This document shows positions 1-64,000 of a stretch of 64,000 nt of DNA, piece after piece. Below the pieces are notes generated by a model. That model had not been told where the DNA came from. It saw only the letters and a list, made by a program, of their open reading frames with translations, and did no database searches. How positions within the stretch are numbered: position 1 is the first letter of the stretch; each line of letters begins with the position of its first letter. The DNA is from Patescibacteria group bacterium (GTDB lineage: Bacteria > Patescibacteriota > Minisyncoccia > Portnoybacterales > UBA2143), in assembly GCA_018830295.1 (NCBI GenBank), contig JAHJSM010000001.1, positions 257,980 through 321,979 of the forward strand. Direction: 5' to 3'. The position numbers were made by a program, and so were the translations under genes.

Positions 1-14
1 TTGTTTTTTTTGGT

Positions 15-551
15 TTAATAAACCTCTGCTGAATTAAAAGGCCACGCCCTAATCCACGCCCTGCCAATAATATTATCCTCCGGCAAAGCCCCCCATCTTC
101 GCGAATCTGAACTGGCTTGCCTATTATCGCCCAAAACAAAATATTCGTCTTCTCCTAATTTAATTTTTGTATTGCCCGAGGTAATTCTGTCCTTAGGTAA
201 ATACAACGACTCATCCAAAACCATCCCATCTGGAAAACTTTGATTGTAAATAAAAACCAGACCGTCCTTAATCTCAACTGTTTCGCCTGGCAATCCGACA
301 ATTCTTTTAATATAATACTGCGATGGATTAAGCGGATATTTAAAAACGACTACCTCGCTCCTTTGCGGCTCGCCAAGACGATAACCAATTTCGTTAATAA
401 TTAAATAATTCCCATTGCTAAAATTCGGCTCCATAGAAGCCCCATAAACAAAAAACGGCTGAATTAAATAATAGCGAACTGGAACAATGATCGCCAAGGA
501 AATAACCACGATTTTAACAATCTCCCATGCAAAAACAAACAATTTTCTCAT
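15..551 (-). CDS. lepB: signal peptidase I
   Basis: 178-aa ORF with N-terminal TM helix, catalytic Ser in 'GASMEP' and 'GDNRQASSDSR' box typical of S26 SPase I. Confidence 0.85.
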   Translation of the reverse strand: MRKLFVFAWEIVKIVVISLAIIVPVRYYLIQPFFVYGASMEPNFSNGNYLIINEIGYRLGEPQRSEVVVFKYPLNPSQYYIKRIVGLPGETVEIKDGLVFIYNQSFPDGMVLDESLYLPKDRITSGNTKIKLGEDEYFVLGDNRQASSDSRRWGALPEDNIIGRAWIRAWPFNSAEVY

Positions 552-618
552 ATAGGGACAATTTTAACTTATTTCACAAAAAAAATCAAATCTGATATAC
601 TTAATTTAACCTTAATCC

Positions 619-1713
619 ATGAACAACCATCTTAAACAAATCAACCGACTTATTAAAAAGGATTTATTTGACGAGCGGATTAAGAAACAAAGACAAGAGA
701 AAAAAAATAAAAAACGAAATATTGTCGTCTTTTCCGCGTTTATCCTAATCGCTCTTTTCCTTTCCGCGCTTTCTTGGCAAATATTGGACGCCTCTTACGC
801 GACGAACGAGACAAAAAAAGAAATTAGCCAAAACAAACCAACCCAAACAATAAAATCTATTTTGCCCTCGCAGGTTTTTAAAAAAGAAAAACCGGAAATA
901 AACATTTTAGCGTTAGGCAGACCGGGAGATGGTTATTCCGGTGGCAATTTAACGGATACAATTATCTTAATCCATCTCAAACAAAACGAGGAATCCGACA
1001 GCGGACAAAAAGCGTTTTTAATTTCTCTTCCGCGCGACTTGTTGGTCCAAATCCCTAATAGAGGCGGATTGACCAAAATAAACGCGCTTTATAGTTTGGT
1101 CGGGATTGAATGGCTCAAAGAAAAAATTTACGAGATTACGGGACTGGCGGTTGACCATCATATTATCGTTGACCTGGCCGTCGTTGAAGAAGTAATTTCA
1201 TTAGTTGACGGATTAAATGTTTTCGTCGAGCAAGACATCAACGACCCGTATTTCCCCGGTCCTAATTACTCATATCAAACATTCAACCTCTCTGCCGGCT
1301 GGAGATATTTGAACGGCGCGACGGCCTTGAGATATATTCGCACCCGCTATACTTCGCCCAACGGCGACTTTGACCGAATGTCCCGCCAACAGCAAGTCAT
1401 TCAACTCCTCAAACAAAAAGTCCTCGCTCTTAATCCCCTTTGGGATTTCCCAACTTATGTTAAGATATTCAGTAGTTTGCAGAGCCATATTGAAACCGAC
1501 TTGGGAATTATGGAAATGAAATCATTTTGGCAAACAGCCCAAAAAATCGGCTCGGACAATATTTCCAGCATCGTCATAGATAAAAAAGAAACAGGTCTTC
1601 TGATTGGCGGGCAAGTCCCCCTCGGACAATACACCGCCTCCGTCGTCTATCCAAAGGCGGGACAGGAAAATTATGATGAAATAAAAAATTTCATCAAACA
1701 AACAATAGAATAA
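619..1713 (+). CDS. LytR-CpsA-Psr (LCP) family protein
   Basis: 364-aa ORF with N-terminal TM anchor and LCP core motifs ('LISLPRDLLVQIP', 'KINALYS', 'GDFDRMSRQQQV'). Confidence 0.8.
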   Translation: MNNHLKQINRLIKKDLFDERIKKQRQEKKNKKRNIVVFSAFILIALFLSALSWQILDASYATNETKKEISQNKPTQTIKSILPSQVFKKEKPEINILALGRPGDGYSGGNLTDTIILIHLKQNEESDSGQKAFLISLPRDLLVQIPNRGGLTKINALYSLVGIEWLKEKIYEITGLAVDHHIIVDLAVVEEVISLVDGLNVFVEQDINDPYFPGPNYSYQTFNLSAGWRYLNGATALRYIRTRYTSPNGDFDRMSRQQQVIQLLKQKVLALNPLWDFPTYVKIFSSLQSHIETDLGIMEMKSFWQTAQKIGSDNISSIVIDKKETGLLIGGQVPLGQYTASVVYPKAGQENYDEIKNFIKQTIE

Positions 1714-1751
1714 GTTTGGGGACTGTCCCCTCTTGGGGACAGTCCCCAAAC
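1714..1751. repeat. perfect 17-bp-stem hairpin GTTTGGGGACTGTCCCC-TCTT-GGGGACAGTCCCCAAAC; member of the GGGAC(A/T)GTCCC palindromic element family
   Basis: Read directly; starts at the first base after the LCP stop codon, 18 nt upstream of the pth start; no T-run follows. Confidence 0.8.
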
Positions 1752-1768
1752 TAACAAACTAAATTTTT

Positions 1769-2299
1769 ATGAAACTTATAGTCGGTCTCGGCAACCCAGG
1801 CATACAATATGAAAAAACCCGCCATAATTTTGGATGGCGGGCTGTTGATGTATTGGCGCGGGAAATGGAAGCAAGTAGTTGGAAAATAGATCTTCGGTTT
1901 AACGCTTTTGTCGCGGAATGTTTTTTGAACGGCGAAAAAATCATTTTTGCCAAACCGCAAACTTTTATGAATAACTCCGGCATCGCCGTCAAATCAATCG
2001 CCGACTATTACAAAATCTTAACAGAAGAAATTTTAATTATCCATGACGAAATTGATTTGCCTTTAGGCGAAGCGAAAATCCAAAAAAACAGAGGCGCCGC
2101 TGGACACAACGGTATCAAGTCGGTTATTGAAAAATTAAAATCAAAAGATTTCATCAGAATGCGCCTCGGCATCAAATCCGACGAACAGAAAAATTTAAAA
2201 ACAGAAGAATTTGTTCTTCAAAATTTTACCGACAAAGAGGAAAAAATTGTCCAAAAGACAATAAAAAAGGCCATCCAGATTATAAGGACAGCCTTTTAG
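1769..2299 (+). CDS. pth: peptidyl-tRNA hydrolase
   Basis: 176 aa; 'GLGNPG..Y..TRHNFG' N-terminus and His active-site context typical of Pth. Confidence 0.9.
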   Translation: MKLIVGLGNPGIQYEKTRHNFGWRAVDVLAREMEASSWKIDLRFNAFVAECFLNGEKIIFAKPQTFMNNSGIAVKSIADYYKILTEEILIIHDEIDLPLGEAKIQKNRGAAGHNGIKSVIEKLKSKDFIRMRLGIKSDEQKNLKTEEFVLQNFTDKEEKIVQKTIKKAIQIIRTAF

Positions 2300-2314
2300 G
2301 TTTTTCACAAAAAT

Positions 2315-2554
2315 TCAACCTTCTTTGCGATTTGCTATAAATATAGCAATCGCGATGATTCCGAATCCAATCAGGGAATAATATGTTCCCTTGATCAAAT
2401 TATCGGAATCTGCTTTTATTCCTATGTCTATGTCTATGAAATTATTCTCCATTCCGCCGACGCTTCCAAAAACCAAAAACGCGCCGACTATTACAAGAAT
2501 AACCACAAAAGTGTTTAACATTTCTCTTGTTGTTCTCTTTTCTCTTTTCATCAT
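2315..2554 (-). CDS. small hypothetical membrane protein
   Basis: 79-aa ORF with two hydrophobic helices; no recognisable family. Confidence 0.35.
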   Translation of the reverse strand: MMKREKRTTREMLNTFVVILVIVGAFLVFGSVGGMENNFIDIDIGIKADSDNLIKGTYYSLIGFGIIAIAIFIANRKEG

Positions 2555-2592
2555 AACAACCCCCTTGTTAAAGTTGAAAAAAATTATAATTT

Positions 2593-2723
2593 AGTATTCG
2601 CAGACCTGCCAAGGAGCGCCAGAAACTAACTTGCAAAAGCAAACCGTCTCTGAACTCTGGCCTAACTGAACGGTAGGAGGGATTGTTCAGCCGTGGCCGC
2701 TCCCCAGACAGGTCCGCGAATAC
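2593..2723. ncRNA. candidate structured ncRNA, GC-rich island closed by a 16-bp terminal helix; family unknown
   Basis: 5' AGTATTCGCAGACCTG pairs with 3' CAGGTCCGCGAATACT (15/16); inner helix GGAGCGCC/GGCCGCTCC; two CTGAAC copies versus one GTTCAG allow alternative pairings; lies in a divergent intergenic region. Confidence 0.35.
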
Positions 2724-2768
2724 TAAAGATTTTAAGGAACTATATTTAACTGTCCACATTATAACAGA

Positions 2769-3659
2769 ATGAATAAATTTGTCAAGCCCCACGCAAAATA
2801 TTACAACGCTTTTAATCTTATTGGCGGAATTGGGCCTATATCTTTCAAAAAACTGTTGGGCTATTTTAAAACAATAGAAAACGCTTGGCAAGCCGAAACA
2901 GGCGAATTTGCAAAAGCCGGGATAGGCAAATCAGCTATTGAAAATATCCGCGCGAAAAGGTCTCAAATTAATCTTGATTTTGAAATGGAAAGATTAAGTA
3001 GGGAAGGGGTTGACCTCGTCACCATCCAAGACAAAAATTATCCGAAACTACTTAAAGAAATATACGCCCCACCCGCTATGCTTTATGTTAGAGGGAAAAT
3101 CTCGTCTGAAAACAATTTGGGGTTGGGTGTTGTCGGCTCAAGAAATGTTTCTCTTTACGGAAAACAAATAACACCCCTTCTCACCGCCGAGTTAGCCCAA
3201 GCGGGATTAACTATTATCAGCGGATTGGCAAAAGGCGTAGATACATTAGCTCATCAAGCGGCGCTTAAAGTCGGCGGAAATACGATCGCCGTTTTAGGTT
3301 GCGGAGTTGACTATAAGAGTATTTACCCGTATTGTAATCGTGACTTGGCAGAAAAGATAATTCAAAGCGGAGGCGCTGTCATTAGCGAATTTCCTCTTGA
3401 AACCCAACCACTCCCTCAATACTTCCCCCAACGCAATCGCATTATTTCCGGATTAAGCAAGGGCGTTTTGGTTATTGAAGCCGCGGAAAGAAGCGGCGCT
3501 TTGATTACGGCCAGAGACGCTTTAGAACAAAACCGAGATGTTTTCGCTTTACCCGGACCAATTTTCTCCGTCAATTCTTTCGGTCCGAATAATTTAATAA
3601 AGATGGGCGCTAAACTAATTAGCCAAGCCGACGACATTCTCCAAGAATTTAATTTATGA
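2769..3659 (+). CDS. dprA: DNA processing protein DprA/Smf
   Basis: 296 aa; Rossmann-like DprA core ('GVVGSRN.S.YG', 'GLAKGVDTLAHQAAL', 'RNRIISGLS.GVLVIEA..SGALITA'). Confidence 0.85.
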   Translation: MNKFVKPHAKYYNAFNLIGGIGPISFKKLLGYFKTIENAWQAETGEFAKAGIGKSAIENIRAKRSQINLDFEMERLSREGVDLVTIQDKNYPKLLKEIYAPPAMLYVRGKISSENNLGLGVVGSRNVSLYGKQITPLLTAELAQAGLTIISGLAKGVDTLAHQAALKVGGNTIAVLGCGVDYKSIYPYCNRDLAEKIIQSGGAVISEFPLETQPLPQYFPQRNRIISGLSKGVLVIEAAERSGALITARDALEQNRDVFALPGPIFSVNSFGPNNLIKMGAKLISQADDILQEFNL

Positions 3660-5689
3660 AACTAATTATCGTAGAAAGCCCTACAAAGGCAAAAATAATT
3701 TCCAAGTTTTTAGGCAAAAACTACAAGGTCTTGTCTTCTTTTGGGCATCTCCGCGATTTGCCTAAATCAGAACTTGGCATAGACACAGAAAAAAATTTCG
3801 CGCCCAAATATATTATTCCCGTCAAAGCGCGAAAGGCGGCTAACGAATTAAAAAAAGCCGCCAAAGAAGCAGATTTAATCATTCTTGCGACTGACGAAGA
3901 CCGCGAAGGAGAAGCCATCGCTTGGCATATTCTCCAAATTTTTGAAACCGCCAAACCCAAGGCGCATCAAAGAATTGTTTTTCACGAAATAACGGAAAAA
4001 GCGATTAAGGAATCGTTGGAAAATCCGAGAGAAATTGATATTAATTTAGTCAACGCCCAACAGGCGCGGCGAATTTTAGACCGCCTCGTCGGATACGAAC
4101 TCTCGCCGTTTTTGTGGAAAAAAGTAGTCAAAGGATTGTCAGCTGGAAGAGTCCAGTCAGTCGCCGTCCGCCTCATTGTTGACCGCGAAAGGGAAATAAA
4201 AGCGTTCAAACCGGAAGAATACTGGAGCGTTGAAGCGGAATTAAAAAAGCGCGATAACCCCAATCAATTCATCGCGCATCTTATCAAAACGGGCGATAAA
4301 AAAATTCCCAAAATGGGAATAAAAAATAAAGAAGAAGCGGACGCGATTTTAAAAAACCTTGATGGAGCCGAATACAAAATCGCCGCCGTGGAACGCAAGG
4401 AATTAAAAAAACATCCCATGCCGCCATACAAAACGAGCGTCCTCCAACAAGACGCGGCGCGCAAACTTGGCTTTTCCGCCAAACAAACAATGCGAATCGC
4501 CCAACAACTATACGAAAACGGTCACATCACCTATCATAGAACCGATTCGTTTAATATCGCCGCCGAAGCGCTCGCCTCTGCGCGCGAATTTATTAAAAAC
4601 AAACTCGGCGCGAAATATCTTCCAGACGCTCCCAAATTTTACAAAACAAATAAAAAAGGCGCGCAAGAAGCGCATGAAGCAATCCGCCCAACCCATCCAA
4701 AATATGAACCGTCCGAAATTAAGCAATATCTCAATCCGACCCAATACAAATTATATAATTTAATTTGGCAAAGATTTATCGCCAGCCAAATGAATCCCGC
4801 TATTTTGGATTCCGTCTCCGTTGATATTTTAGCGGAAAAAACAAAAGGCGTCCCACATACATTCCGAGCCAACGGTTCAACAATTAAATTTGACGGCTTT
4901 TTAAGAATTTGCCCGATGAAATTTAAAGAGAATGTTCTGCCCCCGCTCACGAAAGACGAACTCTTGAAATTAATTAAACTCATTCCTTCCCAACATTTCA
5001 CCCTCCCGCCCGCCAGATACAACGACGCCTCGCTTATTAAAATTTTGGAAGAATACGACATCGGCCGCCCCTCAACTTACGCGCCGACTATTAGCACAAT
5101 TCAAGACCGCGGCTATGTTAAAAAAGATGAGCAAAAAAGATTTATCCCCGCGGAAATCGGCTTTATCGTCATAGATCTGCTCAAGGAAAACTTTTCCCAA
5201 ATTGTTGATGTTGAATTTACCGCCAAAGTGGAAAACGATTTAGATAAAATAGCCGAAGGCAAACAAGAATGGCAAACGGTTATTAAAGAATTTTACGAAC
5301 CGTTCCATAAAAACCTGCTCAAAAAATATGACGAAGTAGAAAAGAAAATTCTTGATAAACCAACCGAAAAAAAATGCCCCGAATGCGGCAGCCCGATCGT
5401 AATTAAATTAGGAAGGTTCGGCGAGTTTTACGCCTGCTCCGCCTTCCCTAAATGCAAGCACGCCGCGCCAATTATCGTGCCAACCGGCGTCAAATGCCCT
5501 GAATGCGGAAAAGGCGACATCATTGAAAGAAAAACAAGAAGAGGAAAAACATTCTACTCCTGCTCTCAATACCCCAAATGCAAATTCGCCCTCTGGGACA
5601 AACCCACCGGCGAAAAATGCCCCGAATGCGGCGCCCTCATGGTAGAAAAAGGAAAAGCAATTAAATGTTCTAATAAAGAATGTAAATAG
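3656..5689 (+). CDS. topA: DNA topoisomerase I with C-terminal zinc ribbons
   Basis: 677 aa; TOPRIM N-terminus, active-site region 'GHITYHRTDS', three CPECG zinc-ribbon motifs at the C-terminus; 4-nt overlap with dprA. Confidence 0.9.
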   Translation: MKLIIVESPTKAKIISKFLGKNYKVLSSFGHLRDLPKSELGIDTEKNFAPKYIIPVKARKAANELKKAAKEADLIILATDEDREGEAIAWHILQIFETAKPKAHQRIVFHEITEKAIKESLENPREIDINLVNAQQARRILDRLVGYELSPFLWKKVVKGLSAGRVQSVAVRLIVDREREIKAFKPEEYWSVEAELKKRDNPNQFIAHLIKTGDKKIPKMGIKNKEEADAILKNLDGAEYKIAAVERKELKKHPMPPYKTSVLQQDAARKLGFSAKQTMRIAQQLYENGHITYHRTDSFNIAAEALASAREFIKNKLGAKYLPDAPKFYKTNKKGAQEAHEAIRPTHPKYEPSEIKQYLNPTQYKLYNLIWQRFIASQMNPAILDSVSVDILAEKTKGVPHTFRANGSTIKFDGFLRICPMKFKENVLPPLTKDELLKLIKLIPSQHFTLPPARYNDASLIKILEEYDIGRPSTYAPTISTIQDRGYVKKDEQKRFIPAEIGFIVIDLLKENFSQIVDVEFTAKVENDLDKIAEGKQEWQTVIKEFYEPFHKNLLKKYDEVEKKILDKPTEKKCPECGSPIVIKLGRFGEFYACSAFPKCKHAAPIIVPTGVKCPECGKGDIIERKTRRGKTFYSCSQYPKCKFALWDKPTGEKCPECGALMVEKGKAIKCSNKECK

Positions 5690-5698
5690 AATCAAATT

Positions 5699-7183
5699 AT
5701 GGCTGATATTCAGCAAATTATTGAACAATTTAAGAAAGATAATCCATTAGAGGACTCTGATGTTATTTTGAGGGCCTACCATTTTGCCGCGGAAGCGCAT
5801 CGGGGACAGAAAAGAAAATCAGGGGACGATTATATCACCCACTGTCTCGGCGCGGCTGAAACGCTCGTTCGCTTAAGAATGGATTCAGAGACCATCGCCG
5901 CTGGATTGCTTCATGATGTTTTGGATGATACAAAGGTCACGCCAAAACAAATGGAAAAAGAATTTGGCGCGAATATTTTGAAATTGGTCAACGGGGTCTG
6001 TAAAATTGGGAAACTTAAATATCGGGGCGAGGAAAGAGCGGCGGAAAATTTAAGAAAATTGTTTTTAGCGATGGCAGAAGACATCCGAGTTATTCTGATA
6101 AAATTCGCCGATCGCCTCCATAACATTAAAACGCTTGACGCCTTGCCCGCAGAAAAACAAAAGAGAATCGCTTTAGAAACATTGGAAATTTACGCTCCTT
6201 TAGCTGATCGTTTAGGTATCGGAGAAATTAAAGGACAACTGGAAGATTATTCTTTCGCGTTCATTAATCCAAAAGAGTATCAGGAAATATCAAGTAAAGT
6301 TAAAGGGAAATACGCCGAAAACATCAAATATCTTGAGAAAACAATCCCTCTGATTAAAAAGGTCTTAAGCGAAAAAGGAATTAAGGTTGTTGAAATTCAC
6401 GCGCGCGCGAAACATTATTACAGTTTATATAAAAAACTTTTGAAATATGATATGGATTGGCACAGAGTCTACGACTTAGTCGCCCTGCGAGTGATCGTCC
6501 CCGATATTGAAAGTTGTTACGCGACTCTGGGAATTGTCCATAAAAAATGGCGACCTCTCTTTGGTCGAATTAAGGATTATATCGCTCTTCCAAAATCAAA
6601 CGGATATAAATCTATTCACACAACCATTTTTTGCGACAAGGGGAAAATCACCGAACTTCAAATCCGCACGCCTCAAATGCACGAAGAAGCGGAATATGGT
6701 ATCGCCGCCCACTGGCATTACAAAGAAAATAAGGGCCTGCTTAAAACATACATCCAGCAAAAAATTCTCAAGCAGGCGCCAAAAAAAAGAGCGATCAAAA
6801 TGGCTGAAGAACTTGTTTGGGTAAAGCAGTTGCGAGAATGGCAAAAAGAAAAATTTTCTTCGCCGCGGGAATTTTTTGACTCGCTCAAAATTGATTTTCT
6901 CAAGGACCGAATTTTCGTCTTTACGCCCAAGGGCGATGTTATTGATTTGCCCGAAGGAGCCACTTCCATAGATTTCGCCTATCAAATCCATACTGACATT
7001 GGCCATCAATGTGTCGGCGTTAAAGTTGACGGGAAATTATGCCCGCTTTCCGAACCATTAAGAAACGGACAAATGGTTGATGTTATGACCCAAAAAAACA
7101 AAAAACCAAGCCGGGACTGGCTGAGATTTGTTAAGACCAACCAAGCGAAAAGCAGTATCAACGCCTGGTATCGTAAGAATTAA
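5699..7183 (+). CDS. rel: short RelA/SpoT-homologue (HD hydrolase + synthetase + TGS; no C-terminal ZFD/ACT region)
   Basis: 494 aa; HD motif 'HRGQKRKSGDDYITH', synthetase motif 'DYIALPKSNGYKSIHTTI', TGS 'VFTPKGDVIDLPEGATSIDFAY'; ORF ends about 40 aa after the TGS domain. Confidence 0.85.
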   Translation: MADIQQIIEQFKKDNPLEDSDVILRAYHFAAEAHRGQKRKSGDDYITHCLGAAETLVRLRMDSETIAAGLLHDVLDDTKVTPKQMEKEFGANILKLVNGVCKIGKLKYRGEERAAENLRKLFLAMAEDIRVILIKFADRLHNIKTLDALPAEKQKRIALETLEIYAPLADRLGIGEIKGQLEDYSFAFINPKEYQEISSKVKGKYAENIKYLEKTIPLIKKVLSEKGIKVVEIHARAKHYYSLYKKLLKYDMDWHRVYDLVALRVIVPDIESCYATLGIVHKKWRPLFGRIKDYIALPKSNGYKSIHTTIFCDKGKITELQIRTPQMHEEAEYGIAAHWHYKENKGLLKTYIQQKILKQAPKKRAIKMAEELVWVKQLREWQKEKFSSPREFFDSLKIDFLKDRIFVFTPKGDVIDLPEGATSIDFAYQIHTDIGHQCVGVKVDGKLCPLSEPLRNGQMVDVMTQKNKKPSRDWLRFVKTNQAKSSINAWYRKN

Positions 7184-7192
7184 CAACTAACC

Positions 7193-8104
7193 CTACATCT
7201 TCACCAGATGGTCTCTCAACTTTTTCAGTTCCTTATCCCCCGCAAACTCAATACTCATATGGCCTACTTCCCCTCTTTGCGTAACGCTTACCCGGCGTCC
7301 CCAATTATCAGCAACCTCTTTTTCTATCTTCTTAAAAAACGGATTTTTAGGACCGTGACCAGTCGCAAACTTATTCGGAACCGCGAACTTTCTCGCTTTA
7401 TCTTCAATCACTCGAACGCCCCAGTCATGCTTCATCATTTCTCTAAAAAGGGGCAAGCGAGCCGACGGCTCGGCCAGCAAAAGCGCTCTTGCCCGCCCTT
7501 CTTTGGTTTTGCCGGAGGAAAGCGCGTCTTGAACTTCTTGTGGCAGAGTTAAAAGTCGGAGAAAGTTAGTAACACTCGTTCTCTGACGCCCCACCTTTTC
7601 CGCTATCTCATGATGTTTCATACCAAAATCATCCTGAAATTGCTTAAAAGCAATCGCCATTTCAATCGGATTGAGATTTTCTCTTTGAATATTTTCAACC
7701 AAAGCGATTTCCAGTTTTTGGCGCGCGGCGCTGTCGCGAATTACAACAGGAACGCTGGGCAAGCCCGCCATTTGGGCGGCGCGCCACCTTCTTTCCCCCG
7801 CTATTAATTCGTATTCTACTTTACGGCCTCTGCTTGTCGTTTTCTCAACTTTGGTGACTATCAACGGCTGAAGAATACCATGTTCTCTAATTGAATCAGC
7901 TAATTCTTTTAGCGGCTTTTCAGCAAAATCGCGTCTTGGCTGAAGAGGATTAGGACGGATTTTGTCCGTCTCCACATTAAAAATACTTTCCCTTTTTTGC
8001 TTCGCCCAGCCCGCTCTCTGCATCCGGCTTGAAGCCAAGTCGGTAATTTTTTGTTGTTTTTTAGGAATAAGCGATTGAAGCCCCCTCCCCAATGTTTTCG
8101 CCAT
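7193..8104 (-). CDS. parB: chromosome partitioning protein ParB/Spo0J
   Basis: 303 aa; ParB box 'ELIAGERRWRAAQMAGL' and HTH; downstream of parA. Confidence 0.85.
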   Translation of the reverse strand: MAKTLGRGLQSLIPKKQQKITDLASSRMQRAGWAKQKRESIFNVETDKIRPNPLQPRRDFAEKPLKELADSIREHGILQPLIVTKVEKTTSRGRKVEYELIAGERRWRAAQMAGLPSVPVVIRDSAARQKLEIALVENIQRENLNPIEMAIAFKQFQDDFGMKHHEIAEKVGRQRTSVTNFLRLLTLPQEVQDALSSGKTKEGRARALLLAEPSARLPLFREMMKHDWGVRVIEDKARKFAVPNKFATGHGPKNPFFKKIEKEVADNWGRRVSVTQRGEVGHMSIEFAGDKELKKLRDHLVKM

Positions 8105-8108
8105 AATT

Positions 8109-8873
8109 TTATTTCTCCAAACTAATTATTTCCTTGGCTAAATTTTGATAGGCCTTGGCGCCCCTGGAATTAGGAGCATATTGAAAAATTGACTGCCCAA
8201 AACTTGGCGCTTCCGCTAATTTGACGCAGCGCGGAATAATTGACTCAAAAACATGGTCATTAAAATTTCTTTCCATCTCTTTGCGGACTTGTCGCGAAAG
8301 GCGGTTGCGGCGGTCATACATCGTCAGTAAAGCGCCTTTTATTTTCAACGGGCTTTCTAAATTCTCCTGAACCAACTCAATCGTTTTAAGTAATTGCCCT
8401 AAACCTTCCAAGGCGTAATACTCACATTGAACAGGAATAATCACCTCGTCAGCCGCGACCAATCCATTGACCGTCAAAAGACCTAAACTTGGCGGGCAGT
8501 CAATCAAAATATAGTCGTAATCAGTCCTAACGCGGCGCAAAACCTCGTAAAGTTTGAACTCCCTGTTGTCCATCCCAACTAAATCTATCGTCGCTCCAGC
8601 CAAATCTGGAGAAGCGGGCAAAACATCATATCCCAAAAGATTGGTCTTGCGAATAACATCTTCCGGCGAAACCTTTCCGATTAAAGCATGATACAAACTG
8701 CTGGAAATTTTTTGCGGATTAATTCCAATTCCTGACGAGGCGTTGGCTTGAGGGTCAATATCAACCAAAAGAACATAACGCCCCAAAGACGCCAAGTATC
8801 CAGCCAAATTTACAGCCGTAGTTGACTTCCCAACCCCGCCTTTTTGATTGACTAAACTTATAATCTTCGCCAT
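8109..8873 (-). CDS. parA: chromosome partitioning ATPase ParA/Soj
   Basis: 254 aa; deviant Walker A 'NQKGGVGKSTTAVNLA'. Confidence 0.9.
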   Translation of the reverse strand: MAKIISLVNQKGGVGKSTTAVNLAGYLASLGRYVLLVDIDPQANASSGIGINPQKISSSLYHALIGKVSPEDVIRKTNLLGYDVLPASPDLAGATIDLVGMDNREFKLYEVLRRVRTDYDYILIDCPPSLGLLTVNGLVAADEVIIPVQCEYYALEGLGQLLKTIELVQENLESPLKIKGALLTMYDRRNRLSRQVRKEMERNFNDHVFESIIPRCVKLAEAPSFGQSIFQYAPNSRGAKAYQNLAKEIISLEK

Positions 8874-8940
8874 TAAATCTATTATACTCTAATCCCTTTT
8901 AATTGACAACAATCTCTTTTTAAGAGAAAATACAAACAAG

Positions 8941-9028
8941 GCCGGTGTGGCGGAATTGGCTATACGCGTGCGACTCAAAATCGTATGAACGAAAGTTCAT
9001 GTGGGTTCAACTCCCACCACCGGCACCA
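8941..9028 (+). tRNA. tRNA-Leu (anticodon CAA), class II with long variable arm, CCA encoded
   Basis: Acceptor GCCGGTG/CACCGGC; D-arm GTGGCGGAATTGGCTATACGC resembles E. coli tRNA-Leu; anticodon stem TGCGA/TCGTA with loop CTCAAAA; variable arm TGAACGAAAGTTCAT; T-arm GTGGG-TTCAACT-CCCAC; ends ACCA. Confidence 0.8.
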
Positions 9029-9033
9029 ACTTT

Positions 9034-9669
9034 TTATCCCAACATCTCCATCAAATCCTTTTTGCTAATGGGCCCGATGTGCGTGATTTTTGGCTTGGCA
9101 GAGGTTAGGTCTAAGATGGTTGAGGATTGGCTGTTTTGCAAATCACCTGCGTCCAAAAAGAGATTGGGGCGGAGATATGACTTTTCAAACGCTTTCATGA
9201 CATCTCTGGAATAAATCAAAGGCGGTTCTCTGTTAATTTTAGTTGAAGAGATAGTAATTGGTTCTTCAAAATTCTCGGCGAGAATTTGCGCGAAGGAGCA
9301 GTCGGGAATTCTGATTCCGACTGTTTTTTTATTAGCCACTAAAGTATCGGGAATAATTCCCTTTCTTGTTAAAATCGCCATCGCTGCTCCGGGCCAAATA
9401 TCCCCAAGAATTTTTTCCGTTTTTTTATCAATGTAAGCGAATTTTTTTGCCGTCTCAATATCGCGAACCATAATTGGAATTGGCTTCAACCGCGAACCAT
9501 TTTTAATTTTAAAAAGCCGCTCAACGCAAAGAGCGTCCAAAGCGTTAACCCCTAAGGCGTAAACTGTATCAGTCGGATAGACAATGCACCCGCCACGCCG
9601 CAAAACCTTGACCGCTTCATAAACGACATCCATTTCAAAATCATTCAAATTGAATTTTATAACTTTCAT
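9034..9669 (-). CDS. tsaC: L-threonylcarbamoyladenylate synthase (YrdC/Sua5 family)
   Basis: 211 aa; YrdC fold motif 'IVYPTDTVYALG'. Confidence 0.8.
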   Translation of the reverse strand: MKVIKFNLNDFEMDVVYEAVKVLRRGGCIVYPTDTVYALGVNALDALCVERLFKIKNGSRLKPIPIMVRDIETAKKFAYIDKKTEKILGDIWPGAAMAILTRKGIIPDTLVANKKTVGIRIPDCSFAQILAENFEEPITISSTKINREPPLIYSRDVMKAFEKSYLRPNLFLDAGDLQNSQSSTILDLTSAKPKITHIGPISKKDLMEMLG

Positions 9670-9765
9670 AAGTTTTTAAAAACTTGACGCGAAAGAGAAA
9701 ATATGGCAAGGTTTTAGTATAATCAATAAGTTCTTTAACTAACAAATAATAAAAGGGGGGATAAA

Positions 9766-10122
9766 ATGAGCGAAAAAAGAAAAATTATAGTGGTAGATGA
9801 CAATATCGATTTAGGAAAAATAACAAAAGAAATACTAAGTCGCATTGGAGGATACTTTGTAATATATTGCGACAGCGCGGCAAGCGCTTTATCAAAAATT
9901 CAATACGAGTTCATTCCTAATCTGGTCATTACTGACCTTCAAATGCCAATTATGAATGGATTAGAATTAACAGCAATACTAAAAGAAAAAATTCCTGATT
10001 TGCCAGTAATCATTTTAACTGGCAGACCTGGTTTAGTTCCAAAAGATAGTCCCGCTGATCTGGTCATAGAAAAACCATATCTCGTGGAACAACTTTTAGA
10101 AAAAGTTAAAAAACTAATATAA
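9766..10122 (+). CDS. receiver-only response regulator (CheY-like)
   Basis: 118 aa; 'VVDD' acidic pocket, phospho-acceptor Asp in 'VITDLQMP', conserved T/K positions; no output domain. Confidence 0.75.
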   Translation: MSEKRKIIVVDDNIDLGKITKEILSRIGGYFVIYCDSAASALSKIQYEFIPNLVITDLQMPIMNGLELTAILKEKIPDLPVIILTGRPGLVPKDSPADLVIEKPYLVEQLLEKVKKLI

Positions 10123-10163
10123 CAACCAACCAAAGCCAAGGACAACTTCCTTGGCTTTAACAT

Positions 10164-12587
10164 TTACATAACCAAATTGACCAACCTTTCTGGAATATAA
10201 ATAACTTTTTTGGGTTTCTCGCCATCGGTCCACTTTTGTATTTTCTCCCGCGACAAAGCCAATTTTTCAATTTCCTTTTCGGAAATTCCCGCTTCAACTT
10301 CTATAATATCTCTCATTTTTCCGTTAATTTGAATAATAATCTTAACATTTTTTTCTTGAATAATTTCAGCGTCATAAGACGGCCATTTCTCTAAAAAGAT
10401 ACTCTTTTTATTACTCAACCTTTCCCACAATTCCTCCGCGATATGCGGCGCGAAAGGAGAAAGCAAAAGCAAAAACTTTTTCCAAACCTCCAAAGAAACA
10501 CTACCGCTTTTTTCCGCTTCGTTGGCGAAAATCATCATCTGACTGATCGCCGTATTAAATTTGAATTCCTCAATATCTTCTGTCACTTTTTTAATTGTTT
10601 TGTGCAAAAGTTTTTCCAAATTATTATCTTTTATATTATCTATCTTGTTCCCTCTTCGCCAAACCTTTTCCAAAAACCTTTTTACGCCCATAATCCCTTT
10701 TGTATTCCACGGCTTAGCGTCTTCAAGAGGCCCCATAAACATTTCGTAAAGACGCAAAATATCAGCGCCATATTCAGCGACAATCTTATCGGGATTAACG
10801 ACATTCCCCTTTGACTTGCTCATTTTAGTCCCGTCTTCGGCGAGAATCGTCCCTTGATGCCTCAACTTCAAAAACGGCTCATTAAAATCAACCAAACCAT
10901 ATTTTTGCAAAACCTTCGCAAAAAATCTCGCGTATAAAAGATGCAAAACAGAATGCTCCGCTCCGCCAACATAAATATCAACGGGCAACCATTTTTTTAG
11001 CGCCTTTTTCCCCGCGAACTCTTTGCTGTTTTTGGGGTCAGCGTATCTTAAATAATACCAAGACGAACAAACAAAAGTATCCATTGTGTCCGACTCCCTT
11101 TTCGCCGCCGCCCCGCATTTAGGGCATTTTACATTTTGAAATTTCTTCGCGTATTTAAGAGGCGATTCGCCAGTCGGCATAAAATCAACATCTCTTGGCA
11201 ACTTCACGGGTAAATCCTTCTCGGGAACAGGAACCGCCCCGCATTTTTCGCAGTAAATAATGGGAATAGGCGCCCCCCAATATCTTTGGCGACTCACTAG
11301 CCAATCTCTTAATTTGTAGTTAACAGTTCGCCCGCCCAATTTCTTCTTTTCCAGCCAATCAACTATTTTTTCCGTCGCCTTCTCTTTGTTCAACTCATCT
11401 AAAAAGGAGGAATTAATATGCGGACCATCGCCGACAAACGCTTCTTTTCCAACATCGCCCCCCTTAAGAACTTCAACGAGCGGCAATTTATATTTTGTCG
11501 CGAACTCCCAATCCCTTTGGTCATGCGCTGGAACCGCCATCACCGCGCCCGTCCCGTAATCAGCCAAAACATAATCGGCGATAAAGACAGGAATTTCCCC
11601 ACCGTTGACGGGATTAACCGCTAAAACGCCGTCTAATTTGACGCCCGTTTTTTCCTTCGCCAAATCAGTCCTTTCCAATTCGGTTTTTTTTCGCGCCTTA
11701 ATTCTATATTTCTCAACCTCGCTCCAATTTCTAATTGACTCCCTAAATTCTCCAACCAATGGATGCTCTGGAGAAAGGACGAAATACGAACAACCGAAAA
11801 GAGTGTCGGCGCGAGTCGTGTATATCCCAATTCCTTTTTCAAGGCCAAATTTTTCACTCTTCAATGAAAATTTAACCGCCGCCCCTTCTGACCTGCCAAT
11901 CCAGTTTTTTTGTATTTGCTTGGTTGACTCGGGCCAATCAACATCATCCAACCCGCTGATTAAACCTTTTATTTTCCTCCCCTTATAATTTTGGTCTTCA
12001 ATAAAGTCTGTTATCTTAAAAAACCATTGCTCCAAATCCTTTTGAATCACAGGACTCTCGCACCTTTCGCATTTCCCCCCTTCCGCCTGCTCATTCGCCA
12101 AGACCGTCTGACATTTCTCGCACCAATTAACTCTCGCTTTCTTTTTGTAAGCCAGCCCGTTTTTATAAAAAAGAAGAAAAAACCACTGCGTCCATTTATA
12201 ATATTCCGCCTCCGACGAATTAATCTCTCTTTCCCAATCGTAAGAAAAACCAAGTGAATTTATCTGCCGCTTAAAAACGCTTATCGCTTTTTTAACGGTC
12301 TCAGCCGGATGAATTCCCATCTTAATCGCGTAATTTTCCGCCGGCAAACCAAAAGCGTCCCACCCCTGCGGATACAAAACATTATACCCTCGCATCCTTG
12401 AAAAACGCGCGTAAATATCCGTCGCCGTATACGATTCCACATGCCCCATATGCAACCCGCTCCCCGAAGGATAAGGGAACATATCCAAAACATACCTCTT
12501 CTCCTTCAGTCGGCTTTGGTAAAGCCGAACAGCCGCCCATCTCTTCCGCCACTTCCCCTCAATTTTATTTGGATTATATTTCTCCAT
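10164..12587 (-). CDS. leuS: leucyl-tRNA synthetase
   Basis: 807 aa; class I HIGH 'HMGHV' and KMSKS motifs, CP1 editing region. Confidence 0.95.
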   Translation of the reverse strand: MEKYNPNKIEGKWRKRWAAVRLYQSRLKEKRYVLDMFPYPSGSGLHMGHVESYTATDIYARFSRMRGYNVLYPQGWDAFGLPAENYAIKMGIHPAETVKKAISVFKRQINSLGFSYDWEREINSSEAEYYKWTQWFFLLFYKNGLAYKKKARVNWCEKCQTVLANEQAEGGKCERCESPVIQKDLEQWFFKITDFIEDQNYKGRKIKGLISGLDDVDWPESTKQIQKNWIGRSEGAAVKFSLKSEKFGLEKGIGIYTTRADTLFGCSYFVLSPEHPLVGEFRESIRNWSEVEKYRIKARKKTELERTDLAKEKTGVKLDGVLAVNPVNGGEIPVFIADYVLADYGTGAVMAVPAHDQRDWEFATKYKLPLVEVLKGGDVGKEAFVGDGPHINSSFLDELNKEKATEKIVDWLEKKKLGGRTVNYKLRDWLVSRQRYWGAPIPIIYCEKCGAVPVPEKDLPVKLPRDVDFMPTGESPLKYAKKFQNVKCPKCGAAAKRESDTMDTFVCSSWYYLRYADPKNSKEFAGKKALKKWLPVDIYVGGAEHSVLHLLYARFFAKVLQKYGLVDFNEPFLKLRHQGTILAEDGTKMSKSKGNVVNPDKIVAEYGADILRLYEMFMGPLEDAKPWNTKGIMGVKRFLEKVWRRGNKIDNIKDNNLEKLLHKTIKKVTEDIEEFKFNTAISQMMIFANEAEKSGSVSLEVWKKFLLLLSPFAPHIAEELWERLSNKKSIFLEKWPSYDAEIIQEKNVKIIIQINGKMRDIIEVEAGISEKEIEKLALSREKIQKWTDGEKPKKVIYIPERLVNLVM

Positions 12588-12643
12588 ATTCTTATAATAA
12601 AATAATAACCCATTTCCGGGCTATTATCAAATAAAAACAATAT

Positions 12644-12668
12644 AATTCGGCTTTACTAAAGCCGAATT
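12644..12668 (-). terminator. perfect palindrome AATTCGGCTTTACTAAAGCCGAATT abutting the tatD stop, T-rich on the minus strand afterwards
   Basis: Read directly; a near-identical palindrome recurs at 24871-24893. Confidence 0.5.
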
Positions 12669-13469
12669 TTACACCCCGAATAATTCTCTCGCGTTTTTTG
12701 TTGTTTGCGCGGCTATTTCTTCAAAACTGACGCCTTTTATTTCCGCCAATTTTTCCGCCACATATTTGACATAAAGCGGCTCATTTCTTTCTTTGCGATG
12801 CGGGACAGGGGATAAATATGGGCAGTCCGTTTCTAATAATATCTTTTCCAAAGGTATTTTTTTTATCATTTTATCATAATCCCGCGCGTAGGTGATAATT
12901 CCGTTAAAGCCCAAATGAAAACCCATTTCCAAAAACTTTTCCGCTTGCGGCAATCGTCCCATAAAGCAATGAATAACTCCCCGCAATTTTGGCGAACAAG
13001 AATGAGGACAATGAGCGCATCCAAAACTAAACATTTCCAACAATTCAATCAAGTCGTCATACGCCTTTCGGCAATGAAAAATTATGGGTTTACCCGCTTG
13101 CTGCGCTAATTCTACCTGCTGCGCCAAGACCTCTTTCTGTTTGTCTTTCGCTTCCTGGCTAATGCCATCGCCATATTCCAAACCAATCTCGCCCACCGCT
13201 ACCACTTTTGGATTTTTCAATAATTCCCCATACTTCCCTGCGTCAAAAACCTCCGCGACATGACTTGGGTGAAGCCCAACCGCGGCGTAAACCCCTTCTT
13301 TGTGTTTCTCCGCGTATTCAATCGCCCGACGGCTCGTGCTATACTGCGCCCCCGCGTTAATCATCCAAACCCCCGCCTCCAAAGCTCGTCCGATAACCGC
13401 CTCTCCGTCGTCTTTATAGGCGTTAAAATTTATGTGCGAATGCGTATCAAACAAAATTGGTTCTTTCAT
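12669..13469 (-). CDS. tatD: TatD family metal-dependent DNase/hydrolase
   Basis: 266 aa; N-terminal 'DTHSHI' metal-binding motif and TIM-barrel hydrolase pattern. Confidence 0.85.
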   Translation of the reverse strand: MKEPILFDTHSHINFNAYKDDGEAVIGRALEAGVWMINAGAQYSTSRRAIEYAEKHKEGVYAAVGLHPSHVAEVFDAGKYGELLKNPKVVAVGEIGLEYGDGISQEAKDKQKEVLAQQVELAQQAGKPIIFHCRKAYDDLIELLEMFSFGCAHCPHSCSPKLRGVIHCFMGRLPQAEKFLEMGFHLGFNGIITYARDYDKMIKKIPLEKILLETDCPYLSPVPHRKERNEPLYVKYVAEKLAEIKGVSFEEIAAQTTKNARELFGV

Positions 13470-13545
13470 AAATGTATAATCGTATTGTTAAAAATTAAGT
13501 TTTGGTATAGAATAAATCAGGCGATAGAATAAATGAATTTATAAT

Positions 13546-13899
13546 ATGAAAGACGGGAATCACTTAATCCTTGATTTGAAAAATTGCGAAAAGATAGAAA
13601 AGCTTTCAAGTAAAAAATTCGTAGAGAACTTTATTTTTGAATTGGTAAAAATCGCGGAGATGAAAGCGATCATCAAACCGAAAGTGCTGTATTATGAACA
13701 CGAAGAAAAAGAAGAAAGCGGAGTCACCGGATTTGTCATAATCGCCGACAGCCATGTGAGCATCCACACTTATCCCTTCAAAGAATCCTTGTATCTTGAC
13801 TTATTTTCCTGCAAAAAATTCAATTCTCGGAAAATAGTCAATCTCGTTCAAAAAACTTTTGAACCAAAAAAATTAACCAAAAAACTAATTAAAAGATAG
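13546..13899 (+). CDS. speH: S-adenosylmethionine decarboxylase proenzyme (pyruvoyl-dependent, small SpeH-type)
   Basis: 117 aa; 'HLILDL.NC' and 'ADSHVSIHTYP' (self-cleavage Ser) plus 'DLFSC' match class 1 AdoMetDC. Confidence 0.65.
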   Translation: MKDGNHLILDLKNCEKIEKLSSKKFVENFIFELVKIAEMKAIIKPKVLYYEHEEKEESGVTGFVIIADSHVSIHTYPFKESLYLDLFSCKKFNSRKIVNLVQKTFEPKKLTKKLIKR

Positions 13900-13907
13900 A
13901 GAATGAT

Positions 13908-15353
13908 TTACAACCGAGGGAAGAGCGCCTCGGTTTTTTTGTTTTGCTTGATTTGCTCTAAAATCTTTTCGGCCGTTCGCGGCATAAATGGTTTGAGCAA
14001 AATGGCGATTTCTTTTAGGGAAACGAGCAAATCCGAGATTACTTCATTAAACTTTTTTTCGTCGTTCTTTTGCAATTCCCATGGTTTGTTTTTTTCAACA
14101 TACTCATCGCAAACCGAAATTAATTTCCAAACCGCCTCCAACGCTTCATTAAATTTAATCTCCCCAAGCGCTTTTTTATAATTTTCTTTGGTTAATTTAA
14201 TCTCTTCTTCTATCTTATGATTTATGATTCCTGATTCCTGATTCATTTTTATTTTCTCCGCCAAGGTTAAAACCCGGCTAACCAAATTCCCCAACCCATT
14301 CGCCAAATCGGCATTGTATCTTTCTTTAAGCCGTTCGGCGCTAAAATCACCATCTTCTGTGCTGGAAAATTCTCGCAAAACATAATAACGAACAACTTCG
14401 GCTCCGTATTTTTCAACAACATCAAAAGGATTAACAACATTGCCGATTGACTTGGACATTTTTTGCCCTTCAGAAGTAAAATACCCGTGAATAAAGACCT
14501 TTTTGGGCAAAGGCAGTTCGGCCGCCAAAAGCATCGCTGGCCACAAAAGAGTATGAAATCGCAAAATGTCTTTTCCGACGCAATGGATATCAGCCGGCCA
14601 ATACCGCTCAAAATTCTTTTCATTGCCGCCATATCCAAGCGCGGAAATATAATTGCAAAGCGCCTCAAACCAGACATAAATCGTTTGCGAAGCGTCCTTT
14701 TCAACGGGAATTCCCCAAGTAAGATTTTCCTTGGGTCGAGAGATACTCACATCCTCAACCCCTTGTTTAATTAAACCCAAAATCTCTTTTTTCCTTTTTT
14801 CGGGGACAATGCCTAATTCATTTTTTTCAATCATCTCCTTTACTCTCGGAATGTATTTTGATAATTTGAAAAAATAGTTTTCTTCCTCTAAAACATCTGG
14901 TTCTTTTTTGTGTATCGGGCATTTGCCGTCAACCAAATCGCTTTGATTAAGATACGCCTCGCACCCGGCGCAATAAAGCCCCTCGTATTTTCCTTTATAA
15001 ATATCTCCTTTGCTATTCAAAATATCCCAGATTTTATAAACAGACGGCCAATGGCGTTTTGAGTCGCTTGTTCTAATAAAATCATCGTTTGATATATTCA
15101 AAACCTCTGTTAATCTCTTAAATTCAGATGTGTTCTCGTCAATAAGCGCCTGAACAGATTTCCCGGTTTTTTCAGCCGTCCTAACTATTTTTATCCCATG
15201 CTCATCCGCCCCCGTTAAAAAGAAAACATCATCCCCCAACTGACGATAATAGCGCGCCAAAACATCCGCCTGAACCATCTCCAAGGCATGTCCAATATGA
15301 GGAACCGAATTAACATAAAAAATACTGGTGGTGATATAGAATTTATTCTTCAT
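13908..15353 (-). CDS. metG: methionyl-tRNA synthetase (short form)
   Basis: 481 aa; 'HIGHAL' and 'KMSKSIGN' class I motifs, CxxC zinc knuckle. Confidence 0.9.
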   Translation of the reverse strand: MKNKFYITTSIFYVNSVPHIGHALEMVQADVLARYYRQLGDDVFFLTGADEHGIKIVRTAEKTGKSVQALIDENTSEFKRLTEVLNISNDDFIRTSDSKRHWPSVYKIWDILNSKGDIYKGKYEGLYCAGCEAYLNQSDLVDGKCPIHKKEPDVLEEENYFFKLSKYIPRVKEMIEKNELGIVPEKRKKEILGLIKQGVEDVSISRPKENLTWGIPVEKDASQTIYVWFEALCNYISALGYGGNEKNFERYWPADIHCVGKDILRFHTLLWPAMLLAAELPLPKKVFIHGYFTSEGQKMSKSIGNVVNPFDVVEKYGAEVVRYYVLREFSSTEDGDFSAERLKERYNADLANGLGNLVSRVLTLAEKIKMNQESGIINHKIEEEIKLTKENYKKALGEIKFNEALEAVWKLISVCDEYVEKNKPWELQKNDEKKFNEVISDLLVSLKEIAILLKPFMPRTAEKILEQIKQNKKTEALFPRL

Positions 15354-16206
15354 TTTTTAAACAAAAACTATCCAACGGACTGCGAATATTTTTTAATTTA
15401 TTGGTAGCCACCTTCGTATAAATTTGTGTTGTTTCTAACCTTTTATGCCCCAATAATTCTTGAATATATCTTATACTTACACCGCTTTCAAGTAAATGCG
15501 TCGCGAAACTATGCCGTAAACTATGGCAACTGACTTGCTTTTTTATGCCAGATTTTTTTAACGCGCTACTAAAAGTTTTTTGAACTGCCCGTTCCGTTAA
15601 TTTCCCTCCTCTCAAACTTTCAAAAACATAATTATTAGCTTCTTTGGTTTTGATATATTTCTCCAAAACACCCGCAACTTTTTCAGATAAAATAGTTATT
15701 CTATCTTTCGCTCCTTTGGCTTGCCTAATTCTAACTGCTCTGCCGCCAAAATCCAAATCTTGAACCTTAACATTAACAACCTCTGAAACGCGCAGCCCAG
15801 ACGAATACATTAAAGCCAATAATAATTTGTGTTTAACATTTTGAACAGTGGCTAAAATATTCGCTATTTCTTTTTTGCTTAAAACTTCCGGCAATCTCTT
15901 TGCCTTTTTGGCTCTTGGTATATTTATAAAAAATTTTCGGCGGAGAATTTTCTCAAAATAAAATTTCAACGCGCTATAGGCGGTATTTAAGGTCGAACTT
16001 GATTTTCTATTATCGGATAATTTTTCCAAATAAATTCTAATGTCCGCCGTGTTAATTGTTTTCGGATTTTTATTTGCGAATTTTAATATGTTCGTGATAT
16101 AATACAGGTAGGATTTAATAGTTTTATCGCTGAACCTCCGCAATTTCATTTCCTGCTTTAATTGCAATATTGGATTCTTGCTCGGATATTGATAATTACT
16201 GTTCAT
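15343..16206 (-). CDS. tyrosine site-specific recombinase, Xer-like (XerC/XerD family)
   Basis: 287 aa; catalytic R ('LRVSE'), 'HSLRHSFAT' box, 'LGH', Tyr in 'IYTKV'; R-to-H spacing is Xer-like, not IntI-like; overlaps the metG start by 11 nt. Confidence 0.8.
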   Translation of the reverse strand: MNSNYQYPSKNPILQLKQEMKLRRFSDKTIKSYLYYITNILKFANKNPKTINTADIRIYLEKLSDNRKSSSTLNTAYSALKFYFEKILRRKFFINIPRAKKAKRLPEVLSKKEIANILATVQNVKHKLLLALMYSSGLRVSEVVNVKVQDLDFGGRAVRIRQAKGAKDRITILSEKVAGVLEKYIKTKEANNYVFESLRGGKLTERAVQKTFSSALKKSGIKKQVSCHSLRHSFATHLLESGVSIRYIQELLGHKRLETTQIYTKVATNKLKNIRSPLDSFCLKNEE

Positions 16207-16297
16207 AGTATTGTTATGATCGGAAGTTAATGCGATTATTTTATCTCGTTTGTCAAATCAAGTCAATAAGTTCGTATATAACTTGTTATACGCAATC

Positions 16298-16748
16298 GGC
16301 ACGGGGCACTATAAAAGCAAAAATTATAAAAGGAATGATATTCTTATGAATAATATGGCTCAAAAATCAAAATATCAAATTTATCAAATAGCAAAATTTG
16401 TTATTCTTTCAGTTATAATAATTTATTTTTTGTATTTCAAGATGCATATCCCTGTAACCCTTGTTTTAATTCTCGAAATTTTACTTTTTATTAAACTTCT
16501 TCCGATTACAAAATTTGTTGAAGGAAAAATTATTAGATATTACCCAAAATATGACAACTTCAATATTTGGATAAAACGTTTAATCTTGTTAGTTTCCTGG
16601 ATTTTGATTTTTATAATTCTAAAATTTATTATTGTTAATATCATAATGATTAAAATATTGAATATACCTGTTGAACAACAGATTTATGATTTCATTAACA
16701 AAACTGCTAAATAATTTTTGCAGATAAAAAAATGACGTGCCCCGTGCC
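16298..16748. repeat. AT-rich 451-bp segment bounded by perfect 12-bp inverted repeats GGCACGGGGCAC (16298-16309) and GTGCCCCGTGCC (16737-16748)
   Basis: Read directly; the segment contains one small ORF. Confidence 0.75.
16346..16714 (+). CDS. small hydrophobic membrane protein (cassette ORF), ATG re-assigned to 16346
   Basis: About 122 aa in-frame with track ORF 16250-16714; AAGGA 11 nt upstream; very AT-rich and Ile/Leu/Lys-rich with 3-4 predicted TM helices; entirely inside the inverted-repeat-bounded segment. Confidence 0.45.
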   Translation: MNNMAQKSKYQIYQIAKFVILSVIIIYFLYFKMHIPVTLVLILEILLFIKLLPITKFVEGKIIRYYPKYDNFNIWIKRLILLVSWILIFIILKFIIVNIIMIKILNIPVEQQIYDFINKTAK

Positions 16749-16806
16749 GACTTCTCCGCTTCGCTCCGACCACGCCTTGCAGGCTCTCCTCCTTTCAGTC
16801 GTCGGG

Positions 16807-16892
16807 GCGTATAACAAGGATTATGAGGAAAATTCCTGCTGAATTTTCCCAAATTTGCTTCGCAAACTTCTCATAATCCTGATGTTATACGC
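16807..16892. repeat. 86-bp imperfect palindrome with extrahelical bases (GCGTATAACA-AGGATTATGAG ... CTCATAATCCT-GA-TGTTATACGC), nested hairpin GGAAAATTC/GAATTTTCC
   Basis: Read directly; its right end TGTTATACGCAAT (16883-16895) is a 13-bp direct repeat of 16284-16296, next to the recombinase gene. Confidence 0.7.
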
Positions 16893-16961
16893 AATTCAAA
16901 AAGCCTCTCTTTATTAATCAATTTAATAATTTTAGCAATTTATTTTTTTAACTAGACCAAT

Positions 16962-17504
16962 ATGAACGAGCTAAATCAAAAATTTACACCCTCCTTAGAA
17001 AAAATGGAAAAAGTAGAACCTCAAATCGAAACGGCAACAACCAAAAACATTAAGGATATTCAAAATTTGAATAGACTGTTGTTTGAAGAAGAGTTCGTTA
17101 AATACGACAAAACTATTAATTGTGATTGGCCATTATCTCAAGATGGGGAAGATTTTTACAAAGAAAGAGTTGAGAGCAAAAAAGGCTGCGCTTTTGTTTT
17201 AAAAATTAACGAGAAGATTGTTGGTTATCTTGCTGGAAGCTTGTCGGAAAATGAATTTTATAGAAATGTAGATAGTTTTGCTGAGTTAGATGATATGTAT
17301 ATCATAGAAGAACATAGAAGAGCTGGACATGGTAAAAAACTTTATGATGCTTTCATTGGTTGGTGTAAAGAAAACGCCGTCAAAAGAATTAAAGTACTTG
17401 TCACAGCTAGAAATACCCAAGCTATCAAATTTTATAAAACCCAAGGATTTAATGACTACAATGTCACCTTGGAATCTGATATTGACCAGTTAAATAAATT
17501 GTAA
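16962..17504 (+). CDS. GNAT family N-acetyltransferase
   Basis: 180 aa; acetyl-CoA binding motif A-like 'HRRAGHGKKLYDAF' and GNAT fold pattern. Confidence 0.8.
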   Translation: MNELNQKFTPSLEKMEKVEPQIETATTKNIKDIQNLNRLLFEEEFVKYDKTINCDWPLSQDGEDFYKERVESKKGCAFVLKINEKIVGYLAGSLSENEFYRNVDSFAELDDMYIIEEHRRAGHGKKLYDAFIGWCKENAVKRIKVLVTARNTQAIKFYKTQGFNDYNVTLESDIDQLNKL

Positions 17505-17546
17505 AAAATTATTATTAAACAAAAATAAACGCGATTTCGGTAAACT

Positions 17547-17577
17547 AAAAAACCGTCTTATAGCAAGGCGGTTTTTT
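17547..17577 (+). terminator. hairpin AAAAAACCG...CGGTTTTTT after the GNAT gene
   Basis: Short G/C core with flanking A/T run; moderate. Confidence 0.4.
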
Positions 17578-17581
17578 AGCG

Positions 17582-17651
17582 TGGAGCCAAGGGGAATCGA
17601 ACCCCTCATTTCCGAGTGTCAAGCACGGAAACCTCGCCATGAGGTGGCCCC
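17582..17651 (-). other. tRNA-like element with canonical T-arm and acceptor but non-canonical D/anticodon region; possible degenerate tRNA or att-site remnant
   Basis: Minus-strand read GGGGCCA-CC-TCATGGCGAGG-TTTCCGTGCTTGACACTCGGAAA-TG-AGGGG-TTCGATT-CCCCT-TGGCTCC-A; acceptor 7 bp with one G-U; no 4-bp D-stem can be drawn; anticodon region needs an 11-nt loop or a stem with a U-U mismatch (loop CUUGACA, anticodon UGA); no CCA. Confidence 0.3.
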
Positions 17652-17699
17652 TTAAACTCCACAGGAGCATAATATCATAAAAATAAACAAAAAGAAAAC

Positions 17700-17721
17700 C
17701 CGAGAAGTAATTCTCGGATTT
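17700..17721. terminator. hairpin CCGAGAA-GTAA-TTCTCGG with T-runs on both strands (bidirectional terminator-like), downstream of rsmI
   Basis: Read directly. Confidence 0.45.
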
Positions 17722-17803
17722 TCGGAGAACGATTGTTTCCGTGCTTGACAACTATAAGCATAACAAAGTAACAAATATTGTCAAGCCCAATTATCCACAT
17801 CGC

Positions 17804-18475
17804 CTATTTACCCTTAACCACAACCACAAACTCGCCTTTTGTTTTGTCTTTTTCAATTTTCTCAATCACTTCTTTGACTTCGCCTTTGTAAATTGTTTCA
17901 AATTTCTTTGTTATTTCTCGGCAGACGACAATTTGCCTTTCGGGCTCTAAAACACTTTCTAATTCTCGCAGCGTTTTTAAAATTCTGTGGCAGGATTCGT
18001 AGAAGACAACTGTGTGCTTTGAATTGGCGACTTCTTCAAAAAACTTTTTTCTTTTCTTTTTCACGGGCGGGAAGCCGAGGAAAACAAACTTATCCGCTGA
18101 AAAGCCGGAAACGCTTAAAGCGGCGATTAGCGCCGATGGTCCGGGGATGGGAATAACCTCCAAATCGGGCATTTGCTCAAACAAAAATTCAATTAACTTC
18201 GCGCCCGGGTCGCTAATTGAAGGCGTCCCCGCGTCCGAAATTAAAGCCAGGTCATTCCCTTCTTTTAATCGCTCTAAAATATATTCGTTTTTCTTTAATT
18301 CGCTATGCTGGTGGTAACTAACCGTCGGCTTGGAAATTTCATAACGACTCAAAAGTTTTTGAGCGACCCTCGTGTCCTCGCAAAGAATAAGAGTGACTTT
18401 TTTTAGCGTCTCAATCGCCCGAAAAGAAATGTCTTTCAGATTACCAATAGGCGTCGCGACGATGTATAGTTTCAT
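17804..18475 (-). CDS. rsmI: 16S rRNA (cytidine1402-2'-O)-methyltransferase
   Basis: 223 aa; tetrapyrrole-methylase fold, 'YIVATPIGNL.DIS.RA...L' N-terminus typical of RsmI. Confidence 0.85.
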   Translation of the reverse strand: MKLYIVATPIGNLKDISFRAIETLKKVTLILCEDTRVAQKLLSRYEISKPTVSYHQHSELKKNEYILERLKEGNDLALISDAGTPSISDPGAKLIEFLFEQMPDLEVIPIPGPSALIAALSVSGFSADKFVFLGFPPVKKKRKKFFEEVANSKHTVVFYESCHRILKTLRELESVLEPERQIVVCREITKKFETIYKGEVKEVIEKIEKDKTKGEFVVVVKGK

Positions 18476-18479
18476 AAAA

Positions 18480-19496
18480 CTAATTTCTTTTCTCCTGAAA
18501 ATCCTTCACAAATTCAGCGATCGCCGCGGTGACGGGAACTGATAAAATAATACCCAAGACGCCCGCCAATTTGGCGCCGATTAACATTACAATAATAATC
18601 ACAATCGGACTCAAGCCAACCGTTCTTTTCATAACCTGCGGAACAATGATGTAGTTTTCTATTTGATTGATAATAATAAAAAGAACGATAACCATAAGCG
18701 CTAAAATAGGCGATTGAATAAAGGCCAAAATAACCGCCGGTATCGCCGCTAAAATCGGTCCCATATACGGAATAATCTCAAACAAAGCGGCAATTAAAGC
18801 CAGAACCAAAGCGTATTTTACGCCCAAAACCGATAAACCTATATATGTCAAGACACCAACAATCAGCATTAGTAAAAGTTGTCCCCTCACCCAGCCGCCA
18901 ATTTTAATCTGAACGCGATTAGCTAAATCCGAAAGATAATGCCGATGCTCAACAGGAGTTAGAGAAACCAAAAAATTTTTAACTCCCTTCTCTTGGGTGG
19001 CTAAATAAAAAGAAATAACCAAAACGACAATCGCTGAAAAGAACCCGCCAAAAATTCCTGTAATTGTGTTAAAAACACTTGAAGTGGCTTGAGTCAGCCG
19101 CTCGCTCGCGCTGCCCAAAAAAGATTGGAAATTTCCTTCAATTTGAAATCTGCCCCACCAATCCTGAACGCTCAAACCAACCCTCTCAACAATACTGGGA
19201 AAATTAATAGCCAATTGCTTAATTTGTTCCGCCAACGGAGGAAAAATTAAAGTAATAATTAGGGACAAGAAAGAAAGAAAAAGCAGATAAATAAAAACCA
19301 CACCCAAGAGCCGGGGAATTTTATGCCGATGAAGCCAACTCACCGGGTCATTAACAGCCGCCGCGATAATCAAAGCGACAAAAATAATCGCCAAAATATC
19401 GCGAATCGTATACAAAAAAATCAACCCCAAGAGAATAATAACTGTCCTGAAAATCGTTGAAGTTGAAATATTAATTGTCCGAGAATCGTTAAGCAT
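18480..19496 (-). CDS. AI-2E family transporter (UPF0118/PerM-like permease)
   Basis: 338 aa; about 8 TM helices, C-terminal 'IPY.GP' region typical of the family. Confidence 0.7.
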   Translation of the reverse strand: MLNDSRTINISTSTIFRTVIILLGLIFLYTIRDILAIIFVALIIAAAVNDPVSWLHRHKIPRLLGVVFIYLLFLSFLSLIITLIFPPLAEQIKQLAINFPSIVERVGLSVQDWWGRFQIEGNFQSFLGSASERLTQATSSVFNTITGIFGGFFSAIVVLVISFYLATQEKGVKNFLVSLTPVEHRHYLSDLANRVQIKIGGWVRGQLLLMLIVGVLTYIGLSVLGVKYALVLALIAALFEIIPYMGPILAAIPAVILAFIQSPILALMVIVLFIIINQIENYIIVPQVMKRTVGLSPIVIIIVMLIGAKLAGVLGIILSVPVTAAIAEFVKDFQEKRN

Positions 19497-20771
19497 TTAT
19501 ATTTTTAATATTTTCTCAAACTTATCCTTATCCTTAAACGGTCCGATCATCGCCAGATTTAATTTCTCCGGCTTGAAAATATCTTGCGCGACTCTTTGAA
19601 TGTCATCAACCGTCACTGCCTCCATTTTAGCGAACTTTTGGTCTAGAGTCAAAATTTTTCCAGTCAAAAGTTCCTGAAAAGCGGCAAAAGACGCCCGCTC
19701 ATCAGACGACTCCATCCCAATTAAAGAAGAGCCCCGAATATAGTCCTTCGCTTTTCTTAACTCCGCTTGACTGATTTTTGTCGTAGCGATTTTTTTGTAT
19801 TCATCCAAAATCGTTTTGATCGCCCTCTCCACTTTTTGATTATCAACCCCTGCGTGCGTGGACAAAAACCCTGTGTCAGTATCGCTATCAACGCCCGTCC
19901 CAACATAATACGCCAAGCCCTGTTTTTCTCTAACAGAAATCCACAAGCGAGAGCTCATATTGCCTCCCAAAATTACGCCAAGTAAACTTAAAGCGTACTT
20001 ATCTGGATGAAAAATATTATATCCACGAACCCCTAAATGTAAATGCGTTTGATCCGTTTTTTTGTAATAAACAAGCGATTGCGGTTTATCTTGTTTTTCT
20101 ACAACCGGCAGCTTTCCCACAACCGCCTTATGATTGATTTTCCCAAAACATTTCGCAATCTTCTTAACCGCCTCATCACCATCAATATTGCCCGCGACCG
20201 CGACAATCGTGTTTCGCGAAGAATAGTGGTCTTTAAGATATTGGGCAAATTGCGCTCTTTGAACGCTTTTAATCGTTTCTTCCTCGCCAATAATCCTCCA
20301 ACCCGCCGGCTGATCGCCGTATAAAAGATTTGTCCAAAGGTCATAAACATGACGCGTTGGAGTATCCAAATACATATTTAATTCCTGCAGAATCGTTCCT
20401 CTCTCTTTTTTAATTTCTTTCTCTTCTATTTTTGAATTCAAATAGATATCAGAAACCCAATTCAAAGCCAAATCAAAATGACTCGCGTCAACTTTCGCCC
20501 AATAGCCGGTATATTCCTCCGATGTAAAGGCGTTATACTGTCCGCCAATTTTGTCCAGCGGCTCAATCAATTTCAAAGTGCTCGGATATTTTTTGGTCCC
20601 CTTAAAAAACATATGCTCTAAAAAATGAGAAATCCCGTTAATGTCCTTCGTCTCGTATTTAGACCCCGTCCCCACCAAAACCAAAACAGCTGCCGTTTTG
20701 GTATTTTTAGACGGGACAGTAATAATCCTCAATCCGTTTTTAAGAGTAGTTTTTTTATAATGATTTTTCAT
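19497..20771 (-). CDS. M16 family zinc peptidase (insulinase-like)
   Basis: 424 aa; inverted zinc motif 'HFLEHMFFKGT'. Confidence 0.8.
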   Translation of the reverse strand: MKNHYKKTTLKNGLRIITVPSKNTKTAAVLVLVGTGSKYETKDINGISHFLEHMFFKGTKKYPSTLKLIEPLDKIGGQYNAFTSEEYTGYWAKVDASHFDLALNWVSDIYLNSKIEEKEIKKERGTILQELNMYLDTPTRHVYDLWTNLLYGDQPAGWRIIGEEETIKSVQRAQFAQYLKDHYSSRNTIVAVAGNIDGDEAVKKIAKCFGKINHKAVVGKLPVVEKQDKPQSLVYYKKTDQTHLHLGVRGYNIFHPDKYALSLLGVILGGNMSSRLWISVREKQGLAYYVGTGVDSDTDTGFLSTHAGVDNQKVERAIKTILDEYKKIATTKISQAELRKAKDYIRGSSLIGMESSDERASFAAFQELLTGKILTLDQKFAKMEAVTVDDIQRVAQDIFKPEKLNLAMIGPFKDKDKFEKILKI

Positions 20772-20772
20772 A

Positions 20773-22071
20773 TCACAACCTCTCCCTAAAATAATCTTCC
20801 AACTCGCTTATCTTAATTCTCTCTTGTTTCATTGTGTCGCGGTCGCGGACTGTCGCATCGTTTTGTTCTAAACTGTCAAAATCAACCGTAATACAATAAA
20901 GCGTCCCAATTTCGTCCTGACGGCGGTATCGCTTGCCAATGTTTCCATTATCGTCAAACTCGCAGACATAATTTTGTTTGAGTTGAGCATAAACCTCTCT
21001 CGCTTTTTTAACAAGTTCTGGTTTGTTTCTTAATAAAGGAAAAACCGCAATTTTAACAGGAGCCATCTTTTTATTAAACTTCATCACTGTTCTCGTCCCG
21101 CCCTCGGTTTCCTCTTCCGTATATGCCTCCGCCAAAATAGCGAGCAAAGTCCTATCTACGCCAAAAGTCGGCTCAATTACATGAGAAATAAATCTTTTTT
21201 GGTCTTTATCGTCAAAATAAGTCAAATCCTTCCCTGAATTTTTTTGATGATTAGATAAATCAAAATCAGTCCGATAAGCAAGACCCCACAACTCGTCCTG
21301 ACCAAAAGGAAATTCATATTCTATATCAATCGTCTTTTTAGAATAATGCGCCCTTTCGCCGTCTGGGATATCCATGTCATGCGCTTTTTTTCTATCCAGC
21401 CCGACAAAATCCATAAATTTATACATTTCGCCAAGCCATTTGTTAAAGACCTTTTTCCAATCCGCTTCGGGGGAAATAAAAAACTCTATTTCCATTTGCT
21501 CAAATTCAAGCGTGCGAAAAATAAAGTTGCCCATTGTCATTTCATTCCGAAACGCTTTTCCTGATTGCCCGATTCCAAAAGGTATTTTCTTGTTTGTGGA
21601 ATCCAAAATATTTTTGTAATTAACAAAAATAGCTTGCGCTGTTTCAGGCCTCAAATATGTTTTAACGCCCTCTTTTTCAACCGGGCCGATAACCGTCTCA
21701 AACATCCCGCTAAAAAATTTTTCTTCCGTAAAACCGCCTCCGCATTCCGGACACTTGGACGCGTCCTTTAATTTATCGGGCCTAAATCTTTTGTGGCATT
21801 TTTTGCACTCAACCAAAGGGTCTTTGAACTTTTCCGTATGACCGCTCGCCTCCCAAATTTTAGGACTCATCAAAATCCCGCCATCCAACCCAACCATATC
21901 TTCTCTGTCTTGAATAAAATATTTCCACCACGCCTGCTTAATATTATTTTTCAACTCCGTTCCTAATGGCCCGTAATCGTAAGTATTGGCCAGCCCGCCA
22001 TAAATATCCGAACCAGGATAAACAAATCCCCTTCGCTTGCATAAAGAAACAATTTTTTCCATGGTAATCAT
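20773..22071 (-). CDS. glyQS: glycyl-tRNA synthetase (alpha2 type)
   Basis: 432 aa; class II motifs, zinc-knuckle insertion 'CKKCHKRFR...CPECGG', C-terminal anticodon-binding domain. Confidence 0.9.
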   Translation of the reverse strand: MITMEKIVSLCKRRGFVYPGSDIYGGLANTYDYGPLGTELKNNIKQAWWKYFIQDREDMVGLDGGILMSPKIWEASGHTEKFKDPLVECKKCHKRFRPDKLKDASKCPECGGGFTEEKFFSGMFETVIGPVEKEGVKTYLRPETAQAIFVNYKNILDSTNKKIPFGIGQSGKAFRNEMTMGNFIFRTLEFEQMEIEFFISPEADWKKVFNKWLGEMYKFMDFVGLDRKKAHDMDIPDGERAHYSKKTIDIEYEFPFGQDELWGLAYRTDFDLSNHQKNSGKDLTYFDDKDQKRFISHVIEPTFGVDRTLLAILAEAYTEEETEGGTRTVMKFNKKMAPVKIAVFPLLRNKPELVKKAREVYAQLKQNYVCEFDDNGNIGKRYRRQDEIGTLYCITVDFDSLEQNDATVRDRDTMKQERIKISELEDYFRERL

Positions 22072-22075
22072 AAAA

Positions 22076-23950
22076 TTATTTTATAACCGTCCCTTCTTTG
22101 CGATCTATCTCCGGCTCATCGGGTAAATCGGTGTCAATTTCATCGTCTTCTTCGGTCAACTCCAATCCCGCGAAATTGTCCTGAACGATAACTTTTGATT
22201 GCCCAATTAACTCAACCAAACTGCCTAAATGCGCCAAACTTGGAGTAATAGAAATCTGAAAAGCCGCTTGCTCAACTGGAGACAAAATACCCGTTGCCGA
22301 AGACATATTTCCGACATTCCAAACCAATTTTCCTGTTTGCGGACTGTATTTCAAATTAGCGCTTGACGGACTAAAATTATTCAGCCACTTAACATGAGGC
22401 GGCAAATACGCCTCCACAACGACTTGGCTTAAATCATTGCCCGCGTTGGTTAATTGCCATTTAAGCGTATAAGTCGTTTCTTGTCCAACTTTAGGCGGAA
22501 TCGGACCGCTATTAGAAATCAAATCATCGTAATAATATCCGCGCGCCTGAACGGATAACTGGCTCGCCACTTTGGTCACCAATTCGCTTTGCCCAGCAAT
22601 CTGAATATCTCCCAAAGAAAGAGGTGTTTCCGAAGAATCAATTTTGACCGTGTTAATAATCTCAAAATTCTTGTCGTCGTACTTGAAGACCGGCAGAGAA
22701 TCTTTCACTTTAAGCGAAAATTCAATCACGCCCTCTTGACGCGAAGCAAGATATTCTAAGGCGGGCAAGTTACTCGCGTTCCATGTAATTGTTTGATTTT
22801 CTCCGTTAAAAGACCCTTTATCGCCGATACTTAATTCCGCGAAATCCAAGACCGCGCCTTCTAATTTTGAAGTAATATTAACATTTCTAATGCCGACATC
22901 TGTTGTATTCTGATAAATGATTTGATAATCCAAATCCTCGCCCGCTCGCGCGATATAGTCAGTTTTTTCGTTTAATTTTTGGCTAACAAATAAAGGAGAA
23001 ACAGAAATCTGAAGAGCGTCCGTCGTTTCAGCGTAAGGAACAAATTCGCCATCTTTCAGTAACCCCAACCGCGCTTCAAAAAGCTTGACTTCTCCTTCTT
23101 CTCCTTGGATATCACCCCTAACCGAAATTTTGCCCTGTTCGCCAGATATTAGTTTTTCCAACGACCAAATTTTATCCTCTTCCGAAGGAGACGGGACCGA
23201 CGATTGAAAATTAAATCCCGACGGATATTCAATCTGAATTTGAAGGTCATCAAAAGCGACTTCCGCTTGGTTTGAATAAATTAAAGAAAAATCAAAAAAT
23301 TGCCCGCTGACCAATTTATCGGGCAAATCAAAACTAACCATCAAAGGAACGGAAACAATGACCGATGTAAAACTCGCCTCGTTGAAAAAAAGAGAACTAA
23401 TCCTGCCTGGATAATAATTTAATTCCGCGCGAGCGGCTTTATTCTCTCCCTTTAATCCTATAAGCCGCGCCGGCAATTCAATCTGATTTTCCCCGCCCGC
23501 CGCTAAATTGGGCAAATTGATATTTTCAATTAAATCCTCGCCGCTTAAATGAACCGAGTTTTCTGGATAATAGAATATAAGTTCTATGTCTTTTAATTCC
23601 AATTTTGTATTGTTTTTGTATCTTACAAAATATTTTACTTCATCTCCGCTCACAACGCTTTCGGGGCCTCTGATTTCAAAATCAACTTCATTTTTATCAA
23701 AAGAAAACAACCCTCGCCAAAATAAAAATCCCATAGCGACCAAAAAAACAGCCACAGCCGCGATGCCGCTCATTTTTAAATATTTCTTGCGCTTAGCCGA
23801 TAATTCTTCTCTTTCCTTTATTTCCTCCCATTCTTCCGATTGGACCTTCTCTCGTTCTTTTTCCGACTGAAATTCCTCCGGAAATTCCAGCCGCTCCTCA
23901 AATTCCGCCTCCGGCTTATATATTTTCCTCTTCAGTTCATCTAACTTCAT
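22076..23950 (-). CDS. hypothetical membrane-anchored protein with acidic N-terminal cytoplasmic segment and large repetitive beta-rich ectodomain
   Basis: 624 aa; single TM (~res 60-80); repeated ~110-aa modules; acidic C-terminal tail. Confidence 0.55.
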   Translation of the reverse strand: MKLDELKRKIYKPEAEFEERLEFPEEFQSEKEREKVQSEEWEEIKEREELSAKRKKYLKMSGIAAVAVFLVAMGFLFWRGLFSFDKNEVDFEIRGPESVVSGDEVKYFVRYKNNTKLELKDIELIFYYPENSVHLSGEDLIENINLPNLAAGGENQIELPARLIGLKGENKAARAELNYYPGRISSLFFNEASFTSVIVSVPLMVSFDLPDKLVSGQFFDFSLIYSNQAEVAFDDLQIQIEYPSGFNFQSSVPSPSEEDKIWSLEKLISGEQGKISVRGDIQGEEGEVKLFEARLGLLKDGEFVPYAETTDALQISVSPLFVSQKLNEKTDYIARAGEDLDYQIIYQNTTDVGIRNVNITSKLEGAVLDFAELSIGDKGSFNGENQTITWNASNLPALEYLASRQEGVIEFSLKVKDSLPVFKYDDKNFEIINTVKIDSSETPLSLGDIQIAGQSELVTKVASQLSVQARGYYYDDLISNSGPIPPKVGQETTYTLKWQLTNAGNDLSQVVVEAYLPPHVKWLNNFSPSSANLKYSPQTGKLVWNVGNMSSATGILSPVEQAAFQISITPSLAHLGSLVELIGQSKVIVQDNFAGLELTEEDDEIDTDLPDEPEIDRKEGTVIK

Positions 23951-23955
23951 GGTGT

Positions 23956-24495
23956 CTATTCTACCAAAGAAACCGCCTTTTGTAAAAAAACGCGCGAATT
24001 AATTTCTTCATTCAAAAGCGATTGAACAAAATCAACCGCGTCCGTCCGCTCTTCGCCATAGCCCAAAAAATTCAAAAGTTCGTCCTCAAAATTTTTGACA
24101 ACAGATGCCAAATCGTAATTTTTTTGGTCCAATTGCCGCAAAGAAGATAAAAAAAGTTCCCAAATCCTTTCGTCCTTTTCGGGGCCAGAAACAAGTTTAT
24201 CAGCCAATTCGGACAAATAGTAGGCAGCCGCCAAAGCAGACAAATCGCCATGAAGAAGAGGATAACTCTCAATCGTTTCCGCGCCCGTAATAATATCAAA
24301 ACCCCTCCCCGGCGCGACCATTAAATGGCTCCGCAAAAAAAGTTCCAAATGCCCCCTCAATTTTGATTGGTTTTTCCGAATCGACTTCGCCTTAACCAAA
24401 ATCTTTCCAAAATCCTGCGTATAAACAGTTAAAAGGCGATCAAAATCGCCCAAATCCCTCCTTCGGATAACAACCCCTTCCGTTTTATAAAGCAT
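23956..24495 (-). CDS. recO: DNA repair protein RecO (start re-assigned to internal Met)
   Basis: RecO N-terminal OB-fold 'MLYKTEGVVIRRRDLGDFDRLLTVYT'; the 37-aa N-terminal extension in track ORF 23956-24606 is probably not translated. Confidence 0.75.
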   Translation of the reverse strand: MLYKTEGVVIRRRDLGDFDRLLTVYTQDFGKILVKAKSIRKNQSKLRGHLELFLRSHLMVAPGRGFDIITGAETIESYPLLHGDLSALAAAYYLSELADKLVSGPEKDERIWELFLSSLRQLDQKNYDLASVVKNFEDELLNFLGYGEERTDAVDFVQSLLNEEINSRVFLQKAVSLVE

Positions 24496-24617
24496 AAAAA
24501 TTATTGTGACATCCGATGTCGCAATTAGTTCATCATACAAATAAATTATAGCACAAATCCCCGACAAAAAAAAGACGGCCACTTTTTGTCGTGGCCGCCG
24601 AAACAAAATTACTCCTT

Positions 24618-24812
24618 TTAACTAAATAATATCATGAAAAAAAGCAAACTCCAAGCTAAAATAAGACATACAATTGACAATGCTCTTGCCTCAGAAGATA
24701 CCCTATATTCCCCAGCATCAAAGAATTTCCATGTTTTAAAGTACAAAACAATTCCAATGATTGAAAATATCACTGAAAGCGTTATAGGTATCACAGTCCA
24801 ATTCCAATTCAT
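24618..24812 (-). CDS. small hypothetical membrane protein
   Basis: 64 aa, two hydrophobic helices; weak. Confidence 0.3.
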   Translation of the reverse strand: MNWNWTVIPITLSVIFSIIGIVLYFKTWKFFDAGEYRVSSEARALSIVCLILAWSLLFFMILFS

Positions 24813-24847
24813 ATCGCCCTCCTTTATAATCCTTTTTGGTTTTTTAT

Positions 24848-27748
24848 TCAGTTGTTAAGGTAATTACCCCATTCGGCTTTACCAAAGCCGAATTTTAATT
24901 TCTTAATCCCCAGCCAAATTTTTTCTCCGTTAATAATCGTTTCTTTTTCTACAAGAAAGACCTCTTTTCTTTTTTGGGCTAATTCTATTTTCTCCGCGGA
25001 GGTTTCTTCTTTGATTTCGGAAGCGTGTTTTTGAATTAGTTTTGATAAAGAAGCGTCCGCTGTGTATCGCAGATAGATTCTTTGGCCCGGCTTTAGCCCT
25101 CCGTCTTTTCTCATTCCTTGGATAAAGCGGATTAGATCCCTGATTATTCCTTCGGCTCTTAATTCAGCTGTGATTTTCGTGTCAATTTTAATTTCTTTGC
25201 CTAAAATAACTTTTTTGACATTAATTTCGTCTTTAATTAAATCTATCATTTCTACATCTTTCGCCATTTGCTCGTTATTAATTGCTAATTCGCCTAGTGG
25301 CTGCCTGACTTTAATTCCCGCCGCCGCTCTTTGCGCCAGCGCGGCCGCCGCTATTTGCCTAACTTGCGACATTTTCTCTTCTAATTTTTTATCAATCAAT
25401 TTTTTGTTTACTTTTGGATAATCATCAAAATGAACCGATTGCTTCCCGTTTAATTTCTGATAAACCTCTTCCGCGATAAAAGGCGTAAAGGGAGCGGACA
25501 GCTTAGCAAAAGTCAGCAAAACAAAAGAGTAGGTCTCTTCCGCTTCTTTTTTTTCTTGAGCGTTGGATGGTTTTTGAAGCCGTCTTCGCGAGCGCCTCAC
25601 GAACCAATTGGAAAAATCATCCAAAAATTCGTCTATCAAACGGGACGCTTTCGTTAATTCGTACTGGTCCATCCATTCGGTCATTTCCAAAACAACCGAG
25701 TTAAGCCGAGAGACAATCCACCTGTCCAAAACATTTTTTGGTTTGACGGATTTGGGCGCCTTAAAATTTTTGGCGGTGTATGTTTTGAAAAAAATGAGGG
25801 AATTCCAAAAAGTCAAAATCGTTCGGCGGAATATTTCGGCGACCCTTTGCTCGGAGAAAATATAGTCCTCGCCTATGGGCGTGCTTGAAAGCAAGAAATA
25901 TCTCAAAGCGTCAGCGCCATATTTATTAAAAATGATTTCTGGCGCGGCATAATTTCCTAATTTCTTTGAAAGTTTCGTTCCGTCTTCGCCTAAAACAAGC
26001 CCGTTAACCACAACATTTCTAAAAGCCGGCTTGTCTTTGCCCAACCCGCGATCTTTCAAAGTTAACGCCGTCGCCAAAACAAGCAAAGAGTAAAACCAGC
26101 CCCGCGTTTGGTCCATTCCCTCGGCGATAAAATCGGCTGGAAATGTTTCTTCGACCAATTTTTTATTCTCAAACGGATAATGCCATTGCGCGTAAGGCAT
26201 GGAGCCCGACTCAAACCAACAATCAAAAACTTCTGGCGTCCTCTCCATCCGCCCGCCGCACTTTTGGCATTTGATAAAAATAGCGTCTATAATTGGACGA
26301 TGCAAGTCATCCGTTTTTTTGCCTGACAATTTTTCCAATTCCTTAACGCTTCCGACGCATTTTTGCTCACCGCACTTTTTACACTGCCAAATTGGCAAAG
26401 GCGCCCCCCAAAATCTGTTTCTTGAAATAGACCAATCACGCGCATCTTTTATCCAATTACCAAAGCGACCTTCTTTTAAATGCCCAGGAACCCATCTCGT
26501 TTTTTTGTTATTAGCAACCAATTCTTTTTTGAATTTCGTAACCGCCACATACCAACTATCAATTGAATGGTAAATAAGAGGGCTGTTGCAACGCCAGCAA
26601 TGAGGATAACTGTGGACTATTTTCTCTGCCTTAAAAAGCAAGCCCCTTTTTCTTAAATCATCTTTAATATCTTGGTTCGCTTTTTTGATAAATTTGCCTT
26701 CGCCCGGAATGCCCAAATCGCGAATAATCTTGCCTTCTTCATCAACTGTCACTATAGTCGGCAACTTCTCTTTTTTGCCCAAAGCCGCATCGTCTTCGCC
26801 AAAAGCGGGCGCAATATGAACCATCCCCGTCCCGTCATCAACAGAAACGAAATCGCCCGCCACAACTCGATAAGCGGACTCATTTGTCTTCATTAGATAA
26901 AACGGCTCGTATTCTTTTCCGACTAAATCTTTTCCAAAAAATTCTTCTTTGATCTTATATTTTTGCGCGTCTAAAACTTCCAGCCGTTCTTTGGCTAAAA
27001 TATATTTCTCGCCGTTTAGAGTGACCTTAACATATTTGATTTTCACCCCAACGGCGACGGCCATATTCGCCGACAAAGTCCAAGGCGTCGTCGTCCAAAC
27101 AAGCAGATATGTTTTTTTCTCGTCCTTTAAAGGGAATTTAACAAAAACCGATTCATCTTCAATGTCCTGATAAACATCAGGTTGATTTAATTCAAAATTA
27201 GACAAAGGCGTTCCACATCGCGGGCAATAGGGCGTTACCCGATAATCTTTGTAAACCAATCCATCATCCCATAACTGCTTAAAAACCCACCAGACCGACT
27301 CAATATATTCATTATCCAGAGTCGCGTACGCTTGCGAATAATCAGACCATCTTCCTACCCGCCGCAAAGTCCCTTGCCAATCAGAAGTACACCGAAAAAC
27401 CGATTTACGGCAGGCCTGATTAAATTTCTTAATCCCCATCCCCTCAATTTCCCTCTTATTTTTCAGCCCGAGTTCTTTTTCAATCAAATTTTCCACCGGC
27501 AATCCGTGGCAATCCCAACCAACCCGCCAAGGAACCTGTCTGCCTTTCATTGTCCAATACCGCAAGACCGTGTCTTTGATCGCGCTCGTCAAAATATGCC
27601 CGTAATGAGGAAGACCAGACGCGAAAGGAGGGCCGTCGTAAAAACTAAAAAACCGCTTGCCTTTCTTTTGGGCAATCAATTTGGCAAAAACATCTCCCTG
27701 CCGCCAAAACTTCAATATTCTTTTTTCCATCTTAGGTATCTGGTCCAT
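24848..27748 (-). CDS. ileS: isoleucyl-tRNA synthetase
   Basis: 966 aa; 'PFASGLPHYGHIL' HIGH region, 'KLSKKLGN' KMSKS-type motif, CP1 editing domain, zinc-binding Cys clusters. Confidence 0.95.
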   Translation of the reverse strand: MDQIPKMEKRILKFWRQGDVFAKLIAQKKGKRFFSFYDGPPFASGLPHYGHILTSAIKDTVLRYWTMKGRQVPWRVGWDCHGLPVENLIEKELGLKNKREIEGMGIKKFNQACRKSVFRCTSDWQGTLRRVGRWSDYSQAYATLDNEYIESVWWVFKQLWDDGLVYKDYRVTPYCPRCGTPLSNFELNQPDVYQDIEDESVFVKFPLKDEKKTYLLVWTTTPWTLSANMAVAVGVKIKYVKVTLNGEKYILAKERLEVLDAQKYKIKEEFFGKDLVGKEYEPFYLMKTNESAYRVVAGDFVSVDDGTGMVHIAPAFGEDDAALGKKEKLPTIVTVDEEGKIIRDLGIPGEGKFIKKANQDIKDDLRKRGLLFKAEKIVHSYPHCWRCNSPLIYHSIDSWYVAVTKFKKELVANNKKTRWVPGHLKEGRFGNWIKDARDWSISRNRFWGAPLPIWQCKKCGEQKCVGSVKELEKLSGKKTDDLHRPIIDAIFIKCQKCGGRMERTPEVFDCWFESGSMPYAQWHYPFENKKLVEETFPADFIAEGMDQTRGWFYSLLVLATALTLKDRGLGKDKPAFRNVVVNGLVLGEDGTKLSKKLGNYAAPEIIFNKYGADALRYFLLSSTPIGEDYIFSEQRVAEIFRRTILTFWNSLIFFKTYTAKNFKAPKSVKPKNVLDRWIVSRLNSVVLEMTEWMDQYELTKASRLIDEFLDDFSNWFVRRSRRRLQKPSNAQEKKEAEETYSFVLLTFAKLSAPFTPFIAEEVYQKLNGKQSVHFDDYPKVNKKLIDKKLEEKMSQVRQIAAAALAQRAAAGIKVRQPLGELAINNEQMAKDVEMIDLIKDEINVKKVILGKEIKIDTKITAELRAEGIIRDLIRFIQGMRKDGGLKPGQRIYLRYTADASLSKLIQKHASEIKEETSAEKIELAQKRKEVFLVEKETIINGEKIWLGIKKLKFGFGKAEWGNYLNN

Positions 27749-27758
27749 AATTATAAAA

Positions 27759-29297
27759 TTACATTTTCTCTGGCGCTTTGATGCCCATTAAGTCCAATGT
27801 GTTTTTTAAAACAATCTTCGTCGCTTTAACTAAACAAATTCTTGCTTGGCTCAACTCCTTATTTTCATCATCCAAAACGCGGCATTTTTCATAAAATCTA
27901 TGAAAGGCGTTCGCCAATTCCATAGAATATTGAGGCAACCGCTGAACCTGATAATCCTTCGCTATATCCTCAACAATTTCAGGAAATTTAATTAAATGGC
28001 GAATAAGATTTAACTCTTCCAGATGAGTTAACTTCATCAGGGACAGTCCCCGAAAATCAGGGACAGTCCCCGATTTCGCTAAAATTCCGCAGATTCTCGC
28101 GTGGGCATATTGGACATAAAAGACGGGGTTTTTGTTTGATTGTTCCCGCGCCAAATCCATATCAAAATTCAAATGGGTATCGGGAGATTTTTGCAAAAAG
28201 AAAAATCGCGTCGCATCCGCGCCAACCTTTTCAATCAACTCGTCCATTTCCACATAGACCCCCGCCCGTTTTGACATTCTCTTTTTCTCGCCTTTTTCTA
28301 AAATTGTAACGAACTGCAAAAGAACCGTTTCCAATTTTCCTTTATGTCCGATCGCTTCCACCCCCGCCGCTAATCCCGCAACATCACCATGGTGGTCGGC
28401 TCCCCAAACATTAATTACCCGAGTAAATTTCTTCTCGTTGAATTTGCGCCAATGAAAAGCGATATCGCCCGCCAAGTATGTTTTGTTTCCGTCTTTCTTG
28501 ACCAAAACCCTATCTCTTGTGTCGCCGAGTTCAGACGACTTGAACCATCGCGCGCCGTCCTTTTCGTAAAAAAATCCTTTCTTTTCCAAAAAATCCAAAA
28601 CCTCATCCACCAAACCAGATTGATAAATCTCTGACTCCAAAGCCCATTCGTCATATTTAATCCCCAATTTATCTGTCGTCTTGCGGATTAAATTTTCAAT
28701 AATATATTTCGCCGCCGCTTTCCCTGCCTCACGCGCGTCTTTTCCTTTATTTTTTTTATTTAGTTCGTCAATATATCCCCCCTTATAAACCGCTTCGCTA
28801 TCTTTCAAAACAGAATGTCCCAAGGCCTCAATCTGCATTCCATGGTCATTGACATAATACGCCCTTTCAACATTAAATCCGGACTTGCTCAAAACGCCCG
28901 CCAAAACATCCCCAAAGGGCCCGCCCCTTCCGTTCGCCACTGTCAAAGGTCCTGTCGGATTGGCGGAAACAAACTCAACCTGAACTTTTTCGCCCTTACC
29001 AACGCCGATTTCTCCGTAACGAGCGCCTTTTTTAATAATCTCCGCCAGTTCATCTAATAATATTTTTTTTGACAAAGTAAAATTAATAAAACCAGGACCC
29101 GCTACCTCCACTTTTTCAAAAGCGGGATGAACTTCCAATTTCGCGACAATTTTTCGCGCGTCAACCTTCATCCGCAAAGCGACATTTGTGGAATAGTCCC
29201 CAAAATCAGAATTACCCGGCCGCTCCAAAAACGCCTCACCCCCAACAACCCCCTCAATAATTTTCTTAACTTCATCTCTGATCATATCTTCTATCAT
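27759..29297 (-). CDS. argS: arginyl-tRNA synthetase
   Basis: 512 aa; 'ANPTGPLTVANGRG' HIGH-equivalent, C-terminal DALR anticodon-binding domain 'YVQYAHARI'. Confidence 0.9.
   Translation of the reverse strand: MIEDMIRDEVKKIIEGVVGGEAFLERPGNSDFGDYSTNVALRMKVDARKIVAKLEVHPAFEKVEVAGPGFINFTLSKKILLDELAEIIKKGARYGEIGVGKGEKVQVEFVSANPTGPLTVANGRGGPFGDVLAGVLSKSGFNVERAYYVNDHGMQIEALGHSVLKDSEAVYKGGYIDELNKKNKGKDAREAGKAAAKYIIENLIRKTTDKLGIKYDEWALESEIYQSGLVDEVLDFLEKKGFFYEKDGARWFKSSELGDTRDRVLVKKDGNKTYLAGDIAFHWRKFNEKKFTRVINVWGADHHGDVAGLAAGVEAIGHKGKLETVLLQFVTILEKGEKKRMSKRAGVYVEMDELIEKVGADATRFFFLQKSPDTHLNFDMDLAREQSNKNPVFYVQYAHARICGILAKSGTVPDFRGLSLMKLTHLEELNLIRHLIKFPEIVEDIAKDYQVQRLPQYSMELANAFHRFYEKCRVLDDENKELSQARICLVKATKIVLKNTLDLMGIKAPEKM
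28036..28073. repeat. tandem direct repeat 2 x ATCAGGGACAGTCCCCGA (AA spacer) inside argS coding sequence
   Basis: Read directly; encodes 'SGTVPD' and 'RGLSLM' using the two copies in different frames. Confidence 0.8.
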
Positions 29298-29348
29298 ATC
29301 CCATTATTAAGATTTGTTCAATAAACCAAAAAGATATACAATTAAAAC

Positions 29349-29798
29349 ATGCCGACTCTCGCTATTAACCCACGAGCCAGATATGATTATGAAATTTTAG
29401 ACACCTACGAGGCTGGAGTGGTTTTAATTGGACAAGAAGTTAAAGCGATTAAAAGAGGAAGCATCAGTTTAAAAGGCGCTTATGTCGCCATTAGAAATAA
29501 CGAGGCGTGGCTCATCAACGCGCAGGTCTCTCCCTACCAGCCCAAAAATACACCCGCCGATTATGACTCAACCCGTTCTCGAAAATTGCTTCTTCATAAA
29601 AGCGAAATTAAAGAGTTAATCGGCAAGACAAAACAAAAGGGCTTGACTTTAACGCCCATCCGCGTTTATACTAAACAAAATCAGATTAAACTGGAATTCG
29701 GCTTGGGTCGCGGGAAAAGAAAATCCGACAAGCGGGAAAAAATTAAAAAGAGAGAAACACAAAGAAAAATCAACCGCGCGCTGAAGGAATGGTTTTAA
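29349..29798 (+). CDS. smpB: SsrA-binding protein
   Basis: 149 aa; SmpB fold pattern with basic C-terminal tail. Confidence 0.9.
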   Translation: MPTLAINPRARYDYEILDTYEAGVVLIGQEVKAIKRGSISLKGAYVAIRNNEAWLINAQVSPYQPKNTPADYDSTRSRKLLLHKSEIKELIGKTKQKGLTLTPIRVYTKQNQIKLEFGLGRGKRKSDKREKIKKRETQRKINRALKEWF

Positions 29799-29802
29799 AA
29801 AA

Positions 29803-30220
29803 GGGGATGATTGGCTTCGATGAAAGTCAATTTCTTAATAAGCAAGACGAGTTTAATCGAACACTCGTTAAAGATCGATTAAGATAATAAATGTCAATTT
29901 ATTTTCAAAGGCAAGGAACGCGGTAGCTTCGCTATTTAGCGCTCCGAACCTGGCTTTAGCTGTCGCCTAAATAATTAGTCAACAGCCGTTCAAACCTTTG
30001 ATTCCTGATAGAGGGATTTGAATGTCATTTTTCAGGATAAGCGGACAAAATTATCTCGCTTTGACCGCCGACAACTTAGGGGTAAGAATTAGAAATTTTT
30101 TGTTTAGTTTTAAGTTTTTAATTCTTTAGTTCGCTTTTGGCGAACAAATTAAACTAATCTAATCTTGTAGAATTATTAAGAATCAACTTTTAGACGCGGG
30201 TTCAATTCCCGCCATCTCCA
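29803..30220 (+). ncRNA. ssrA: tmRNA (transfer-messenger RNA)
   Basis: Starts GGGGATGATTGGCTTCGA 5 nt after the smpB stop; ends with tRNA-like GACGCGGGTTCAATTCCCGCCATCTCCA (acceptor GGGGATG/CATCTCC, CCA not encoded); internal tag ORF ends ...CTGGCTTTAGCTGTCGCCTAA (L-A-L-A-V-A-stop). Confidence 0.8.
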
Positions 30221-30245
30221 CTCGGTAAAAAGCAAAATAAAAACT

Positions 30246-30779
30246 ATTTACTACAAAAAAACTTACAAACCATTTGTCAGAAGGCCTCGCCTTAATCATC
30301 AGATAAGGGTAAGTCCTATCCGATTAATTGACGAGAAAGGGAATAATCTTGACATCGTCAAAACGGGGGAGGCGTTAAAAATGGCCCTTGAAAAAGGGCT
30401 TGATTTAATTGAAATCGCGCCCAGCGCGCAGCCGCCCGTTTGCCGCATTATGGATTTTGGCAAATACCAATACCAAAAAACGCAAGTAGAAAAGAAACAA
30501 AAAACAAAGCAGGTAAAAACAGACATCAAGGGAGTTAGAATTAGTTTGGGCATTAGCAAGCATGACGCGGAATTCAAAGCCAAGCAGGCGGAAAAATTTC
30601 TCTCGCGAGGACATAAGGTTAGAATAGAAATGATCTTGCGCGGCAGAGAAAAGGGAATGTTTGAAATAGCCCAAAGCAAAATGAAAGAATTTATTGAAAC
30701 AATCCCGATAGAAATTAAAATTGAGCAAGGAGCAAGAAGACAACAAAGGGGTTTGGGGATGGTAATTACTAAGGAATAA
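30246..30779 (+). CDS. infC: translation initiation factor IF-3, proposed non-AUG (AUU) start
   Basis: Track ORF starts at internal Met (30381), but the in-frame upstream sequence 'RRPRLNHQIRVSPIRLIDEKGNNLDIV' is the conserved IF3 N-terminus (cf. E. coli 'ARPNRINGEIRAQEVRL'); no in-frame ATG; first in-frame candidates are ATT 30246 / ATA 30237; infC-rpmI-rplT order conserved. Confidence 0.6.
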   Translation: MYYKKTYKPFVRRPRLNHQIRVSPIRLIDEKGNNLDIVKTGEALKMALEKGLDLIEIAPSAQPPVCRIMDFGKYQYQKTQVEKKQKTKQVKTDIKGVRISLGISKHDAEFKAKQAEKFLSRGHKVRIEMILRGREKGMFEIAQSKMKEFIETIPIEIKIEQGARRQQRGLGMVITKE

Positions 30780-30790
30780 GTCTAACAATT

Positions 30791-30988
30791 ATGACTAAAT
30801 TTAAAACAAGAAAAGCGTTATTAAAAAGAATAAAAATTACCGGTAGCGGAAAGTTTATGAAAAGACCGACTCACCAGGACCATCTGAACTCAAAAGAATC
30901 CGGCAATAAAACCCGAAGCAAAAGAAAAGCGACCGGGGTCTCTTCTGATAATAGGAAAGTTATAAAAGAAATATTCTCAAATATTTAA
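30791..30988 (+). CDS. rpmI: 50S ribosomal protein L35
   Basis: 65 aa; 'MTKFKTRKALLKRIKITGSGK' typical L35. Confidence 0.9.
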   Translation: MTKFKTRKALLKRIKITGSGKFMKRPTHQDHLNSKESGNKTRSKRKATGVSSDNRKVIKEIFSNI

Positions 30989-31003
30989 TTAGCATATAAA
31001 ACT

Positions 31004-31351
31004 ATGACACGAGTAAAAAGAGGAATAATGGCCAACAAGCGCCGCAAAAATATCCTTAAATTGGCGAAAGGGTTTAAGTGGGGCAGAAATGTAAAATATA
31101 AATTAGCCAAAGACGCGCTTAAACACGCGTGGACTTACGCTTATCGCGACCGTAAAGTGAGAAAGCGGGATTTTCGCCGCCTCTGGCAAATAAAAATCAA
31201 CGCCGCCGTCCGCCAGCAAGGCGTCACATACAGCCGTTTTATTGAGATATTAAAAAAGGCCAAGATTGAATTAGACAGAAAAATCTTGGCAAACTTAGCC
31301 GAAAAAAAACCAACAATCTTCGCGAAGATTGTTGAGAAGATAAAGGGATAA
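31004..31351 (+). CDS. rplT: 50S ribosomal protein L20
   Basis: 115 aa; 'MTRVKRG..ANKRRKNILKLAKGF' typical L20. Confidence 0.9.
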   Translation: MTRVKRGIMANKRRKNILKLAKGFKWGRNVKYKLAKDALKHAWTYAYRDRKVRKRDFRRLWQIKINAAVRQQGVTYSRFIEILKKAKIELDRKILANLAEKKPTIFAKIVEKIKG

Positions 31352-31353
31352 AA

Positions 31354-32286
31354 TTATATCTCCACGACAAACAGGTCTAAAGCGGTGAGGATGCCTGCGC
31401 GGCCTGTTTTTGTTTTTGTTTCAATTTCCAAGAGGCGGCGGTAGATTGTTCGCAAATGATCTAAACTAAAATTCGCCGCTTGTTGGGCCGTCTTTCTGGC
31501 GACAAAAGGATGCAACCCGCTCTTTGCCGCCAACGATGGAAAAGGAATTCCCTTTTCCATTAAGTCCTTGATTTTAAGCAAATTCCTGATCTGGTAAACA
31601 AACATGGAAAATAAATAATTTTCGTTGACCCCCTGATTAAGATGCTGGTGTAAAAGACGCAAGGCGTCTTTTTTGTTTCTCGCCGCCAAGGCGTCAATCG
31701 CCGCAAAAATATTAAGGTCTGCCTCCGACTTGACCATCAAGACCACGTCTTCTTTAGTAATAGAGTCGTTTTTTTTGTATCCGACCAGCTTACCGATTTC
31801 GTTGCTCATCTGCCAAAGGTCGCCCCCAACACGAAAAGAAAGCTCGCTCACTGCCCCGCTATCAACAACGCCTCCGTTTTTGGAAACTTCTTTTTTTATC
31901 CAATTCGTCAGCCCAGCCCCCTTGAGCGGAAGAAACTCTTCAAACATATTAACTTTTTTCTTCAAAACAGACGCCGCCAATTTCCCTTCTTGAAACAAAA
32001 CCGCGATTATGTCTTGGTTATTCTTAATCTTGTTTTTCTTGGCGTACTCAAAAAAATCTTTTTGAAAATCTTTCTCTTTAATAACATTTTCCAAAATAAT
32101 CAGTTTTTTTTCACTAAACATTGAAACCGCCTCAATTATATTTTTAACTTCGCCAAAGTCAAAATTCTTCTCGTCAAAACGCGCGAAACTCAACCCGCTC
32201 TGATGCTTGTTTTTGTATCCCGAAACAATCTCTTTTAATTTTTGTCTAAGGCGATATGTATCCTCGCCATAAAGTAAAATAATCAT
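31354..32286 (-). CDS. holA: DNA polymerase III delta subunit
   Basis: 310 aa; N-terminal 'ILLYGEDTY' clamp-loader delta pattern. Confidence 0.7.
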   Translation of the reverse strand: MIILLYGEDTYRLRQKLKEIVSGYKNKHQSGLSFARFDEKNFDFGEVKNIIEAVSMFSEKKLIILENVIKEKDFQKDFFEYAKKNKIKNNQDIIAVLFQEGKLAASVLKKKVNMFEEFLPLKGAGLTNWIKKEVSKNGGVVDSGAVSELSFRVGGDLWQMSNEIGKLVGYKKNDSITKEDVVLMVKSEADLNIFAAIDALAARNKKDALRLLHQHLNQGVNENYLFSMFVYQIRNLLKIKDLMEKGIPFPSLAAKSGLHPFVARKTAQQAANFSLDHLRTIYRRLLEIETKTKTGRAGILTALDLFVVEI

Positions 32287-32394
32287 AGATATAGATTATA
32301 AATTAAAACGCCAACACAATCAATCTATTGTACCCATCAGGCGCATACAAAATATTGATTTATTTTATATTTCTGTGTAATAGGTGCGCATTTT

Positions 32395-32520
32395 CCCGAC
32401 CACTTTTTACTTGGCGATTTTTCAATTTGATAAAAAAGGTCTGACATTGCAAGTAGAGACATTTCCGAAGGTCTCGCTTGAAAGGTCGGACCTTTTTTAA
32501 AATAACAATTTTTTAATCAC
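32395..32520. repeat. direct repeat copy A (CCCGACCACTTTT...AATTTGATAAAAAAGGTCTGAC...TTTTTAATCAC) with a 45-bp internal insertion relative to copy B
   Basis: Read directly; about 85% identical to 34141-34221 excluding the insertion. Confidence 0.65.
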
Positions 32521-32524
32521 CTAA

Positions 32525-32881
32525 CTAAATATCAAAATGTTTTTTCAAATAATCTTTTATCTGTTTAATAATTTTTACATCCGCTATGCCAATTTTATTA
32601 ATAAATCTTAAATAATCAAAAGAGCAAACATTGTAAACCTTAATAATTGAATCGCTAATTAATTTATTATCATTGTTTTTGGTAATTAAAATATCATCCG
32701 CCATCTTGTTCTTTAAATTTGAAGTCAACGGAACAACCGTAATTAAGTTCGTTTTTCTAATTTGTTTTTCGCTTTCAATAATAACAGCAGGGCGTTTGCC
32801 TTGATATTCGTATCCAAAACTTGGATCAAAATTAACTAAAAATATCTCTCCTTGTTTAAGTAGTTTTTTGTCTATGCTCAT
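32525..32881 (-). CDS. MazF/PemK-family endoribonuclease toxin-like protein
   Basis: 118 aa; 'GEIFLVNFDPSFGYEYQGKRPAVII...VVPLTS' matches the PemK/MazF SH3-like barrel signature. Confidence 0.75.
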   Translation of the reverse strand: MSIDKKLLKQGEIFLVNFDPSFGYEYQGKRPAVIIESEKQIRKTNLITVVPLTSNLKNKMADDILITKNNDNKLISDSIIKVYNVCSFDYLRFINKIGIADVKIIKQIKDYLKKHFDI

Positions 32882-33633
32882 AAATTTTCGTAATATTCAA
32901 CCTCTTTCTTTGAGATTAGACCCAAATCTTTCAAAACATCATTCGCCCCAGTTTGAATAAAGTCAGACAATTCGTCTGGCTTTTTTAGGACATCCACCAC
33001 CAAACCATTAATAAGATGCTCCGTATAATCGTTTTCGTGAATATAAATCGGAGGATAGTCGCGGCTTGATTCTGATAATAAGACGACCTGTTTGTTTTGT
33101 TTATCAAAAAACAATTTTTTAATATTGGCGCAACCATCAATAATTGAAACTACGTAATCACCGCTTTTCGCTCTTTCTCTTTTTTTATCCACCAAAACCA
33201 AGTCGCCCTCTTCTATGCTTTTTCCCTCCTCGGATACTTTAGCCCGATTCATAGAATCTCCCACCGCCCGCAGAACAAAAATATCTTTGACCCTTTTCGC
33301 GAGAGAACGACCAATAATGCCGATTGAAACTTTAACAAACTCGCTCGCTGGAATATCATCGGCGAAAGAAAGCGCCTGCCCGCAATTAGCGTCGCCTAAA
33401 ATAGGAAGCGAAATCAATCCGTCTTTTTGATTAACTCCGGATTTGGTCTTTACTATTTTATCTCCCTCCGCGTTCACCAAAAGCAAGCCCGCCTCAATCA
33501 ATTTGCCGAGATGATGTTTAATCTTTTGAGGGCTGCCCTTCTCTCCAATTAATTCGCCAATCCGACGCAAAGTCAAATCAGCCAAATTATTATCTTCCGC
33601 CAAACCTAAAATTTTTTGTTGAATTTTGTGCAT
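32878..33633 (-). CDS. lexA: LexA-like repressor (winged HTH + S24 peptidase) with C-terminal extension
   Basis: 251 aa; N-terminal LexA DNA-binding domain, cleavage-site-like 'LGDANCGQALS', S24 Ser-Lys dyad ('GDSMN' ... 'NIKKL'); about 37 extra C-terminal residues; 4-nt overlap with the mazF-like gene. Confidence 0.75.
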   Translation of the reverse strand: MHKIQQKILGLAEDNNLADLTLRRIGELIGEKGSPQKIKHHLGKLIEAGLLLVNAEGDKIVKTKSGVNQKDGLISLPILGDANCGQALSFADDIPASEFVKVSIGIIGRSLAKRVKDIFVLRAVGDSMNRAKVSEEGKSIEEGDLVLVDKKRERAKSGDYVVSIIDGCANIKKLFFDKQNKQVVLLSESSRDYPPIYIHENDYTEHLINGLVVDVLKKPDELSDFIQTGANDVLKDLGLISKKEVEYYENL

Positions 33634-33870
33634 AATTAAATTCTACACCCATTCTTATCCCCAGTCAAGTAAATCTTGACACAAGGTAAGCGTTGACAAA
33701 GAAATTAATTTGGAGTAAACTAAAATATAAGCCTAAAAATAAAACAGGGTCAACGCTAAATGGTCGAACCCTGTTTGAGAATATGTTAGGTCGATTCCTA
33801 GACATATTAACCTTAATTAACAGGATAACACATTTTCAATTTTTGGGAAAATAATATTGAGATTACTAAT

Positions 33871-34077
33871 ATGAATAAATATTATGTTAATAGAAACGCG
33901 CAAGCGAACGGAGATCACGAAGTACATAAATTTGGTTGCCGATTTATGCCTAATCCAGAAAACAGACAGTATCTTGGTGAATTCGCAACATGTCGCAGCG
34001 CAGTTGCAGAAGCAAAAAAACATTATCGACAATCAAATGGATGTTATTATTGCTCTAACGCATGCCATACACAATAG
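33871..34077 (+). CDS. small Cys-rich protein (putative zinc-binding), divergent from lexA
   Basis: 68 aa; Cys pattern C..C...CYYC..AC; followed by a good intrinsic terminator; the overlapping opposite-strand ORF is less plausible. Confidence 0.45.
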   Translation: MNKYYVNRNAQANGDHEVHKFGCRFMPNPENRQYLGEFATCRSAVAEAKKHYRQSNGCYYCSNACHTQ

Positions 34078-34091
34078 TTAAAGGTGTGTCA

Positions 34092-34127
34092 CCCCTGTCG
34101 CGCTTTGTGTGACGGGGGTATTTTTTT
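34092..34127 (+). terminator. intrinsic terminator CCCCTGTC-loop-GACGGGGG + TATTTTTTT
   Basis: 8-bp stem with one G-U, T-run follows. Confidence 0.55.
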
Positions 34128-34140
34128 GGCAAAAAGGCTC

Positions 34141-34221
34141 CCGACCACTTTTCTCTTTGCAATTTTTTAATTTGATAAAAAAGGTCTGACCTTTTTAAAT
34201 TGGCGGCTTTTTAATCACTTT
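34141..34221. repeat. direct repeat copy B (CCCGACCACTTTTCTCTTTGCAATTTTTTAATTTGATAAAAAAGGTCTGACCTTTTT...TTTTTAATCAC)
   Basis: Read directly; partner of 32395-32520. Confidence 0.65.
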
Positions 34222-34310
34222 CTGTTCATGGGGACAGTCCCCCGTCTGCGGGGGCTGCCCCCATCATCTGCTTTTCTAAAAAGTTCCTGACACCTTTTTA
34301 CTTTATAATA

Positions 34311-34919
34311 TTATATACTTTTTAATACTTTAACTTTTTCTTTATTTATAAAAACAGCATAACCTTTCAATTGCTTCGCTAATTCTTCCTTTGTCTGATG
34401 AATGGGGATGCGTTGCATCTCAAACTTTATCTGACATAAAAAAAATAATAAAAATTGTTTTAACCGACTTTCGCTACCTTTAATATTTTTGAATTTTTCT
34501 TCAAATTCTTCAGGACTAAAATATCCTATTTCAGATCTATGTCCTACAAAATTATGCCTCCATGCAGAAATATAATCTATGTCTTCTTGAATTTTTTTTA
34601 TCTCAACATTAAACCAACTTTTTAAATCTTTATTTGGTATATTTTTAACAATATACCACACATTAAAAACACTATTATTTTTATCAAACAATTTCCAAAG
34701 TTGAAGAATAGCATAATTCTCTAATGCAACATGCGAAAATGAAGTAATTGCATTATATTCTTTTCTCTTAGATGCGCGCTTATAGCGATAATCTCTCATT
34801 TTATCTCGAATCATACTCGAATGAAAAGCCTGCATAATAAGTTCATGCGCTTCTTTGTATATTCTAACTGGGTTATTTGTAATTAAATCGATCTTATTCT
34901 TTAGATTTTTGTTTTGCAT
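34311..34919 (-). CDS. hypothetical protein, possible HEPN-like partner of the R-M enzyme
   Basis: 202 aa; 4-nt gap from upstream R-M gene (operon); 'RHNFVGH' fits an R-x(4-6)-H HEPN-type motif, a weak call. Confidence 0.4.
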   Translation of the reverse strand: MQNKNLKNKIDLITNNPVRIYKEAHELIMQAFHSSMIRDKMRDYRYKRASKRKEYNAITSFSHVALENYAILQLWKLFDKNNSVFNVWYIVKNIPNKDLKSWFNVEIKKIQEDIDYISAWRHNFVGHRSEIGYFSPEEFEEKFKNIKGSESRLKQFLLFFLCQIKFEMQRIPIHQTKEELAKQLKGYAVFINKEKVKVLKSI

Positions 34920-34922
34920 AGT

Positions 34923-37640
34923 TTAATTCTCCACAATTCTAACTTCCTCTTCTGTTAACCCATATAATTTATAAACTTTTTGGTTTATAATCTCATCAAT
35001 TTTTTGTATTTCTAATTCTGTTTCTTCGTATTCTTTGTCGTCCATAATTGGATGGAGTTTTTGGAGTTCTTCGCTTAGTTTTAACATTTTGTCGGCTAAT
35101 TTTACTAATTCGTTGTGTTTGGCTTTTTCTTTTTTGTCGGAAAAATCAATTTTGTAAATCGGAATTTGCGAGGTATAGATTTTTTTAAATCTTAAAAAAC
35201 CGCCGCTTACATGTGTATCTTCAAATCTTTGTTTAAAATAAAAATCTATCAGTTTAGAGTTAATGATAGCCAAAATATATTTTAAGTCATAATCAAGCCC
35301 AATGGGCTGAATAGAATAAAGCGTGTTGACCGAATAATAACCCTCATCGTCAAAAACAGCTTCTGGAAACTTTGAAATATCCCTTAACAAAATTTTTGGC
35401 TTTTCAAAATAACTTTCTGCGCACAAATTGGCATATTCCCCCTTGTTTTTATCTATCAAACTTTTGTCGTATCTGACATATTTACCATCCCATTTAAGCC
35501 AATATCTATGACAATCCCTGCCTGCCAATAATTTTTTGCAAGTATCATCAACTTTTTCGTTAACAATTAATTTGCTTCTTATGTTCCCCGTATGAATTGT
35601 CTCTTTAATTTCCGCAACTTCTCCTAATCGCAACGATTTTTTTTCAATTTTTTCAAAAAAATCTGGCTCTGTTTTAACAGTCAAATTTTTGTCTCGGCTT
35701 TTATTAATTTTATCTTGGTCAATTAGCACCTCGCCAGCATAAAGATTGGTTTCTTTTTCTATTTTGTATCCCTTAATTTTATGTCCTGAATTATTTTTGT
35801 CTTTTTGTAAAATAATGACATAGGGATAGGTGGACGCGTCCTTAAAAACCAGTAAATTAGAAACATCAACAATAGAAATAATTTTGCAGTTGTCTAAAAT
35901 ATATTCCCTTAATTTTTTTCCGTAATCAGCAATGGCGTATTTGTTGGAAGTAATAAATCCCAAATACCCGCCCTCTTTTAATAATTTAATGGACTGCTCA
36001 AAAAACAATTGATAAATGTCATATTGTCCAGCGGCTGAACAGTATTGTGCATCAAAATATTTTTTATCTTTTGTCTCTAAGTCCCTGTTTCTAATATACG
36101 GCGGGTTGCCGATGATTACATCAAAGCCGCCTTTTTTGAGGACATCGGGGAATTTTTCTTGCCAGTTGAACGGTCTTTTTTCTTTCCATTTTTTACCGAA
36201 ATATTTTTTGAGTTCTTTCTCCGTGCCTGAAATTAAAGAATTTCCGCGTTTAATATTGTAAGATAAATCCGGCAAAAGTTCGCGGAATTCCAGCGCCTTA
36301 ATCAATAAGTTGAGTTGGGCGATTTCAATCGCCTCCTCGTCTAAATCAACGCCATATATGTTTGAATTTAAAATAGAAATTTTGCGGATGTAATTAACTT
36401 CCGGCTTCGCTTCAATTTGATTATTTACTCTCTTGATGTGGCTATCCAAAACCTCAAACGCTTTAATTAGAAAAGACCCCGAGCCGCAAGCCGGGTCAAG
36501 AATTTTAATTTTCACCGCCTCATGCCCCGGCTTGTCTTTCAGCACTTCGCCTAATGTGTTTTTGATAATGTAATCAACAATGTAGCGAGGGGTATAATAA
36601 ATGCCTTGCGATTTTCTTTTACTATTCTTCTTTTCCTTTTTTTCCAGTTGAATCTTGCTTAAATATTGCTCGTAGACGCTACCTAAAATATCGGCGTTAA
36701 TTGACGCGAAATTATAGCGAATGCCTTTTTTGTTTTTATAAAATTCTCTAATTACTTCCGCTAAAAAATCGTCTTGATATTCCAAAATATCGCAAGTGTG
36801 CTCATCAAATAATTTACTATCGTAGATCTTCCGATAATACCCGAATAATTCCTTAATTTTCTGCCACAAAAAATCTGTTTTGTCTTGATTGTTTTCCCAG
36901 TTCCTAATCGCTTCGCGCAATTTTTGGTCTTCAATCCCCCTGTCCTCGGTGGTTCTGATAAAGATAAATCTGTTAAGCAGTTTTTGAACGCTCTCAATGA
37001 TTTGTTGGTTGCTAAATTTTTTGTCGTCGTTCCACCCTCTCAACTTATCAAATAAAATCCTTCTCCACTTTATTAAGTCGCTCGCTAATTGCTTATCAAC
37101 TGGCTCCCTTTTTGGTTTTTTGAAGTTCTCTTCGGCGTATTTATTCAACTCGCCTTTTTCAATGGACTCTTTGGATAGCCACCACAACCTCTTGTCGGTC
37201 AGATAATCTTTATATGGAATTTCAAAAAGCAAACTTTGCTCAATGTTTGGCTCGTCCCATTCTGCGTTAAAAACCTTGATTGACTCAAAATCCGTTAGAA
37301 TCGCCCAAGAAATACTTTTATGCCAAGCATACATTACCGCCTGCTCCGACCATTTTTCCTCGCGCAAATCAACTTCTATCTTTTTGGCTTCCACGAAAAA
37401 TTTTATTACTCCGTCAACATTAAAGGCGTAATCAACTCTTTTGCCGGAAACCTGTTTTTCGGAAATAACTTCATTTTTGGAAAAACTATTATAAACATCC
37501 CAGCCCAAAGATTGAAAAAGAGGCAAGATAAAATCCTTGCAAGTCATTGACTCGTTATATTTCTTGCGTTGCGCGGCAGTCAGCACTTCATATCTGCCTA
37601 TCAATTTTTCTATTTGTTTGACACCTTCTTGCTTATCCAT
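34923..37640 (-). CDS. Type IIG restriction-modification enzyme (MmeI-like: N-terminal PD-ExK nuclease + N6-adenine MTase + TRD in one chain)
   Basis: 905 aa; N-terminal nuclease motif 'RVDYAF...FFVEAKK', MTase motif I 'DPACGSGSFL' and motif IV 'GNPPYI', C-terminal target-recognition region. Confidence 0.75.
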   Translation of the reverse strand: MDKQEGVKQIEKLIGRYEVLTAAQRKKYNESMTCKDFILPLFQSLGWDVYNSFSKNEVISEKQVSGKRVDYAFNVDGVIKFFVEAKKIEVDLREEKWSEQAVMYAWHKSISWAILTDFESIKVFNAEWDEPNIEQSLLFEIPYKDYLTDKRLWWLSKESIEKGELNKYAEENFKKPKREPVDKQLASDLIKWRRILFDKLRGWNDDKKFSNQQIIESVQKLLNRFIFIRTTEDRGIEDQKLREAIRNWENNQDKTDFLWQKIKELFGYYRKIYDSKLFDEHTCDILEYQDDFLAEVIREFYKNKKGIRYNFASINADILGSVYEQYLSKIQLEKKEKKNSKRKSQGIYYTPRYIVDYIIKNTLGEVLKDKPGHEAVKIKILDPACGSGSFLIKAFEVLDSHIKRVNNQIEAKPEVNYIRKISILNSNIYGVDLDEEAIEIAQLNLLIKALEFRELLPDLSYNIKRGNSLISGTEKELKKYFGKKWKEKRPFNWQEKFPDVLKKGGFDVIIGNPPYIRNRDLETKDKKYFDAQYCSAAGQYDIYQLFFEQSIKLLKEGGYLGFITSNKYAIADYGKKLREYILDNCKIISIVDVSNLLVFKDASTYPYVIILQKDKNNSGHKIKGYKIEKETNLYAGEVLIDQDKINKSRDKNLTVKTEPDFFEKIEKKSLRLGEVAEIKETIHTGNIRSKLIVNEKVDDTCKKLLAGRDCHRYWLKWDGKYVRYDKSLIDKNKGEYANLCAESYFEKPKILLRDISKFPEAVFDDEGYYSVNTLYSIQPIGLDYDLKYILAIINSKLIDFYFKQRFEDTHVSGGFLRFKKIYTSQIPIYKIDFSDKKEKAKHNELVKLADKMLKLSEELQKLHPIMDDKEYEETELEIQKIDEIINQKVYKLYGLTEEEVRIVEN

Positions 37641-37765
37641 AGTTAATCTTAACGAGGTTCGACCTACGAGCGCGACCTTAAGAAATGTCGCTACTCTTTA
37701 TGTCAAACCTCTTTGCTTACCATCCCATCCCCCTCATTTTACCCCAACCGACAAGACAAATCAAT

Positions 37766-37800
37766 CAAAAAACCCGCTTGGGGGGCGGGCAAAAAATACC
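37766..37800 (-). terminator. hairpin CCCGC-TTGGGGG-GCGGG flanked by A/T runs (bidirectional)
   Basis: Read directly, downstream of the 348-aa gene. Confidence 0.45.
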
Positions 37801-37813
37801 AGCTAAAACTAAA

Positions 37814-38860
37814 CTATTCCCAATTCACTTCCTGCCCCGGCTCCACAATTTCTATCCATGTCTGTCCCGGGACGAAAGGAATTTCTTCGCCGCTATTTTT
37901 ATCTAAAAAATATAATTTGCTGGACGGATCGCTCGCGTCTTTTTCCCAAAAACAAGGAATAACTTCGCCGTTTTGATAAACAACGCATTCACCCTCGCCC
38001 TCAATATCCAAATCATTATAATCAGGTCCCTCAATCTGCCGAGAAAAAGCCCGCATCACCACAACATTTTTAGCAGCAATCTGCTGGTTATTACTTCTGT
38101 CCATCTCCTTCTCCCCCGCCCGCCAACGCGAATACAAATTAGTCCCCGAATCATATTGATACAACACATCATAAGGATAAGCATACCCAATCTTTAACAC
38201 GCCATCTGTTCGGCTATCGGATAGCCGAACGGGCGTTTCTTGAAAAAGGTATCCCTTAAAATTATTTTCCAAACGATAACCCATTTTTTGAGAACTGCTC
38301 ATCATTCTTTCCATTGAAGTAAATCCGTTGTGCGGCTTGGGGATTTCGTTTTTACGGAAAAAAACATTATACGCGTCTTTTAAGGCATCAATGTTATCCA
38401 TTACTCCCGCATCCAATTGGTCCAAAGCGAAATGCGAACCTCCCCAATGAACCAAAATAGCGTCCAACCCGAGCGCCAAGGGAATAAAATCGTGGCGCGC
38501 GCTTCGCAAAGAGCCAATCTCGTCAGGCGATTCACAGAGATAAACAGCGATAAGGCGAGTAATACTACCTGTGATAACAGGCATTTCTAAAACCAAATCG
38601 GCTTGCGAAAGGCCTGTCAAAGGTCGCGCCACCGGGTCATTCGCCATCACCACCGCAAAAGGACGCCTTTGATAATTTTGACAAGATAACCCGCTTAAGG
38701 GGCTAAATCCCTCTCCCGCTAATTCCGCCCGCTCTGTTAGATTATTGGATTGCCTCTCTATCTCAATCGTCCGCCCGCTTAACTGCCAAACAAAAATAAG
38801 CCCCAAAAGGGCTAAACAAAAAATCGCTATAAATAAAACATATTTATTCTTCGCAAACAT
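37814..38860 (-). CDS. hypothetical exported protein (DUF3048-like)
   Basis: 348 aa; signal-anchor N-terminus; 'RPFAVVMANDP' region reminiscent of DUF3048/YerB proteins (from memory, unverified). Confidence 0.5.
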   Translation of the reverse strand: MFAKNKYVLFIAIFCLALLGLIFVWQLSGRTIEIERQSNNLTERAELAGEGFSPLSGLSCQNYQRRPFAVVMANDPVARPLTGLSQADLVLEMPVITGSITRLIAVYLCESPDEIGSLRSARHDFIPLALGLDAILVHWGGSHFALDQLDAGVMDNIDALKDAYNVFFRKNEIPKPHNGFTSMERMMSSSQKMGYRLENNFKGYLFQETPVRLSDSRTDGVLKIGYAYPYDVLYQYDSGTNLYSRWRAGEKEMDRSNNQQIAAKNVVVMRAFSRQIEGPDYNDLDIEGEGECVVYQNGEVIPCFWEKDASDPSSKLYFLDKNSGEEIPFVPGQTWIEIVEPGQEVNWE

Positions 38861-38869
38861 AGATTATTT

Positions 38870-39307
38870 TTACCCCTGCTTCTTCTTTAATATCATCTTC
38901 GCTTTCTGAATAATCTCGTCTGGCGTAAAATGGGCCTTAATTAAATAATCATCAGCTCCCAGACGAATCCCTCTCTCAACCTCTCCTTGTTGCCCTAAAT
39001 TGCTTAAAATAATGATCGCAATCCCGTCCATTTGACGATTTTCCTTGACCTGTTTCAAAACCTCAAAGCCATCTATCCCCGGTAGGACCAAATCCAGTAA
39101 AATCAATTGAGGCATTTGTTCTTTTATTTTTTTAAGCGCTTCCTCTCCATTCACCGCGAACGAAACATTAAACCCTGTATTTTCTAATTTGCGGACCAAA
39201 AGCTCCCTCAAAAACTTGTCGTCTTCAACAATAAGAACTGATATTCCCTTCCCTCCGTTATTTTGCTCTTGATCGTCTTGATTGTAATTCTCTAAATGAT
39301 TGGTCAT
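38870..39307 (-). CDS. receiver-only response regulator
   Basis: 145 aa; 'LIVEDD', phospho-acceptor 'LILLDLVLPG'; no output domain. Confidence 0.75.
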   Translation of the reverse strand: MTNHLENYNQDDQEQNNGGKGISVLIVEDDKFLRELLVRKLENTGFNVSFAVNGEEALKKIKEQMPQLILLDLVLPGIDGFEVLKQVKENRQMDGIAIIILSNLGQQGEVERGIRLGADDYLIKAHFTPDEIIQKAKMILKKKQG

Positions 39308-39327
39308 AATAAAGGTCTCCTTTTTTG

Positions 39328-39693
39328 TTATTTTAAATATTTTTCTATTTTACTAGCCACTTCCTGCGGATTAAAGTCGGTCTTAATGAGCCAATCAACA
39401 GCCCCTAATTTTTTAATTCTGCTTAATTCCACGGGTTGACCTGAATTAGAAATGATAATAACTGGAATATTTTTCAACTTATCGTCCTGATTTAATTCTT
39501 CCATTACCTCAAAACCTCCCTTTTTGGGCATAACAATGTCAAGCAAAATCAAATCTGGCAGTTCCTCTTTGATTTTGTCTATCCCCTCCTGCCCGTCCAT
39601 AGCGGTAATAACCTCATAACCATCCTGAATTAACTTCTCTTTTAGAAGTTCAAGCAAAATCCTTTCGTCCTCAATAATAATAATTTTTTTCAT
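39328..39693 (-). CDS. receiver-only response regulator
   Basis: 121 aa; 'IIEDE', 'LILLDIVMPK'. Confidence 0.75.
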   Translation of the reverse strand: MKKIIIIEDERILLELLKEKLIQDGYEVITAMDGQEGIDKIKEELPDLILLDIVMPKKGGFEVMEELNQDDKLKNIPVIIISNSGQPVELSRIKKLGAVDWLIKTDFNPQEVASKIEKYLK

Positions 39694-39710
39694 ATAAGTT
39701 TATTAATTAA

Positions 39711-40907
39711 TTACAATTTTGAATTAAGAGGAATAGTAAAGTAGAAAGCAGTTCCCTCATTTTCCTTGCTTTCAAACCAAATCTTGCCGTTATGCGCGTT
39801 AATAATGTTCTTGCAAATAAATAAGCCCAACCCAGTTCCTTCTGTTTCCATTTTAACGACATTATTCGCTCTGAAAAACTTCGTAAAAATACGCGACTGT
39901 TGTTCTTTCGGAATTCCCACCCCGGTATCTTTAATCATTACCTTCGCGCTAATTTTATCATATCCGATTGAAATTGTCACCTTGCCGCCTGGGTCAGTAA
40001 ATCTAATCGCGTTGTCTAATAAATTTTGGAACACCAGCTCCATTTTTTTCCTGTCTGCCTTAACTTCTTTTGATGAGCCATCTTTTAGTTCATTGAAAAC
40101 AATTTCGATATCCCTTTTTTTGGCTATTCCACCTAAAATAGCGATATTTTTTCGCGCGATATCTTCCAAAAAAAGAAGAGACGGCTCATAAATAAAGCGG
40201 CCTTCTTCAATATGCGCCACATTTAACAAATCGTTAATTAAAAGAATCATCCTTTCGTTGCTTTGATATCCTCTTTCTAAAAAGTCAATTTGTTCTTTTG
40301 AAAGTTTGCCGACATCTCCGTCCAAAAGCATCCGCAAAATCCACTTGATCGCCGAAAGAGGCGTTCTCAATTGATGCGCCGCGATAGAAACAAATTCCGT
40401 CTTCATATGGCTGATTTCTTCCTCGCGAGTAATATCCTGAAAAACAACCATAAGACCAACCTCTTCTCCCGCGACCACAACGGGAGTGATTGAAACATAA
40501 AAATATCTTTTCAATAAGCCATCTAATGTTAATTCGTATCTTCTCCCCGTCCATTCTATTTCCCCTCCCAACGCGCGATAAAGTTTATCTAAATTGGGAT
40601 ATCCAGAAATCTCGTTTATTGTTTTGTTTAAAACATTTTTTTCTTTTAATTCTAAGACCTTTTCGGCGACGGGATTAACCAAAGTAATTTTTTTTTCTTT
40701 ATCAAAGACGATCAGGCCGTCCGCTAAACTAATCAAAGCTGCCCTTGTTTTGTTTTTTTCTTCCTCAAACTTTTTTTCTGCCTCTTTCGTTTTTTCTAAT
40801 GTTTTAATTAGAGTCACTTTCGCTTTTTCTAATTCATCGCATTTTTTTAGAATCTTTTCTTCCAGATCCTTTAGTTTCTTCTTTGAATTGTTTTCTTTTT
40901 GTAGCAT
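39711..40907 (-). CDS. cytoplasmic sensor histidine kinase (coiled-coil + PAS + HisKA + HATPase_c)
   Basis: 398 aa; H-box 'SIAAHQLRTPLSAI', N/G1/G2 boxes ('NLLDNAIRFT', 'DTGVGI', 'GTGLGL'); no TM segment. Confidence 0.8.
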   Translation of the reverse strand: MLQKENNSKKKLKDLEEKILKKCDELEKAKVTLIKTLEKTKEAEKKFEEEKNKTRAALISLADGLIVFDKEKKITLVNPVAEKVLELKEKNVLNKTINEISGYPNLDKLYRALGGEIEWTGRRYELTLDGLLKRYFYVSITPVVVAGEEVGLMVVFQDITREEEISHMKTEFVSIAAHQLRTPLSAIKWILRMLLDGDVGKLSKEQIDFLERGYQSNERMILLINDLLNVAHIEEGRFIYEPSLLFLEDIARKNIAILGGIAKKRDIEIVFNELKDGSSKEVKADRKKMELVFQNLLDNAIRFTDPGGKVTISIGYDKISAKVMIKDTGVGIPKEQQSRIFTKFFRANNVVKMETEGTGLGLFICKNIINAHNGKIWFESKENEGTAFYFTIPLNSKL

Positions 40908-40920
40908 ATAATTTAAAATA

Positions 40921-41787
40921 TTATACCATAGGAATCCTATCTATTAAACTTTTAAATCCCCAGCCCTCTAATAATGCCTCAATCTTTTCAAGATTAAATT
41001 TCCCAAAACGGCATTTTTCTAAATCAAAATCAATCGAAATATCTTTTTTAATTTCTGACAAACGGCGGCTAAAAAACGCTTCATCTTTGTATTCCAGCAA
41101 TCTCGCTTTTAATTTCGGGTTTAAGTCGCTCCCTCCTAAATTATGATAAAGATTTTCAAGCGAGTCAAATTTTTGAATTAACCCGACCGCCGTTTTTTCT
41201 CCAATGCCAGGCACACCTGGAATATTATCCGAAGAATCACCCTTTAGGCCTCTAAAATCAACCAATTGAGACGGGACCAAACCGTACCGCTCTTTGATCA
41301 TCTCTTCGTCATAAACGACCGTATCCTTAATACCTTTTTTGAGAGTGTAAATTTCTGTTTGACCATTCGCCAACTGAAGCAAATCAAGGTCGCCGCTCAC
41401 GATAATGTTTCTTACTTTTTTGTCTTTCGTTTTTTGGATAATTGTTCCAATTAGGTCGTCCGCTTCAAAACCTTTTTGTTCAAAAATGGGAATAGACAAA
41501 GAAGTAACCAACTCTTTAACCAAAGGAATTTGGTCATAAAACTCTTGCGGCTGTTTAACTCGTTTGGCTTTATACTCTTTATATTCCAAATCGCGAAAAG
41601 TCGGACCCGCCAAATCAAAAGCAACCGCCAAATAATCAGGCGCCAATTCCTTAATCACCCGAAAAAGAATGCTCGCGAACCCATAAACAGCGTTAACCAA
41701 CTTACCTTCCTTTGTCTTAAAAGGAGGCAAAGCATGATAAGCCCGATGAATCAAAGCATTCCCGTCAATAATTACAAATTTTCTCAT
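40921..41787 (-). CDS. 5'-3' exonuclease (Pol I N-terminal/FEN-like, stand-alone)
   Basis: 288 aa; 'IIDGNALIHRAYHA' and acidic metal-binding clusters of the 53EXO family. Confidence 0.8.
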   Translation of the reverse strand: MRKFVIIDGNALIHRAYHALPPFKTKEGKLVNAVYGFASILFRVIKELAPDYLAVAFDLAGPTFRDLEYKEYKAKRVKQPQEFYDQIPLVKELVTSLSIPIFEQKGFEADDLIGTIIQKTKDKKVRNIIVSGDLDLLQLANGQTEIYTLKKGIKDTVVYDEEMIKERYGLVPSQLVDFRGLKGDSSDNIPGVPGIGEKTAVGLIQKFDSLENLYHNLGGSDLNPKLKARLLEYKDEAFFSRRLSEIKKDISIDFDLEKCRFGKFNLEKIEALLEGWGFKSLIDRIPMV

Positions 41788-42218
41788 AAAATTATTTTCC
41801 TCTTATCCTCCCCCAAATGCTCAAACTTAATCCGCGGGGCGTTTTTTAATATTTTTTTCGCTCTTTCCGCCCATTCAATCACGATGATATTTTGGGGATT
41901 TTCCGCGATTTCCTTAAATCCTAAATCTATTAAATCATCCGCCTGAACGCGATAACAGTCAATATGATAAAGACAGCGAACGGTTTTTGGTATTTTATAT
42001 TTTTTTAAAATTACAAAGGTTGGACTGGTGATTTTTCCTTTTATTCCCAACCCCTTTGCCGTTCCCTGAATAAACGATGTCTTCCCGCTTCCTAAATCTC
42101 CTTCCATCCCAATAATTAAAGCGCCCTCGCTTTTTGTCTTCAGAATTTCTTCCGCCAAAATTTTCCCCAACCTCTTCGTCTCCGCCGCGCTATGAGTAAT
42201 AATTTCTTTGCTCTTCAT
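41784..42218 (-). CDS. tsaE: tRNA threonylcarbamoyladenosine biosynthesis ATPase TsaE
   Basis: 144 aa; P-loop 'GDLGSGKTSFIQG'. Confidence 0.8.
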   Translation of the reverse strand: MKSKEIITHSAAETKRLGKILAEEILKTKSEGALIIGMEGDLGSGKTSFIQGTAKGLGIKGKITSPTFVILKKYKIPKTVRCLYHIDCYRVQADDLIDLGFKEIAENPQNIIVIEWAERAKKILKNAPRIKFEHLGEDKRKIIL

Positions 42219-42272
42219 TTTTTAAGTATAGCATATTTGACCCAAAACCAAAAAAAAGATAAAATAAGAAAC

Positions 42273-45266
42273 ATGACTTCAAATATTTCTCAAGAAAACA
42301 CATTAGTAGAAAAAATGGATGTTATTAGGCGGCAAGCCGAAGAAAAAAGAGCGGAAGATTTGGCTAAAAAACTTAATCTTCCTTATGTTAATTTAAACAT
42401 CACGCCAATTGATTCGCAAGACCTACTTATTATCCCAAAAGAAAAAGCCAAAGAAGGAATAATGGTTGTTATGAAAAAAGCCGGACGCGTTCTTCAAATC
42501 GCCGTTCAGGACCCTGAAAATACGAGAACGATTCAAGTTATAGAAGAACTTAAAAAACAAAATTTTGATTGTCATCTATTTGTTGTTTCTTTGACTGGAC
42601 TTAAAAAAGCATGGAATCGTTATGAACTCATACCTCAAGAAACCACCGATCTTCGAGGGCTCCTTATTATCCAACAACAAGAATTAAACAAATTTGAAAA
42701 ATCACTTGAAACAATTCAAGATCTGAAAAAAGCAGTTCATGATTTATCTACGACTCAGCTTTTAGCAATTTTAATCGCCGGCGCTATAAAAATGAAAGCG
42801 TCTGACATTCACTTTGAGCCCTCCAAAGACAACACTAAATTAAGATACCGCATTGACGGAATACTCCAAAATATTACTGATTTTCCGACAGAAAATTACC
42901 TTTCTCTTTTATTTAGAATTAAAACATTGTCAGATATGCTCTTGAATGTTCATGATATCAGCCAAGATGGACGATTTTCAGTTAGAATCTCTGATGACGA
43001 TAAAATAATCAAAATCATTGATTTGAGAATTTCCGTTTTGCCGAGCGGATATGGAGAAAGCGTCGTAATACGGCTTTTGGGATCGTCAGCCGTAGAGTTA
43101 AGCATAAGTGATGTTGGTATCAGACCAGAATTATTCGAAACAGTTAAAAGTCAAATTACCCGTCCGCACGGAATGGTTTTAACCACAGGACCGACTGGCT
43201 CGGGAAAAACAACCACCCTCTACGCCTGCCTTAATTATATTAATAAGCCAGGCAACAAAATCATCACCGTTGAAGACCCGATTGAATACCGCCTCGCGGG
43301 AATTACTCAAACCCAAATCAACAAACGCAAAGGACAGGACTTTACCCAAGCGCTCAAGGCGGTTGTTCGCCAAGACCCAGACGCTTTAATGGTCGGAGAA
43401 ATCAGAGATAACGAAAGCGCGGAAATTGCCATTCGCTTCGCTTTAACGGGGCATTTGGTTTTTTCCACGCTTCACACTAATGACGCCGCCGGCGCTATCC
43501 CGCGACTGATAGATATGGGCGTCAAACCATCCTTTGTTCCTGCGGCGGTTAATTTGATTATCGGCCAGCGACTGGTCAGAAAACTTTGCCCTAAATGCAA
43601 AGAGCCCTACAAGCCGACTTCTGAAGAAATAGAAATAACTAAAAAAATATTTTCTCTAATTTCTCCAAGGTCTGGCATAGATATTCCTAAAAAAATAACG
43701 ACATTTTATAAGTCCGTCGGATGCCGCGCGTGCCATGGTTTGGGATATAAGGGACGACTCGGAGTTTTTGAATTTTTCACCATTAGCGACACAATTGAAA
43801 AACTAATTATTGAAAAAGCCACCTCGCTTGAATTAAACGCCAAGGCGATGGAAGAAGGAATGGTAACTCTCATGCAAGACGCGATGCTCCGCGTAGTTGA
43901 AGGAATAACAACTATTGAAGAAATACAACGAGTTATTGGTTCGCCTCAATATATTGAACAACTTTATGGCAAAGCAATTATGTCGATGTTGACCAGGGCG
44001 CTGGTTATTAGTAAAAAAGCCGACGATTGGGCGAAAGAACTAAATTTAGACAGGAAAAAAATACAAGCAAAAATTGATCAAGTTAAAATGGAAGAATTGG
44101 TTGAATGGTTATCAGCGGCCGCTCTGCAATTGAACGCCTCTGACATCCACATGGAGGCCGATGAAAATGTTTTCAGGATTCGATTGAGAGTAGACGGTGT
44201 TCTTGAAGAAGTGGCGGAAATCCAAAAAGAATTATTCCTGCCAATGGTGGCTGAAATCAAAGAATTGGCGGGAATGCAAATATCCGTCCATAAAAGAGCG
44301 CAAGACGGTCGATTTAAAATAGAATACCCCGATGGAAAATCGTATGACACTCGGGTCTCGGTTATCCCAAGCGGTTATGGAGAGTCCGTTATTATCCGCC
44401 TCCTTAAATCCGATGTCTCTGTTTTATCATTAAAAGAAATCGGGTTTAGAGAAGAACAATTAGAAACGATTGAAAAAATCATCAAATCGCCTAACGGTAT
44501 TGTTTTTGTCACCGGACCGACCAGCGCCGGCAAAACAACGACTCTTTATTCAATTCTCTCGCGACTTAACCGTCCTGAAGTAAAAATCTTCACCATTGAA
44601 GACCCGATTGAATACCGCTTGAGCGGCGTCATTCAAACGCAAGTAAGCGTTGAAGAGGGATACACTTTTCTTGAGGCCTTAAGAGCGTTATTAAGACAGA
44701 ACCCGAATATTATTATGCTTGGAGAAACAAGAGACGCTGAAACGGCTCAAGCGGCTATTCAGGCATCTTTAACGGGACACTTGGTTTTAACTACTCTCCA
44801 TACCAACAGCGCTGTTGAAACAATCCAACGGCTGGTAAACCTTGGTATTAAGCCAACCGATGTTGGATCTTCTTTAAGGGCAGCCATCGCCCAGCGGCTA
44901 GTCAAAAAACTTTGCCAAAAATGCAAAAAACCAACTAAAATTTCTCCTGAAATTATGGCAAAAGTTGAAGCAGAGATTAAAGCAATGCCCGCTTCTTATA
45001 GGAATAAAATTAAAGAAATTAAACTATATCAACCAGGACAATGCGATGAATGTAATCAAAAGGGGTATAAAGGACAAGTCGTTTTGTTTGAAATTTTAGA
45101 CGCCGATGAAGAAATAAGAGAGAAAATCATTTCTTTAGCCAGCGCCGCCGAAATAGAAGAAGCAGCCAAAAGCAAAGGGATGCTAACTCTCTACCAAGAC
45201 GGTCTCTTGAAGGCGTTAGAAGGTTTAATTACTTATGAGGACTTAGAACGAACCGTCGGGGAATAA
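42273..45266 (+). CDS. tandem-duplicated type IV pilus / type II secretion assembly ATPase (two complete PilB/GspE modules in one chain)
   Basis: Start re-assigned to Met28 of track ORF 42192-45266 to avoid overlap with tsaE; each half has an N1E-like domain, Walker A ('GPTGSGKTTTLYA' / 'GPTSAGKTTTLYS'), Walker B, His box ('GHLVFSTLHTNDA' / 'GHLVLTTLHTNSA') and a tetracysteine zinc motif ('CPKCK...CRACHG' / 'CQKCKK...CDECNQ'). Confidence 0.8.
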   Translation: MTSNISQENTLVEKMDVIRRQAEEKRAEDLAKKLNLPYVNLNITPIDSQDLLIIPKEKAKEGIMVVMKKAGRVLQIAVQDPENTRTIQVIEELKKQNFDCHLFVVSLTGLKKAWNRYELIPQETTDLRGLLIIQQQELNKFEKSLETIQDLKKAVHDLSTTQLLAILIAGAIKMKASDIHFEPSKDNTKLRYRIDGILQNITDFPTENYLSLLFRIKTLSDMLLNVHDISQDGRFSVRISDDDKIIKIIDLRISVLPSGYGESVVIRLLGSSAVELSISDVGIRPELFETVKSQITRPHGMVLTTGPTGSGKTTTLYACLNYINKPGNKIITVEDPIEYRLAGITQTQINKRKGQDFTQALKAVVRQDPDALMVGEIRDNESAEIAIRFALTGHLVFSTLHTNDAAGAIPRLIDMGVKPSFVPAAVNLIIGQRLVRKLCPKCKEPYKPTSEEIEITKKIFSLISPRSGIDIPKKITTFYKSVGCRACHGLGYKGRLGVFEFFTISDTIEKLIIEKATSLELNAKAMEEGMVTLMQDAMLRVVEGITTIEEIQRVIGSPQYIEQLYGKAIMSMLTRALVISKKADDWAKELNLDRKKIQAKIDQVKMEELVEWLSAAALQLNASDIHMEADENVFRIRLRVDGVLEEVAEIQKELFLPMVAEIKELAGMQISVHKRAQDGRFKIEYPDGKSYDTRVSVIPSGYGESVIIRLLKSDVSVLSLKEIGFREEQLETIEKIIKSPNGIVFVTGPTSAGKTTTLYSILSRLNRPEVKIFTIEDPIEYRLSGVIQTQVSVEEGYTFLEALRALLRQNPNIIMLGETRDAETAQAAIQASLTGHLVLTTLHTNSAVETIQRLVNLGIKPTDVGSSLRAAIAQRLVKKLCQKCKKPTKISPEIMAKVEAEIKAMPASYRNKIKEIKLYQPGQCDECNQKGYKGQVVLFEILDADEEIREKIISLASAAEIEEAAKSKGMLTLYQDGLLKALEGLITYEDLERTVGE

Positions 45267-45269
45267 AAA

Positions 45270-45435
45270 TAGCCCCCATTAGTCCGCGGGCAAAGCTCCC
45301 TGCCTGAGAACAGAGAGAAAGATTCTTCCGAGGAGCGCTTCAGTCGGAACCAAGGCGTCCAAAATCTAAGAGAAAATCCCAAAGAGTTCTATAGTAATAT
45401 AAAACTCTATTACCCGCAGACTAAAAAGGGCTATC
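45270..45435. ncRNA. candidate structured RNA closed by a long-range helix (ATAGCCC..TTAGTCCGCGGG with CCCGCAGACTAA..GGGCTAT); family unknown
   Basis: 19 of 20 positions pair across about 120 nt; internal local hairpins (AGAGTT...AACTCT); GC-richer than flanks; between the PilB-like gene and ruvB. Confidence 0.3.
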
Positions 45436-45491
45436 TAAAGACCTCCCTTAGGAGGCCTATATTGCCCGTATCATATCAGGTTAAGTAATCT

Positions 45492-46520
45492 TTGTCAAGT
45501 ATTTTTATGCTCACTTCACCAACACAAACAACAGAAGACAAGTATTTAGACGCAGCTTTACGGCCGCGCGTTTTTGAGGACTATGTTGGACAGGAAAAAA
45601 TCAAGAACAACTTGAGCGTTCTAATTGAGGCGGCGCAAAAAAGAGAAGAAGCGATTGAACACATCCTATTATACGGCAGTTCTGGCTTGGGGAAAACTAC
45701 CTTGGCGCATATCATCGCTCGAAAGATGGGCGGCAACATAAAAATCACCTCCGGACCAGCAATTGAAAAAGTTGGCGATCTTGCTTCTATTCTAACAAAT
45801 TTGCAGGATAATGACATCCTTTTCATTGATGAGTGCCACCGCCTCAATAAAACCATTGAGGAGACGCTTTATTCAGCGATGGAAGATTTCGCTTTGGACA
45901 TCATTATCGGCAAAGGCCCGTCAGCGCGAACACTCCAATTGGAACTGCCTCGCTTTACTCTTATTGGCGCAACGACAAGAATTGGATTGATTTCATCTCC
46001 CCTGCGAGGAAGATTTGGCGCTACTTATCGCTTGAATTTTTACGAACAAGAGGACATAGAGAGTATTATCGCTCATTCAGCGAAAATACTCAAGATAGAG
46101 ATAGATTGCGATAAGGCGCTCAAGATTATCGCCAACGCGGCGCGCCGAACTCCTCGCGTGGCAAACCGCCTTTTGAAAAGGGTCCGGGATTACAGCCAAG
46201 TCAGAGGCGACGGAATTATTAACAAGCAAACCGCCAAAGAAGCGCTGGCAATGCTGGAAATAGACCAATACGGGCTTGAACCAGCAGACCGTCATCTCTT
46301 GGAAGTCATTATCACAAAATTCAACGGCGGCCCCGTCGGCATCAAAGCCCTGACCGCTTCTAGCAACGAAGAAGCCGAAACCATCGCCGATGTCCACGAA
46401 CCATACCTCCTCCAAACCGGCTTCCTCGCCCGCACCCCCCGCGGCCGAGTCGCAACCAAACTCGCCTACGACCACCTCGGAATTAAATGCGAAGAAGAAG
46501 AAAACAAACTGCGTTTTTAA
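45492..46520 (+). CDS. ruvB: Holliday junction branch-migration ATPase RuvB
   Basis: 342 aa; 'LLYGSSGLGKTTLAHIIA' Walker A and sensor motifs; track start is TTG at 45492, alternative ATG at 45507. Confidence 0.9.
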   Translation: MSSIFMLTSPTQTTEDKYLDAALRPRVFEDYVGQEKIKNNLSVLIEAAQKREEAIEHILLYGSSGLGKTTLAHIIARKMGGNIKITSGPAIEKVGDLASILTNLQDNDILFIDECHRLNKTIEETLYSAMEDFALDIIIGKGPSARTLQLELPRFTLIGATTRIGLISSPLRGRFGATYRLNFYEQEDIESIIAHSAKILKIEIDCDKALKIIANAARRTPRVANRLLKRVRDYSQVRGDGIINKQTAKEALAMLEIDQYGLEPADRHLLEVIITKFNGGPVGIKALTASSNEEAETIADVHEPYLLQTGFLARTPRGRVATKLAYDHLGIKCEEEENKLRF

Positions 46521-46799
46521 TTATTGATAAATGCGGTGTGTTTCGATTAAATAGAAACGAACCGTATTTTTGTCTATAAACCTAAAAACAATTCTATATC
46601 TATAGCCAACAGAAAATGACCAATATTTCTCAACTTTTTTCCTAAATTTTCCAGAAAGTTTATGGGTTTTTAGTCGTTTATCAAAAGGATTTTGGAGAAA
46701 AATATCTTCTTTTTCTCCTGCCAAATTTTTAATTTTATCTGGCAATTTTTTATAGTTTCTAATAAACTTAGAACTATAGAATATTTTTAATTTTGACAT
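46521..46799 (-). CDS. RelE/ParE-family type II toxin
   Basis: 92 aa; C-terminal 'YRIVFRFIDKNTVRFYLIETHRIY' pattern of RelE/ParE toxins; downstream of an RHH antitoxin gene. Confidence 0.65.
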   Translation of the reverse strand: MSKLKIFYSSKFIRNYKKLPDKIKNLAGEKEDIFLQNPFDKRLKTHKLSGKFRKKVEKYWSFSVGYRYRIVFRFIDKNTVRFYLIETHRIYQ

Positions 46800-46873
46800 C
46801 TTTAGTTTACCTATAACCCACCGATGATTTTTATAGATATAATTATTTATTAATAACCTTTATTTTATTTTAA

Positions 46874-47092
46874 TTATCTTAAATCTTTTAGAGAACGCAA
46901 AACCACGCCCTTGCCGGCGTCAAATTCTTTGTCCATTTCTTCCAATTCAGCCAAGAGATTACTCTCTTCTTCGTAGTCGCGCAAAATAGAGCGAAAAAAT
47001 TCGCTGATACTGGCATACTTACCCTTTTTGACCTCCCGCCTGACCATTTTAGCCGTCGCGGCAGGCAAAGAAATATTGATGATATTGCGCAT
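46874..47092 (-). CDS. RHH-type antitoxin (ParD/CopG-like)
   Basis: 72 aa; N-terminal beta-strand 'NISLPAATAKMVRREV' then helices; inverted repeat TGTAATA-ATCTG-TATTACA (47125-47143) just upstream as a likely operator. Confidence 0.6.
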   Translation of the reverse strand: MRNIINISLPAATAKMVRREVKKGKYASISEFFRSILRDYEEESNLLAELEEMDKEFDAGKGVVLRSLKDLR

Positions 47093-47165
47093 AGTTTTAT
47101 TTTTATTTATTATTATTATTTTGCTGTAATAATCTGTATTACAATCTTATCAAACGCGAAAATTC

Positions 47166-48818
47166 TTGTCAAGTATTATGTTTAAAAATAAATTCAAAAT
47201 AAAAATCTTCTTTTCTGTTTGTCTTGTTTTTGTTTTCTGTCTCCCTTCTCTCGCCAGCGCTGGCGATGTTGTGATTAACGAAATTATGGTCGGTCAAACT
47301 GGCGCGGCTAAAAATGAATTTATTGAATTATACAATTCTACTGAAAACAACATTGATTTGACAGAATACAAGTTAAAAAAGAAAACAAAGAGCGGCGCTG
47401 AAAGCAATTTAGTTAGTTCGTCCAAATTTATCGGTATAATACCCGCGCGCGGGTATTTTTTAATCGCCCATCCTGATTACAAAAATACAATCAACGCCGA
47501 CCTCGCCTATTCGGGCTCCTCGTATTCTATCGCAAGCGACAATACCATTATTCTCTATAACAAAGAAGATACCGTTGTTGATAAGGTTGGCTATGGTGAA
47601 GAAGTTGTTGATTTTGAGAATCAAGCCGCCCCTAATCCAGAAAACAACCAAAGTATAGAGCGGCAACCAGTCGGATATGATTCAAACAACAATAGCGCTG
47701 ATTTTGTTATTCAAAGCACGCCCAATCCGCAAAACTCGGGCGGACAAGAAGAGATAGGGACAGTCCCCGCAACAGGGACTGTCCCTATCTCTTCCGCCGT
47801 CCCCACTCCCGTCGTTAACAATCCCCCTATTGCCAATGCCGGGTCGGATATGGTCGCTCTAATTGGACAGGAAATACTATTTGACGGCTCCCTGTCTTCT
47901 GACCCCGATAATGACGAGTTGTCGTATTTTTGGAACTTTGGCGATGGCGCGACCGACACTGAACAATTATCCAAACATACTTATCTTTATCCGGGACAAT
48001 ATATCGCAAGTTTGCTCGTTAACGACGGAGAATTTTCCGATTTGGCTCTTGTGAGCATTAATATCTACAATCAATCAGTTATTATCAGCGAATTTATGCC
48101 CGCTCCCGAAGAAGGAGACGCGGAAAATGAATGGATCGAATTATTTAACCAAAGCGACCAAATCGCTAATTTAACAAATTGGCAATTAGACGACCAAGAA
48201 GGCGGAAGTTCGCCTTTTGTTTTTCCAGCAAACAGTTTCATTGCGCCTAATCAATTTCTGGTTTTAATCAGGCCGATTACAAAAATCGCCCTCAATAACG
48301 ACAATGACCAAGTCCGCCTTATTTACCCCGACGGCTCTTTAGCCGCCGAAGTTGGATATTTAGCGGAAAAGAAAGAAGGGTTTTCAATCGCTTTTGACGG
48401 CTCTGAATATTTTTGGACAAAAACCCCCACGCCCGGTTCGCCTAATATTATTACCTCTAACAACCTAAACGCAAAAGAAGAAAATCTATCCGCCAACAAT
48501 CCCGACCCTATCGCCCAACAAGCCCAAAATACGCCAGAAAACATAGTCGCGGTTAATCTCAATCAAAGCGAGAGTTTTTCCGCCCTAAACGCGCCTGCGG
48601 AAAATGTCGGAAGCATAGAAAACAAAAAAACAGTTCTTTCGGAAACAGTCAACCCCCAAAACCAAACCGCATCTCTCGCCCAATCCGCCCAACCAAACCA
48701 AAAATCAACCTTAATTCTAATCATCTCAATCATAATCTCCACCGCCCTCCTCGCCAGTTGGGGATTGATTATGCTGTCAAAGAGAAAATCACTTAATAAT
48801 ATTACGCATAATGAATAA
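47166..48818 (+). CDS. lamin-tail-domain (LTD) surface protein with signal peptide, central PKD-like domain and C-terminal TM anchor
   Basis: 550 aa; two LTD-like modules ('VVINEIM...NEFIELYN', 'VIISEFMP...NEWIELFN'), PKD-like 'DPDNDELSYFWNFGDGATDTE', C-terminal hydrophobic anchor + 'SKRK'; probable true start ATG 47178. Confidence 0.75.
   Translation: MSSIMFKNKFKIKIFFSVCLVFVFCLPSLASAGDVVINEIMVGQTGAAKNEFIELYNSTENNIDLTEYKLKKKTKSGAESNLVSSSKFIGIIPARGYFLIAHPDYKNTINADLAYSGSSYSIASDNTIILYNKEDTVVDKVGYGEEVVDFENQAAPNPENNQSIERQPVGYDSNNNSADFVIQSTPNPQNSGGQEEIGTVPATGTVPISSAVPTPVVNNPPIANAGSDMVALIGQEILFDGSLSSDPDNDELSYFWNFGDGATDTEQLSKHTYLYPGQYIASLLVNDGEFSDLALVSINIYNQSVIISEFMPAPEEGDAENEWIELFNQSDQIANLTNWQLDDQEGGSSPFVFPANSFIAPNQFLVLIRPITKIALNNDNDQVRLIYPDGSLAAEVGYLAEKKEGFSIAFDGSEYFWTKTPTPGSPNIITSNNLNAKEENLSANNPDPIAQQAQNTPENIVAVNLNQSESFSALNAPAENVGSIENKKTVLSETVNPQNQTASLAQSAQPNQKSTLILIISIIISTALLASWGLIMLSKRKSLNNITHNE
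47753..47791. repeat. inverted repeat AGATAGGGACAGTCCC-CGCAACA-GGGACTGTCCCTATCT inside the LTD gene (in-frame, encodes IGTVPATGTVPIS)
   Basis: Read directly; arms match the intergenic copy at 55448-55488. Confidence 0.8.
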
Positions 48819-49539
48819 AAATGAAATTATAACGCAGAATGCTGTAAAATATGTTAAAGAAAATTCAAAAAAGATAATACAAGAAATTGTTGGCGATAAA
48901 GCATCTTTTGGTAAAAATAAACTTTTTTCTGTTTCTGTTTTTATGGCTGGTTCACCCGGCGCGGGGAAAACAGAAATGTCCAAAAAATCAATAGAAATTA
49001 TTGAACATGATCCCAACGCTAAAGCATACGAAAAAATCACTAGAATAGACCCCGATGATATCAGAGAAAAATTACCACTATATAACGGAAGAAATTCCGA
49101 CTTGTTCCAAGCCGCTTGCTCTGTAGCTGTTGATAAAATTCACGATTATGTTCTTAAAAATAATTTTGATTTTCTTTTAGACGGGACTTTCTCTAATTAC
49201 AATAAGGTAAGAGAAAATATCTACAGATCTATCAAAAGGAAACGGCTTATTTTTATTTACTATGTTTACCAAGACCCAGTAATCGCATGGGGTTTTACTA
49301 AAAAAAGAGAACAAATAGACGGAAGACATATCCCAAAAGAAGCTTTTATAGAACACTTTTTTAACGCGAAAGAAAATGTAAGTAAAATTAAAAAAGAATT
49401 TAAAGATTTAGTAAAAATCCGCGTCATAGAAAGAAACCTCAAAACTGACTATTCAAAAATTGGACTTGATGTTGATATTGATAATTATATTAAAATCGGA
49501 TATACTAAAGAAGAATTAAATAAATTGTTATTATGGTAG
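48811..49539 (+). CDS. zeta-toxin-like P-loop kinase (AAA domain) protein
   Basis: 242 aa; Walker A 'GSPGAGKTE', 'LLDGTFSNY'; overlaps the LTD gene end by 8 nt; family call tentative. Confidence 0.45.
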   Translation: MNKNEIITQNAVKYVKENSKKIIQEIVGDKASFGKNKLFSVSVFMAGSPGAGKTEMSKKSIEIIEHDPNAKAYEKITRIDPDDIREKLPLYNGRNSDLFQAACSVAVDKIHDYVLKNNFDFLLDGTFSNYNKVRENIYRSIKRKRLIFIYYVYQDPVIAWGFTKKREQIDGRHIPKEAFIEHFFNAKENVSKIKKEFKDLVKIRVIERNLKTDYSKIGLDVDIDNYIKIGYTKEELNKLLLW

Positions 49540-49751
49540 ATTATATTAAAAAACTGTTAAAAAACTGTTATAAATTTGGCAGAAAAGAAAAAGACACAAA
49601 GCCGCATTATGGTTCTTTTTACGCTTTCTCTAACTATTCTCCAGAAAGACAAAAAGAAATATTAACGCAAGCCGCCAAAGAAGCCAACAAAGAGCAAAGA
49701 GATTTGATAAACAGATACGATAAAACAATAAAGCCGATCCAAAAAGATTAA
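49533..49751 (+). CDS. small hypothetical protein
   Basis: 72 aa; 7-nt overlap with upstream gene; a terminator follows. Confidence 0.35.
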   Translation: MVDYIKKLLKNCYKFGRKEKDTKPHYGSFYAFSNYSPERQKEILTQAAKEANKEQRDLINRYDKTIKPIQKD

Positions 49752-49777
49752 ACTTTAATACGCTGATAATAAAAAGA

Positions 49778-49806
49778 CCTGAATAGTAATATTATTCAGG
49801 TTTTTT
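49778..49806 (+). terminator. intrinsic terminator CCTGAATA-loop-TATTCAGG + TTTTTT (coordinates approximate)
   Basis: 8-bp stem and U-run. Confidence 0.6.
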
Positions 49807-49817
49807 ATCCTTTCCCA

Positions 49818-49847
49818 TTGACACCTCCTCTCTCGCGATAGTATTAT
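49818..49847 (+). promoter_or_regulatory. sigma70-like promoter TTGACA-18-TATTAT ending about 6 nt before the yebC ATG (near-leaderless)
   Basis: Read directly. Confidence 0.4.
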
Positions 49848-49853
49848 GTAGGC

Positions 49854-50393
49854 ATGAGCGGACATAGTCATTTCTCAACTATTAAACATAAGAAGGGAGC
49901 GACTGATGTGAAGCGGGGCAAGATTTTTAGCAAGATGTCCCGTCTGATTAGCATTGCCGCGAGAGAGAAAGGGAGCGACCCAGAAATGAACCCTCGCTTG
50001 CGCATGGCGATTGACGCCGCGCGCAAAGAAAATATGCCCAAAGAAAATATTGAACGAGCAATTAAAAAGGGCTCGGGAGAAATTGAGGGAGCAAGAATGG
50101 AAGAAATTACTTACGAAGCATACGGTCCTTCAGGCGTGGCAATTATTATAGAAATTATTACCGACAACAAAAACCGAACGATTGCCGAGATTAGACACGC
50201 CTTAAAACAACATGACGGAAAACTCGCCGAAGGCGGAAGCGTTCTCTATCTTTTTAATAAAAAAGAAAACGAATGGGAACCCAAATATCCTTTGGAAATA
50301 ACTGACCAAAAAACCGTCAGCCAATTGGAAAAACTCTTTGAAGCGTTAGAAGAAAACGATGATGTGCAGGAAGTTTACAGTAATTTAAAGTAA
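49854..50393 (+). CDS. yebC: YebC/PmpR-family protein (short)
   Basis: 179 aa; 'GHSHFSTIKHKKGATDVKRGKIF', 'DPEMNPRLRMAID', 'YEAYGPSGVAIIIE..TDNKNRT'. Confidence 0.7.
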   Translation: MSGHSHFSTIKHKKGATDVKRGKIFSKMSRLISIAAREKGSDPEMNPRLRMAIDAARKENMPKENIERAIKKGSGEIEGARMEEITYEAYGPSGVAIIIEIITDNKNRTIAEIRHALKQHDGKLAEGGSVLYLFNKKENEWEPKYPLEITDQKTVSQLEKLFEALEENDDVQEVYSNLK

Positions 50394-50395
50394 TT

Positions 50396-50869
50396 ATGAT
50401 TATTATCGGCATTGACCCAGGAACAGCCATTACTGGATATGGAATTATAAAGAGCGAATTCGGCCGACTGGAAATGATTGACTATGGATGTATCCGAACC
50501 GAAACGTCTTTATCGACAGCCGAACGACTTAAAGAAACAGACCTTCAGTTTGTTAAGTTAATTAATGAATATCAGCCCGAAAAAGTGGCCGTTGAAGATA
50601 TTTTCTTTTTTAAAAATGCTAAGACCATCATTAAAGTAAGTCAGGCGCGAGGGGTAATTCTTTTCAGGGCGTCAAAAATGATGCTCCCTATTTTCGAACA
50701 CACGCCCCTTCAAGTCAAACAAGCTGTTACAGGATATGGTCGAGCCGACAAAAACCAAGTCCAGCAAATGGTCAAAAATATTCTTAAATTAAAAGAAATC
50801 CCTAAGCCCGACGACGCCGCCGACGCCTTAGCTATAGCCATCTGCTGCGCAAATACAAATAGTTTCTAA
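50396..50869 (+). CDS. ruvC: Holliday junction resolvase RuvC
   Basis: 157 aa; 'IIGIDPGTAITGYGI' RNase H-like fold with catalytic acidic residues. Confidence 0.9.
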   Translation: MIIIGIDPGTAITGYGIIKSEFGRLEMIDYGCIRTETSLSTAERLKETDLQFVKLINEYQPEKVAVEDIFFFKNAKTIIKVSQARGVILFRASKMMLPIFEHTPLQVKQAVTGYGRADKNQVQQMVKNILKLKEIPKPDDAADALAIAICCANTNSF

Positions 50870-50873
50870 TTTT

Positions 50874-51542
50874 ATGTCTTTTATCACCCAATACATGGTC
50901 AGCCAAGGAGTTCCTCAAGAGACGGTCATCCTTCTTTTGATGCTCCCGATTGTCGCGACGGTTATCGCTTTCGCGCGCCAAATTATCGGTATCAAGGGGT
51001 TTGGTATTTATACTCCCTTGATTCTCTCCTTCGCTTTTTTAAGCACCGGCCTCAAATATGGTTTGGCTTTTTTTGTGGCCATTCTTTTAGTCGGCACTGT
51101 CACAAGATATCTTGTTAAAAAAAGCCGTTTGCGTCTCCTCTATTTACCTCGCATCGCGATTGTTTTGTCTTCTGTCGCTTTGGCGATTTTAACTATTTTT
51201 TGGTTGGGGGCGTATACTGAAAAAACCGGACTAATATCGTCTTCTGTTTTCGCCATCTTAATTATGATTACTTTGGTTGAAAAATTTGTCTCCGCCCAAA
51301 TAGAAAGAGGAGCGAGAAAAGCGGTTATTCTAACATCTGAAACGCTCATTCTTTCTATTGTCTGCTATTGGGTCGCCAGTTGGCTCTGGCTGCAAAACAC
51401 AGTTTTCGCTTATCCTGTTTTGGTTTTTTTCGCGGCGATTATCATAAACATATTTCTCGGAAAATGGACTGGCTTGCGTTTTTATGAATATTTCCGCTTT
51501 AGAGAGTTAATTAAATATGTTGAATCCTCTCGGAAAAAGTAA
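50874..51542 (+). CDS. polytopic (about 7 TM) membrane protein, first gene of an ATP-grasp operon
   Basis: 222 aa; 6-7 hydrophobic helices; 26-nt overlap with the next gene. Confidence 0.55.
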   Translation: MSFITQYMVSQGVPQETVILLLMLPIVATVIAFARQIIGIKGFGIYTPLILSFAFLSTGLKYGLAFFVAILLVGTVTRYLVKKSRLRLLYLPRIAIVLSSVALAILTIFWLGAYTEKTGLISSSVFAILIMITLVEKFVSAQIERGARKAVILTSETLILSIVCYWVASWLWLQNTVFAYPVLVFFAAIIINIFLGKWTGLRFYEYFRFRELIKYVESSRKK

Positions 51543-52839
51543 GCATATCCTGGGCTTAAACGCCCGCAACTTGACTTACCTTCGGCCCTCTAATAATTTG
51601 AGGGCTGTTCGTATTGCGGACAATAAACTCACGACAAAGAGAATTCTCAAAAAAGCGGGCTTGCCCGTTCCTGAAACATTTTCGGTCGTCCGCCAAATTA
51701 AGGATTTGAGGGACTTTGACTGGGCGGCTCTTCCATCATCGTTTGTTCTTAAACCAAACCAAGGTCTGGGCGGCGAAGGTATTTTGATTGTTTACGGAAG
51801 AAAAAAGAAATTCCCTTATTCGTGGGTCAAGGCGGACCGAAGTCAATTAGACAACAGGGATTTAGAAAGCCACGCCTTAAATATTTTAGAGGGAACTTTT
51901 TCGCGAACAGGATTGCCCGACATCGCCTTTTTTGAGGAAAGAGTTAAACTTCTCAAACTTCTTAAGCCATATTCTTATCGCGGCATCCCGGATATAAGAA
52001 TTATCGTCTATAATTCCGTTCCCATTATGGCGGAAATGCGTTTACCGACAAGGGAATCCGGCGGAAAAGCGAATCTTCATTTAGGGGGAGTTGGCGTCGG
52101 AATAGATATGGGCGCGGGCGTTACAACCACAGCTATCCATCGAGACCGTCTGATTGAATACGCGCCAGGAACAAGGTTGCCCTTAAGCGGAATTCAAATC
52201 CCTGATTGGAAGGATGTCTTACGGCTGGCAATTCATGCTCAGGAGGTAACTAAAATTGGTTTTCTTGGAATAGATATTGCCCTTGACCGAGAAAAGGGTC
52301 CTGTTGTCTTAGAGCTCAATGTCCGCCCTGGATTATCTATTCAATTAGCCAATATGTCGCCGCTTAATGAACGGCTTAAAAGAGTCAAGGGCTTGAAAAT
52401 TAAAAACGCGAGCAAGGGCGTCAAAATAGCCCAAGATCTTTTCGGCGGCGATGTGGAAGAAGGACTTGAAGAAATTTCAGGTCGCAAAGTCATCGGCATC
52501 AACGAACCGATTGAAATTCTTGACGCGCGAAAAAACAAATACCCAACCATGGCGAAAATTGACACGGGAGCGTACCGAACAACTATTTGCAAGAATTTAG
52601 CCGAACAATTAGGCGTTATGAGCCAGATTGTTGGATATAAAAAAGTAAGAAGTGTTTTAGGCGCCGCGGAAAGGCCCATTATTAATCTTTCTTTTATTTT
52701 AGACAAACGGTTAGTCGCCGCCGAGGCGTTCGTCGCCGACCGTTCGGAAATGAAATACGACATTATTATCGGCCGTCGCGACCTGAAAAGATTTTTGGTT
52801 GACCCCGCGAAAAATGTTTTTATGAGAGGACAAAAATGA
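51517..52839 (+). CDS. ATP-grasp (RimK/alpha-L-glutamate-ligase-like) fused to a C-terminal retropepsin-like aspartic peptidase domain
   Basis: 440 aa; N-terminal ATP-grasp core, C-terminal 'AKIDTGAYRTT' (D-T-G-A) and 'DIIIGRRDL' matching the clan AA 'zinc-protease-like'/retropepsin family. Confidence 0.65.
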   Translation: MLNPLGKSKHILGLNARNLTYLRPSNNLRAVRIADNKLTTKRILKKAGLPVPETFSVVRQIKDLRDFDWAALPSSFVLKPNQGLGGEGILIVYGRKKKFPYSWVKADRSQLDNRDLESHALNILEGTFSRTGLPDIAFFEERVKLLKLLKPYSYRGIPDIRIIVYNSVPIMAEMRLPTRESGGKANLHLGGVGVGIDMGAGVTTTAIHRDRLIEYAPGTRLPLSGIQIPDWKDVLRLAIHAQEVTKIGFLGIDIALDREKGPVVLELNVRPGLSIQLANMSPLNERLKRVKGLKIKNASKGVKIAQDLFGGDVEEGLEEISGRKVIGINEPIEILDARKNKYPTMAKIDTGAYRTTICKNLAEQLGVMSQIVGYKKVRSVLGAAERPIINLSFILDKRLVAAEAFVADRSEMKYDIIIGRRDLKRFLVDPAKNVFMRGQK

Positions 52840-54359
52840 TTATTAAAGACCTTCAAACATTAAAAGAATTTTTTAACCAGCATCAGCCGCTCATTTTTGG
52901 GGCGGGCGTTTACGCTTTTGACCGACTGGGGATGGAAAAAATTATTCCTGATTACCGGATTATCGCCTTGCGGCATAGTTTGGACACAAAATTAATTGAA
53001 GAAGATGTTAAAATCCTCTCTTTGGAAAAGGGTATGGGAACAAAGCACATCCAAGAGGCGCGCAACGCCACGACCGTTATTAGCAGAATTCCAAAAACAA
53101 AAGAATATATCGAAAAAATCGCCACCAAAAACCCAAACCAACTCGGACCTTTTGTTCTTGTTTATAAACCATCTAAAAAAATGGAGGAAACTTGCGAAAA
53201 AAACGGCTGGAAATTAATAGCCAATCCTTTTGGTTTTGGGAAAGAACTTTTGGAGAATAAAATTAAGTTTAGAGAAATTCTTCAAGAAATTGGCATCCCT
53301 GTTCCATCGGGCAAAATCGCTTCCATTGATAAACTTCACTATGGTCATTTAATCAATAAATACGGCCTGCCTTTTGTGATTCAGCACCCAACAAGAGGCG
53401 GAGGCAAAGGAACTTTTTTTATCAATAACCGCGCCGACTTTGAGAAAGCAATTGAAAATTTAGAGAGCGTCTGGAACGAAGACGACGAACAAAAAGTTAA
53501 AGAGGCGGACGAAGTCGTTGTCGCAAAATTTATTGACGGCCCTTCGCCAAGCATCGCCGGATGCGTGACTAAATATGGTATTTTAACAACATCTCTCCAG
53601 TATCAGGTTTTGGATATTCCCGAACTCTACAACCCAGAAAAAGGCTCTGGGCTTTTTTGCGGGCACGATTGGACAAGCTCGCATTTTTCGGAATCAGTTT
53701 CAAAACAAGCGTTTGAGTATACGGAAAAGATTGGGGAATATTTCAAAAAACTTGGCTATCAGGGAATTTTTGGCTTGGATTTTGTTTTAAATAAAAAAAC
53801 CGACAAACTTTATGTCGTTGAATGCAACCCGCGACTCGTTGGGACGCTTCCAACGGTTAATATGGCGCAACTCCTGAATAACGAAGTTCCTATTCTTGCT
53901 TGCCATGTTTTGGAATTTTTAGGCGTTGACTATCAAATAGACATTGAAGCGGTCAACCAATCAATGCGTCAAGAAAAAAGAGGCGCCCATATGTTTGTCC
54001 GCAACTTAACCGGCCGCTGGGCAAAAAACCATCGTCAACTAAAAGCGGGTGTTTATAAACTAACAAAAGAAAATTCTTTGAAATATTTGAGGCCGGGCTA
54101 TGATTTATGCCACTTAGAAAACAATGAAGAGTTTTTATTAGCGGACGGCGTTCCGTTAAAAAAATCTCATTTCAGTCCCAATCGCCGCCTCTGTCGCGTC
54201 TTAACTCTTAACTCGTTATTAGACGAGACAGATTACAAAAAATTAAACCCCTGGGCAACGCAAGTAGCCCAAACCGTTTACGGGGCGTTCCAAATAAAAC
54301 CGGTCCGTTTCGTTAAAATTAAAAAATTCTTCGCCCCTAACTTCTTAGCAAAGGGCTAA
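52836..54359 (+). CDS. second ATP-grasp superfamily ligase with pre-ATP-grasp N-domain
   Basis: 507 aa; 'HPTRGGGKGTFF' phosphate-binding loop, 'LYVVECNPRL' C-terminal ATP-grasp motif; 4-nt overlap with the previous gene. Confidence 0.6.
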   Translation: MIIKDLQTLKEFFNQHQPLIFGAGVYAFDRLGMEKIIPDYRIIALRHSLDTKLIEEDVKILSLEKGMGTKHIQEARNATTVISRIPKTKEYIEKIATKNPNQLGPFVLVYKPSKKMEETCEKNGWKLIANPFGFGKELLENKIKFREILQEIGIPVPSGKIASIDKLHYGHLINKYGLPFVIQHPTRGGGKGTFFINNRADFEKAIENLESVWNEDDEQKVKEADEVVVAKFIDGPSPSIAGCVTKYGILTTSLQYQVLDIPELYNPEKGSGLFCGHDWTSSHFSESVSKQAFEYTEKIGEYFKKLGYQGIFGLDFVLNKKTDKLYVVECNPRLVGTLPTVNMAQLLNNEVPILACHVLEFLGVDYQIDIEAVNQSMRQEKRGAHMFVRNLTGRWAKNHRQLKAGVYKLTKENSLKYLRPGYDLCHLENNEEFLLADGVPLKKSHFSPNRRLCRVLTLNSLLDETDYKKLNPWATQVAQTVYGAFQIKPVRFVKIKKFFAPNFLAKG

Positions 54360-55423
54360 GCGTCACTCTTTATCACAACTACATCGCCGTCTTGCGCGAT
54401 ATATTCCTTCCCTTCTGTTTTAATAAGCCCCTTTTCGCGGGCTTTTTCGTATCCGCCCGCTTCAAGTAAATCCTGCCAGTTAATTACATCAGCCCTAATA
54501 AACCGTTCTTCAAAATCACTATGGATTACGCCCGCCGCCTCTCGGATTGTTTTTCCTTTTTTAAGCGTCCAAGCGCGCGTCTCGTCCTCGCCAGTCGTTA
54601 AAAAAGTTATTAAATTAAGCAATTGATACGATTCCCTGATAAGGGCGTTGATTTGCGGTTCTTTCTCTAACCCTAAAGATATTCTTTCCTCTCCGCTAAA
54701 ATCAATCGCCTCCAATTCTATTAAAGTATCCATTGTCAAAAAACGCCATTCATTCTTTTTAAATAAATCCTTAATATTTTCTGGAATTTCATCCGCGCCT
54801 CCGTTTAATAAATACAACCTCGGCTTCATTGTTAAAAATTGATGACTGTTTAATATTTTCGCTTCCTCTTCTTCCCAGTTTTGGTCAATTAAAACAAGTC
54901 CTTTTTCTAAAAAATCGCGCGCTTTTTTTAAAACACCGCCTTCTTTCTCTGCCTCTTTATCGTTCGCTCTGATTTTCTTTTCCAGCCCAAAAATGATTTT
55001 ATCCGCCATCGCCAAGTCCTTCAACGCCATTTCTGTGTCTAAAATTTCTTTATCGTCCAAAACATTAATTTCCGTTTGGGTGTTAATAATTTTTTCGTTT
55101 TTAAAACATCGCAGAATGTATAAAATCGCGTCCGTTTCTTTAATGTTCGCCAAAAATTTATTGCCCAGACCTTCCCCTTGGCTCGCTCCTTTAACTAATC
55201 CGGCGATATCAATAAATTCCATCGTCGCATAAACTTTTTTCGCGGAGCCGCTCAACGCGGCGAGTTTTTCAACCCTCTCATCGGGAACCTTAACCACACC
55301 CACATTCGGGTCAATTGTGCAAAATGGATAATTGGCGCAATCCACCTGTTTTTTTGTAATCGCTTGAAATAAAGTTGATTTCCCCACATTAGGCAAACCA
55401 ACAATTCCAACTGATAGAGACAT
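54356..55423 (-). CDS. ychF: ribosome-binding ATPase YchF
   Basis: 355 aa; 'GIVGLPNVGKSTLF', C-terminal TGS domain. Confidence 0.9.
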   Translation of the reverse strand: MSLSVGIVGLPNVGKSTLFQAITKKQVDCANYPFCTIDPNVGVVKVPDERVEKLAALSGSAKKVYATMEFIDIAGLVKGASQGEGLGNKFLANIKETDAILYILRCFKNEKIINTQTEINVLDDKEILDTEMALKDLAMADKIIFGLEKKIRANDKEAEKEGGVLKKARDFLEKGLVLIDQNWEEEEAKILNSHQFLTMKPRLYLLNGGADEIPENIKDLFKKNEWRFLTMDTLIELEAIDFSGEERISLGLEKEPQINALIRESYQLLNLITFLTTGEDETRAWTLKKGKTIREAAGVIHSDFEERFIRADVINWQDLLEAGGYEKAREKGLIKTEGKEYIAQDGDVVVIKSDA

Positions 55424-55447
55424 ATCCCCAATATACCATCAAAATAT

Positions 55448-55488
55448 AGATAAGGACAGTCCCTCGCCGCGAGGGACTGTCCCTATCT
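55448..55488. repeat. inverted repeat AGATAAGGACAGTCCCTCG-CCG-CGAGGGACTGTCCCTATCT (GGGAC(A/T)GTCCC family) in the ychF 5' region
   Basis: Read directly; one mismatch between arms. Confidence 0.8.
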
Positions 55489-55586
55489 TTCTCTATTTTT
55501 TTATTAATTTAATTGTTGCATTTATTTTGTTTAATTGTTGCATTTTGCAACAATTATTCTGACAGAAATAAAAAACCGCGCTTCCC

Positions 55587-55620
55587 GAGAGGACACCCCT
55601 CGCGGCGAGGGGTGTCCTCG
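55587..55620. repeat. variant palindrome GAGAGGACACCCCTCG-CGG-CGAGGGGTGTCCTCG
   Basis: Read directly; same architecture as 55448-55488 with core ACACCCC in place of ACAGTCCC. Confidence 0.7.
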
Positions 55621-55640
55621 TATTGGAGAAACAAATAAAA

Positions 55641-55688
55641 AAACCGATGGTTGTTTTGGTTTTTATGCCCAACCATCGGTTTATTTTT
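55641..55688. terminator. bidirectional intrinsic terminator AAACCGATGGTTG-loop-CAACCATCGGTTT with A-run before and T-run after
   Basis: 13-bp stem; the minus-strand reading gives the U-run downstream of the 108-aa gene. Confidence 0.6.
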
Positions 55689-55702
55689 CGCGCTATGCGC
55701 CG

Positions 55703-56029
55703 TTATTCTGTTTTGTAAAGCAAAACGAGACCGACCTTATCAAGCCCGTGAATAGCAAAATCAATGATTCTATCCTCTCGCTCGGGATAATCTTTCTTCC
55801 ACTGAGCATATCCTTCTCTTAATAATCTGTGGCTATGTCTATATATCGTCATTATTCCCAAGCCATCATCCTTATAAAGTCTTTCTTGTTTTTCTTGCGG
55901 TTTTTGTAATTCTGTATTCGCTGTTTTGGTTGTGTCAAGATAAAATGTAGCCACAACAATTATACCCAATATAGCTGAAACAACCGCTGCCCCAACAAAT
56001 CCATACGCTACTACTGTTTTTGCCTTCAT
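55703..56029 (-). CDS. small membrane-anchored hypothetical protein
   Basis: 108 aa; N-terminal TM helix; terminator downstream. Confidence 0.45.
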   Translation of the reverse strand: MKAKTVVAYGFVGAAVVSAILGIIVVATFYLDTTKTANTELQKPQEKQERLYKDDGLGIMTIYRHSHRLLREGYAQWKKDYPEREDRIIDFAIHGLDKVGLVLLYKTE

Positions 56030-56147
56030 ATCCCCCTCCTTTTTCTTTTTATATTTTTATGTTAAAAATACCACTCCCAAATTAGCACGAAAACCAAAAC
56101 TTGTCAATAAAATTGGGTAATGTTGGCAGGAACGCCAAAAGAAATTA

Positions 56148-56224
56148 AAGGTCAGACCTTTCAAAACAACATTATCGCGATTGCTTATTATTTAGTGACA
56201 AACTGATAGAAAGGTCTGACCTTG
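56148..56224. promoter_or_regulatory. two copies of the palindrome AAAGGTC(A/T)GACCTTT about 60 bp apart in a divergent promoter region (candidate operator pair)
   Basis: 56148-56162 and 56209-56224 read directly; the same palindrome recurs at 32432-32498 and 34178-34197. Confidence 0.4.
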
Positions 56225-56248
56225 ATTTCTTAATTGAATTTCTTAAAA

Positions 56249-56276
56249 TTGACAGCAATTTATGGTTTGATATACT
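56249..56276 (+). promoter_or_regulatory. sigma70-like promoter TTGACA-16-TATACT, 9 nt upstream of the PBP1A start codon
   Basis: Read directly. Confidence 0.45.
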
Positions 56277-56285
56277 TGAATTGTA

Positions 56286-58760
56286 ATGCGAAAGAAGAAG
56301 AGGAAAATTATTAGGGCTCTTTTTAGATTTGCCGTTTTTTGCGGGGTTTTTTTCGTTTTGGGAGTTGTTGGGATTTTCGCCTATTTTGCCAAAGACCTGC
56401 CCGACCCGTCTAAAATGGAGGAGCGGCAGATTGTTGAGTCAACGAAAATTTACGACCGAACGGGAGAAGTAATACTTTATGATATTCACGGAGAGGAAAA
56501 AAGAACAATTATTCCTTTCGAAGAAATTCCCCAATTCGTCAAAGACGCGACAGTTGCGATTGAAGATGATAATTTTTACCATCATTTTGGCGTTGATTGG
56601 AAAGGAATTTTGCGCGCGGCCTGGGCGAATTTAAATAAAAATAAAATCTCTCAAGGCGGTTCCACAATCACCCAGCAATTTATTAAAAACGCCTACTTGG
56701 GTGGCCCCATGGCGGAAAGAACTTATCCGCGAAAAATAAAGGAAGTTGTTTTGGCGGTGGAATTAGAAAGCAAATATACAAAAGACGAAATTTTGGGATT
56801 TTATTTAAACCAAGTCCCCTACGGCTCAAACGCTTACGGAGTTGAATCGGCGAGCCAAACATTCCTTAATAAATCAGCGCGAGATATAACGCTGGCGGAA
56901 GCGGCGATTTTAGCCGCCCTAACCCAAGCGCCCAGTTATTATTCCCCTTACGGCTCACACCCGGAAGAACTTAAAAACAGACAGGAATATGTTTTAGACC
57001 GAATGGTTAAATTCAACTATATCACCGAGGAGCAGGCGAAAATAGCAAAAGAAGAAAAAATAGAATATGTTGGGCGATTAGACCTTAAAGCGCATCATTT
57101 TGTCGCGATGGTTGAAGAATATTTAGAAGAAAAATACAGCGGAACTTATGCCGATATTAATAAGGCGGGCTTAAAGGTTCACACTACTTTAGACTGGGAT
57201 CTCCAACAATTAGCCGAAGAAGTCGTCAACGAAGGAGCTCTGGAAAATGAGAAAAGATACAACGCCGATAACGCCGCTTTAGTGGCGCTTGATCCAAAAA
57301 CTGGACAGGTTCTCGCTCTGGTCGGCTCAAAAAACTACGCCGAAGACCAATTTAATGTCGCCACTAGCCCTTACCGACAGCCCGGCTCTTCTTTTAAGCC
57401 GTTCGCTTACGCCGCCGCTTTCCAAAAGGGATTTAATCCTGAAAGTATTTTATTTGATCTGCCGACCAGTTTTGGCAAATTCGGACCAGGAGAAGGGACG
57501 GAATACGCGCCAAACAATTATGACTTAAAATTCAGAGGGCCGCTCACGATGAGGCAGGCGCTCGCCCAATCCATCAACCTTCCCGCCGTTAAAACACTTT
57601 ACCTTGCCGGCGTCAGCGAAACGATCAACTTAGCGCAAGATATGGGAATTACGACCCTTAAAGACAGAAAGCAATATGGCTTGTCTTTGGTTTTGGGGGG
57701 CGGCGAGGTTAAACTTATAGACGAAACCGCCGCTTATGGCGTTTTCGCCGCCGAAGGGGTTAGACATCAAACAAACTTTATTCTTAAAATAGAGGACGCG
57801 GAAGGAAATATTTTAGAAGAATACAAGGACAAAGCGACAAATGTTTTAGAGCAACAAATCGCCCTTCAAATTACTGACATTCTCTCGGACGAAGCGGCGC
57901 GCGCGCCCATGTTCGGCGCCAAATCAAATCTTTATACCGCAGACCTACCAACCGCCGCCAAAACAGGCACAACCCAGGACTACACGGACGGATGGACAAT
58001 CGGATACACCCCACGATTAGTCGTTGGCGTCTGGGCGGGAAACAACGATTTTACGGAAAAAATGAAAAAAGGCGCGGCCGGTCTCTATGTCGCCGCCCCG
58101 ATTTGGAATGAGTTTATAACAAAAGCGCATGAGACACAAAACATAGAAGTAGAAAATTTTACGGCGCCTAAACCAATCACGAGTAGCGCGATTCCTATGC
58201 TCAACGGGGAAATCGCGTATAATAATAAAGTTAAAATTGATAAAATTTCCAAAAAATTAGCCACAAATTTAACTCCTCCTGATTTAATTGAAGAACATAT
58301 TTATCAAGAAGTTCATTGCGTCCTTTATTACACCAACAAATCCGCCGAAGACCCTCAATTCCAAAATTGGGAAGGACCTGTTTTAGAATGGGCGAGAAAT
58401 CAACCCTGCGCTAAAGGCGTTTGTTATAACCAAAATCCCCCGACTCAATCTGACGACATTCATACAATAGAAAACCAGCCGAAAATAAAAATCACTTCGC
58501 CCGAGCAAAACGATTTAATTAGCCAGTCGGTTTTAACTATCCAAGCCGAAGCCGAAGCGTCTTTAGGGATTAAACAAACCGACTTCTTTTTTAATAACCA
58601 ATTAATCGGTTCTGACACAATTAAGCCATACTCCGTCAATTTCAACATTCTCCCCTATCTAACTAATTCCTCCACCCAAACAATCAAGGTCCGCGCCTAC
58701 GACACCGTCCTCAACAGACAAGAAGACGAGATAGAGATAAAGACGGTTTTTACGCCTTGA
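56286..58760 (+). CDS. mrcA: penicillin-binding protein 1A (bifunctional GT51 transglycosylase/transpeptidase)
   Basis: 824 aa; GT51 motifs 'EDDNFYHHFGVD', 'GGSTITQQF'; transpeptidase 'SSFKP', 'KTGTT'. Confidence 0.9.
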   Translation: MRKKKRKIIRALFRFAVFCGVFFVLGVVGIFAYFAKDLPDPSKMEERQIVESTKIYDRTGEVILYDIHGEEKRTIIPFEEIPQFVKDATVAIEDDNFYHHFGVDWKGILRAAWANLNKNKISQGGSTITQQFIKNAYLGGPMAERTYPRKIKEVVLAVELESKYTKDEILGFYLNQVPYGSNAYGVESASQTFLNKSARDITLAEAAILAALTQAPSYYSPYGSHPEELKNRQEYVLDRMVKFNYITEEQAKIAKEEKIEYVGRLDLKAHHFVAMVEEYLEEKYSGTYADINKAGLKVHTTLDWDLQQLAEEVVNEGALENEKRYNADNAALVALDPKTGQVLALVGSKNYAEDQFNVATSPYRQPGSSFKPFAYAAAFQKGFNPESILFDLPTSFGKFGPGEGTEYAPNNYDLKFRGPLTMRQALAQSINLPAVKTLYLAGVSETINLAQDMGITTLKDRKQYGLSLVLGGGEVKLIDETAAYGVFAAEGVRHQTNFILKIEDAEGNILEEYKDKATNVLEQQIALQITDILSDEAARAPMFGAKSNLYTADLPTAAKTGTTQDYTDGWTIGYTPRLVVGVWAGNNDFTEKMKKGAAGLYVAAPIWNEFITKAHETQNIEVENFTAPKPITSSAIPMLNGEIAYNNKVKIDKISKKLATNLTPPDLIEEHIYQEVHCVLYYTNKSAEDPQFQNWEGPVLEWARNQPCAKGVCYNQNPPTQSDDIHTIENQPKIKITSPEQNDLISQSVLTIQAEAEASLGIKQTDFFFNNQLIGSDTIKPYSVNFNILPYLTNSSTQTIKVRAYDTVLNRQEDEIEIKTVFTP

Positions 58761-59850
58761 TTGGCATTATAACATAAGTATAGCTAATATCTCCAAAGGG
58801 TCTGACTACTACTGGTTTTGTGTCGGCATTTAGTCCTATAATTACTTTGTCGCTGAAAATATTATTTAACCCATCTAAGAAATAGCGGGAATTTAATATT
58901 ATATCCAAACCCTTTCCTTCAATTTTCGCTTCTAATTGCGACTTGTTTTCTCCAATATCTCCGCTCTTCGCGGAAACCTCTATTATTGATTTGTCGGGCT
59001 TGATTGAAAAATTAATATTATTATTTTTCTCGCTAAACAAACTGGCGATTTTAATATTATTAATTAATTCTGCCTTATTAACCACAACCTGGGTTATAAA
59101 TTTATTTGGGATAATCTGTTGATAATCTGGGTATTGACCATCTATTAACCTGGAGATAATTTGAACATCGCCTAAATCAAATAAAACCTGATTATGAGAC
59201 AAAATAATATCCACATCAATATCATCTTCCCCTAAAATCCTAATCAACTCTTGAACTGTTTTTTGGGGGATAATAATAAACTGCTTGTTTAATTTTTTAT
59301 CATTAATTTCAATGTTTTTTTCAGCCAAACGAAAACTATCAGTCGCGGCTAATTTAATTGAATTATTATTAAATTCCATATAAACGCCTGATATTTCTGG
59401 ACGCGATTCAGAAAAAGAAACCATATCCACAACTTGCGCGAAATTATTTTTCAAAACACTTCCTTTTATTTTTATTAAAGGACTGTCGGTAATTTTAGGA
59501 ATAATTGGAAAATCATCAGAACTTAAGCCATTAATAACTGACTTATAATTCTCGCATTTAACCTCTAATTGGTTATTTTTTGTTTTAAGTAATATTTTTT
59601 TATTAGGCAAGTTATTCACAAAACTGCTAATTAATTTAGCCGGCACGGTAATACTGCCCTCTTTTTCAATCTTCCCGCTTAACCAGCAATTAATCCCTAT
59701 TTCTAAATTAGTTGAAGATATTTTTAGTTTATTTTTTTCGGTGGATAAAAGTATATTATTTAAAATAGGTAAAGTTAAACTTCTGCCTATAATTCTTTCG
59801 GCGATATTTAAAACCTTTTTAAAATTTTCTTGAAGACAAATTAATTGCAT
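58750..59850 (-). CDS. dnaN: DNA polymerase III beta sliding clamp
   Basis: 366 aa; three-domain beta-clamp pattern, immediately downstream of dnaA. Confidence 0.85.
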   Translation of the reverse strand: MQLICLQENFKKVLNIAERIIGRSLTLPILNNILLSTEKNKLKISSTNLEIGINCWLSGKIEKEGSITVPAKLISSFVNNLPNKKILLKTKNNQLEVKCENYKSVINGLSSDDFPIIPKITDSPLIKIKGSVLKNNFAQVVDMVSFSESRPEISGVYMEFNNNSIKLAATDSFRLAEKNIEINDKKLNKQFIIIPQKTVQELIRILGEDDIDVDIILSHNQVLFDLGDVQIISRLIDGQYPDYQQIIPNKFITQVVVNKAELINNIKIASLFSEKNNNINFSIKPDKSIIEVSAKSGDIGENKSQLEAKIEGKGLDIILNSRYFLDGLNNIFSDKVIIGLNADTKPVVVRPFGDISYTYVIMPIKA

Positions 59851-59930
59851 ATTTTTTAGTTTATTTTTTTATTTAACAACTCTTATAATTATTATAATTT
59901 AATTAAATTTATAATCATTATCATTAGGAC

Positions 59931-60033
59931 TGTGGAAAACTGGATAACTTATTTTTTTGGCTTGTTTATTATATTTATTAAGTAATTTTTATTGAATAAT
60001 TTGTGGATATTATGATATTTATTATGTGGATAA
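59931..60033. promoter_or_regulatory. DnaA-box cluster in the dnaA-dnaN spacer (oriC candidate): TGTGGAAAA 59931, TGGATAACT 59941, TGTGGATAT 60002, TGTGGATAA 60025
   Basis: Matches to TTATCCACA/TGTGGATAA consensus read directly in an extremely AT-rich 187-bp spacer. Confidence 0.6.
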
Positions 60034-60037
60034 AATG

Positions 60038-61396
60038 TTAATTATATAGCCGTTCTTTGATTAAATCTATCTCCTGTTGAAAAGACGAATTATTTTTTAA
60101 TGCATTGTCTATTTTTTGGCAAGCATACATTACGGTTGTGTGGTCGCGACCGCCGACTTTTTCACCAATAAAAGGATAAGACCCGCTTAATTCTTTTCTA
60201 ATTAAATACATACTAATTTGGCGTGGTTGGACTAATTCTTTTTTTCTTGAACGGTTAATTAAATCACTAATATTAATATCATAAAATTCAGCCACTGTTT
60301 TAATTATATTTTTATAATTTGTTGTTTTTTGAGGGGGGTTAATAATTTGAGAAAGTATTTTAGAAGCGCCTTCTAGTGTAGGAATAGTGTTATTTAATTG
60401 AGAATAAGCGATGACGCGGTTAAGCGCCCCTTCTAATTCTCTAATATTTCTTTGGACATTTGTGGCGATATAAGTTAAAACATCTTCGGAAATTTTAAAT
60501 TCCTTCTCTTTTGTTTTGTTTTTTAAAATAGCTATTCTTGTTTCTAAATCAGGATAACTAATATCAGCGATCATTCCTCCTTCAAAACGCGAACGAAGCC
60601 GATCTTCTAATGTGGAAATCGCGCTTGGTTGTCTATCGGAAGTAATAATAATTTGCTTGTTTTTCTGATAAAGATAATTAAATGTATGAAAAAATTCTTC
60701 TTGAGTTTTTTCTTTGCCGGCGATAAACTGAATATCATCCATAATTAAAACATCTATTTTGCGATATTTATCTTTAAAACTATCCATCCCCTTTTTTCTA
60801 ATAGCATTAATTAATTCGTTGGTAAATTTTTCAGAACTTAAGTATTTTACTTTTTTAGGCGGATTTTTTTTTATTAAATGATTTCCAATTGCCTGCATAA
60901 GGTGGGTTTTACCTAACCCTACTCCTCCATAGACAAAAAGGGGGTTATAGAGTGTTCCAAGATTTTTAGTAATTGCTCTACCCGCCGCTTGGGCTAATTC
61001 ATTAAAAGAACCAATAACAAAATTATCAAAAGTATATTTAGGATTTAAGTTTGTTTCTTTATTAATAGAAAACTCTTGAAAATTAAGTTGGCTTCCGATT
61101 GAATCGGGAATTCGAATCGTTTCGTTTTTAGAATCGTCGTTTATCTGTTTTGCTTTGCCGATAATAAAATTAACCTCTTTAATGTCGGTTGAATTATCGC
61201 GAAGAATTTTTAAAATAAGTTTATTATACTTATTTTCCAGCCACTCTTTGGTAAATCCATTTGGCGCGCTCACAGTAATTAACCCTTCTTTTTGGGAATC
61301 AATCTTGGTGTCTCTAAACCAAGTAATAAAACTTGCTTTAGAAATATTTAATTCAACCTCGCCTAAGACGGTTTGCCAGAGTTCTTTTAAGTTCAT
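60038..61396 (-). CDS. dnaA: chromosomal replication initiator DnaA
   Basis: 452 aa; AAA+ 'LFVYGGVGLGKTHLMQAIGN', C-terminal DNA-binding domain IV. Confidence 0.95.
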   Translation of the reverse strand: MNLKELWQTVLGEVELNISKASFITWFRDTKIDSQKEGLITVSAPNGFTKEWLENKYNKLILKILRDNSTDIKEVNFIIGKAKQINDDSKNETIRIPDSIGSQLNFQEFSINKETNLNPKYTFDNFVIGSFNELAQAAGRAITKNLGTLYNPLFVYGGVGLGKTHLMQAIGNHLIKKNPPKKVKYLSSEKFTNELINAIRKKGMDSFKDKYRKIDVLIMDDIQFIAGKEKTQEEFFHTFNYLYQKNKQIIITSDRQPSAISTLEDRLRSRFEGGMIADISYPDLETRIAILKNKTKEKEFKISEDVLTYIATNVQRNIRELEGALNRVIAYSQLNNTIPTLEGASKILSQIINPPQKTTNYKNIIKTVAEFYDINISDLINRSRKKELVQPRQISMYLIRKELSGSYPFIGEKVGGRDHTTVMYACQKIDNALKNNSSFQQEIDLIKERLYN

Positions 61397-61490
61397 AATG
61401 ATTATAAAATAATTTAAACTTATTATAGCACAAGCAAGAAATTTATAAAATACAAAAAAAGATGATTTTGTTAATAATATGTTAATAATA

Positions 61491-61557
61491 TGTGGAAAAG
61501 TTTATTGTTGGATTTATCTATTGTATTTGACTATGCCTGTTTGAGGTGTTATCCTAA
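61491..61557. promoter_or_regulatory. DnaA-box-like sites upstream of dnaA (TGTGGAAAA 61491; TTATCCTAA 61549) plus tandem ATGTTAATAAT repeat; also the rpmH promoter region
   Basis: Read directly. Confidence 0.4.
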
Positions 61558-61568
61558 ATTAAAAAAAT

Positions 61569-61703
61569 ATGTCTATTACTTATCAACCAAAAAAGAATAA
61601 AAGAAAGAAAACAAGCGGGTTTAGAAAAAGAATGTCCACACAAATGGGCAAGAAAGTTTTGTCTAATAGAAGAGGAAAAAAGAGAAAAAAACTAACCGCG
61701 TAA
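61569..61703 (+). CDS. rpmH: 50S ribosomal protein L34
   Basis: 44 aa '[44 protein letters not shown]'; not in the ORF track (too short); classic rpmH-rnpA order. Confidence 0.85.
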
Positions 61704-61715
61704 TTAATTCGGCGC

Positions 61716-62054
61716 ATGTTACCCAAAGAACATAAACTAAAAAAGAAAAACGATTTTAAGGCAGTATTTAACAACGGAAGATATTGTCAGAAGAGTTTTA
61801 TTAAATTAAAATTTGCGAAAAACAACCTTCAAAAAAATCGCTTTGGGTTTATTGTGGGATTAAAAGTATCTAAAAAAGCGGTGGAAAGAAACCAAATTAA
61901 ACGGCGACTAGAAGAAATAACGCGGCTAATTTTTAATGAATTAAAGCAAGGGTTTGATGTTGTAGTTATGGTTGACCCCGTAATTAAAGAAAAAATATAC
62001 AGCGAGATTAAAGAAGAATTAGTAGGATTATATAAAAAAGTTATATGGAAATAA
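61716..62054 (+). CDS. rnpA: RNase P protein component
   Basis: 112 aa; basic 'RLKKKNDFKAVF' RnpA motif. Confidence 0.85.
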   Translation: MLPKEHKLKKKNDFKAVFNNGRYCQKSFIKLKFAKNNLQKNRFGFIVGLKVSKKAVERNQIKRRLEEITRLIFNELKQGFDVVVMVDPVIKEKIYSEIKEELVGLYKKVIWK

Positions 62055-62746
62055 TAGTAAAAATATTTGATCAAGTTCTTTATCTTCCTTTATTAAACGC
62101 CTTAATTTGGATATATAACATCCTTCCTTTTCGCGATTTAGGAATAGCGATTGTTATTTTAACTATTATCATCCGCTTTATTCTCTATCCTCTTTCTAAA
62201 AAAGCCATCCAGTCGCAAAAAGCGATGGCTAAGCTGCAGCCAGACATTAAAGAGGTTCAGAAAAAATTTAAAGACAAAGAAGAGCAAGCGAAACAGATGA
62301 TGCTTTTGTATAAAAAGCATAAAATTAATCCAGCGGCTGGTTGTTTGCCTATTTTAGTTCAATTCCCAGTTTTAATCGCGTTATACAGAGTTTTTTTCAC
62401 AGGTCTTAATCTTGAAAACATGAATAATCTTTACGGATTTATTCAAAAACCAGAAACGCTTAACTTTATGTTTTTAGGACTAATTGACCTTTCTCAAAGA
62501 AGTATTTTTTTAGCTCTTTTGGCAGGCGGACTACAGTTTGTTCAATCAAAGATGATTATGCCGCAAAAAAGCGTTGGGCAAAAAAGTAAGGGTTCAGATA
62601 TGGCTTCTATGATGGGCCAGCAAATGATGTATTTTATGCCCATCATCACTGTTTTTATCGCTTGGAGATTGCCAGCCGCCCTTCCTCTTTATTGGGTAGT
62701 GATTACTCTTTTCGGAATTATCCAACAACATTTTACAAAAACATGA
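62045..62746 (+). CDS. yidC: membrane protein insertase YidC (short form)
   Basis: 233 aa; conserved 5-TM core ('LPILVQFPVLIALY', C-terminal 'LPLYWVV'). Confidence 0.85.
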   Translation: MEIIVKIFDQVLYLPLLNALIWIYNILPFRDLGIAIVILTIIIRFILYPLSKKAIQSQKAMAKLQPDIKEVQKKFKDKEEQAKQMMLLYKKHKINPAAGCLPILVQFPVLIALYRVFFTGLNLENMNNLYGFIQKPETLNFMFLGLIDLSQRSIFLALLAGGLQFVQSKMIMPQKSVGQKSKGSDMASMMGQQMMYFMPIITVFIAWRLPAALPLYWVVITLFGIIQQHFTKT

Positions 62747-63201
62747 CAAACACAAACAATATTATCAAAGAAACAGTGGAGGAATTGTTGAGAAAAATGA
62801 GTTTTGAGGGCGAGGTTGATATTGATTCTTTTAATAAGGATGATGTTTTAGCGAACATTCAAACCAAACAAGCGGGATATTTAATCGGGCAGTCGGGGGC
62901 CAATTTGGATGCTTTGCAATTTTTAGCGAGGATTGTCGTAAACAAGAGAAACGAAGAGCCAATTCATTTTATTTTAGATGTTAATTCTTATCGCAAAAGC
63001 AGAATAGAATCATTAAGGGATTTGGCTAATAATATCGCCCAAAAAACATTATCAGACCAGGTGTCGGTCACTCTCCGCCCAATGCCCGCTTACGAGAGAA
63101 GGATTATTCATTTGGTTCTGGCTGAAAATTTGGATATTAGCACGGAAAGCGTTGGCGAAGGCGCGGAAAGAAGAATTGTTGTAAAACCCGCGAATTATTA
63201 A
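62743..63201 (+). CDS. jag: Jag/KhpB RNA-binding protein (KH + R3H), start re-assigned to ATG overlapping the yidC stop (ATGA)
   Basis: C-terminal R3H 'YERRIIHLVL'; conserved rnpA-yidC-jag synteny. Confidence 0.75.
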   Translation: MTNTNNIIKETVEELLRKMSFEGEVDIDSFNKDDVLANIQTKQAGYLIGQSGANLDALQFLARIVVNKRNEEPIHFILDVNSYRKSRIESLRDLANNIAQKTLSDQVSVTLRPMPAYERRIIHLVLAENLDISTESVGEGAERRIVVKPANY

Positions 63202-63214
63202 GAACATAGAACAT

Positions 63215-63484
63215 ATGCTTATTAACGCTAAAAAAATTATTGGAAATAAAGTTTTTAGCCAAAACGGTTCTTCTTTGGGCAGAGTTACTGATTTTCAAGT
63301 GGATGTCTCCGGACAGAATATTGTTAAATATTTCGTTTCAGGGGACTTTTTTAATTTAATCAAAGAGCCGTTAATTATCGACGCTAGTCAAATTATTGAG
63401 ATCAAAAAAGACAGAATTATAGTTGAAGACGCGGCTATTCCAGAGAAAGAAAAAGCGCCTTCTGTGGTTGAGTATGCTAAGTAG
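63215..63484 (+). CDS. small hypothetical protein (PRC-barrel-like?)
   Basis: 89 aa; weak similarity pattern only. Confidence 0.35.
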   Translation: MLINAKKIIGNKVFSQNGSSLGRVTDFQVDVSGQNIVKYFVSGDFFNLIKEPLIIDASQIIEIKKDRIIVEDAAIPEKEKAPSVVEYAK

Positions 63485-64000
63485 AAAAATAGCTTACAAC
63501 ACGATTATTTCGGCGGGGGCTAGGATTATTGGACTAGCTCTTTCTTTAATAACGGTTGGTTTAATTGCTCGTTATTTAGGACAAGTTCAGTTTGGCTATT
63601 ACGCGACCATTTTGGCTTTCCTTTATTTTTTTAATGTTTTGGCGGATTTAGGGCTTTATTCGGTTTGTTTGAGGGATATTTCTAGAATTGGAGCAGATGA
63701 GAAGAAAATAGTCAGCAACGCTTTTTCGTTGCGATTTTTTGCCGGCTTGTTTTTTTTAGGACTTGCTCCTGTGGTTGTTTATTTTTTTCCTTATCCTGAA
63801 CAGGTTAAAATTGGGGTTTTAATCGGGGCAATTGGTTTCTGGGCTCTTTCAAATCAACAGGTTTTAGTGGGTGTTTTCCAAAAACATTTAAAAATGGATC
63901 GGATTATCGCGGGTGAATTGCTTGGGCGGCTGACACAGTTGGGGTTGGTCGTTTTTTTTATTTGGCGCGATTTTGGCTTTTTGCCGATTGTCGCCGCTTT
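63474..64000 (+). CDS. polysaccharide/lipid-II flippase-like polytopic membrane protein (Wzx/MurJ/MATE-like), 5' partial (continues beyond window)
   Basis: ATG 63474 overlaps the previous stop; open to the window end; multiple TM helices with 'AFSLRF' motif region. Confidence 0.55.
   Translation, partial: MLSRKIAYNTIISAGARIIGLALSLITVGLIARYLGQVQFGYYATILAFLYFFNVLADLGLYSVCLRDISRIGADEKKIVSNAFSLRFFAGLFFLGLAPVVVYFFPYPEQVKIGVLIGAIGFWALSNQQVLVGVFQKHLKMDRIIAGELLGRLTQLGLVVFFIWRDFGFLPIVAA

Follow-up and report, generated by a model that had tools for sequence, protein, structure and literature searches.

Few known genomes are as compact as those of CPR/Patescibacteria, in which genes overlap and spacer DNA is nearly absent. 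The stretch analyzed here (hereafter the window) comprises 64,000 nucleotides of such a genome with a GC content of ~39%; its strain is the same as that of assembly GCA_018820055.1, and relatives matched through ArgRS and neighboring genes are labelled Candidatus Portnoybacteria. Near its left end, between lytR (619-1713) and pth (1769-2299), lies a perfect hairpin built on the palindromic core GGGACWGTCCC, and an earlier note on this DNA proposed that it belongs to a dispersed family of short palindromic elements found both between genes and in frame within them. Is there such a family, do its copies come and go between strains, and which known repeat system does it resemble?

GGGACWGTCCC is present as eight exact matches in the window (1719, 1736, 28040, 28060, 34231, 47757, 47775 and 55473), compared with 0 in 100 dinucleotide-preserving shuffles. 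Allowing up to 2 mismatches gives 17 matches against 4.4 expected, and the motif tops the ranking of 11-nt odd palindromes by frequency, above AT-rich ones. Enrichment over a composition-matched expectation is thereby upheld within the 64-kb window and, together with the turnover of copies between near-identical strains, it supports a dispersed family as opposed to chance. Widening the core to GG-N-CWG-N'-CC raises the count to 14 against 0.67 ± 0.81 expected and takes in the variant GGGGCWGCCCC and a second family, AGGTCWGACCT. Each unit consists of a GC-rich palindrome 11-13 nt long, GG(G)-N-CWG-N'-(C)CC, that forms a mini-hairpin when single-stranded (GGGGACWGTCCCC). Three core variants occur within the clade (GGGACWGTCCC, GGGGCWGCCCC and AGGTCWGACCT), and the N/N' position covaries among them in paired changes that leave each unit palindromic.

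Every GGGACWGTCCC copy is paired, with its partner 4-9 nt away, and there are no singleton cores. All five core loci are doublets, four inverted and one direct, which is the arrangement of REP/REPIN elements; the earlier note had counted six loci, the last of which, (f), does not contain the core. First-family units measure 11-17 nt and doublets 31-47 nt, and since two units with their local flanks make up a nested palindrome, each arm is a mini-hairpin in itself. The core alone is common to the first family, with heterogeneous loops and flanks. Folded as RNA, elements (a)-(f) reach -29.5 to -39.4 kcal/mol (z -6.4 to -9.7) and are the strongest hairpins in the window; among strong hairpins (stem ≥15 bp) only these elements have palindromic arms, which ordinary terminator-like hairpins lack. 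Their density is ~1 locus per 10 kb (~5-7 loci per 64 kb). At gathering threshold Rfam 15 reports tmRNA and tRNA and no other match in the window, and it gives no match at the elements in the window or at the doublets in 13 loci of other phyla. The tmRNA gene adjoins smpB (29803-30223) and a tRNA gene lies at 8941-9025.

Element (a) occupies positions 1713..1752 as GGGGACTGTCCCC-tctt-GGGGACAGTCCCC with AGTTT/AAACT flanks. Its arms (1713-1730 and 1735-1752) pair perfectly around a 4-nt loop and the RNA folds to -38.4 kcal/mol (z -9.3). The perfect hairpin at a stop codon described in the earlier note stands, with the stem corrected from 17 to 18 bp and its first base being the last base of the lytR stop codon. 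The hairpin belongs to a 57-nt segment (1712..1768) that is present in the window and in contig L268, the filled allele, and missing from nine other strain contigs, in which the flanks are 98-100% identical and lytR and pth overlap by 4 nt (ATGA). Since (a) splits a gene pair that overlaps in nine other strains, a hairpin is unnecessary at this junction. To the right of the insertion, 564 nt contain zero substitutions, and to the left 56 nt (1653-1708) contain 13 clustered substitutions compared with 4 in the preceding 1650 nt. This patch, seen against nine strains otherwise ~99.8% identical, alters the last LytR residues, includes a perfect 11-bp hairpin (1672-1698) and could be either an imported patch or a templated multi-nucleotide mutation. 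Upstream of lytR, 14 nt of the window correspond in L273 to an unrelated 72-nt insert of the GGGGCWGCCCC type. Over ~2.3 kb, the window and L273 differ by 1 isolated SNP, 2 hairpin-element indels and the 13-substitution patch.

Both in-gene copies do lie in hypervariable linkers, in ArgRS and in an LTD protein, with the frame kept. Element (b) (28036..28073, minus strand) was reported as a tandem direct pair inside argS, and we find an 18-nt repeat, ATCAGGGACAGTCCCCGA x2, with a period of 20, which encodes SGTVPDFRGLSL between the QYAHARI motif and the DALR domain; its fold reaches -30.4 kcal/mol and contains a central U.U mismatch. One unit is translated as SGTVP and the other, in a different frame, as RGLSL, and in-frame copies thus do not always add GTVP as had been claimed. 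Relatives with ~80% identical ArgRS (L123 and L124) hold decayed versions of the 20-nt-period repeat at the same site, so the argS copy is old and was kept perfect or re-perfected in the window lineage; these versions, and a linker just ~2 codons longer than in element-free relatives, contradict the idea of a recent insertion. In L222, which is 99% identical over argS, the center of the first core is flipped from T to A. Within positions 1-6179 of that contig no similarity to the window remains upstream of argS, a break that reflects either a rearrangement or a chimeric assembly. The ArgRS metagenome scan gave few close relatives, and empty orthologous sites were taken from exact-protein look-ups.

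Unrelated strong in-frame hairpins occupy the ArgRS linker elsewhere, with stems of 28 bp in L125 (of the AGGTCWGACCT type), 19 bp in L126 and 23 bp in L230, and many CPR argS linkers are without a hairpin. The argS linker of a distant Patescibacteria member (L249, 880-930) contains a C/G-homopolymer hairpin with an in-frame TAA, which could mark a split or pseudogenised argS or a homopolymer sequencing error. A hammerhead-like CUGAUGA after the argS copy was discarded as a coding coincidence that is missing in L222.

Element (d) (47748..47794, plus strand) is in frame (EEIGTVPATGTVPISS) within the low-complexity hypervariable linker that separates the LTD and PKD domains, before the PKD of an LTD-PKD-LTD surface protein. 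The inverted pair noted earlier inside the LTD gene turns out to have perfect 20-nt arms (47748-47767 and 47775-47794) around a 7-nt loop, and folds to -39.4 kcal/mol. Its left 20 nt, GAAGAGATAGGGACAGTCCC, are retained in L264 (97% identical) and L265, where a GGGGGCTGCCCCC/GGGGGCAGCCCCC pair comes next. In place of this different palindrome pair the window has a right arm of equal length that matches the left arm exactly as its reverse complement, the signature of an intra-strand template switch. L276 shares the window sequence at 100% identity. A zeta-toxin gene (48811-49539) follows the LTD gene in the window and L264; it is missing from L265, in which yebC is directly next. Several LTD-PKD-LTD homologues are fused to ComEA-type helix-hairpin-helix domains. 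Elsewhere in the window, a 1024-aa ORF (42192-45266) with two T2SSE (PilB-like ATPase) stretches and AAA_16 at residues 753-883 could be a fusion, an intein-like insert or two joined genes.

Element (c) (34228..34264; -33 kcal/mol) agrees with its description as a variant pair, ATGGGGACAGTCCCCC / GGGGGCTGCCCCCAT, and is a hybrid of two core types that joins an GGGACAGTCCC arm to an GGGGCTGCCCC arm, the partner of the core being a GGGGGCTGCCCCC arm. GGGGCWGCCCC is also paired in L264, L265 and L273. The element lies downstream of a HEPN/AbiU2-like gene (34311-34919, minus strand) and near an MmeI-like restriction-modification gene, for a link to which evidence was not found. Element (e) (55448..55488; -34.9 kcal/mol) is a 41-nt near-perfect palindrome with 20-nt arms, 25-65 nt upstream of the start of ychF (54356-55423, minus strand); the inverted pair placed there by the earlier note is confirmed, though the left core carries one mismatch (AGGACAGTCCC). 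Also correct is the observation that (d) and (e) have extended flanks in common, namely AGATA[G/A]GGACAGTCCC...GGGACTGTCCCTATCT. Between a 108-aa gene and ychF, (e) is accompanied by (f) (55589..55619; GAGGACACCCCTCGC-g-GCGAGGGGTGTCCTC; -29.5 kcal/mol), which has the inner stem CCCTCGC-S-GCGAGGG in common with (e) and is its diverged relative. At this site L277 and L278 have the single hairpin (e), compared with two hairpins and 100 nt in the window: in L277 both (f) and the 100 nt between (e) and (f) are missing, and the synteny of L278 with the window ends right after the hairpin. L265, 99.25% identical in neighboring genes, has an unrelated hairpin upstream of ychF.

The second family is longer. 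Its element at 56143..56228 (~86 nt) has palindromic ends, TTAAAGGTCAGACCTTTC / GAAAGGTCTGACCTT (the right end, opposite TTAAAGGTCAGACCTTTC, also given as GAAAGGTCTGACCTTTAA), and a conserved 46-nt interior. Copies that are >90% identical and have unrelated flanks are found in L222 (95-166) and L283 (7814-7885), giving a total of three unrelated loci with AAAGGTCWGACCTTT ends and interior conserved; the L283 copy parts two genes that overlap at the empty sites of L281 and L282. On sequence grounds this family has demonstrably been copied between loci, and it behaves like a REPIN or MITE, with two inverted palindromic units and a conserved spacer. A variant pair, AGGTCTGACAT ... AGGTCGGACCT, lies at 32431..32499 at the 3' end of an S24-PemK module, with ~50 nt of left flank in common with 34145-34195, and a single palindrome, TAAAAAAGGTCTGACCTTTTTAA, lies at 34176..34198 as the sole singleton. 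Scanning viral contigs for AAAGGTCWGACCTTT returned 78 singletons, which is about chance level for a 15-mer and therefore uninformative.

The ~50-nt segment CCCGACCACTTTT...AATTTGATAAAAAAGGTCTGAC (32395-32446 and 34145-34195) ends both modules of a ~5.5-kb defence/toxin island (32287-37813) located between holA and a DUF3048 gene. The island encodes an MmeI-like type IIG RM enzyme, a HEPN/AbiU2-like protein, a small ORF, an S24 LexA-like peptidase and a PemK toxin, and is missing in the relative L128. A split ileS in L128 was traced to a run of N in the scaffold, not an element. The gene order dnaN, dnaA, rpmH, rnpA, yidC (58750-62750) and a cumulative GC-skew turn near 60 kb point to a probable replication origin at ~61.5 kb; in the relative L281, a phage capsid gene replaces dnaN beside dnaA.

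Presence/absence differences between relatives, which the earlier note had proposed to look for, are found: flanks are 97-100% identical among the strains compared, yet copies are gained, lost or replaced at the element sites. The main difference between near-identical strains here is the gain and loss of hairpin repeats, not point mutation, and the sequence comparisons indicate clearly that elements turn over far faster than point mutations build up. Copies demonstrably survive only at permissive sites, that is, a few intergenic spacers and hypervariable in-frame linkers between domains. Contigs L268, L279 and L280 terminate inside hairpins. The cores are essentially restricted to the close clade, and ~300 kb of loci from more distant Patescibacteria contain hardly any. 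Distant Patescibacteria/CPR members have nested palindromes of their own (for example, GAGGT-NNN-ACCTC), many of them in frame within ORFs of 420-590 aa. The 64-kb window and the neighboring loci examined showed no transposase, RAYT or HUH gene; the sole recombinase seen there is XerC/D-like (15343-16206). None of the junctions examined has a clean target-site duplication; the insertions come with small replacements or divergent patches.

Doublets of the same core are not confined to this clade. GGGACWGTCCC doublets occur at at least 120 loci in many phyla with lineage-specific spacers (L001-L120), the planctomycete form being GGGACWGTCCC-ATTTTCG...CGAAAAT-GGGACWGTCCC, and direct pairs outnumber inverted pairs 142 to 37 among the matches listed. 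GGGTCWGACCC doublets likewise recur across many bacterial phyla, and doublets of both cores are also found in a giant-virus MAG and in phage contigs (viral loci L129-L200). Viral contigs contain 39 doublet loci of GGGACWGTCCC and 33 of GGGTCWGACCC, which is 4-15 times above the four control palindromes (GGCAGWCTGCC, 3; GGGAGWCTCCC, 2; GGGACSGTCCC, 8; GGGCAWTGCCC, 8), an enrichment that is only suggestive because the two high counts owe part of their size to a few families of related contigs. If the recurrence of one core across phyla is not convergence, it would point to a shared mechanism.

The reading we favor, at a probability of roughly 55%, is that the elements are miniature REP/REPIN-like repeats, that is, non-coding, hairpin-forming, selfish or near-neutral DNA. 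It is supported by the non-random family, the strain turnover, the templated rewriting of (d), the copying of the second family, the permissive-site pattern, the lineage restriction and the precedent of intragenic REP dimers. Under this reading, copies would spread via single-stranded hairpin intermediates, and the agent may be either a Y1/HUH-type enzyme working in trans, in the way that RAYTs serve REPINs, or the machinery of replication. Intra-strand template switching could later extend, perfect or overwrite a copy in place, as the rewritten arm of (d) suggests, and homologous recombination would carry copies from strain to strain.

Different hairpins at one site could mean that structure is selected there, and this occupation of the same sites by different hairpins across lineages makes structure-selected function the main rival, although an unlikely one. 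It holds that the elements are functional RNA or DNA structures whose sequence is free to turn over, serving as terminators, attenuators, 3' mRNA stabilisers, promoter-proximal regulators or signals for translation pausing or decoupling at domain boundaries. The strong but differing hairpins in the ArgRS linker and upstream of ychF are as expected, as are the palindrome-preserving paired changes that distinguish GGGACWGTCCC, GGGGCWGCCCC and AGGTCWGACCT. Moreover, operons end just before (c), 32431-32499 and 34176-34198, and T-runs follow the doublets, in a terminator-like manner, in at least one viral contig of low GC content (L138). However, (a) splits a gene pair that overlaps in nine other strains, argS copies are decayed in close relatives and many CPR argS linkers are hairpin-free, the window's ordinary terminators are not nested palindromes, and the copies have sequence in common beyond structure. 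Canonical intrinsic terminators are rejected, given that (a), (b) and (d) have no sense-direction U-tract and two of them are inside ORFs; a terminator scan flagged (a) on the antisense strand only, with a weak tail.

Rather improbable is a pure mutational by-product, in which template switching at quasi-palindromes and gene conversion between copies act with no dedicated enzyme. In (d) the left arm has served as template for an inverted copy, the right arm, with net length unchanged, the substitution cluster beside (a) holds a perfect hairpin, the A/T center of a core is flipped between L222 and the window, and the insertions resemble replacements, not cut-and-paste events. Nevertheless, template switching is unable to put the same 11-13-mer at unrelated loci, and copying between sites is needed to account for the 86-nt second family, whose interior is conserved at three loci.

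We are more doubtful still of a wider claim, that an active single-strand hairpin process in Patescibacteria, and perhaps in bacteria and phages generally, keeps writing GGG-N-CWG-N'-CCC nested palindromes into tolerant sites, including protein linkers, with the cross-phylum core reflecting conserved recognition by a widespread enzyme or replication component and not independent accidents.

It is very unlikely that the core is a duplex recognition sequence, such as a DNA-uptake signal, the operator of a dimeric regulator or a site linked to the MmeI-like RM gene. A palindromic core is expected for dimer binding, the window encodes DprA and the LTD-PKD protein, several homologues of which have ComEA-type helix-hairpin-helix domains, the strains are recombination mosaics, and inverted pairs and entry into permissive coding sites are also features of Neisseria uptake sequences. 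A literature search by sequence returned only eukaryotic primers and GntR/FadR operators; GGTCTGACC resembles operators of this type and is contained in PdhR/LldR boxes. Against this, every core is in a hairpin-forming pair with no singletons, the N/N' covariation suggests pairing over base-specific protein contacts, the copies lie in coding linkers and at 3' ends and not in promoters, and the same core occurs in unrelated phyla. The density of ~1 locus per 10 kb is roughly ten times below that of known uptake sequences, and an uptake sequence is rejected on the palindromic core, the pairs-only arrangement and the ~5-7 loci per 64 kb. An operator role for the family is likewise rejected, with every core in such a pair and several copies intragenic or 3' of genes.

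The chance that coincidence or assembly artefact explains the family is negligible: some contigs do break at hairpins, but the shuffles gave 0 matches, independent ENA, NCBI, JGI and Logan assemblies contain identical sequence, and the in-frame copies are also found in independently predicted proteins.

If the REP/REPIN-like reading holds genome-wide, selfish DNA of this kind reaches even ultra-small episymbiont genomes, and the linkers between the ArgRS catalytic and DALR domains and between LTD and PKD would be rewritten by palindromes at the DNA level, not by selection at the protein level. The elements would also provide a ready strain-typing marker, explain some assembly breaks in CPR MAGs and raise the concrete question of which enzyme or replication process handles the hairpins.

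How do the elements compare with known systems? Quasi-palindrome template-switch mutations, as in the Ripley model, and small hairpin-associated inversions or replacements, as in chloroplast hairpin inversions, resemble our case in that the reverse complement of one arm takes the place of its partner at unchanged length, as seen for (d), and in clustered substitutions that make perfect stems. Template switching explains reshaping and not how one core reached many loci. DNA uptake sequences (Neisseria DUS and Haemophilus USS) are likewise over-represented 10-12-mers that spread by recombination and often lie in inverted pairs behind genes or at permissive positions in coding DNA; unlike the core they are non-palindromic, with singletons common and ~1 per kb, whereas we see pairs only at ~1 locus per 10 kb. 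Correia elements and other MITEs are dispersed non-autonomous repeats with inverted ends and filled/empty polymorphism, and the ~86-nt second family fits them loosely. Here, however, a clean target duplication, of TA or otherwise, is missing, neither an IS-derived terminal repeat nor a parent IS was identified, and the first family has essentially no interior. TIGR arrays (PMC12045711) were set aside, being tandem arrays in contrast to the isolated doublets seen here.

Rickettsia palindromic elements (RPEs; Ogata et al. 2000) are similar in being palindromic repeats of a reduced genome that occur both between genes and in frame in surface or linker regions of essential genes. They differ in size, with 100-150 bp adding 30-50 residues compared with 38-47 nt for the in-gene elements here, in having no sequence similarity to them, and in that our in-gene copies add ~0-9 codons and mostly overwrite existing hypervariable linker. 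The earlier note had likened the family to REP and Correia elements and especially to the in-frame Rickettsia elements. The first comparison is the one that lasts, with REP dimers, BIMEs and REPINs closest, and those with Correia elements and RPEs are weak, given units of 11-17 nt and doublets of 31-47 nt as against 100-150 nt, with both separate terminal inverted repeats and a clean target-site duplication missing. Its remark that such elements had not been described for this kind of genome agrees with our literature search, which found no paper tying Patescibacteria to REP, REPIN or MITE elements.

The likeness to REP dimers, BIMEs and REPINs (Bertels & Rainey 2011, PMC3116915; Di Nocera et al. 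2013, PMC3733652) lies in short GC-rich stem-loop units, in doublets that fold into a larger hairpin as a nested palindrome, in a dispersed and mostly extragenic distribution with some dimers in flexible linkers inside ORFs, and in lineage-specific families, several per genome. Intragenic REP dimers in flexible linkers that encode 10-30 residues have already been described (PMC3733652), and the 86-nt second family has the size and layout of a REPIN, with a 46-nt conserved spacer. Differences are the unit length (11-17 nt here compared with 20-40 nt in REPs), the heterogeneous loops and flanks of the first family and the host, a Patescibacteria genome of ~0.75 Mb. The GTAG/CGTC tag that defines the REP super-families (PMC3733652) is missing, the flanks here being AGTTT, ATC/TCG, CAT, GATA and AGATA. 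Because this tag is missing, the units are much shorter and a RAYT is seen neither in the window nor in the neighboring loci, we regard the elements as a new variant of the REP/REPIN kind, not a member of it.

Follow-up and report, generated by a model that had tools for sequence, protein, structure and literature searches.

A probable integron-like gene-cassette platform beside a Xer/IntI-related recombinase in Patescibacteria

We analysed a 64,000-nucleotide stretch of patescibacterial DNA (hereafter the window) and conclude that it quite probably carries an integron-like gene-capture platform with a single cassette, operated by the neighbouring Xer/IntI-related recombinase. As judged by comparing sequences, cassettes are replaced between strains exactly and site-specifically, relatives carry arrays of them, and the structured element at their ends displays covariation, strand asymmetry and the logic of a split site. 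The window recombinase is the presumed catalyst of this exchange, and its putative substrate is a folded single strand of DNA, which replication would resolve. The original prediction had described an integron-like topology (divergent recombinase, core site, ORF and a palindrome ending in a GTT core), which the strain replacement and the arrays support. Its reading of the locus as an undescribed Xer-dependent cassette system likewise gains support, from cassette exchange at the repeat boundaries and from elements located beside related recombinases.

Results

Core site and direct repeats

The tyrosine recombinase gene (15343..16206, minus strand) encodes a 287-aa protein that is related to Xer and IntI and matches the Pfam domains Phage_integrase and Phage_int_SAM_4. 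Its sigma-70-like promoter (16238..16266, minus strand; TTGACT, 17 nt, TAAAAT), located by promoter scan, directly touches the inner arm of the core site, a layout kept in relatives. The core site itself (28 bp, 16269..16296), defined by a PWM consensus and strain comparison, is comprised of the inner (P) arm AGTTCGTATAT (16269-16279), the central region AACTTG (16280-16285) and the outer (D) arm TTATACGCAAT (16286-16296). It lies ~63 nt upstream of the recombinase start codon, with cassette arrays on that side only, and is kept upstream of the recombinase gene in 58/80 related loci. The PWM consensus of 58 loci reads ATTTCGCATAA-CAAGTT-ATATGCGAACT in recombinase orientation, with arms palindromic at 9/11 positions. 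This consensus has the format of a dif site, 28 bp with two inverted 11-bp arms and a 6-bp centre, while the placement of 16269-16296 next to the recombinase gene, with the array divergent, is that of an attI site.

The 13-bp direct repeats from which the original prediction started are both exact: TGTTATACGCAAT occurs at 16284..16296 and 16883..16895 (plus strand), with no further exact copy in 64 kb and 4 matches at ≤2 mismatches versus 1.8 expected. The two copies are nevertheless not equivalent. The left one, made up of the outer arm and the final 2 nt of the central region, derives from the cassette and differs among strains. The right one is the core site's native outer arm; this arm and the flank that extends to the GNAT acetyltransferase gene are fixed across all strains. 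Short repeats are by themselves weak evidence, and it is the comparative sequence data that show these repeats not to be chance.

The cassette and its gene

The window carries only one cassette, a mobile unit of 599 bp (16286..16884, plus strand) given by the direct-repeat period of 599, with a G|TT boundary on either side. Its parts are an outer arm of its own, an ORF bracketed by inverted repeats, a GC-rich domain and the attC-like element. The gene (16346..16714, plus strand) points away from the recombinase and encodes a 122-aa hydrophobic protein, for which Pfam and NCBIfam profile searches matched no known family. The small-membrane-protein ORF proposed earlier is real and AT-rich (GC 0.21 versus 0.39 for the window), and its homologues form 30 clusters at 63-99% identity; no contig besides the source contig yielded the exact protein. 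Archaeal contigs hold homologues at 65-78% identity, with no elements alongside, and these hint at gene exchange between domains.

The gene and its promoter-like signals are bracketed by a perfect 14-bp inverted repeat, TCGGCACGGGGCAC / GTGCCCCGTGCCGA (left arm 16296..16309, right arm 16737..16750), with 2 matches at ≤2 mismatches versus 0.38 expected. A 12-bp perfect inverted repeat at 16298-16309 / 16737-16748 had been proposed; the repeat is genuine and extends to 14 bp. Some other cassettes also carry promoter-like signals of their own, and both such signals and the inverted repeat are untypical of integron cassettes. The repeat would probably loop out the gene, bringing the cassette ends close. 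Similar repeat-bracketed small genes occur elsewhere with unrelated repeat sequences.

A perfect inverted repeat around a gene with its own promoter, beside a tyrosine recombinase, also recalls an invertible switch, in which the recombinase would target 16296-16309 and 16737-16750 and flip the 427-bp gene segment. We regard such a switch as exceedingly improbable: all independent contigs with the window's cassette (L081/L090, L095) show one orientation and no flipped variant, the inverted-repeat sequence is unlike the conserved core site, and the repeats around similar small genes are unrelated in sequence.

Exact replacement of cassettes between strains

Contigs from other samples that have an identical recombinase or an identical GNAT gene keep both flanks, and the DNA between is entirely different. 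The strains part at exact breakpoints, AACTT|GTTA and |GTTATACGCAAT, with a resolution limited to the shared GTTA/TAAC. Eight contigs with a 100% identical recombinase have the promoter, the inner arm and TAAC|AAGTT in common and then diverge completely; contigs with the identical recombinase display five outer arms (ATTGCGTATAAC, ATTTCACATAAC, ..ATATATAAC, ATTTCGCCTAAC and ATTTCAGCTAAC). On the other side, |GTTATACGCAATTCAAAAAGCC is common to 10/10 contigs with an identical GNAT gene, and in such contigs |GTTATACGCAATTC... is shared, divergence begins immediately to its left, and four different last elements are present. One single contig, L108, contains both fixed flanks with a 1,735-bp two-gene cassette replacing the 599-bp one at the same two boundaries. 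Different cassettes at these boundaries were also observed in L082, L083, L086, L087 and L091-L099, and L082 and L109 hold at least three cassettes each. The unit therefore differs between strains exactly at the repeat boundaries, as the original prediction implied, and the arrangement is not a fixed one, since the cassettes change from strain to strain.

These data bear directly on the suggestion that a MITE or transposon inserted here and duplicated its target site to give the 13-bp direct repeat. The short unit, flanking direct repeats and internal inverted repeats would all suit such an insertion, but the supposed duplication belongs, as one arm, to the conserved site of the recombinase, and the unit has no other copy in the window. 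Moreover, the left arms of other cassettes at this position differ, and these cassettes therefore lack any duplication. The MITE-like alternative is left with next to no probability.

Cassette exchange at this platform would give two predicted junctions, a circular cassette junction ...CTCATAATCCTGATG|TTATACGCAATCGGCACGG and an empty-site junction ...CGTATATAACTTG|TTATACGCAATTCAAAAAGC. An empty site with one repeat copy, as expected earlier, was not found when metagenome contigs were scanned for the window's species: the junction GTATATAACTTGTTATACGCAATTCAAAAAGC has no match in these contigs, and no unoccupied platform was therefore seen for this species. A core site with no element within reach does occur in related genomes (L007, L036, L037, L045 and L052). 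The platform would also explain the breaks that assemblies of these genomes show beside the recombinase gene.

The GNAT gene (16962..17504, plus strand) is the fixed distal boundary of the platform in the window's species. With 41% identity to a cassette ORF in L054, it may be a former cassette. We rejected it as a second present-day cassette, since no element follows the gene even with filters off and it is fixed in all strains. Integration at a tRNA gene was rejected as well, ARAGORN detecting no tRNA there. All strains share, as a fixed feature, a tRNA-like remnant at 17581-17665, which bears no relation to the boundaries.

The structured attC-like element

The cassette ends in an attC-like structured element (16801..16896, minus strand), supported by the covariance model R1, by its fold and by covariation. 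An 86-bp imperfect palindrome had been proposed at 16807-16892, and this interval does fold strongly (z = -4.8); however, the fold is not a simple hairpin but a closing stem with two internal hairpins, that is, a three-way junction with conserved motifs, in which we identified no equivalent of extrahelical bases. Along the element, P1 is followed by P2 and then by two hairpins, P3 and P4, and GAAGT and ATTTGGG are its conserved motifs; in P1, GCGTATAAC pairs with GTTATACGC (16885-16893 / 16808-16816). P1 resembles an R box and P2 an L box, and the element has an asymmetric spacer of 2-3 nt; its distal part is the conserved three-way junction. Many elements end in GCCTAAC/GTTAGGC, in keeping with the attC ends RYYYAAC...GTTRRRY and the boundary G|TT; those of the window, GTATAAC/GTTATAC, are one position off this consensus in each box. 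The element's GC-rich 3' domain (16751..16804, minus strand), recognized by composition profile and comparison with relatives, reads CCCCGACGAC...GGTCGGAGCGAAGCGGAGAAGT on the minus strand; related motifs follow the element in L061, L056 and L019.

Model R1, built from relatives, scores the window element at 83.7 bits (E ~1e-18 to 1e-20) on the minus strand versus 27.1 bits on the plus strand, and the better-folding strand is antisense to the cassette genes. Compensatory changes affect 22/36 pairs, and P3 contains an invariant G.U. Across elements, G.T pairs number 277 versus 66 A.C pairs, although the alignment used for part of this measurement had been fitted to one strand. A mimic of the inner arm lies 7-9 nt after TAAC in 83% of elements.

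Arrays in related Patescibacteria

At related recombinase loci of Patescibacteria, model R1 detected 98 elements in 222 kb of upstream sequence versus 0 in 466 kb of gene and downstream sequence, all 98 of them on the recombinase-sense strand. The elements form one-orientation arrays with single, diverse ORFs between them, including NUDIX, methyltransferase, cupin, GNAT and glyoxalase proteins among others, and cassette sizes range from 0.15 to 2.5 kb. In 71/81 inter-element gaps, the main ORF occupies the gap and is oriented away from the recombinase. The integron-type order of one ORF followed by an imperfect-palindrome site, in a single orientation, is likewise seen in the window, where ORF 16346-16714 precedes element 16801-16896. 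The palindrome type thus recurs in arrays beside related recombinases: it has further copies in relatives, rather than being confined to this one locus. No description of such arrays was found in searches of the literature outside subscription journals. The covariance model and the core-site motif together offer a search tool for more of them.

In integrons the attC site is split on insertion, with R' pairing with its own R'', and the P1 pairing test reveals the same behaviour here. The element's 3' P1 strand pairs at 4.07 of 7 positions with the recombinase-proximal arm of its own cassette, versus 2.93 with the adjacent arm and 2.92 at random; the own arm beats the adjacent arm 40 times and loses 6 times (p = 4e-7).

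Strong folds, covariation and G.U pairs, in elements that sit at the 3' ends of ORFs, could also denote a structured RNA (a terminator, mRNA stabiliser or small RNA) in a hypervariable island, with strain differences arising by homologous recombination. Such an RNA is very unlikely here. The strain breakpoints fall exactly at TAAC| and |GTT, P1 pairs with the arm across its own cassette and not with the adjacent one, and the better-folding strand is antisense to the cassette genes. Additionally, the elements are found on one side of the recombinase gene only, and Rfam yielded no match for the element in the window or in relatives.

Recombinase family and genomic position

The recombinase shows the catalytic motifs GLRVSE 137, KGAKDR 164, HSLRHSF 228, LGHKRL 252 and QIYTK 261, together with an IntI-like IRSPLD at its C-terminus. 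It belongs to the Xer family, passing the cutoff of the NCBIfam equivalog recomb_XerA_Arch (246 bits versus 220) and matching the PDB XerA structure 4a8e (E = 1.6e-43). By contrast, it reaches 229 bits with the IntI model TIGR02249, below the cutoff of 265, and this match is in two stretches. Its best PDB match is 2a3v (VchIntIA, IntI4), to which it aligns without the additional domain: query residues 13-185 correspond to 6-181 and 198-279 to 237-318, leaving IntI4 residues 182-236 opposite only 12 query residues, so that ~43 residues of the IntI-specific domain are absent. The additional domain with its I2 helix around patch III, which marks the IntI clade, is therefore missing, and the alignment confirms the earlier claim that the IntI insertion is lacking.

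Genes dnaN and dnaA lie at 58750-61396 and yidC at 62045, and the GC skew changes sign at ~60-61 kb, with no skew switch at 16.3 kb. The core site is thus origin-proximal, and the folding strand is the lagging-strand template, because dnaA/dnaN and the skew flip are at 58.7-61.4 kb; this orientation favours attC folding in integrons (PMC5371416). Being ~45 kb from oriC, the core site is not the terminus dif, which would be located at a skew switch opposite oriC. The position of dnaA/dnaN and the GC skew led us to reject that assignment, and a canonical dif role, which would have refuted the original prediction, does not fit this location.

An IMEX-type arrangement draws on the same features. 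According to this explanation, the recombinase is the Xer of chromosome dimer resolution, 16269-16296 is its dif, and the cassettes are small integrative elements stacking there like CTX, TLC and GGI. Since the protein passes the XerA equivalog threshold, the cassettes may be exploiting a housekeeping Xer. The 11-6-11 imperfect palindrome of the core site is dif-like, the cassettes have no recombinase of their own, and CTX phage integrates via a folded single strand mimicking dif. A published scheme has a 'Cand' subgroup for the Xer-related recombinases of candidate phyla (PMC8138268). Against this explanation stands the site's distance of ~45 kb from dnaA/dnaN and the GC-skew switch, outside the terminus; moreover, long arrays of uniform orientation, single-ORF units and a shared structured element are the integron pattern and not that of known IMEXs. 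We consider the IMEX-type explanation unlikely, although it overlaps with the integron reading, and one Xer may do both jobs.

Discussion

Proposed mechanism

In the integron-like platform that we favour, the recombinase would act at the 28-bp core site 16269-16296, just upstream of its own promoter, and cassettes would enter and leave by site-specific recombination. The crossover is proposed at the boundary of the central region and the outer arm, AACTT|GTTA on the top strand, equal to TAAC| on the bottom strand. After insertion, the recombinase-side outer arm would be that of the cassette, and the original outer arm would lie at the far end of the array beside the GNAT gene; the 13-bp direct repeat is visible because the two outer arms happen to be identical in the window. 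The recombinase-sense strand of the element is predicted to fold into a three-way junction, in which the P1 helix would reproduce the outer-arm duplex and the stacked P2+P3 the inner-arm duplex (ATATxCGAAGT), with a partly unpaired spacer separating P1 from P2+P3. The folded strand would thereby mimic the double-stranded core site, the principle of integron attC sites and of CTX phage attP. The central regions of core site and element are not homologous; this, the covariation, the G.T asymmetry and the orientation as lagging-strand template lend indirect support to the proposal that a folded bottom strand recombines with a double-stranded site and is resolved by replication.

An extra domain that recognizes folded attC sites is what defines integron integrases, and canonical integrases need this I2/additional domain for attC recombination. 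Its absence from the window recombinase speaks against the platform, as do the single cassette of the window, the failure to find an empty site in the metagenome contigs, and the promoter-like signals and inverted repeat of the cassette gene. The genomes of the Candidate Phyla Radiation are tiny, and their gene acquisition is thought to be limited. A broader proposal, on which our confidence is evenly divided, is that Patescibacteria possess a widespread, undescribed cassette system with a Xer/IntI-intermediate recombinase devoid of the I2/additional domain and with three-way-junction attC-like sites in which one folded strand mimics a dif-like attI, either as a surviving 'proto-integron' or as an independent invention. 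If true, folded-site cassette capture would not require the IntI-specific domain, and cassette-based gene capture would extend to the Candidate Phyla Radiation. The joint origin of the IntI domain and folded sites has been called a chicken-and-egg paradox (PMC4792948); a natural platform combining attC-like folded sites with an IntI/Xer-related enzyme free of this domain would make the paradox directly testable.

Comparison with known systems

Several known systems share parts of this organization. As in integrons, a divergent tyrosine recombinase adjoins a primary insertion site, single-ORF cassettes of diverse functions form one-orientation arrays, and each cassette ends in an imperfect palindrome RYYYAAC...GTTRRRY (often GCCTAAC/GTTAGGC here) with the boundary G|TT. 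In both, insertion splits the palindrome and leaves its outer half at the opposite end of the cassette, and the better-folding strand is antisense to the cassette genes. By contrast, the window recombinase, which scores as XerA, lacks the IntI additional domain (I2 helix); the primary site, of 11-6-11 layout, is symmetric and dif-like; and the element is a three-way junction with GAAGT and ATTTGGG and no extrahelical bases identified, whereas attC is a single bulged hairpin. Some cassettes here, the window's included, also differ in carrying their own promoter-like signals. Patescibacteria are not among the phyla listed as having integrons (PMC8618304).

CTX phage and the IMEXs that integrate at dif via XerCD likewise depend on a Xer-type recombinase, with an incoming element that has none of its own. 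In both cases a folded single strand reproduces the duplex core with a mismatched central region, and the outer part alone is exchanged, as proposed here. However, those elements are phages or genomic islands directed to the terminus dif, whereas the present target lies beside the recombinase gene near oriC and receives single-gene cassettes of 0.15-2.5 kb in long uniform arrays.

XerS/difSL, XerH/difH and archaeal XerA/dif also pair one recombinase with an imperfect palindrome of 28-31 bp, XerA being the closest equivalog family. Their sites serve chromosome dimer resolution without variable cassette arrays, whereas here the outer arm changes between strains.

Finally, the pdif modules of Acinetobacter resemble the present system in having genes between Xer-type sites, in different contexts. 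Those modules are flanked by complete sites of alternating inverted orientation on plasmids, whereas the boundaries here are direct. The window unit does not have the two complete inverted Xer sites (C/D - D/C) of a pdif module, and the alternative of a dif-flanked Xer module, also raised earlier, finds no support, as the boundaries are direct repeats of one arm. At the distal junction, no match to the inner arm exists in duplex form (TTCTCATAATC versus AGTTCGTATAT); unlike the ends of Acinetobacter pdif modules, this boundary is a half-site in duplex form, with the folded element supplying the rest.

Recombinase and core site

The recombinase gene (15343–16206, minus strand) encodes Phage_integrase and Phage_int_SAM_4 domains, and its product passes the NCBIfam XerA equivalog model (246 bits, cutoff 220) and fails the IntI subfamily model (229 bits, cutoff 265). 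The closest solved structure is VchIntIA (2a3v), and the alignment with it skips IntI4 residues 182–236; the IntI-specific additional domain is therefore absent. The alignment gap and the sub-cutoff IntI score together bear out the original prediction of a recombinase without this insertion. We fetched 80 loci encoding relatives (38–76% identity), mainly from metagenome-assembled genomes (MAGs) of Patescibacteria (Moranbacteria, Falkowbacteria, Parcubacteria); L-numbers denote fetched contigs or loci.

A 28-bp core site lies ~75 nt upstream of the recombinase start codon in 58 of the 80 loci. Its consensus, in recombinase orientation, is ATTTCGCATAA-CAAGTT-ATATGCGAACT. This is an imperfect palindrome of 11-6-11 layout, and a TTGACT/TAAAAT promoter directly abuts its inner arm. 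The window copy, matched to the site of the relatives, occupies 16269–16296. The predicted direct repeat TGTTATACGCAAT is exact at 16284–16296 and 16883–16895, with no further copy in the window, and its left copy consists of the core site's outer arm together with two central bases. Many relative contigs stop within ~100–230 nt upstream of the recombinase gene, at or near the core site, and a large share of the public contigs with this gene terminate at or inside it (L002, L003, L008, L009, L014, L016, L024, L040, L084, L085, L087, L088 and others). These ends fit either a heterogeneous population or a hairpin-related drop in coverage at the insertion point, and such breaks probably cause MAGs to lose arrays systematically.

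The structured attC-like element

Beyond the outer arm, the relatives have a structured element in one or several copies. It begins with an outer-arm copy (ATTTCGCCTAAC), closes with its complement (GTTAGGCGA) and in between forms a second helix plus two hairpins, with the motifs GAAGT and ATTTGGG conserved. The 86-bp palindrome of the window has the layout ATTGCGTATAAC-A-TCAGGATTATGAG-AAGT-hairpin-ATTTGGG-hairpin-CCTCATAATCCT-T-GTTATACGC, with parts equal to those of the relatives' element. The region that includes it (16715–16960) folds strongly (z = −4.8 versus shuffles), and its architecture is a three-way junction, not a simple hairpin. In an alignment of eight compact copies, compensatory changes occur at 22 of 36 predicted pairs and helix P3 contains an invariant G.U pair. 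The covariance model made from this alignment gave 106 matches in 752 kb at E ≤ 1, 98 of them within 222 kb upstream of recombinase genes on the recombinase-sense strand, and none in 466 kb of recombinase gene and downstream sequence. The window holds a single copy, at 16801–16896 on the minus strand (83.7 bits, versus 27.1 on the plus strand). The recombinase-sense strand is the better folder in every element tested, and carries 277 G.T versus 66 A.C pairs in an alignment that was fitted to that strand.

GC-rich ORF-less units of ~150–200 nt (fold z ~ −11) were also observed, at L019 5761–5925, L035 105–325, L022 509–804 and 2256–2598, and L057 4913–5243. They consist of a GCGCGC closing stem around two hairpins, the stems of which repeat the inner and outer arms in duplex form, and are nested precisely at TAAC| of other elements, as though the same recombination had put them there. 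In the ORF-less units of L019 and L035, the 3′ strand of the element pairs with the next outer arm into a tight hairpin with loop GGAGCGAAGCGGA, a motif found in the window at 16757–16770, followed there by the inverted repeat. At the start of one GenBank MAG contig (L063 50–120), Illumina adapter/index sequence (CAAGCAGAAGACGGCATACGAGAT...GTGACTGGAGTTCAGACGTGTGCTCTTCCGATCT) is fused to a truncated element, which is an assembly artefact.

The inverted repeat is perfect, as predicted, but 14 bp long instead of 12 (16296–16309/16737–16750), and encloses the cassette gene with its promoter-like TATAAA/AAGGA signals. We weakly infer that it would loop the gene out, holding the cassette ends close in the folded strand. 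Similar repeat-bracketed small genes with unrelated repeat sequences form a recurrent sub-module: membrane-protein genes with their own promoters lie in long perfect inverted repeats at L061 1717–2122, L082 1–700 and L021 4740–5100, placed in the P4 loop of the element in the first two and in the cassette body in L021, all on the recombinase-sense strand.

Split sites and a putative single-strand mechanism

If cassettes are circular units recombining at TAAC|, the 3′ strand of helix P1 should match the recombinase-proximal arm of its own cassette and not the adjacent arm. Across 61 cassettes, this strand is complementary to its own arm at 4.07 of 7 positions, versus 2.93 for the adjacent arm and 2.92 ± 0.13 for a random draw (40 wins, 6 losses, p = 4e-7). 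Such own-arm pairing is the integron arrangement, and is hard to explain if the element were a static RNA or terminator.

The 5′ half of the element comprises the outer arm, 8–10 nt and ATATxCGAAGT, an inner-arm copy that begins 7–9 nt past TAAC in 83% of elements. Folding would provide the complements, with P1 completing the outer arm and the stack of P2 and P3 the inner arm, and would leave the centre partly unpaired; as both arms are thus supplied, the folded strand would imitate a duplex core site. The centres of element and core site are non-homologous, so a two-strand exchange would produce mismatches; exchange of a single strand, with replication resolving the product, is the route taken by integrons and CTX phage and would avoid them. 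These steps, catalysis included, are those that we infer for a single-strand mechanism.

Cassette exchange between strains

A 100% identical recombinase is encoded on eight contigs from different samples, which share the promoter, inner arm and TAAC|AAGTT, are unrelated beyond, and carry five different outer arms. On the distal side, ten contigs encode an identical GNAT protein; they have in common the stretch from |GTTATACGCAATTCAAAAAGCC as far as the GNAT start, and part ways directly to its left, where four different last elements are found. Both fixed flanks occur on one metagenome contig, L108, with a 1,735-bp cassette (a 217-aa protein and an N6/N4 methyltransferase) precisely at the position of the 599-bp window cassette (16286–16884); in L082 and L109 there are three or more cassettes each. 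The strain comparison called for by the original prediction thus reveals polymorphism of the unit, in L108 and the variable contigs, with breakpoints at the repeat boundaries. This variable DNA between fixed flanks testifies directly to site-specific exchange within this species. It follows that the 13-bp copy on the right represents the native, fixed arm of the core site, and that the one on the left is part of the cassette; a chance match between the arm of the window cassette and the native arm is the sole reason that a direct repeat shows here.

The GNAT gene at the fixed platform border (16962–17504) encodes a protein 41% identical to a bona fide cassette GNAT (L054 3691–4185), and may be a former cassette minus its recombination site. 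Between the GNAT terminator hairpin (17545–17579) and rsmI is a GC-rich tRNA-like remnant (17581–17665, minus strand) that has a perfect T-arm (GGGGTTCGATTCCCC) and a 7-bp stem resembling an acceptor; ARAGORN and the Rfam tRNA model both leave it uncalled. The GNAT–rsmI spacing, remnant included, is constant across all strains examined.

Arrays and cassette genes

Arrays contain up to seven elements within the 6 kb fetched, spaced ~0.5–1.3 kb apart. In 71 of 81 inter-element gaps, the longest ORF faces away from the recombinase and takes up nearly the whole gap. These ORFs are almost all mutually unrelated, and their families include NUDIX hydrolases, DNA and SAM methyltransferases, cupins, isochorismatase, L-PSP, GmrSD, GNAT, glyoxalase and others. 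The window cassette ORF (16346–16714) has no match in Pfam or NCBIfam; it is nevertheless a real gene, as originally proposed, since 30 homologue clusters of ~120 aa share 63–99% identity with it.

A 78%-identical homologue is encoded on an archaeal contig (L100 4940–5440; also L101–L103), beside fibrillarin, Nop and ribosomal protein S17e genes and with a copy of the 19-nt direct repeat GTAAGCCCCATTTTGTGGG on either side; another occurs in a Methanophagales MAG (L104). The homologue genes in L100, L101, L104 and L105 each have a GC content below that of the host, which, together with the archaeal occurrence, suggests that the small cassette gene is itself mobile across domains.

Origin-proximal position

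The genes dnaN (58750–59850, minus), dnaA (60038–61396, minus), yidC (62045–62746, plus) and jag/KhpB (62662–63201, plus) surround an AT-rich gap at 61.4–62.0 kb, and the sign of the GC skew switches at ~60–61 kb. These features place oriC at ~61.5 kb, so the core site is located ~45 kb from the origin, not at the terminus, and the folding strand of the element is the lagging-strand template. In integrons, attC sites fold more readily in this orientation, which is associated with small, dynamic arrays (PMC5371416). The tmRNA gene (29803–30223, tag VNLFSKARNAVASLFSAPNLALAVA) and the tRNA-Leu(CAA) gene (8941–9028) of the window are ordinary.

Comparison with known systems

No description of such arrays was found in the full-text literature searched, the coverage of which is incomplete. 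Patescibacteria are absent from the list of phyla with known integrons in a 2021 review (PMC8618304), and Xer-related enzymes of candidate phyla have been classified as the 'Cand' subgroup of tyrosine recombinases (PMC8138268). The enzyme and core site resemble Xer/dif, but the site here lies away from the terminus. An IMEX-like situation, in which cassettes exploit a housekeeping Xer, overlaps with the integron-like reading and is rather unlikely.

The integron-like topology originally proposed is supported in its platform, arrays, G|TT boundary, split palindromes and diverse single-ORF cassettes, and the system probably works like an integron. However, it lacks the additional domain of IntI, a defining integron feature that archaeal integrons also possess (PMC9668308), and a conserved three-way junction takes the place of the bulged hairpin of integron attC sites. 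Escudero et al. explicitly pose the question of how the I2 domain and attC sites could each have emerged without the other (PMC4792948).

Follow-up and report, generated by a model that had tools for sequence, protein, structure and literature searches.

A LexA-type self-cleaving repressor as the probable antitoxin of an adjacent MazF toxin in a Patescibacteria genome

What holds a MazF-type RNase in check when the gene directly upstream encodes a LexA-like repressor and no recognizable antitoxin gene is present? The question arises from a 64,000-nt stretch of a Patescibacteria group bacterium genome, called here the window, in which an earlier note had described a LexA-type protein with an acidic C-terminal extension overlapping a MazF/PemK gene. 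That observation is confirmed. On the minus strand, a 251-aa ORF (32878..33633) and a 118-aa ORF (32525..32881) share the four bases ATGA at 32878..32881, which hold the stop of the first and the start of the second and suggest translational coupling. Because the genes overlap, no ORF lies between them, and a search of 31300..34400 for Rfam families (E≤1) and tRNAs found neither, so no hidden RNA antitoxin was detected. The arrangement is not a chance one, since it recurs in at least 35 species-level genomes and at least 18 metagenome contigs, and most of the 35 MazF-linked genome loci show the same 4-nt overlap.

The first protein matches Pfam Peptidase_S24 (6e-14, 52 bits, cutoff 23.3) and, over residues 21-218, NCBIfam lexA TIGR00498 (1e-14), although its score of 54.7 bits is below the curated equivalog cutoff of 110.95; it is a LexA-like S24 repressor and not demonstrably the LexA ortholog. 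Its AlphaFold model (pLDDT 83) best matches the full-length LexA structures 3JSO (a LexA-DNA complex), 3K2Z, and 1JHH in Foldseek comparisons over about 225 columns (E about 1e-10), which places a winged helix-turn-helix and an S24 domain in one predicted chain. The N-terminal winged helix-turn-helix (aa 1-68; 33430..33633, minus strand) is predicted to have helices at residues 3-12, 22-28, and 35-47, followed by beta strands, and its recognition-helix motif SPQKIKHH (S34-H41) is invariant. The predicted self-cleavage site, Cys84-Gly85 (33379..33384), is of the UmuD Cys-Gly type, and residues 85-89 form a low-pLDDT loop, as expected for a flexible cleavage-site region. Ser127 (codon 33253..33255), the S24 nucleophile, aligns with the GDSM motif of UmuD', and Lys172 (codon 33118..33120), the general base, lies in NIKKL and aligns with ftvKKL of UmuD'. 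C84, G85, S127, and K172 are each conserved in 38 of 38 tail-bearing homologs.

By alignment to UmuD', the S24 domain ends at about residue 217. The extension, which canonical LexA lacks, is thus residues 218-251 (32881..32982, minus strand; KPDELSDFIQTGANDVLKDLGLISKKEVEYYENL), 34 aa rather than the ~37 given in the note, with a net charge of -5 over its last 32 aa and two predicted helices at 221-236 and 242-249.

The second protein matches PemK_toxin PF02452 over its full length (4e-20, 72.4 bits, cutoff 23.1; residues 9-116 on profile positions 1-109) and the solved chains of MazF9 from M. tuberculosis, Kid, and E. coli MazF, down to 2e-8. Among 26 homologs Arg30 (codon 32792-32794) is invariant and Thr53 (codon 32723-32725) is at least 90% conserved; in an ungapped BLASTP alignment, for which the E. 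coli sequence was not retrieved from a database, they align with the catalytic R29 and T52 of E. coli MazF. The toxin therefore appears competent, as judged from sequence alone, and its pI of 9.4 is complementary to the charge of the acidic tail.

The two genes appear to form a single operon with its own regulatory elements. A sigma-70-type promoter was predicted at 33640..33668 (minus strand; 10 of 12 matches), with a -35 TTGACT (33663-33668), a 17-nt spacer, and a -10 TAGAAT (33640-33645) that ends 6 nt before the ATG, so that the mRNA would be leaderless or nearly so, an inference from spacing only. A candidate operator (33664..33699) consists of the inverted repeat GTCAAG-N5-CTTGAC (33664-33680), which overlaps the -35, plus a third half-site, GTTGACAA (33692-33699). 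TGTCAA/TTGACA half-sites occur 2.0 times per 150 nt upstream of tail-bearing homologs and 1.5 times upstream of tail-less ones, against a background of 0.11. Two patterns with other spacings found nothing, and the scan with the appropriate spacing found the only tight cluster of half-sites in the window at the gene's own promoter; no recA gene lies in the window. Downstream, a long hairpin flanked by an A-run and a T-run (32431..32499) is a likely bidirectional intrinsic terminator; it folds at -24.9 kcal/mol (z = -4.3, with 0 of 200 shuffles as stable), although a simple terminator scan did not call it.

The limits of the unit were defined by comparison with a metagenome contig, L088, whose MazF is 97% identical. 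Near-identity begins at the outermost operator half-site and ends just after the terminator hairpin, giving a 1.27-kb cassette (32434..33703, minus strand) in unrelated flanks. Among the loci compared, the neighboring genes (holA, rplT, and others) are shared only with the closest relative, L001, on the holA side, and we rejected a conserved core-genome location. These contexts bear on the possibility that the LexA-like protein is the ordinary housekeeping SOS repressor and that MazF is a selfish passenger, its antitoxin tail fused onto an indispensable host gene to secure retention, with no adaptive role in damage sensing. In keeping with that view, the recognition helix and operator half-sites are shared with tail-less homologs across Patescibacteria, only one MAG contributed two of the 80 loci kept, and MazF pseudogenes occur. 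However, a cassette that carries its own operator and terminator into different flanks fits a mobile unit better than a fixed core gene, and no further operator-like clusters were found in the window, though 64 kb is a small sample. We consider this explanation unlikely.

Does the tail belong with the toxin? Of 37 assessable tail-bearing loci among 80 homologous loci, 35 have MazF immediately downstream and 1 has a MazF remnant, whereas none of the 39 counted loci without this tail has MazF (Fisher 6e-21). One tail-bearing LexA-like protein is followed by a Bro-N protein instead, and two tail-only ORFs have no MazF nearby. Starting instead from MazF, with a search based on 7 close sequences, all 31 close relatives have an upstream partner ending in the motif YY-x-x-L, against 2 of 47 distant MazFs, which instead have 75-aa RHH-like antitoxins (Fisher 1e-19). 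Besides the LexA-like proteins, these partners are Xre-HTH+SocA_Panacea proteins (Pfam 4e-18 to 2e-19), weak Phd/YefM-type and AbrB/MazE-type proteins, an RHH-like protein, and a 66-aa stand-alone ORF directly upstream of a 52%-identical MazF. The LexA, Panacea, and stand-alone contexts are well supported, but the Phd, RHH, and AbrB contexts are more tentative, since similarity of their tails is limited to the terminal D-F-L...E-L-x-Y-Y-x-x-L motif and is weak or undetected with the tail profile.

Tail sequence follows the MazF clade and not the N-terminal chassis: tail identity correlates with MazF identity even between different chassis (Spearman 0.50 for cross-chassis pairs, 0.71 overall; Mantel 0/2000), and LexA- and Panacea-linked MazFs are intermixed in neighbor-joining trees, which are rough, lack support values, and were used only qualitatively. 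Tail and MazF are adjacent in the DNA, however, so that co-inheritance alone would also produce this correlation. The tail is retained where MazF has decayed, by truncation at one locus and by frameshift at three, which is the pattern expected of a toxin/antitoxin pair.

The note had offered two readings, and its interpretation is partly supported. The first, that MazF is an SOS-induced effector with no protein antitoxin and that the LexA-like protein only represses transcription, with the tail serving, for example, as a degron or a dimer contact, has in its favor the single operon behind an operator-bearing promoter and the precedents of SOS-induced toxins such as SymE and TisB (PMC1891008). 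It cannot explain why the same tail sits on Panacea, Phd-like, AbrB-like, and stand-alone proteins directly upstream of this MazF subfamily, nor why tail-less LexA-like proteins in the loci counted never have MazF, and basal MazF co-translated without an inhibitor would be toxic. We regard it as very unlikely. The second reading, that the LexA C-terminal tail neutralizes MazF, is strongly supported by comparative genomics, but its further step, that RecA-stimulated autocleavage unleashes the toxin, has a logical gap. Cleavage at C84-G85 would detach the DNA-binding domain and leave the tail on the S24 fragment, so that release needs a further step, such as degradation of that fragment, and derepression alone would make more antitoxin as well as more toxin. 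The three findings that the note said would count against it were not obtained: the catalytic residues are present, no intervening antitoxin was found, and the arrangement is widely conserved.

The explanation we favor, with moderate confidence that rests more on the antitoxin role of the tail than on the trigger, is a two-gene type II toxin-antitoxin cassette in which the antitoxin is a LexA-type self-cleaving repressor. In this view, the winged helix-turn-helix would bind the GTCAAG-N5-CTTGAC operator over its own -35 box and repress the operon, the intact S24 domain would serve as autoprotease and dimerization domain, and the acidic two-helix tail would bind and block the basic MazF RNase, as a linear neutralization element of the kind described for modular antitoxins. 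By analogy with MazE2-(MazF2)2, a LexA-like dimer would hold two MazF dimers. A RecA-ssDNA filament, arising from DNA damage or phage replication, would stimulate self-cleavage at Cys84-Gly85, derepressing the operon and creating an S24-tail fragment that, like the E. coli LexA C-terminal fragment, is degraded by housekeeping proteases, whereupon MazF would be freed to cleave RNA and arrest growth. The analysis itself shows the domain architecture, the conserved catalytic and cleavage residues, the co-occurrence of tail and MazF, the portability of the tail, the boundaries of the cassette, and the conserved operator-like repeats. The rest we inferred: binding of MazF by the tail is likely, operator binding somewhat less so, RecA-stimulated cleavage is rather more probable than not, and toxin release as a consequence of cleavage remains tentative; the RNase activity and toxicity of this MazF are likewise inferred.

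A more conventional alternative is an addiction or stabilization cassette, in which the tail neutralizes MazF but the S24 domain is only a dimerization and DNA-binding chassis, interchangeable with Panacea, Phd, RHH, or AbrB; toxin activation, if it ever happens, would depend on ordinary turnover of the tail or loss of the cassette, and cleavage would at most derepress transcription. The free exchange of chassis around a constant tail and MazF shows that no particular chassis would be needed for neutralization, near-identical cassettes sit in different flanks, cleavage would not remove the tail, and transcriptional induction of type II operons often occurs without toxin liberation. On the other side, C84-G85, S127, and K172 are fully conserved in the 38 homologs despite only 45-81% overall identity to the window protein, which argues that self-cleavage itself is selected and not just the fold. 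We consider this alternative the less likely of the two.

The cassette shares with the MazE-MazF, PemI-PemK (Kis-Kid), and EndoAI-EndoA systems a toxin of the same family with conserved catalytic Arg and Thr, an upstream gene overlapping that of the toxin, an acidic C-terminal segment as the presumed neutralizing part, and likely autoregulation through an N-terminal DNA-binding domain. It differs in that the N-terminal 217 aa are a LexA-type winged helix-turn-helix plus S24 domain, with no Pfam match to AbrB (PF04014) or RHH; the protein would work like a MazE but is not a member of that family. A tail profile searched against all PDB chains at E≤10 returned only chance hits (Cas13bt3, cytochrome b5) and no MazE, and against Pfam only APOC4 at 0.095, so there is no detectable homology to MazE/PemI. 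Classical censuses list only AbrB, RHH, MazF/ccd, and XF1863 partners for MazF (Makarova 2009, PMC2701414).

With the LexA, UmuD, and lambda cI family of RecA-stimulated self-cleaving proteins it shares the full-length LexA architecture, the Ser-Lys dyad, a Cys-Gly site as in UmuD, and a palindromic candidate operator overlapping its own promoter; it differs in the tail, in the sub-cutoff LexA score, and in lying in a mobile cassette with a toxin. The LexA-regulated systems tisB-istR1, symE-symR, yafNO, and dinJ-yafQ also link the DNA-damage response to a growth-arresting toxin, but there LexA acts in trans as a transcriptional repressor only and a separate RNA or protein antitoxin exists, whereas here the LexA homolog, encoded in cis, is itself the proposed antitoxin. 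Exchangeable linear neutralization elements on swappable globular chassis are established for modular antitoxins such as PanA (Panacea/DUF4065) with a Phd-C extension (Kurata 2022, PMC8832971; Ernits et al. 2023, PMC10440598), and Panacea versions of this very tail and MazF unit exist at six loci; the main text of the NetFlax paper does not mention LexA, S24, or peptidase, and the present chassis adds a built-in, predicted signal-responsive protease. ImmR/ImmA and COG2856-Xre (Makarova 2009) follow the same logic, with a repressor of a conflict module inactivated by proteolysis in response to DNA damage, but they use a separate Zn-metalloprotease and have no toxin-binding tail on the repressor, whereas cleavage here would be intramolecular.

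The only literature precedent found for an S24/LexA-like domain in a predicted antitoxin is that of TADB-predicted Xre/HipA pairs in Campylobacter (PMC7826846), in which the toxin is HipA, the N terminus is Xre-type, and no neutralizing tail is identified; its authors explicitly called it only a prediction. No description of a LexA/S24-type MazF antitoxin was found, in agreement with the note's impression that the arrangement is undescribed, although the literature searched includes few subscription-journal papers and this is absence of evidence only. PADLOC defense-system models cover neither protein. A phage origin was also considered, but IMG/VR contains only one full-length relative, which is tail-less, and GenBank phages give two weak matches limited to the S24-domain region, so we rejected a prophage repressor.

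How type II toxins are ever released from their antitoxins is long disputed, the generic model of antitoxin degradation by Lon under stress having been challenged, and an antitoxin built on an intact LexA-type autoprotease gives a defined, testable trigger, activated RecA, with simple point-mutant controls (S127A, K172A, G85D). The tail is also a clean natural example of a 30-aa proposed neutralizing module that moves with its toxin between N-terminal contexts, which is useful for understanding and engineering antitoxin modularity, and it occurs in Patescibacteria/CPR, where regulation of the DNA-damage response and of defense is essentially unstudied. It is possible, though we hold this only tentatively, that the LexA-like protein is sensor, repressor, and antitoxin in one polypeptide, with RecA filaments on damaged or phage DNA triggering a self-cleavage that both opens the operon and, through loss of the S24-tail fragment, releases MazF; this would be a type II antitoxin with a built-in, signal-specific proteolytic trigger. 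In many Patescibacteria it might also be the only SOS repressor, so that the SOS switch and a toxin switch would be one molecule. The same chassis with other tails, followed by RhuM, Bro-N, or KilA-N genes, would then hint at a family of damage-triggered LexA-chassis switches for conflict genes.

The two genes lie on the minus strand. A 251-aa ORF (32878..33633) and a 118-aa ORF (32525..32881) share the four bases ATGA, which hold the stop of the first and the start of the second. The first protein matches Peptidase_S24 (6e-14) and, over residues 21-218, the NCBIfam LexA model (1e-14), although its 54.7 bits fall below the equivalog cutoff of 110.95. An AlphaFold model built on 22 homologs, with a mean pLDDT of 83, predicts a three-helix winged HTH (residues 1-68), a low-confidence loop at 85-89, a beta-rich S24 core ending at 216, and then two helices at 221-236 and 242-249. 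Foldseek placed full-length LexA structures first (3JSO, 3K2Z, and 1JHH; about 225 aligned columns, E about 1e-10). The alignment to UmuD' ends at residue 217, so residues 218-251 are an extension that canonical S24 repressors lack, and this extension has a net charge of -5. The second protein matches PemK_toxin end to end (4e-20), and its closest solved relatives are Mycobacterium tuberculosis MazF9, Kid, and Escherichia coli MazF. Arg30 and Thr53 align with the catalytic R29 and T52 of E. coli MazF and are, respectively, invariant and at least 90% conserved in 26 homologs. The organism is a Patescibacteria (CPR) bacterium, and an identical protein is on record as NCBI locus tag KKG85_00840 on a 744-kb contig.

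A scan of one genome per species returned 80 loci encoding relatives of the LexA-like protein, and these fall into two groups. About 38 carry the C-terminal motif ..D-x-L-K-x-L-G-P-x-S-K-E-E-x-x-Y-Y-x-N-L, and the rest end shortly after the S24 core (..V-I-K-K-P-K) or carry other tails. Of 37 assessable tail-bearing loci, 35 have a MazF gene immediately downstream, usually with the same 4-nt overlap; one (locus L021) has only the last 44 codons of MazF, and one (locus L004) has a Bro-N gene instead (4757-5563). None of the other loci has MazF anywhere within 4 kb, and Fisher's exact test on 36/37 versus 0/39 gives 6e-21. While the LexA-like gene and its tail stay intact, MazF is truncated in L021 (4751-4882, only aa 75-118 remain) and split by frameshifts in loci L025 (4756-5093), L037 (4726-5066), and L016 (1193-1535). 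Toxin decay with a retained antitoxin is the pattern expected for a toxin/antitoxin pair, although these may also be assembly errors. Four other LexA-like homologs (L030, L031, L035, and L036; LexA-like end at ~4735-4750) carry a divergent tail (..DILKYGKPIxxVDY..KKKK) and are followed not by MazF but by RhuM, Bro-N, or KilA-N proteins, yet they nest among the MazF-linked proteins in a rough tree. Together with L004, which keeps the MazF-type tail, they possibly reflect cargo replacement on the same chassis. Tail-less LexA-like genes are often followed directly by DNA methyltransferases (D12 or N6_N4 class), a DUF1883-TIR protein, or a GT4 glycosyltransferase (loci L043, L055, L061, L073, and L071), suggesting that the LexA-like gene commonly sits at the edge of defense or variable islands in these genomes.

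The tail is a portable module that travels with MazF. A profile of the last 41 residues of the LexA-like protein, searched against 5.8 billion proteins, found 36-66-aa proteins that consist of little more than the tail. One of these, P0135 (66 aa), sits directly upstream of a MazF that is 52% identical to that of the window. Two others, P0130 (locus L081, 3001-3138) and P0124 (locus L084, 2395-2541), are orphans with no MazF nearby; one follows an Xre-HTH+Panacea gene and a 125-aa gene and precedes a PIF1-type helicase, and the other lies between an Mrr-type nuclease and a pilin-like gene. They could be remnants or stand-alone anti-addiction antitoxins. We then started from MazF and scanned metagenome contigs. 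Every one of the 31 MazFs scoring at least 110 bits to the subfamily profile has an upstream partner ending in Y-Y-x-x-L, compared to only 2 of 47 more distant MazFs, which are paired with 75-aa RHH-like antitoxins that lack the motif (Fisher 1e-19). The partners of the close MazFs differ in their N-terminal part: about 18 are LexA-like, six are Xre-HTH + SocA_Panacea proteins of about 280 aa (Pfam 4e-18 to 2e-19), five are Phd/YefM-like proteins of about 80 aa (weak Pfam matches below cutoff for two of them and no match for a third), one is RHH-like, judged by eye only, and one is AbrB/MazE-like, a weak match. For the last three groups only the terminal D-F-L..E-L-x-Y-Y-x-x-L part is shared and the tail profile barely detects it, so that part of the claim is more tentative.

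In a rough NJ tree of MazF, LexA- and Panacea-linked toxins are intermixed. Tail identity correlates with MazF identity (Spearman 0.71 overall, 0.50 for pairs on different chassis; Mantel 0/2000), and for several Panacea-chassis systems both the most similar tail and the nearest MazF belong to LexA-chassis systems. The heritable unit is thus tail plus MazF, and the N-terminal chassis is exchanged, which is what the NetFlax authors call linear neutralization by exchangeable elements (PMC10440598). Because tail and toxin are contiguous in DNA, this correlation shows coinheritance of a functional unit rather than proving physical contact. A MazF acting as an SOS effector without a protein antitoxin, one of two readings offered in the earlier note, is hard to reconcile with the portability data, and we consider it very unlikely. 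The main rival view is that the S24 domain is simply one more interchangeable chassis and that the cassette behaves as an ordinary addiction module; we regard this as the less likely account. In all 38 tail-bearing homologs, the predicted cleavage site Cys84-Gly85 (the UmuD-type dipeptide), the nucleophile Ser127, and the general base Lys172 are 100% conserved, although these homologs are only 45-81% identical to the window protein. This argues that cleavage, and not merely the fold, is under selection in the MazF-linked proteins.

Upstream of the LexA-like gene lies a predicted near-consensus promoter with a -35 TTGACT, a 17-nt spacer, and a -10 TAGAAT ending 6 nt before the ATG, a spacing that suggests a leaderless mRNA. 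An inverted repeat, GTCAAG-N5-CTTGAC (33664-33680), overlaps the -35, and a third half-site lies at 33692-33699. TGTCAA/TTGACA half-sites are about 18-fold enriched upstream of tail-bearing homologs and about 14-fold upstream of tail-less ones (2.0 and 1.5 per 150 nt, against 0.11). Together with the invariant recognition helix SPQKIKHH, this points to a family-wide operator, here inferred from sequence alone; in this window the only tight cluster of half-sites is at the gene's own promoter. A DnaA-box-like motif (TTATCCACA / TGTGGATAA) also recurs in the promoter regions of many LexA-like genes, both tail-bearing and tail-less (loci L021, L023, L030, L035, L036, L043, L047, L059, L061, L062, L067, and others). 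The window has TTATCCCCA (33655-33663), with one mismatch, between the -35 and -10, which could mean DnaA input into this promoter or a second operator.

Downstream of MazF, a long hairpin flanked by A- and T-runs (32431-32499; -24.9 kcal/mol, z = -4.3) looks like a bidirectional terminator. Comparison with metagenome contig L088, whose MazF is 97% identical, showed near-identity starting at the outer operator half-site (~33703) and ending right after this hairpin (~32434), with unrelated flanks on both sides, and only the closest genome, L001, shares the holA-side neighbors. The unit is therefore a 1.27-kb self-contained cassette that has moved between contexts; it was not found in viral collections. 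A selfish tail grafted onto the housekeeping LexA remains possible, although we think it unlikely. Outside the cassette boundary defined by L088 lies a divergently transcribed 68-aa Cys-rich ORF (33871-34077, plus strand; ..HEVHKFGCRF..CRSA..GCYYCSNACH..) that has no Pfam or PADLOC match and is followed by a strong 13-bp-stem terminator (34091-34119); a candidate promoter for it (TTGACA at 33693) coincides with the outer operator half-site of the LexA-like gene.

The earlier note's observation of an overlapping LexA-like and MazF gene pair is confirmed. In the model we favor, the LexA-like dimer would repress its own operon and, through its two acidic tails, sequester basic MazF dimers (pI 9.4); we consider this first part likely. 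For activation, the most economical model is RecA-filament-stimulated self-cleavage at C84|G85. The tail would stay on the S24 fragment after this cut, so cleavage cannot free MazF directly, and release would require either degradation of that fragment, as is established for the E. coli LexA C-terminal fragment, or a conformational effect. That cleavage leads to toxin release is put forward only tentatively. The architecture, the association of tail and MazF, the conserved cleavage residues, and the cassette limits rest on sequence comparison and the predicted structure, whereas toxin activity, neutralization, operator binding, self-cleavage, and release are inferred. The note's second reading is borne out only in part: neutralization of the toxin by the tail is strongly supported by comparative evidence, whereas the proposal that autocleavage unleashes the toxin is plausible but mechanistically incomplete.

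The system resembles MazEF in that the toxin family is the same and an acidic C-terminal element of the upstream protein is the presumed neutralizer, but the antitoxin is not a MazE/PemI family member, since it has no AbrB or RHH domain and no detectable tail homology. It is LexA-like in predicted fold and catalytic features but fails the LexA equivalog cutoff. The known SOS-linked toxins (tisB, symE, yafNO, and dinJ-yafQ) are repressed by LexA in trans and have separate antitoxins. The classical census of MazF partners lists AbrB, RHH, MazF/ccd, and XF1863 only (PMC2701414); the main text of the NetFlax paper contains no occurrence of LexA, S24, or peptidase, and the Panacea paper contains no mention of S24. 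Literature searches for self-cleaving or LexA-like antitoxins, and for LexA with toxin-antitoxin systems in Patescibacteria, returned nothing. The nearest precedent we found is an unvalidated TADB prediction of an S24_LexA-like-domain antitoxin for HipA in Campylobacter (PMC7826846). What distinguishes the present system among type II toxin-antitoxin systems is its LexA-type autoproteolytic antitoxin chassis, with autoproteolysis itself inferred from the conserved residues.

Immediately upstream of the cassette lie a 905-aa type IIG restriction-methyltransferase (34923-37640, minus strand; PADLOC 4e-123) and a 202-aa protein (34311-34919, minus strand) with a weak HEPN_AbiU2 match (5e-4, below cutoff). 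Homologs of the same restriction enzyme lie directly upstream of LexA-MazF in three other genomes (L044, 765-3473; L012, 102-2834; and L033, 2061-2777), so this looks like a recurrent small defense island. Elsewhere in the window (29349-30221), SmpB (29349-29798) and tmRNA (29803-30221, tag ending ..ALAVA) sit next to infC-rpmI-rplT and holA, an ordinary core-gene neighborhood that is relevant here only because MazF-type RNases generate nonstop mRNAs that tmRNA rescues.
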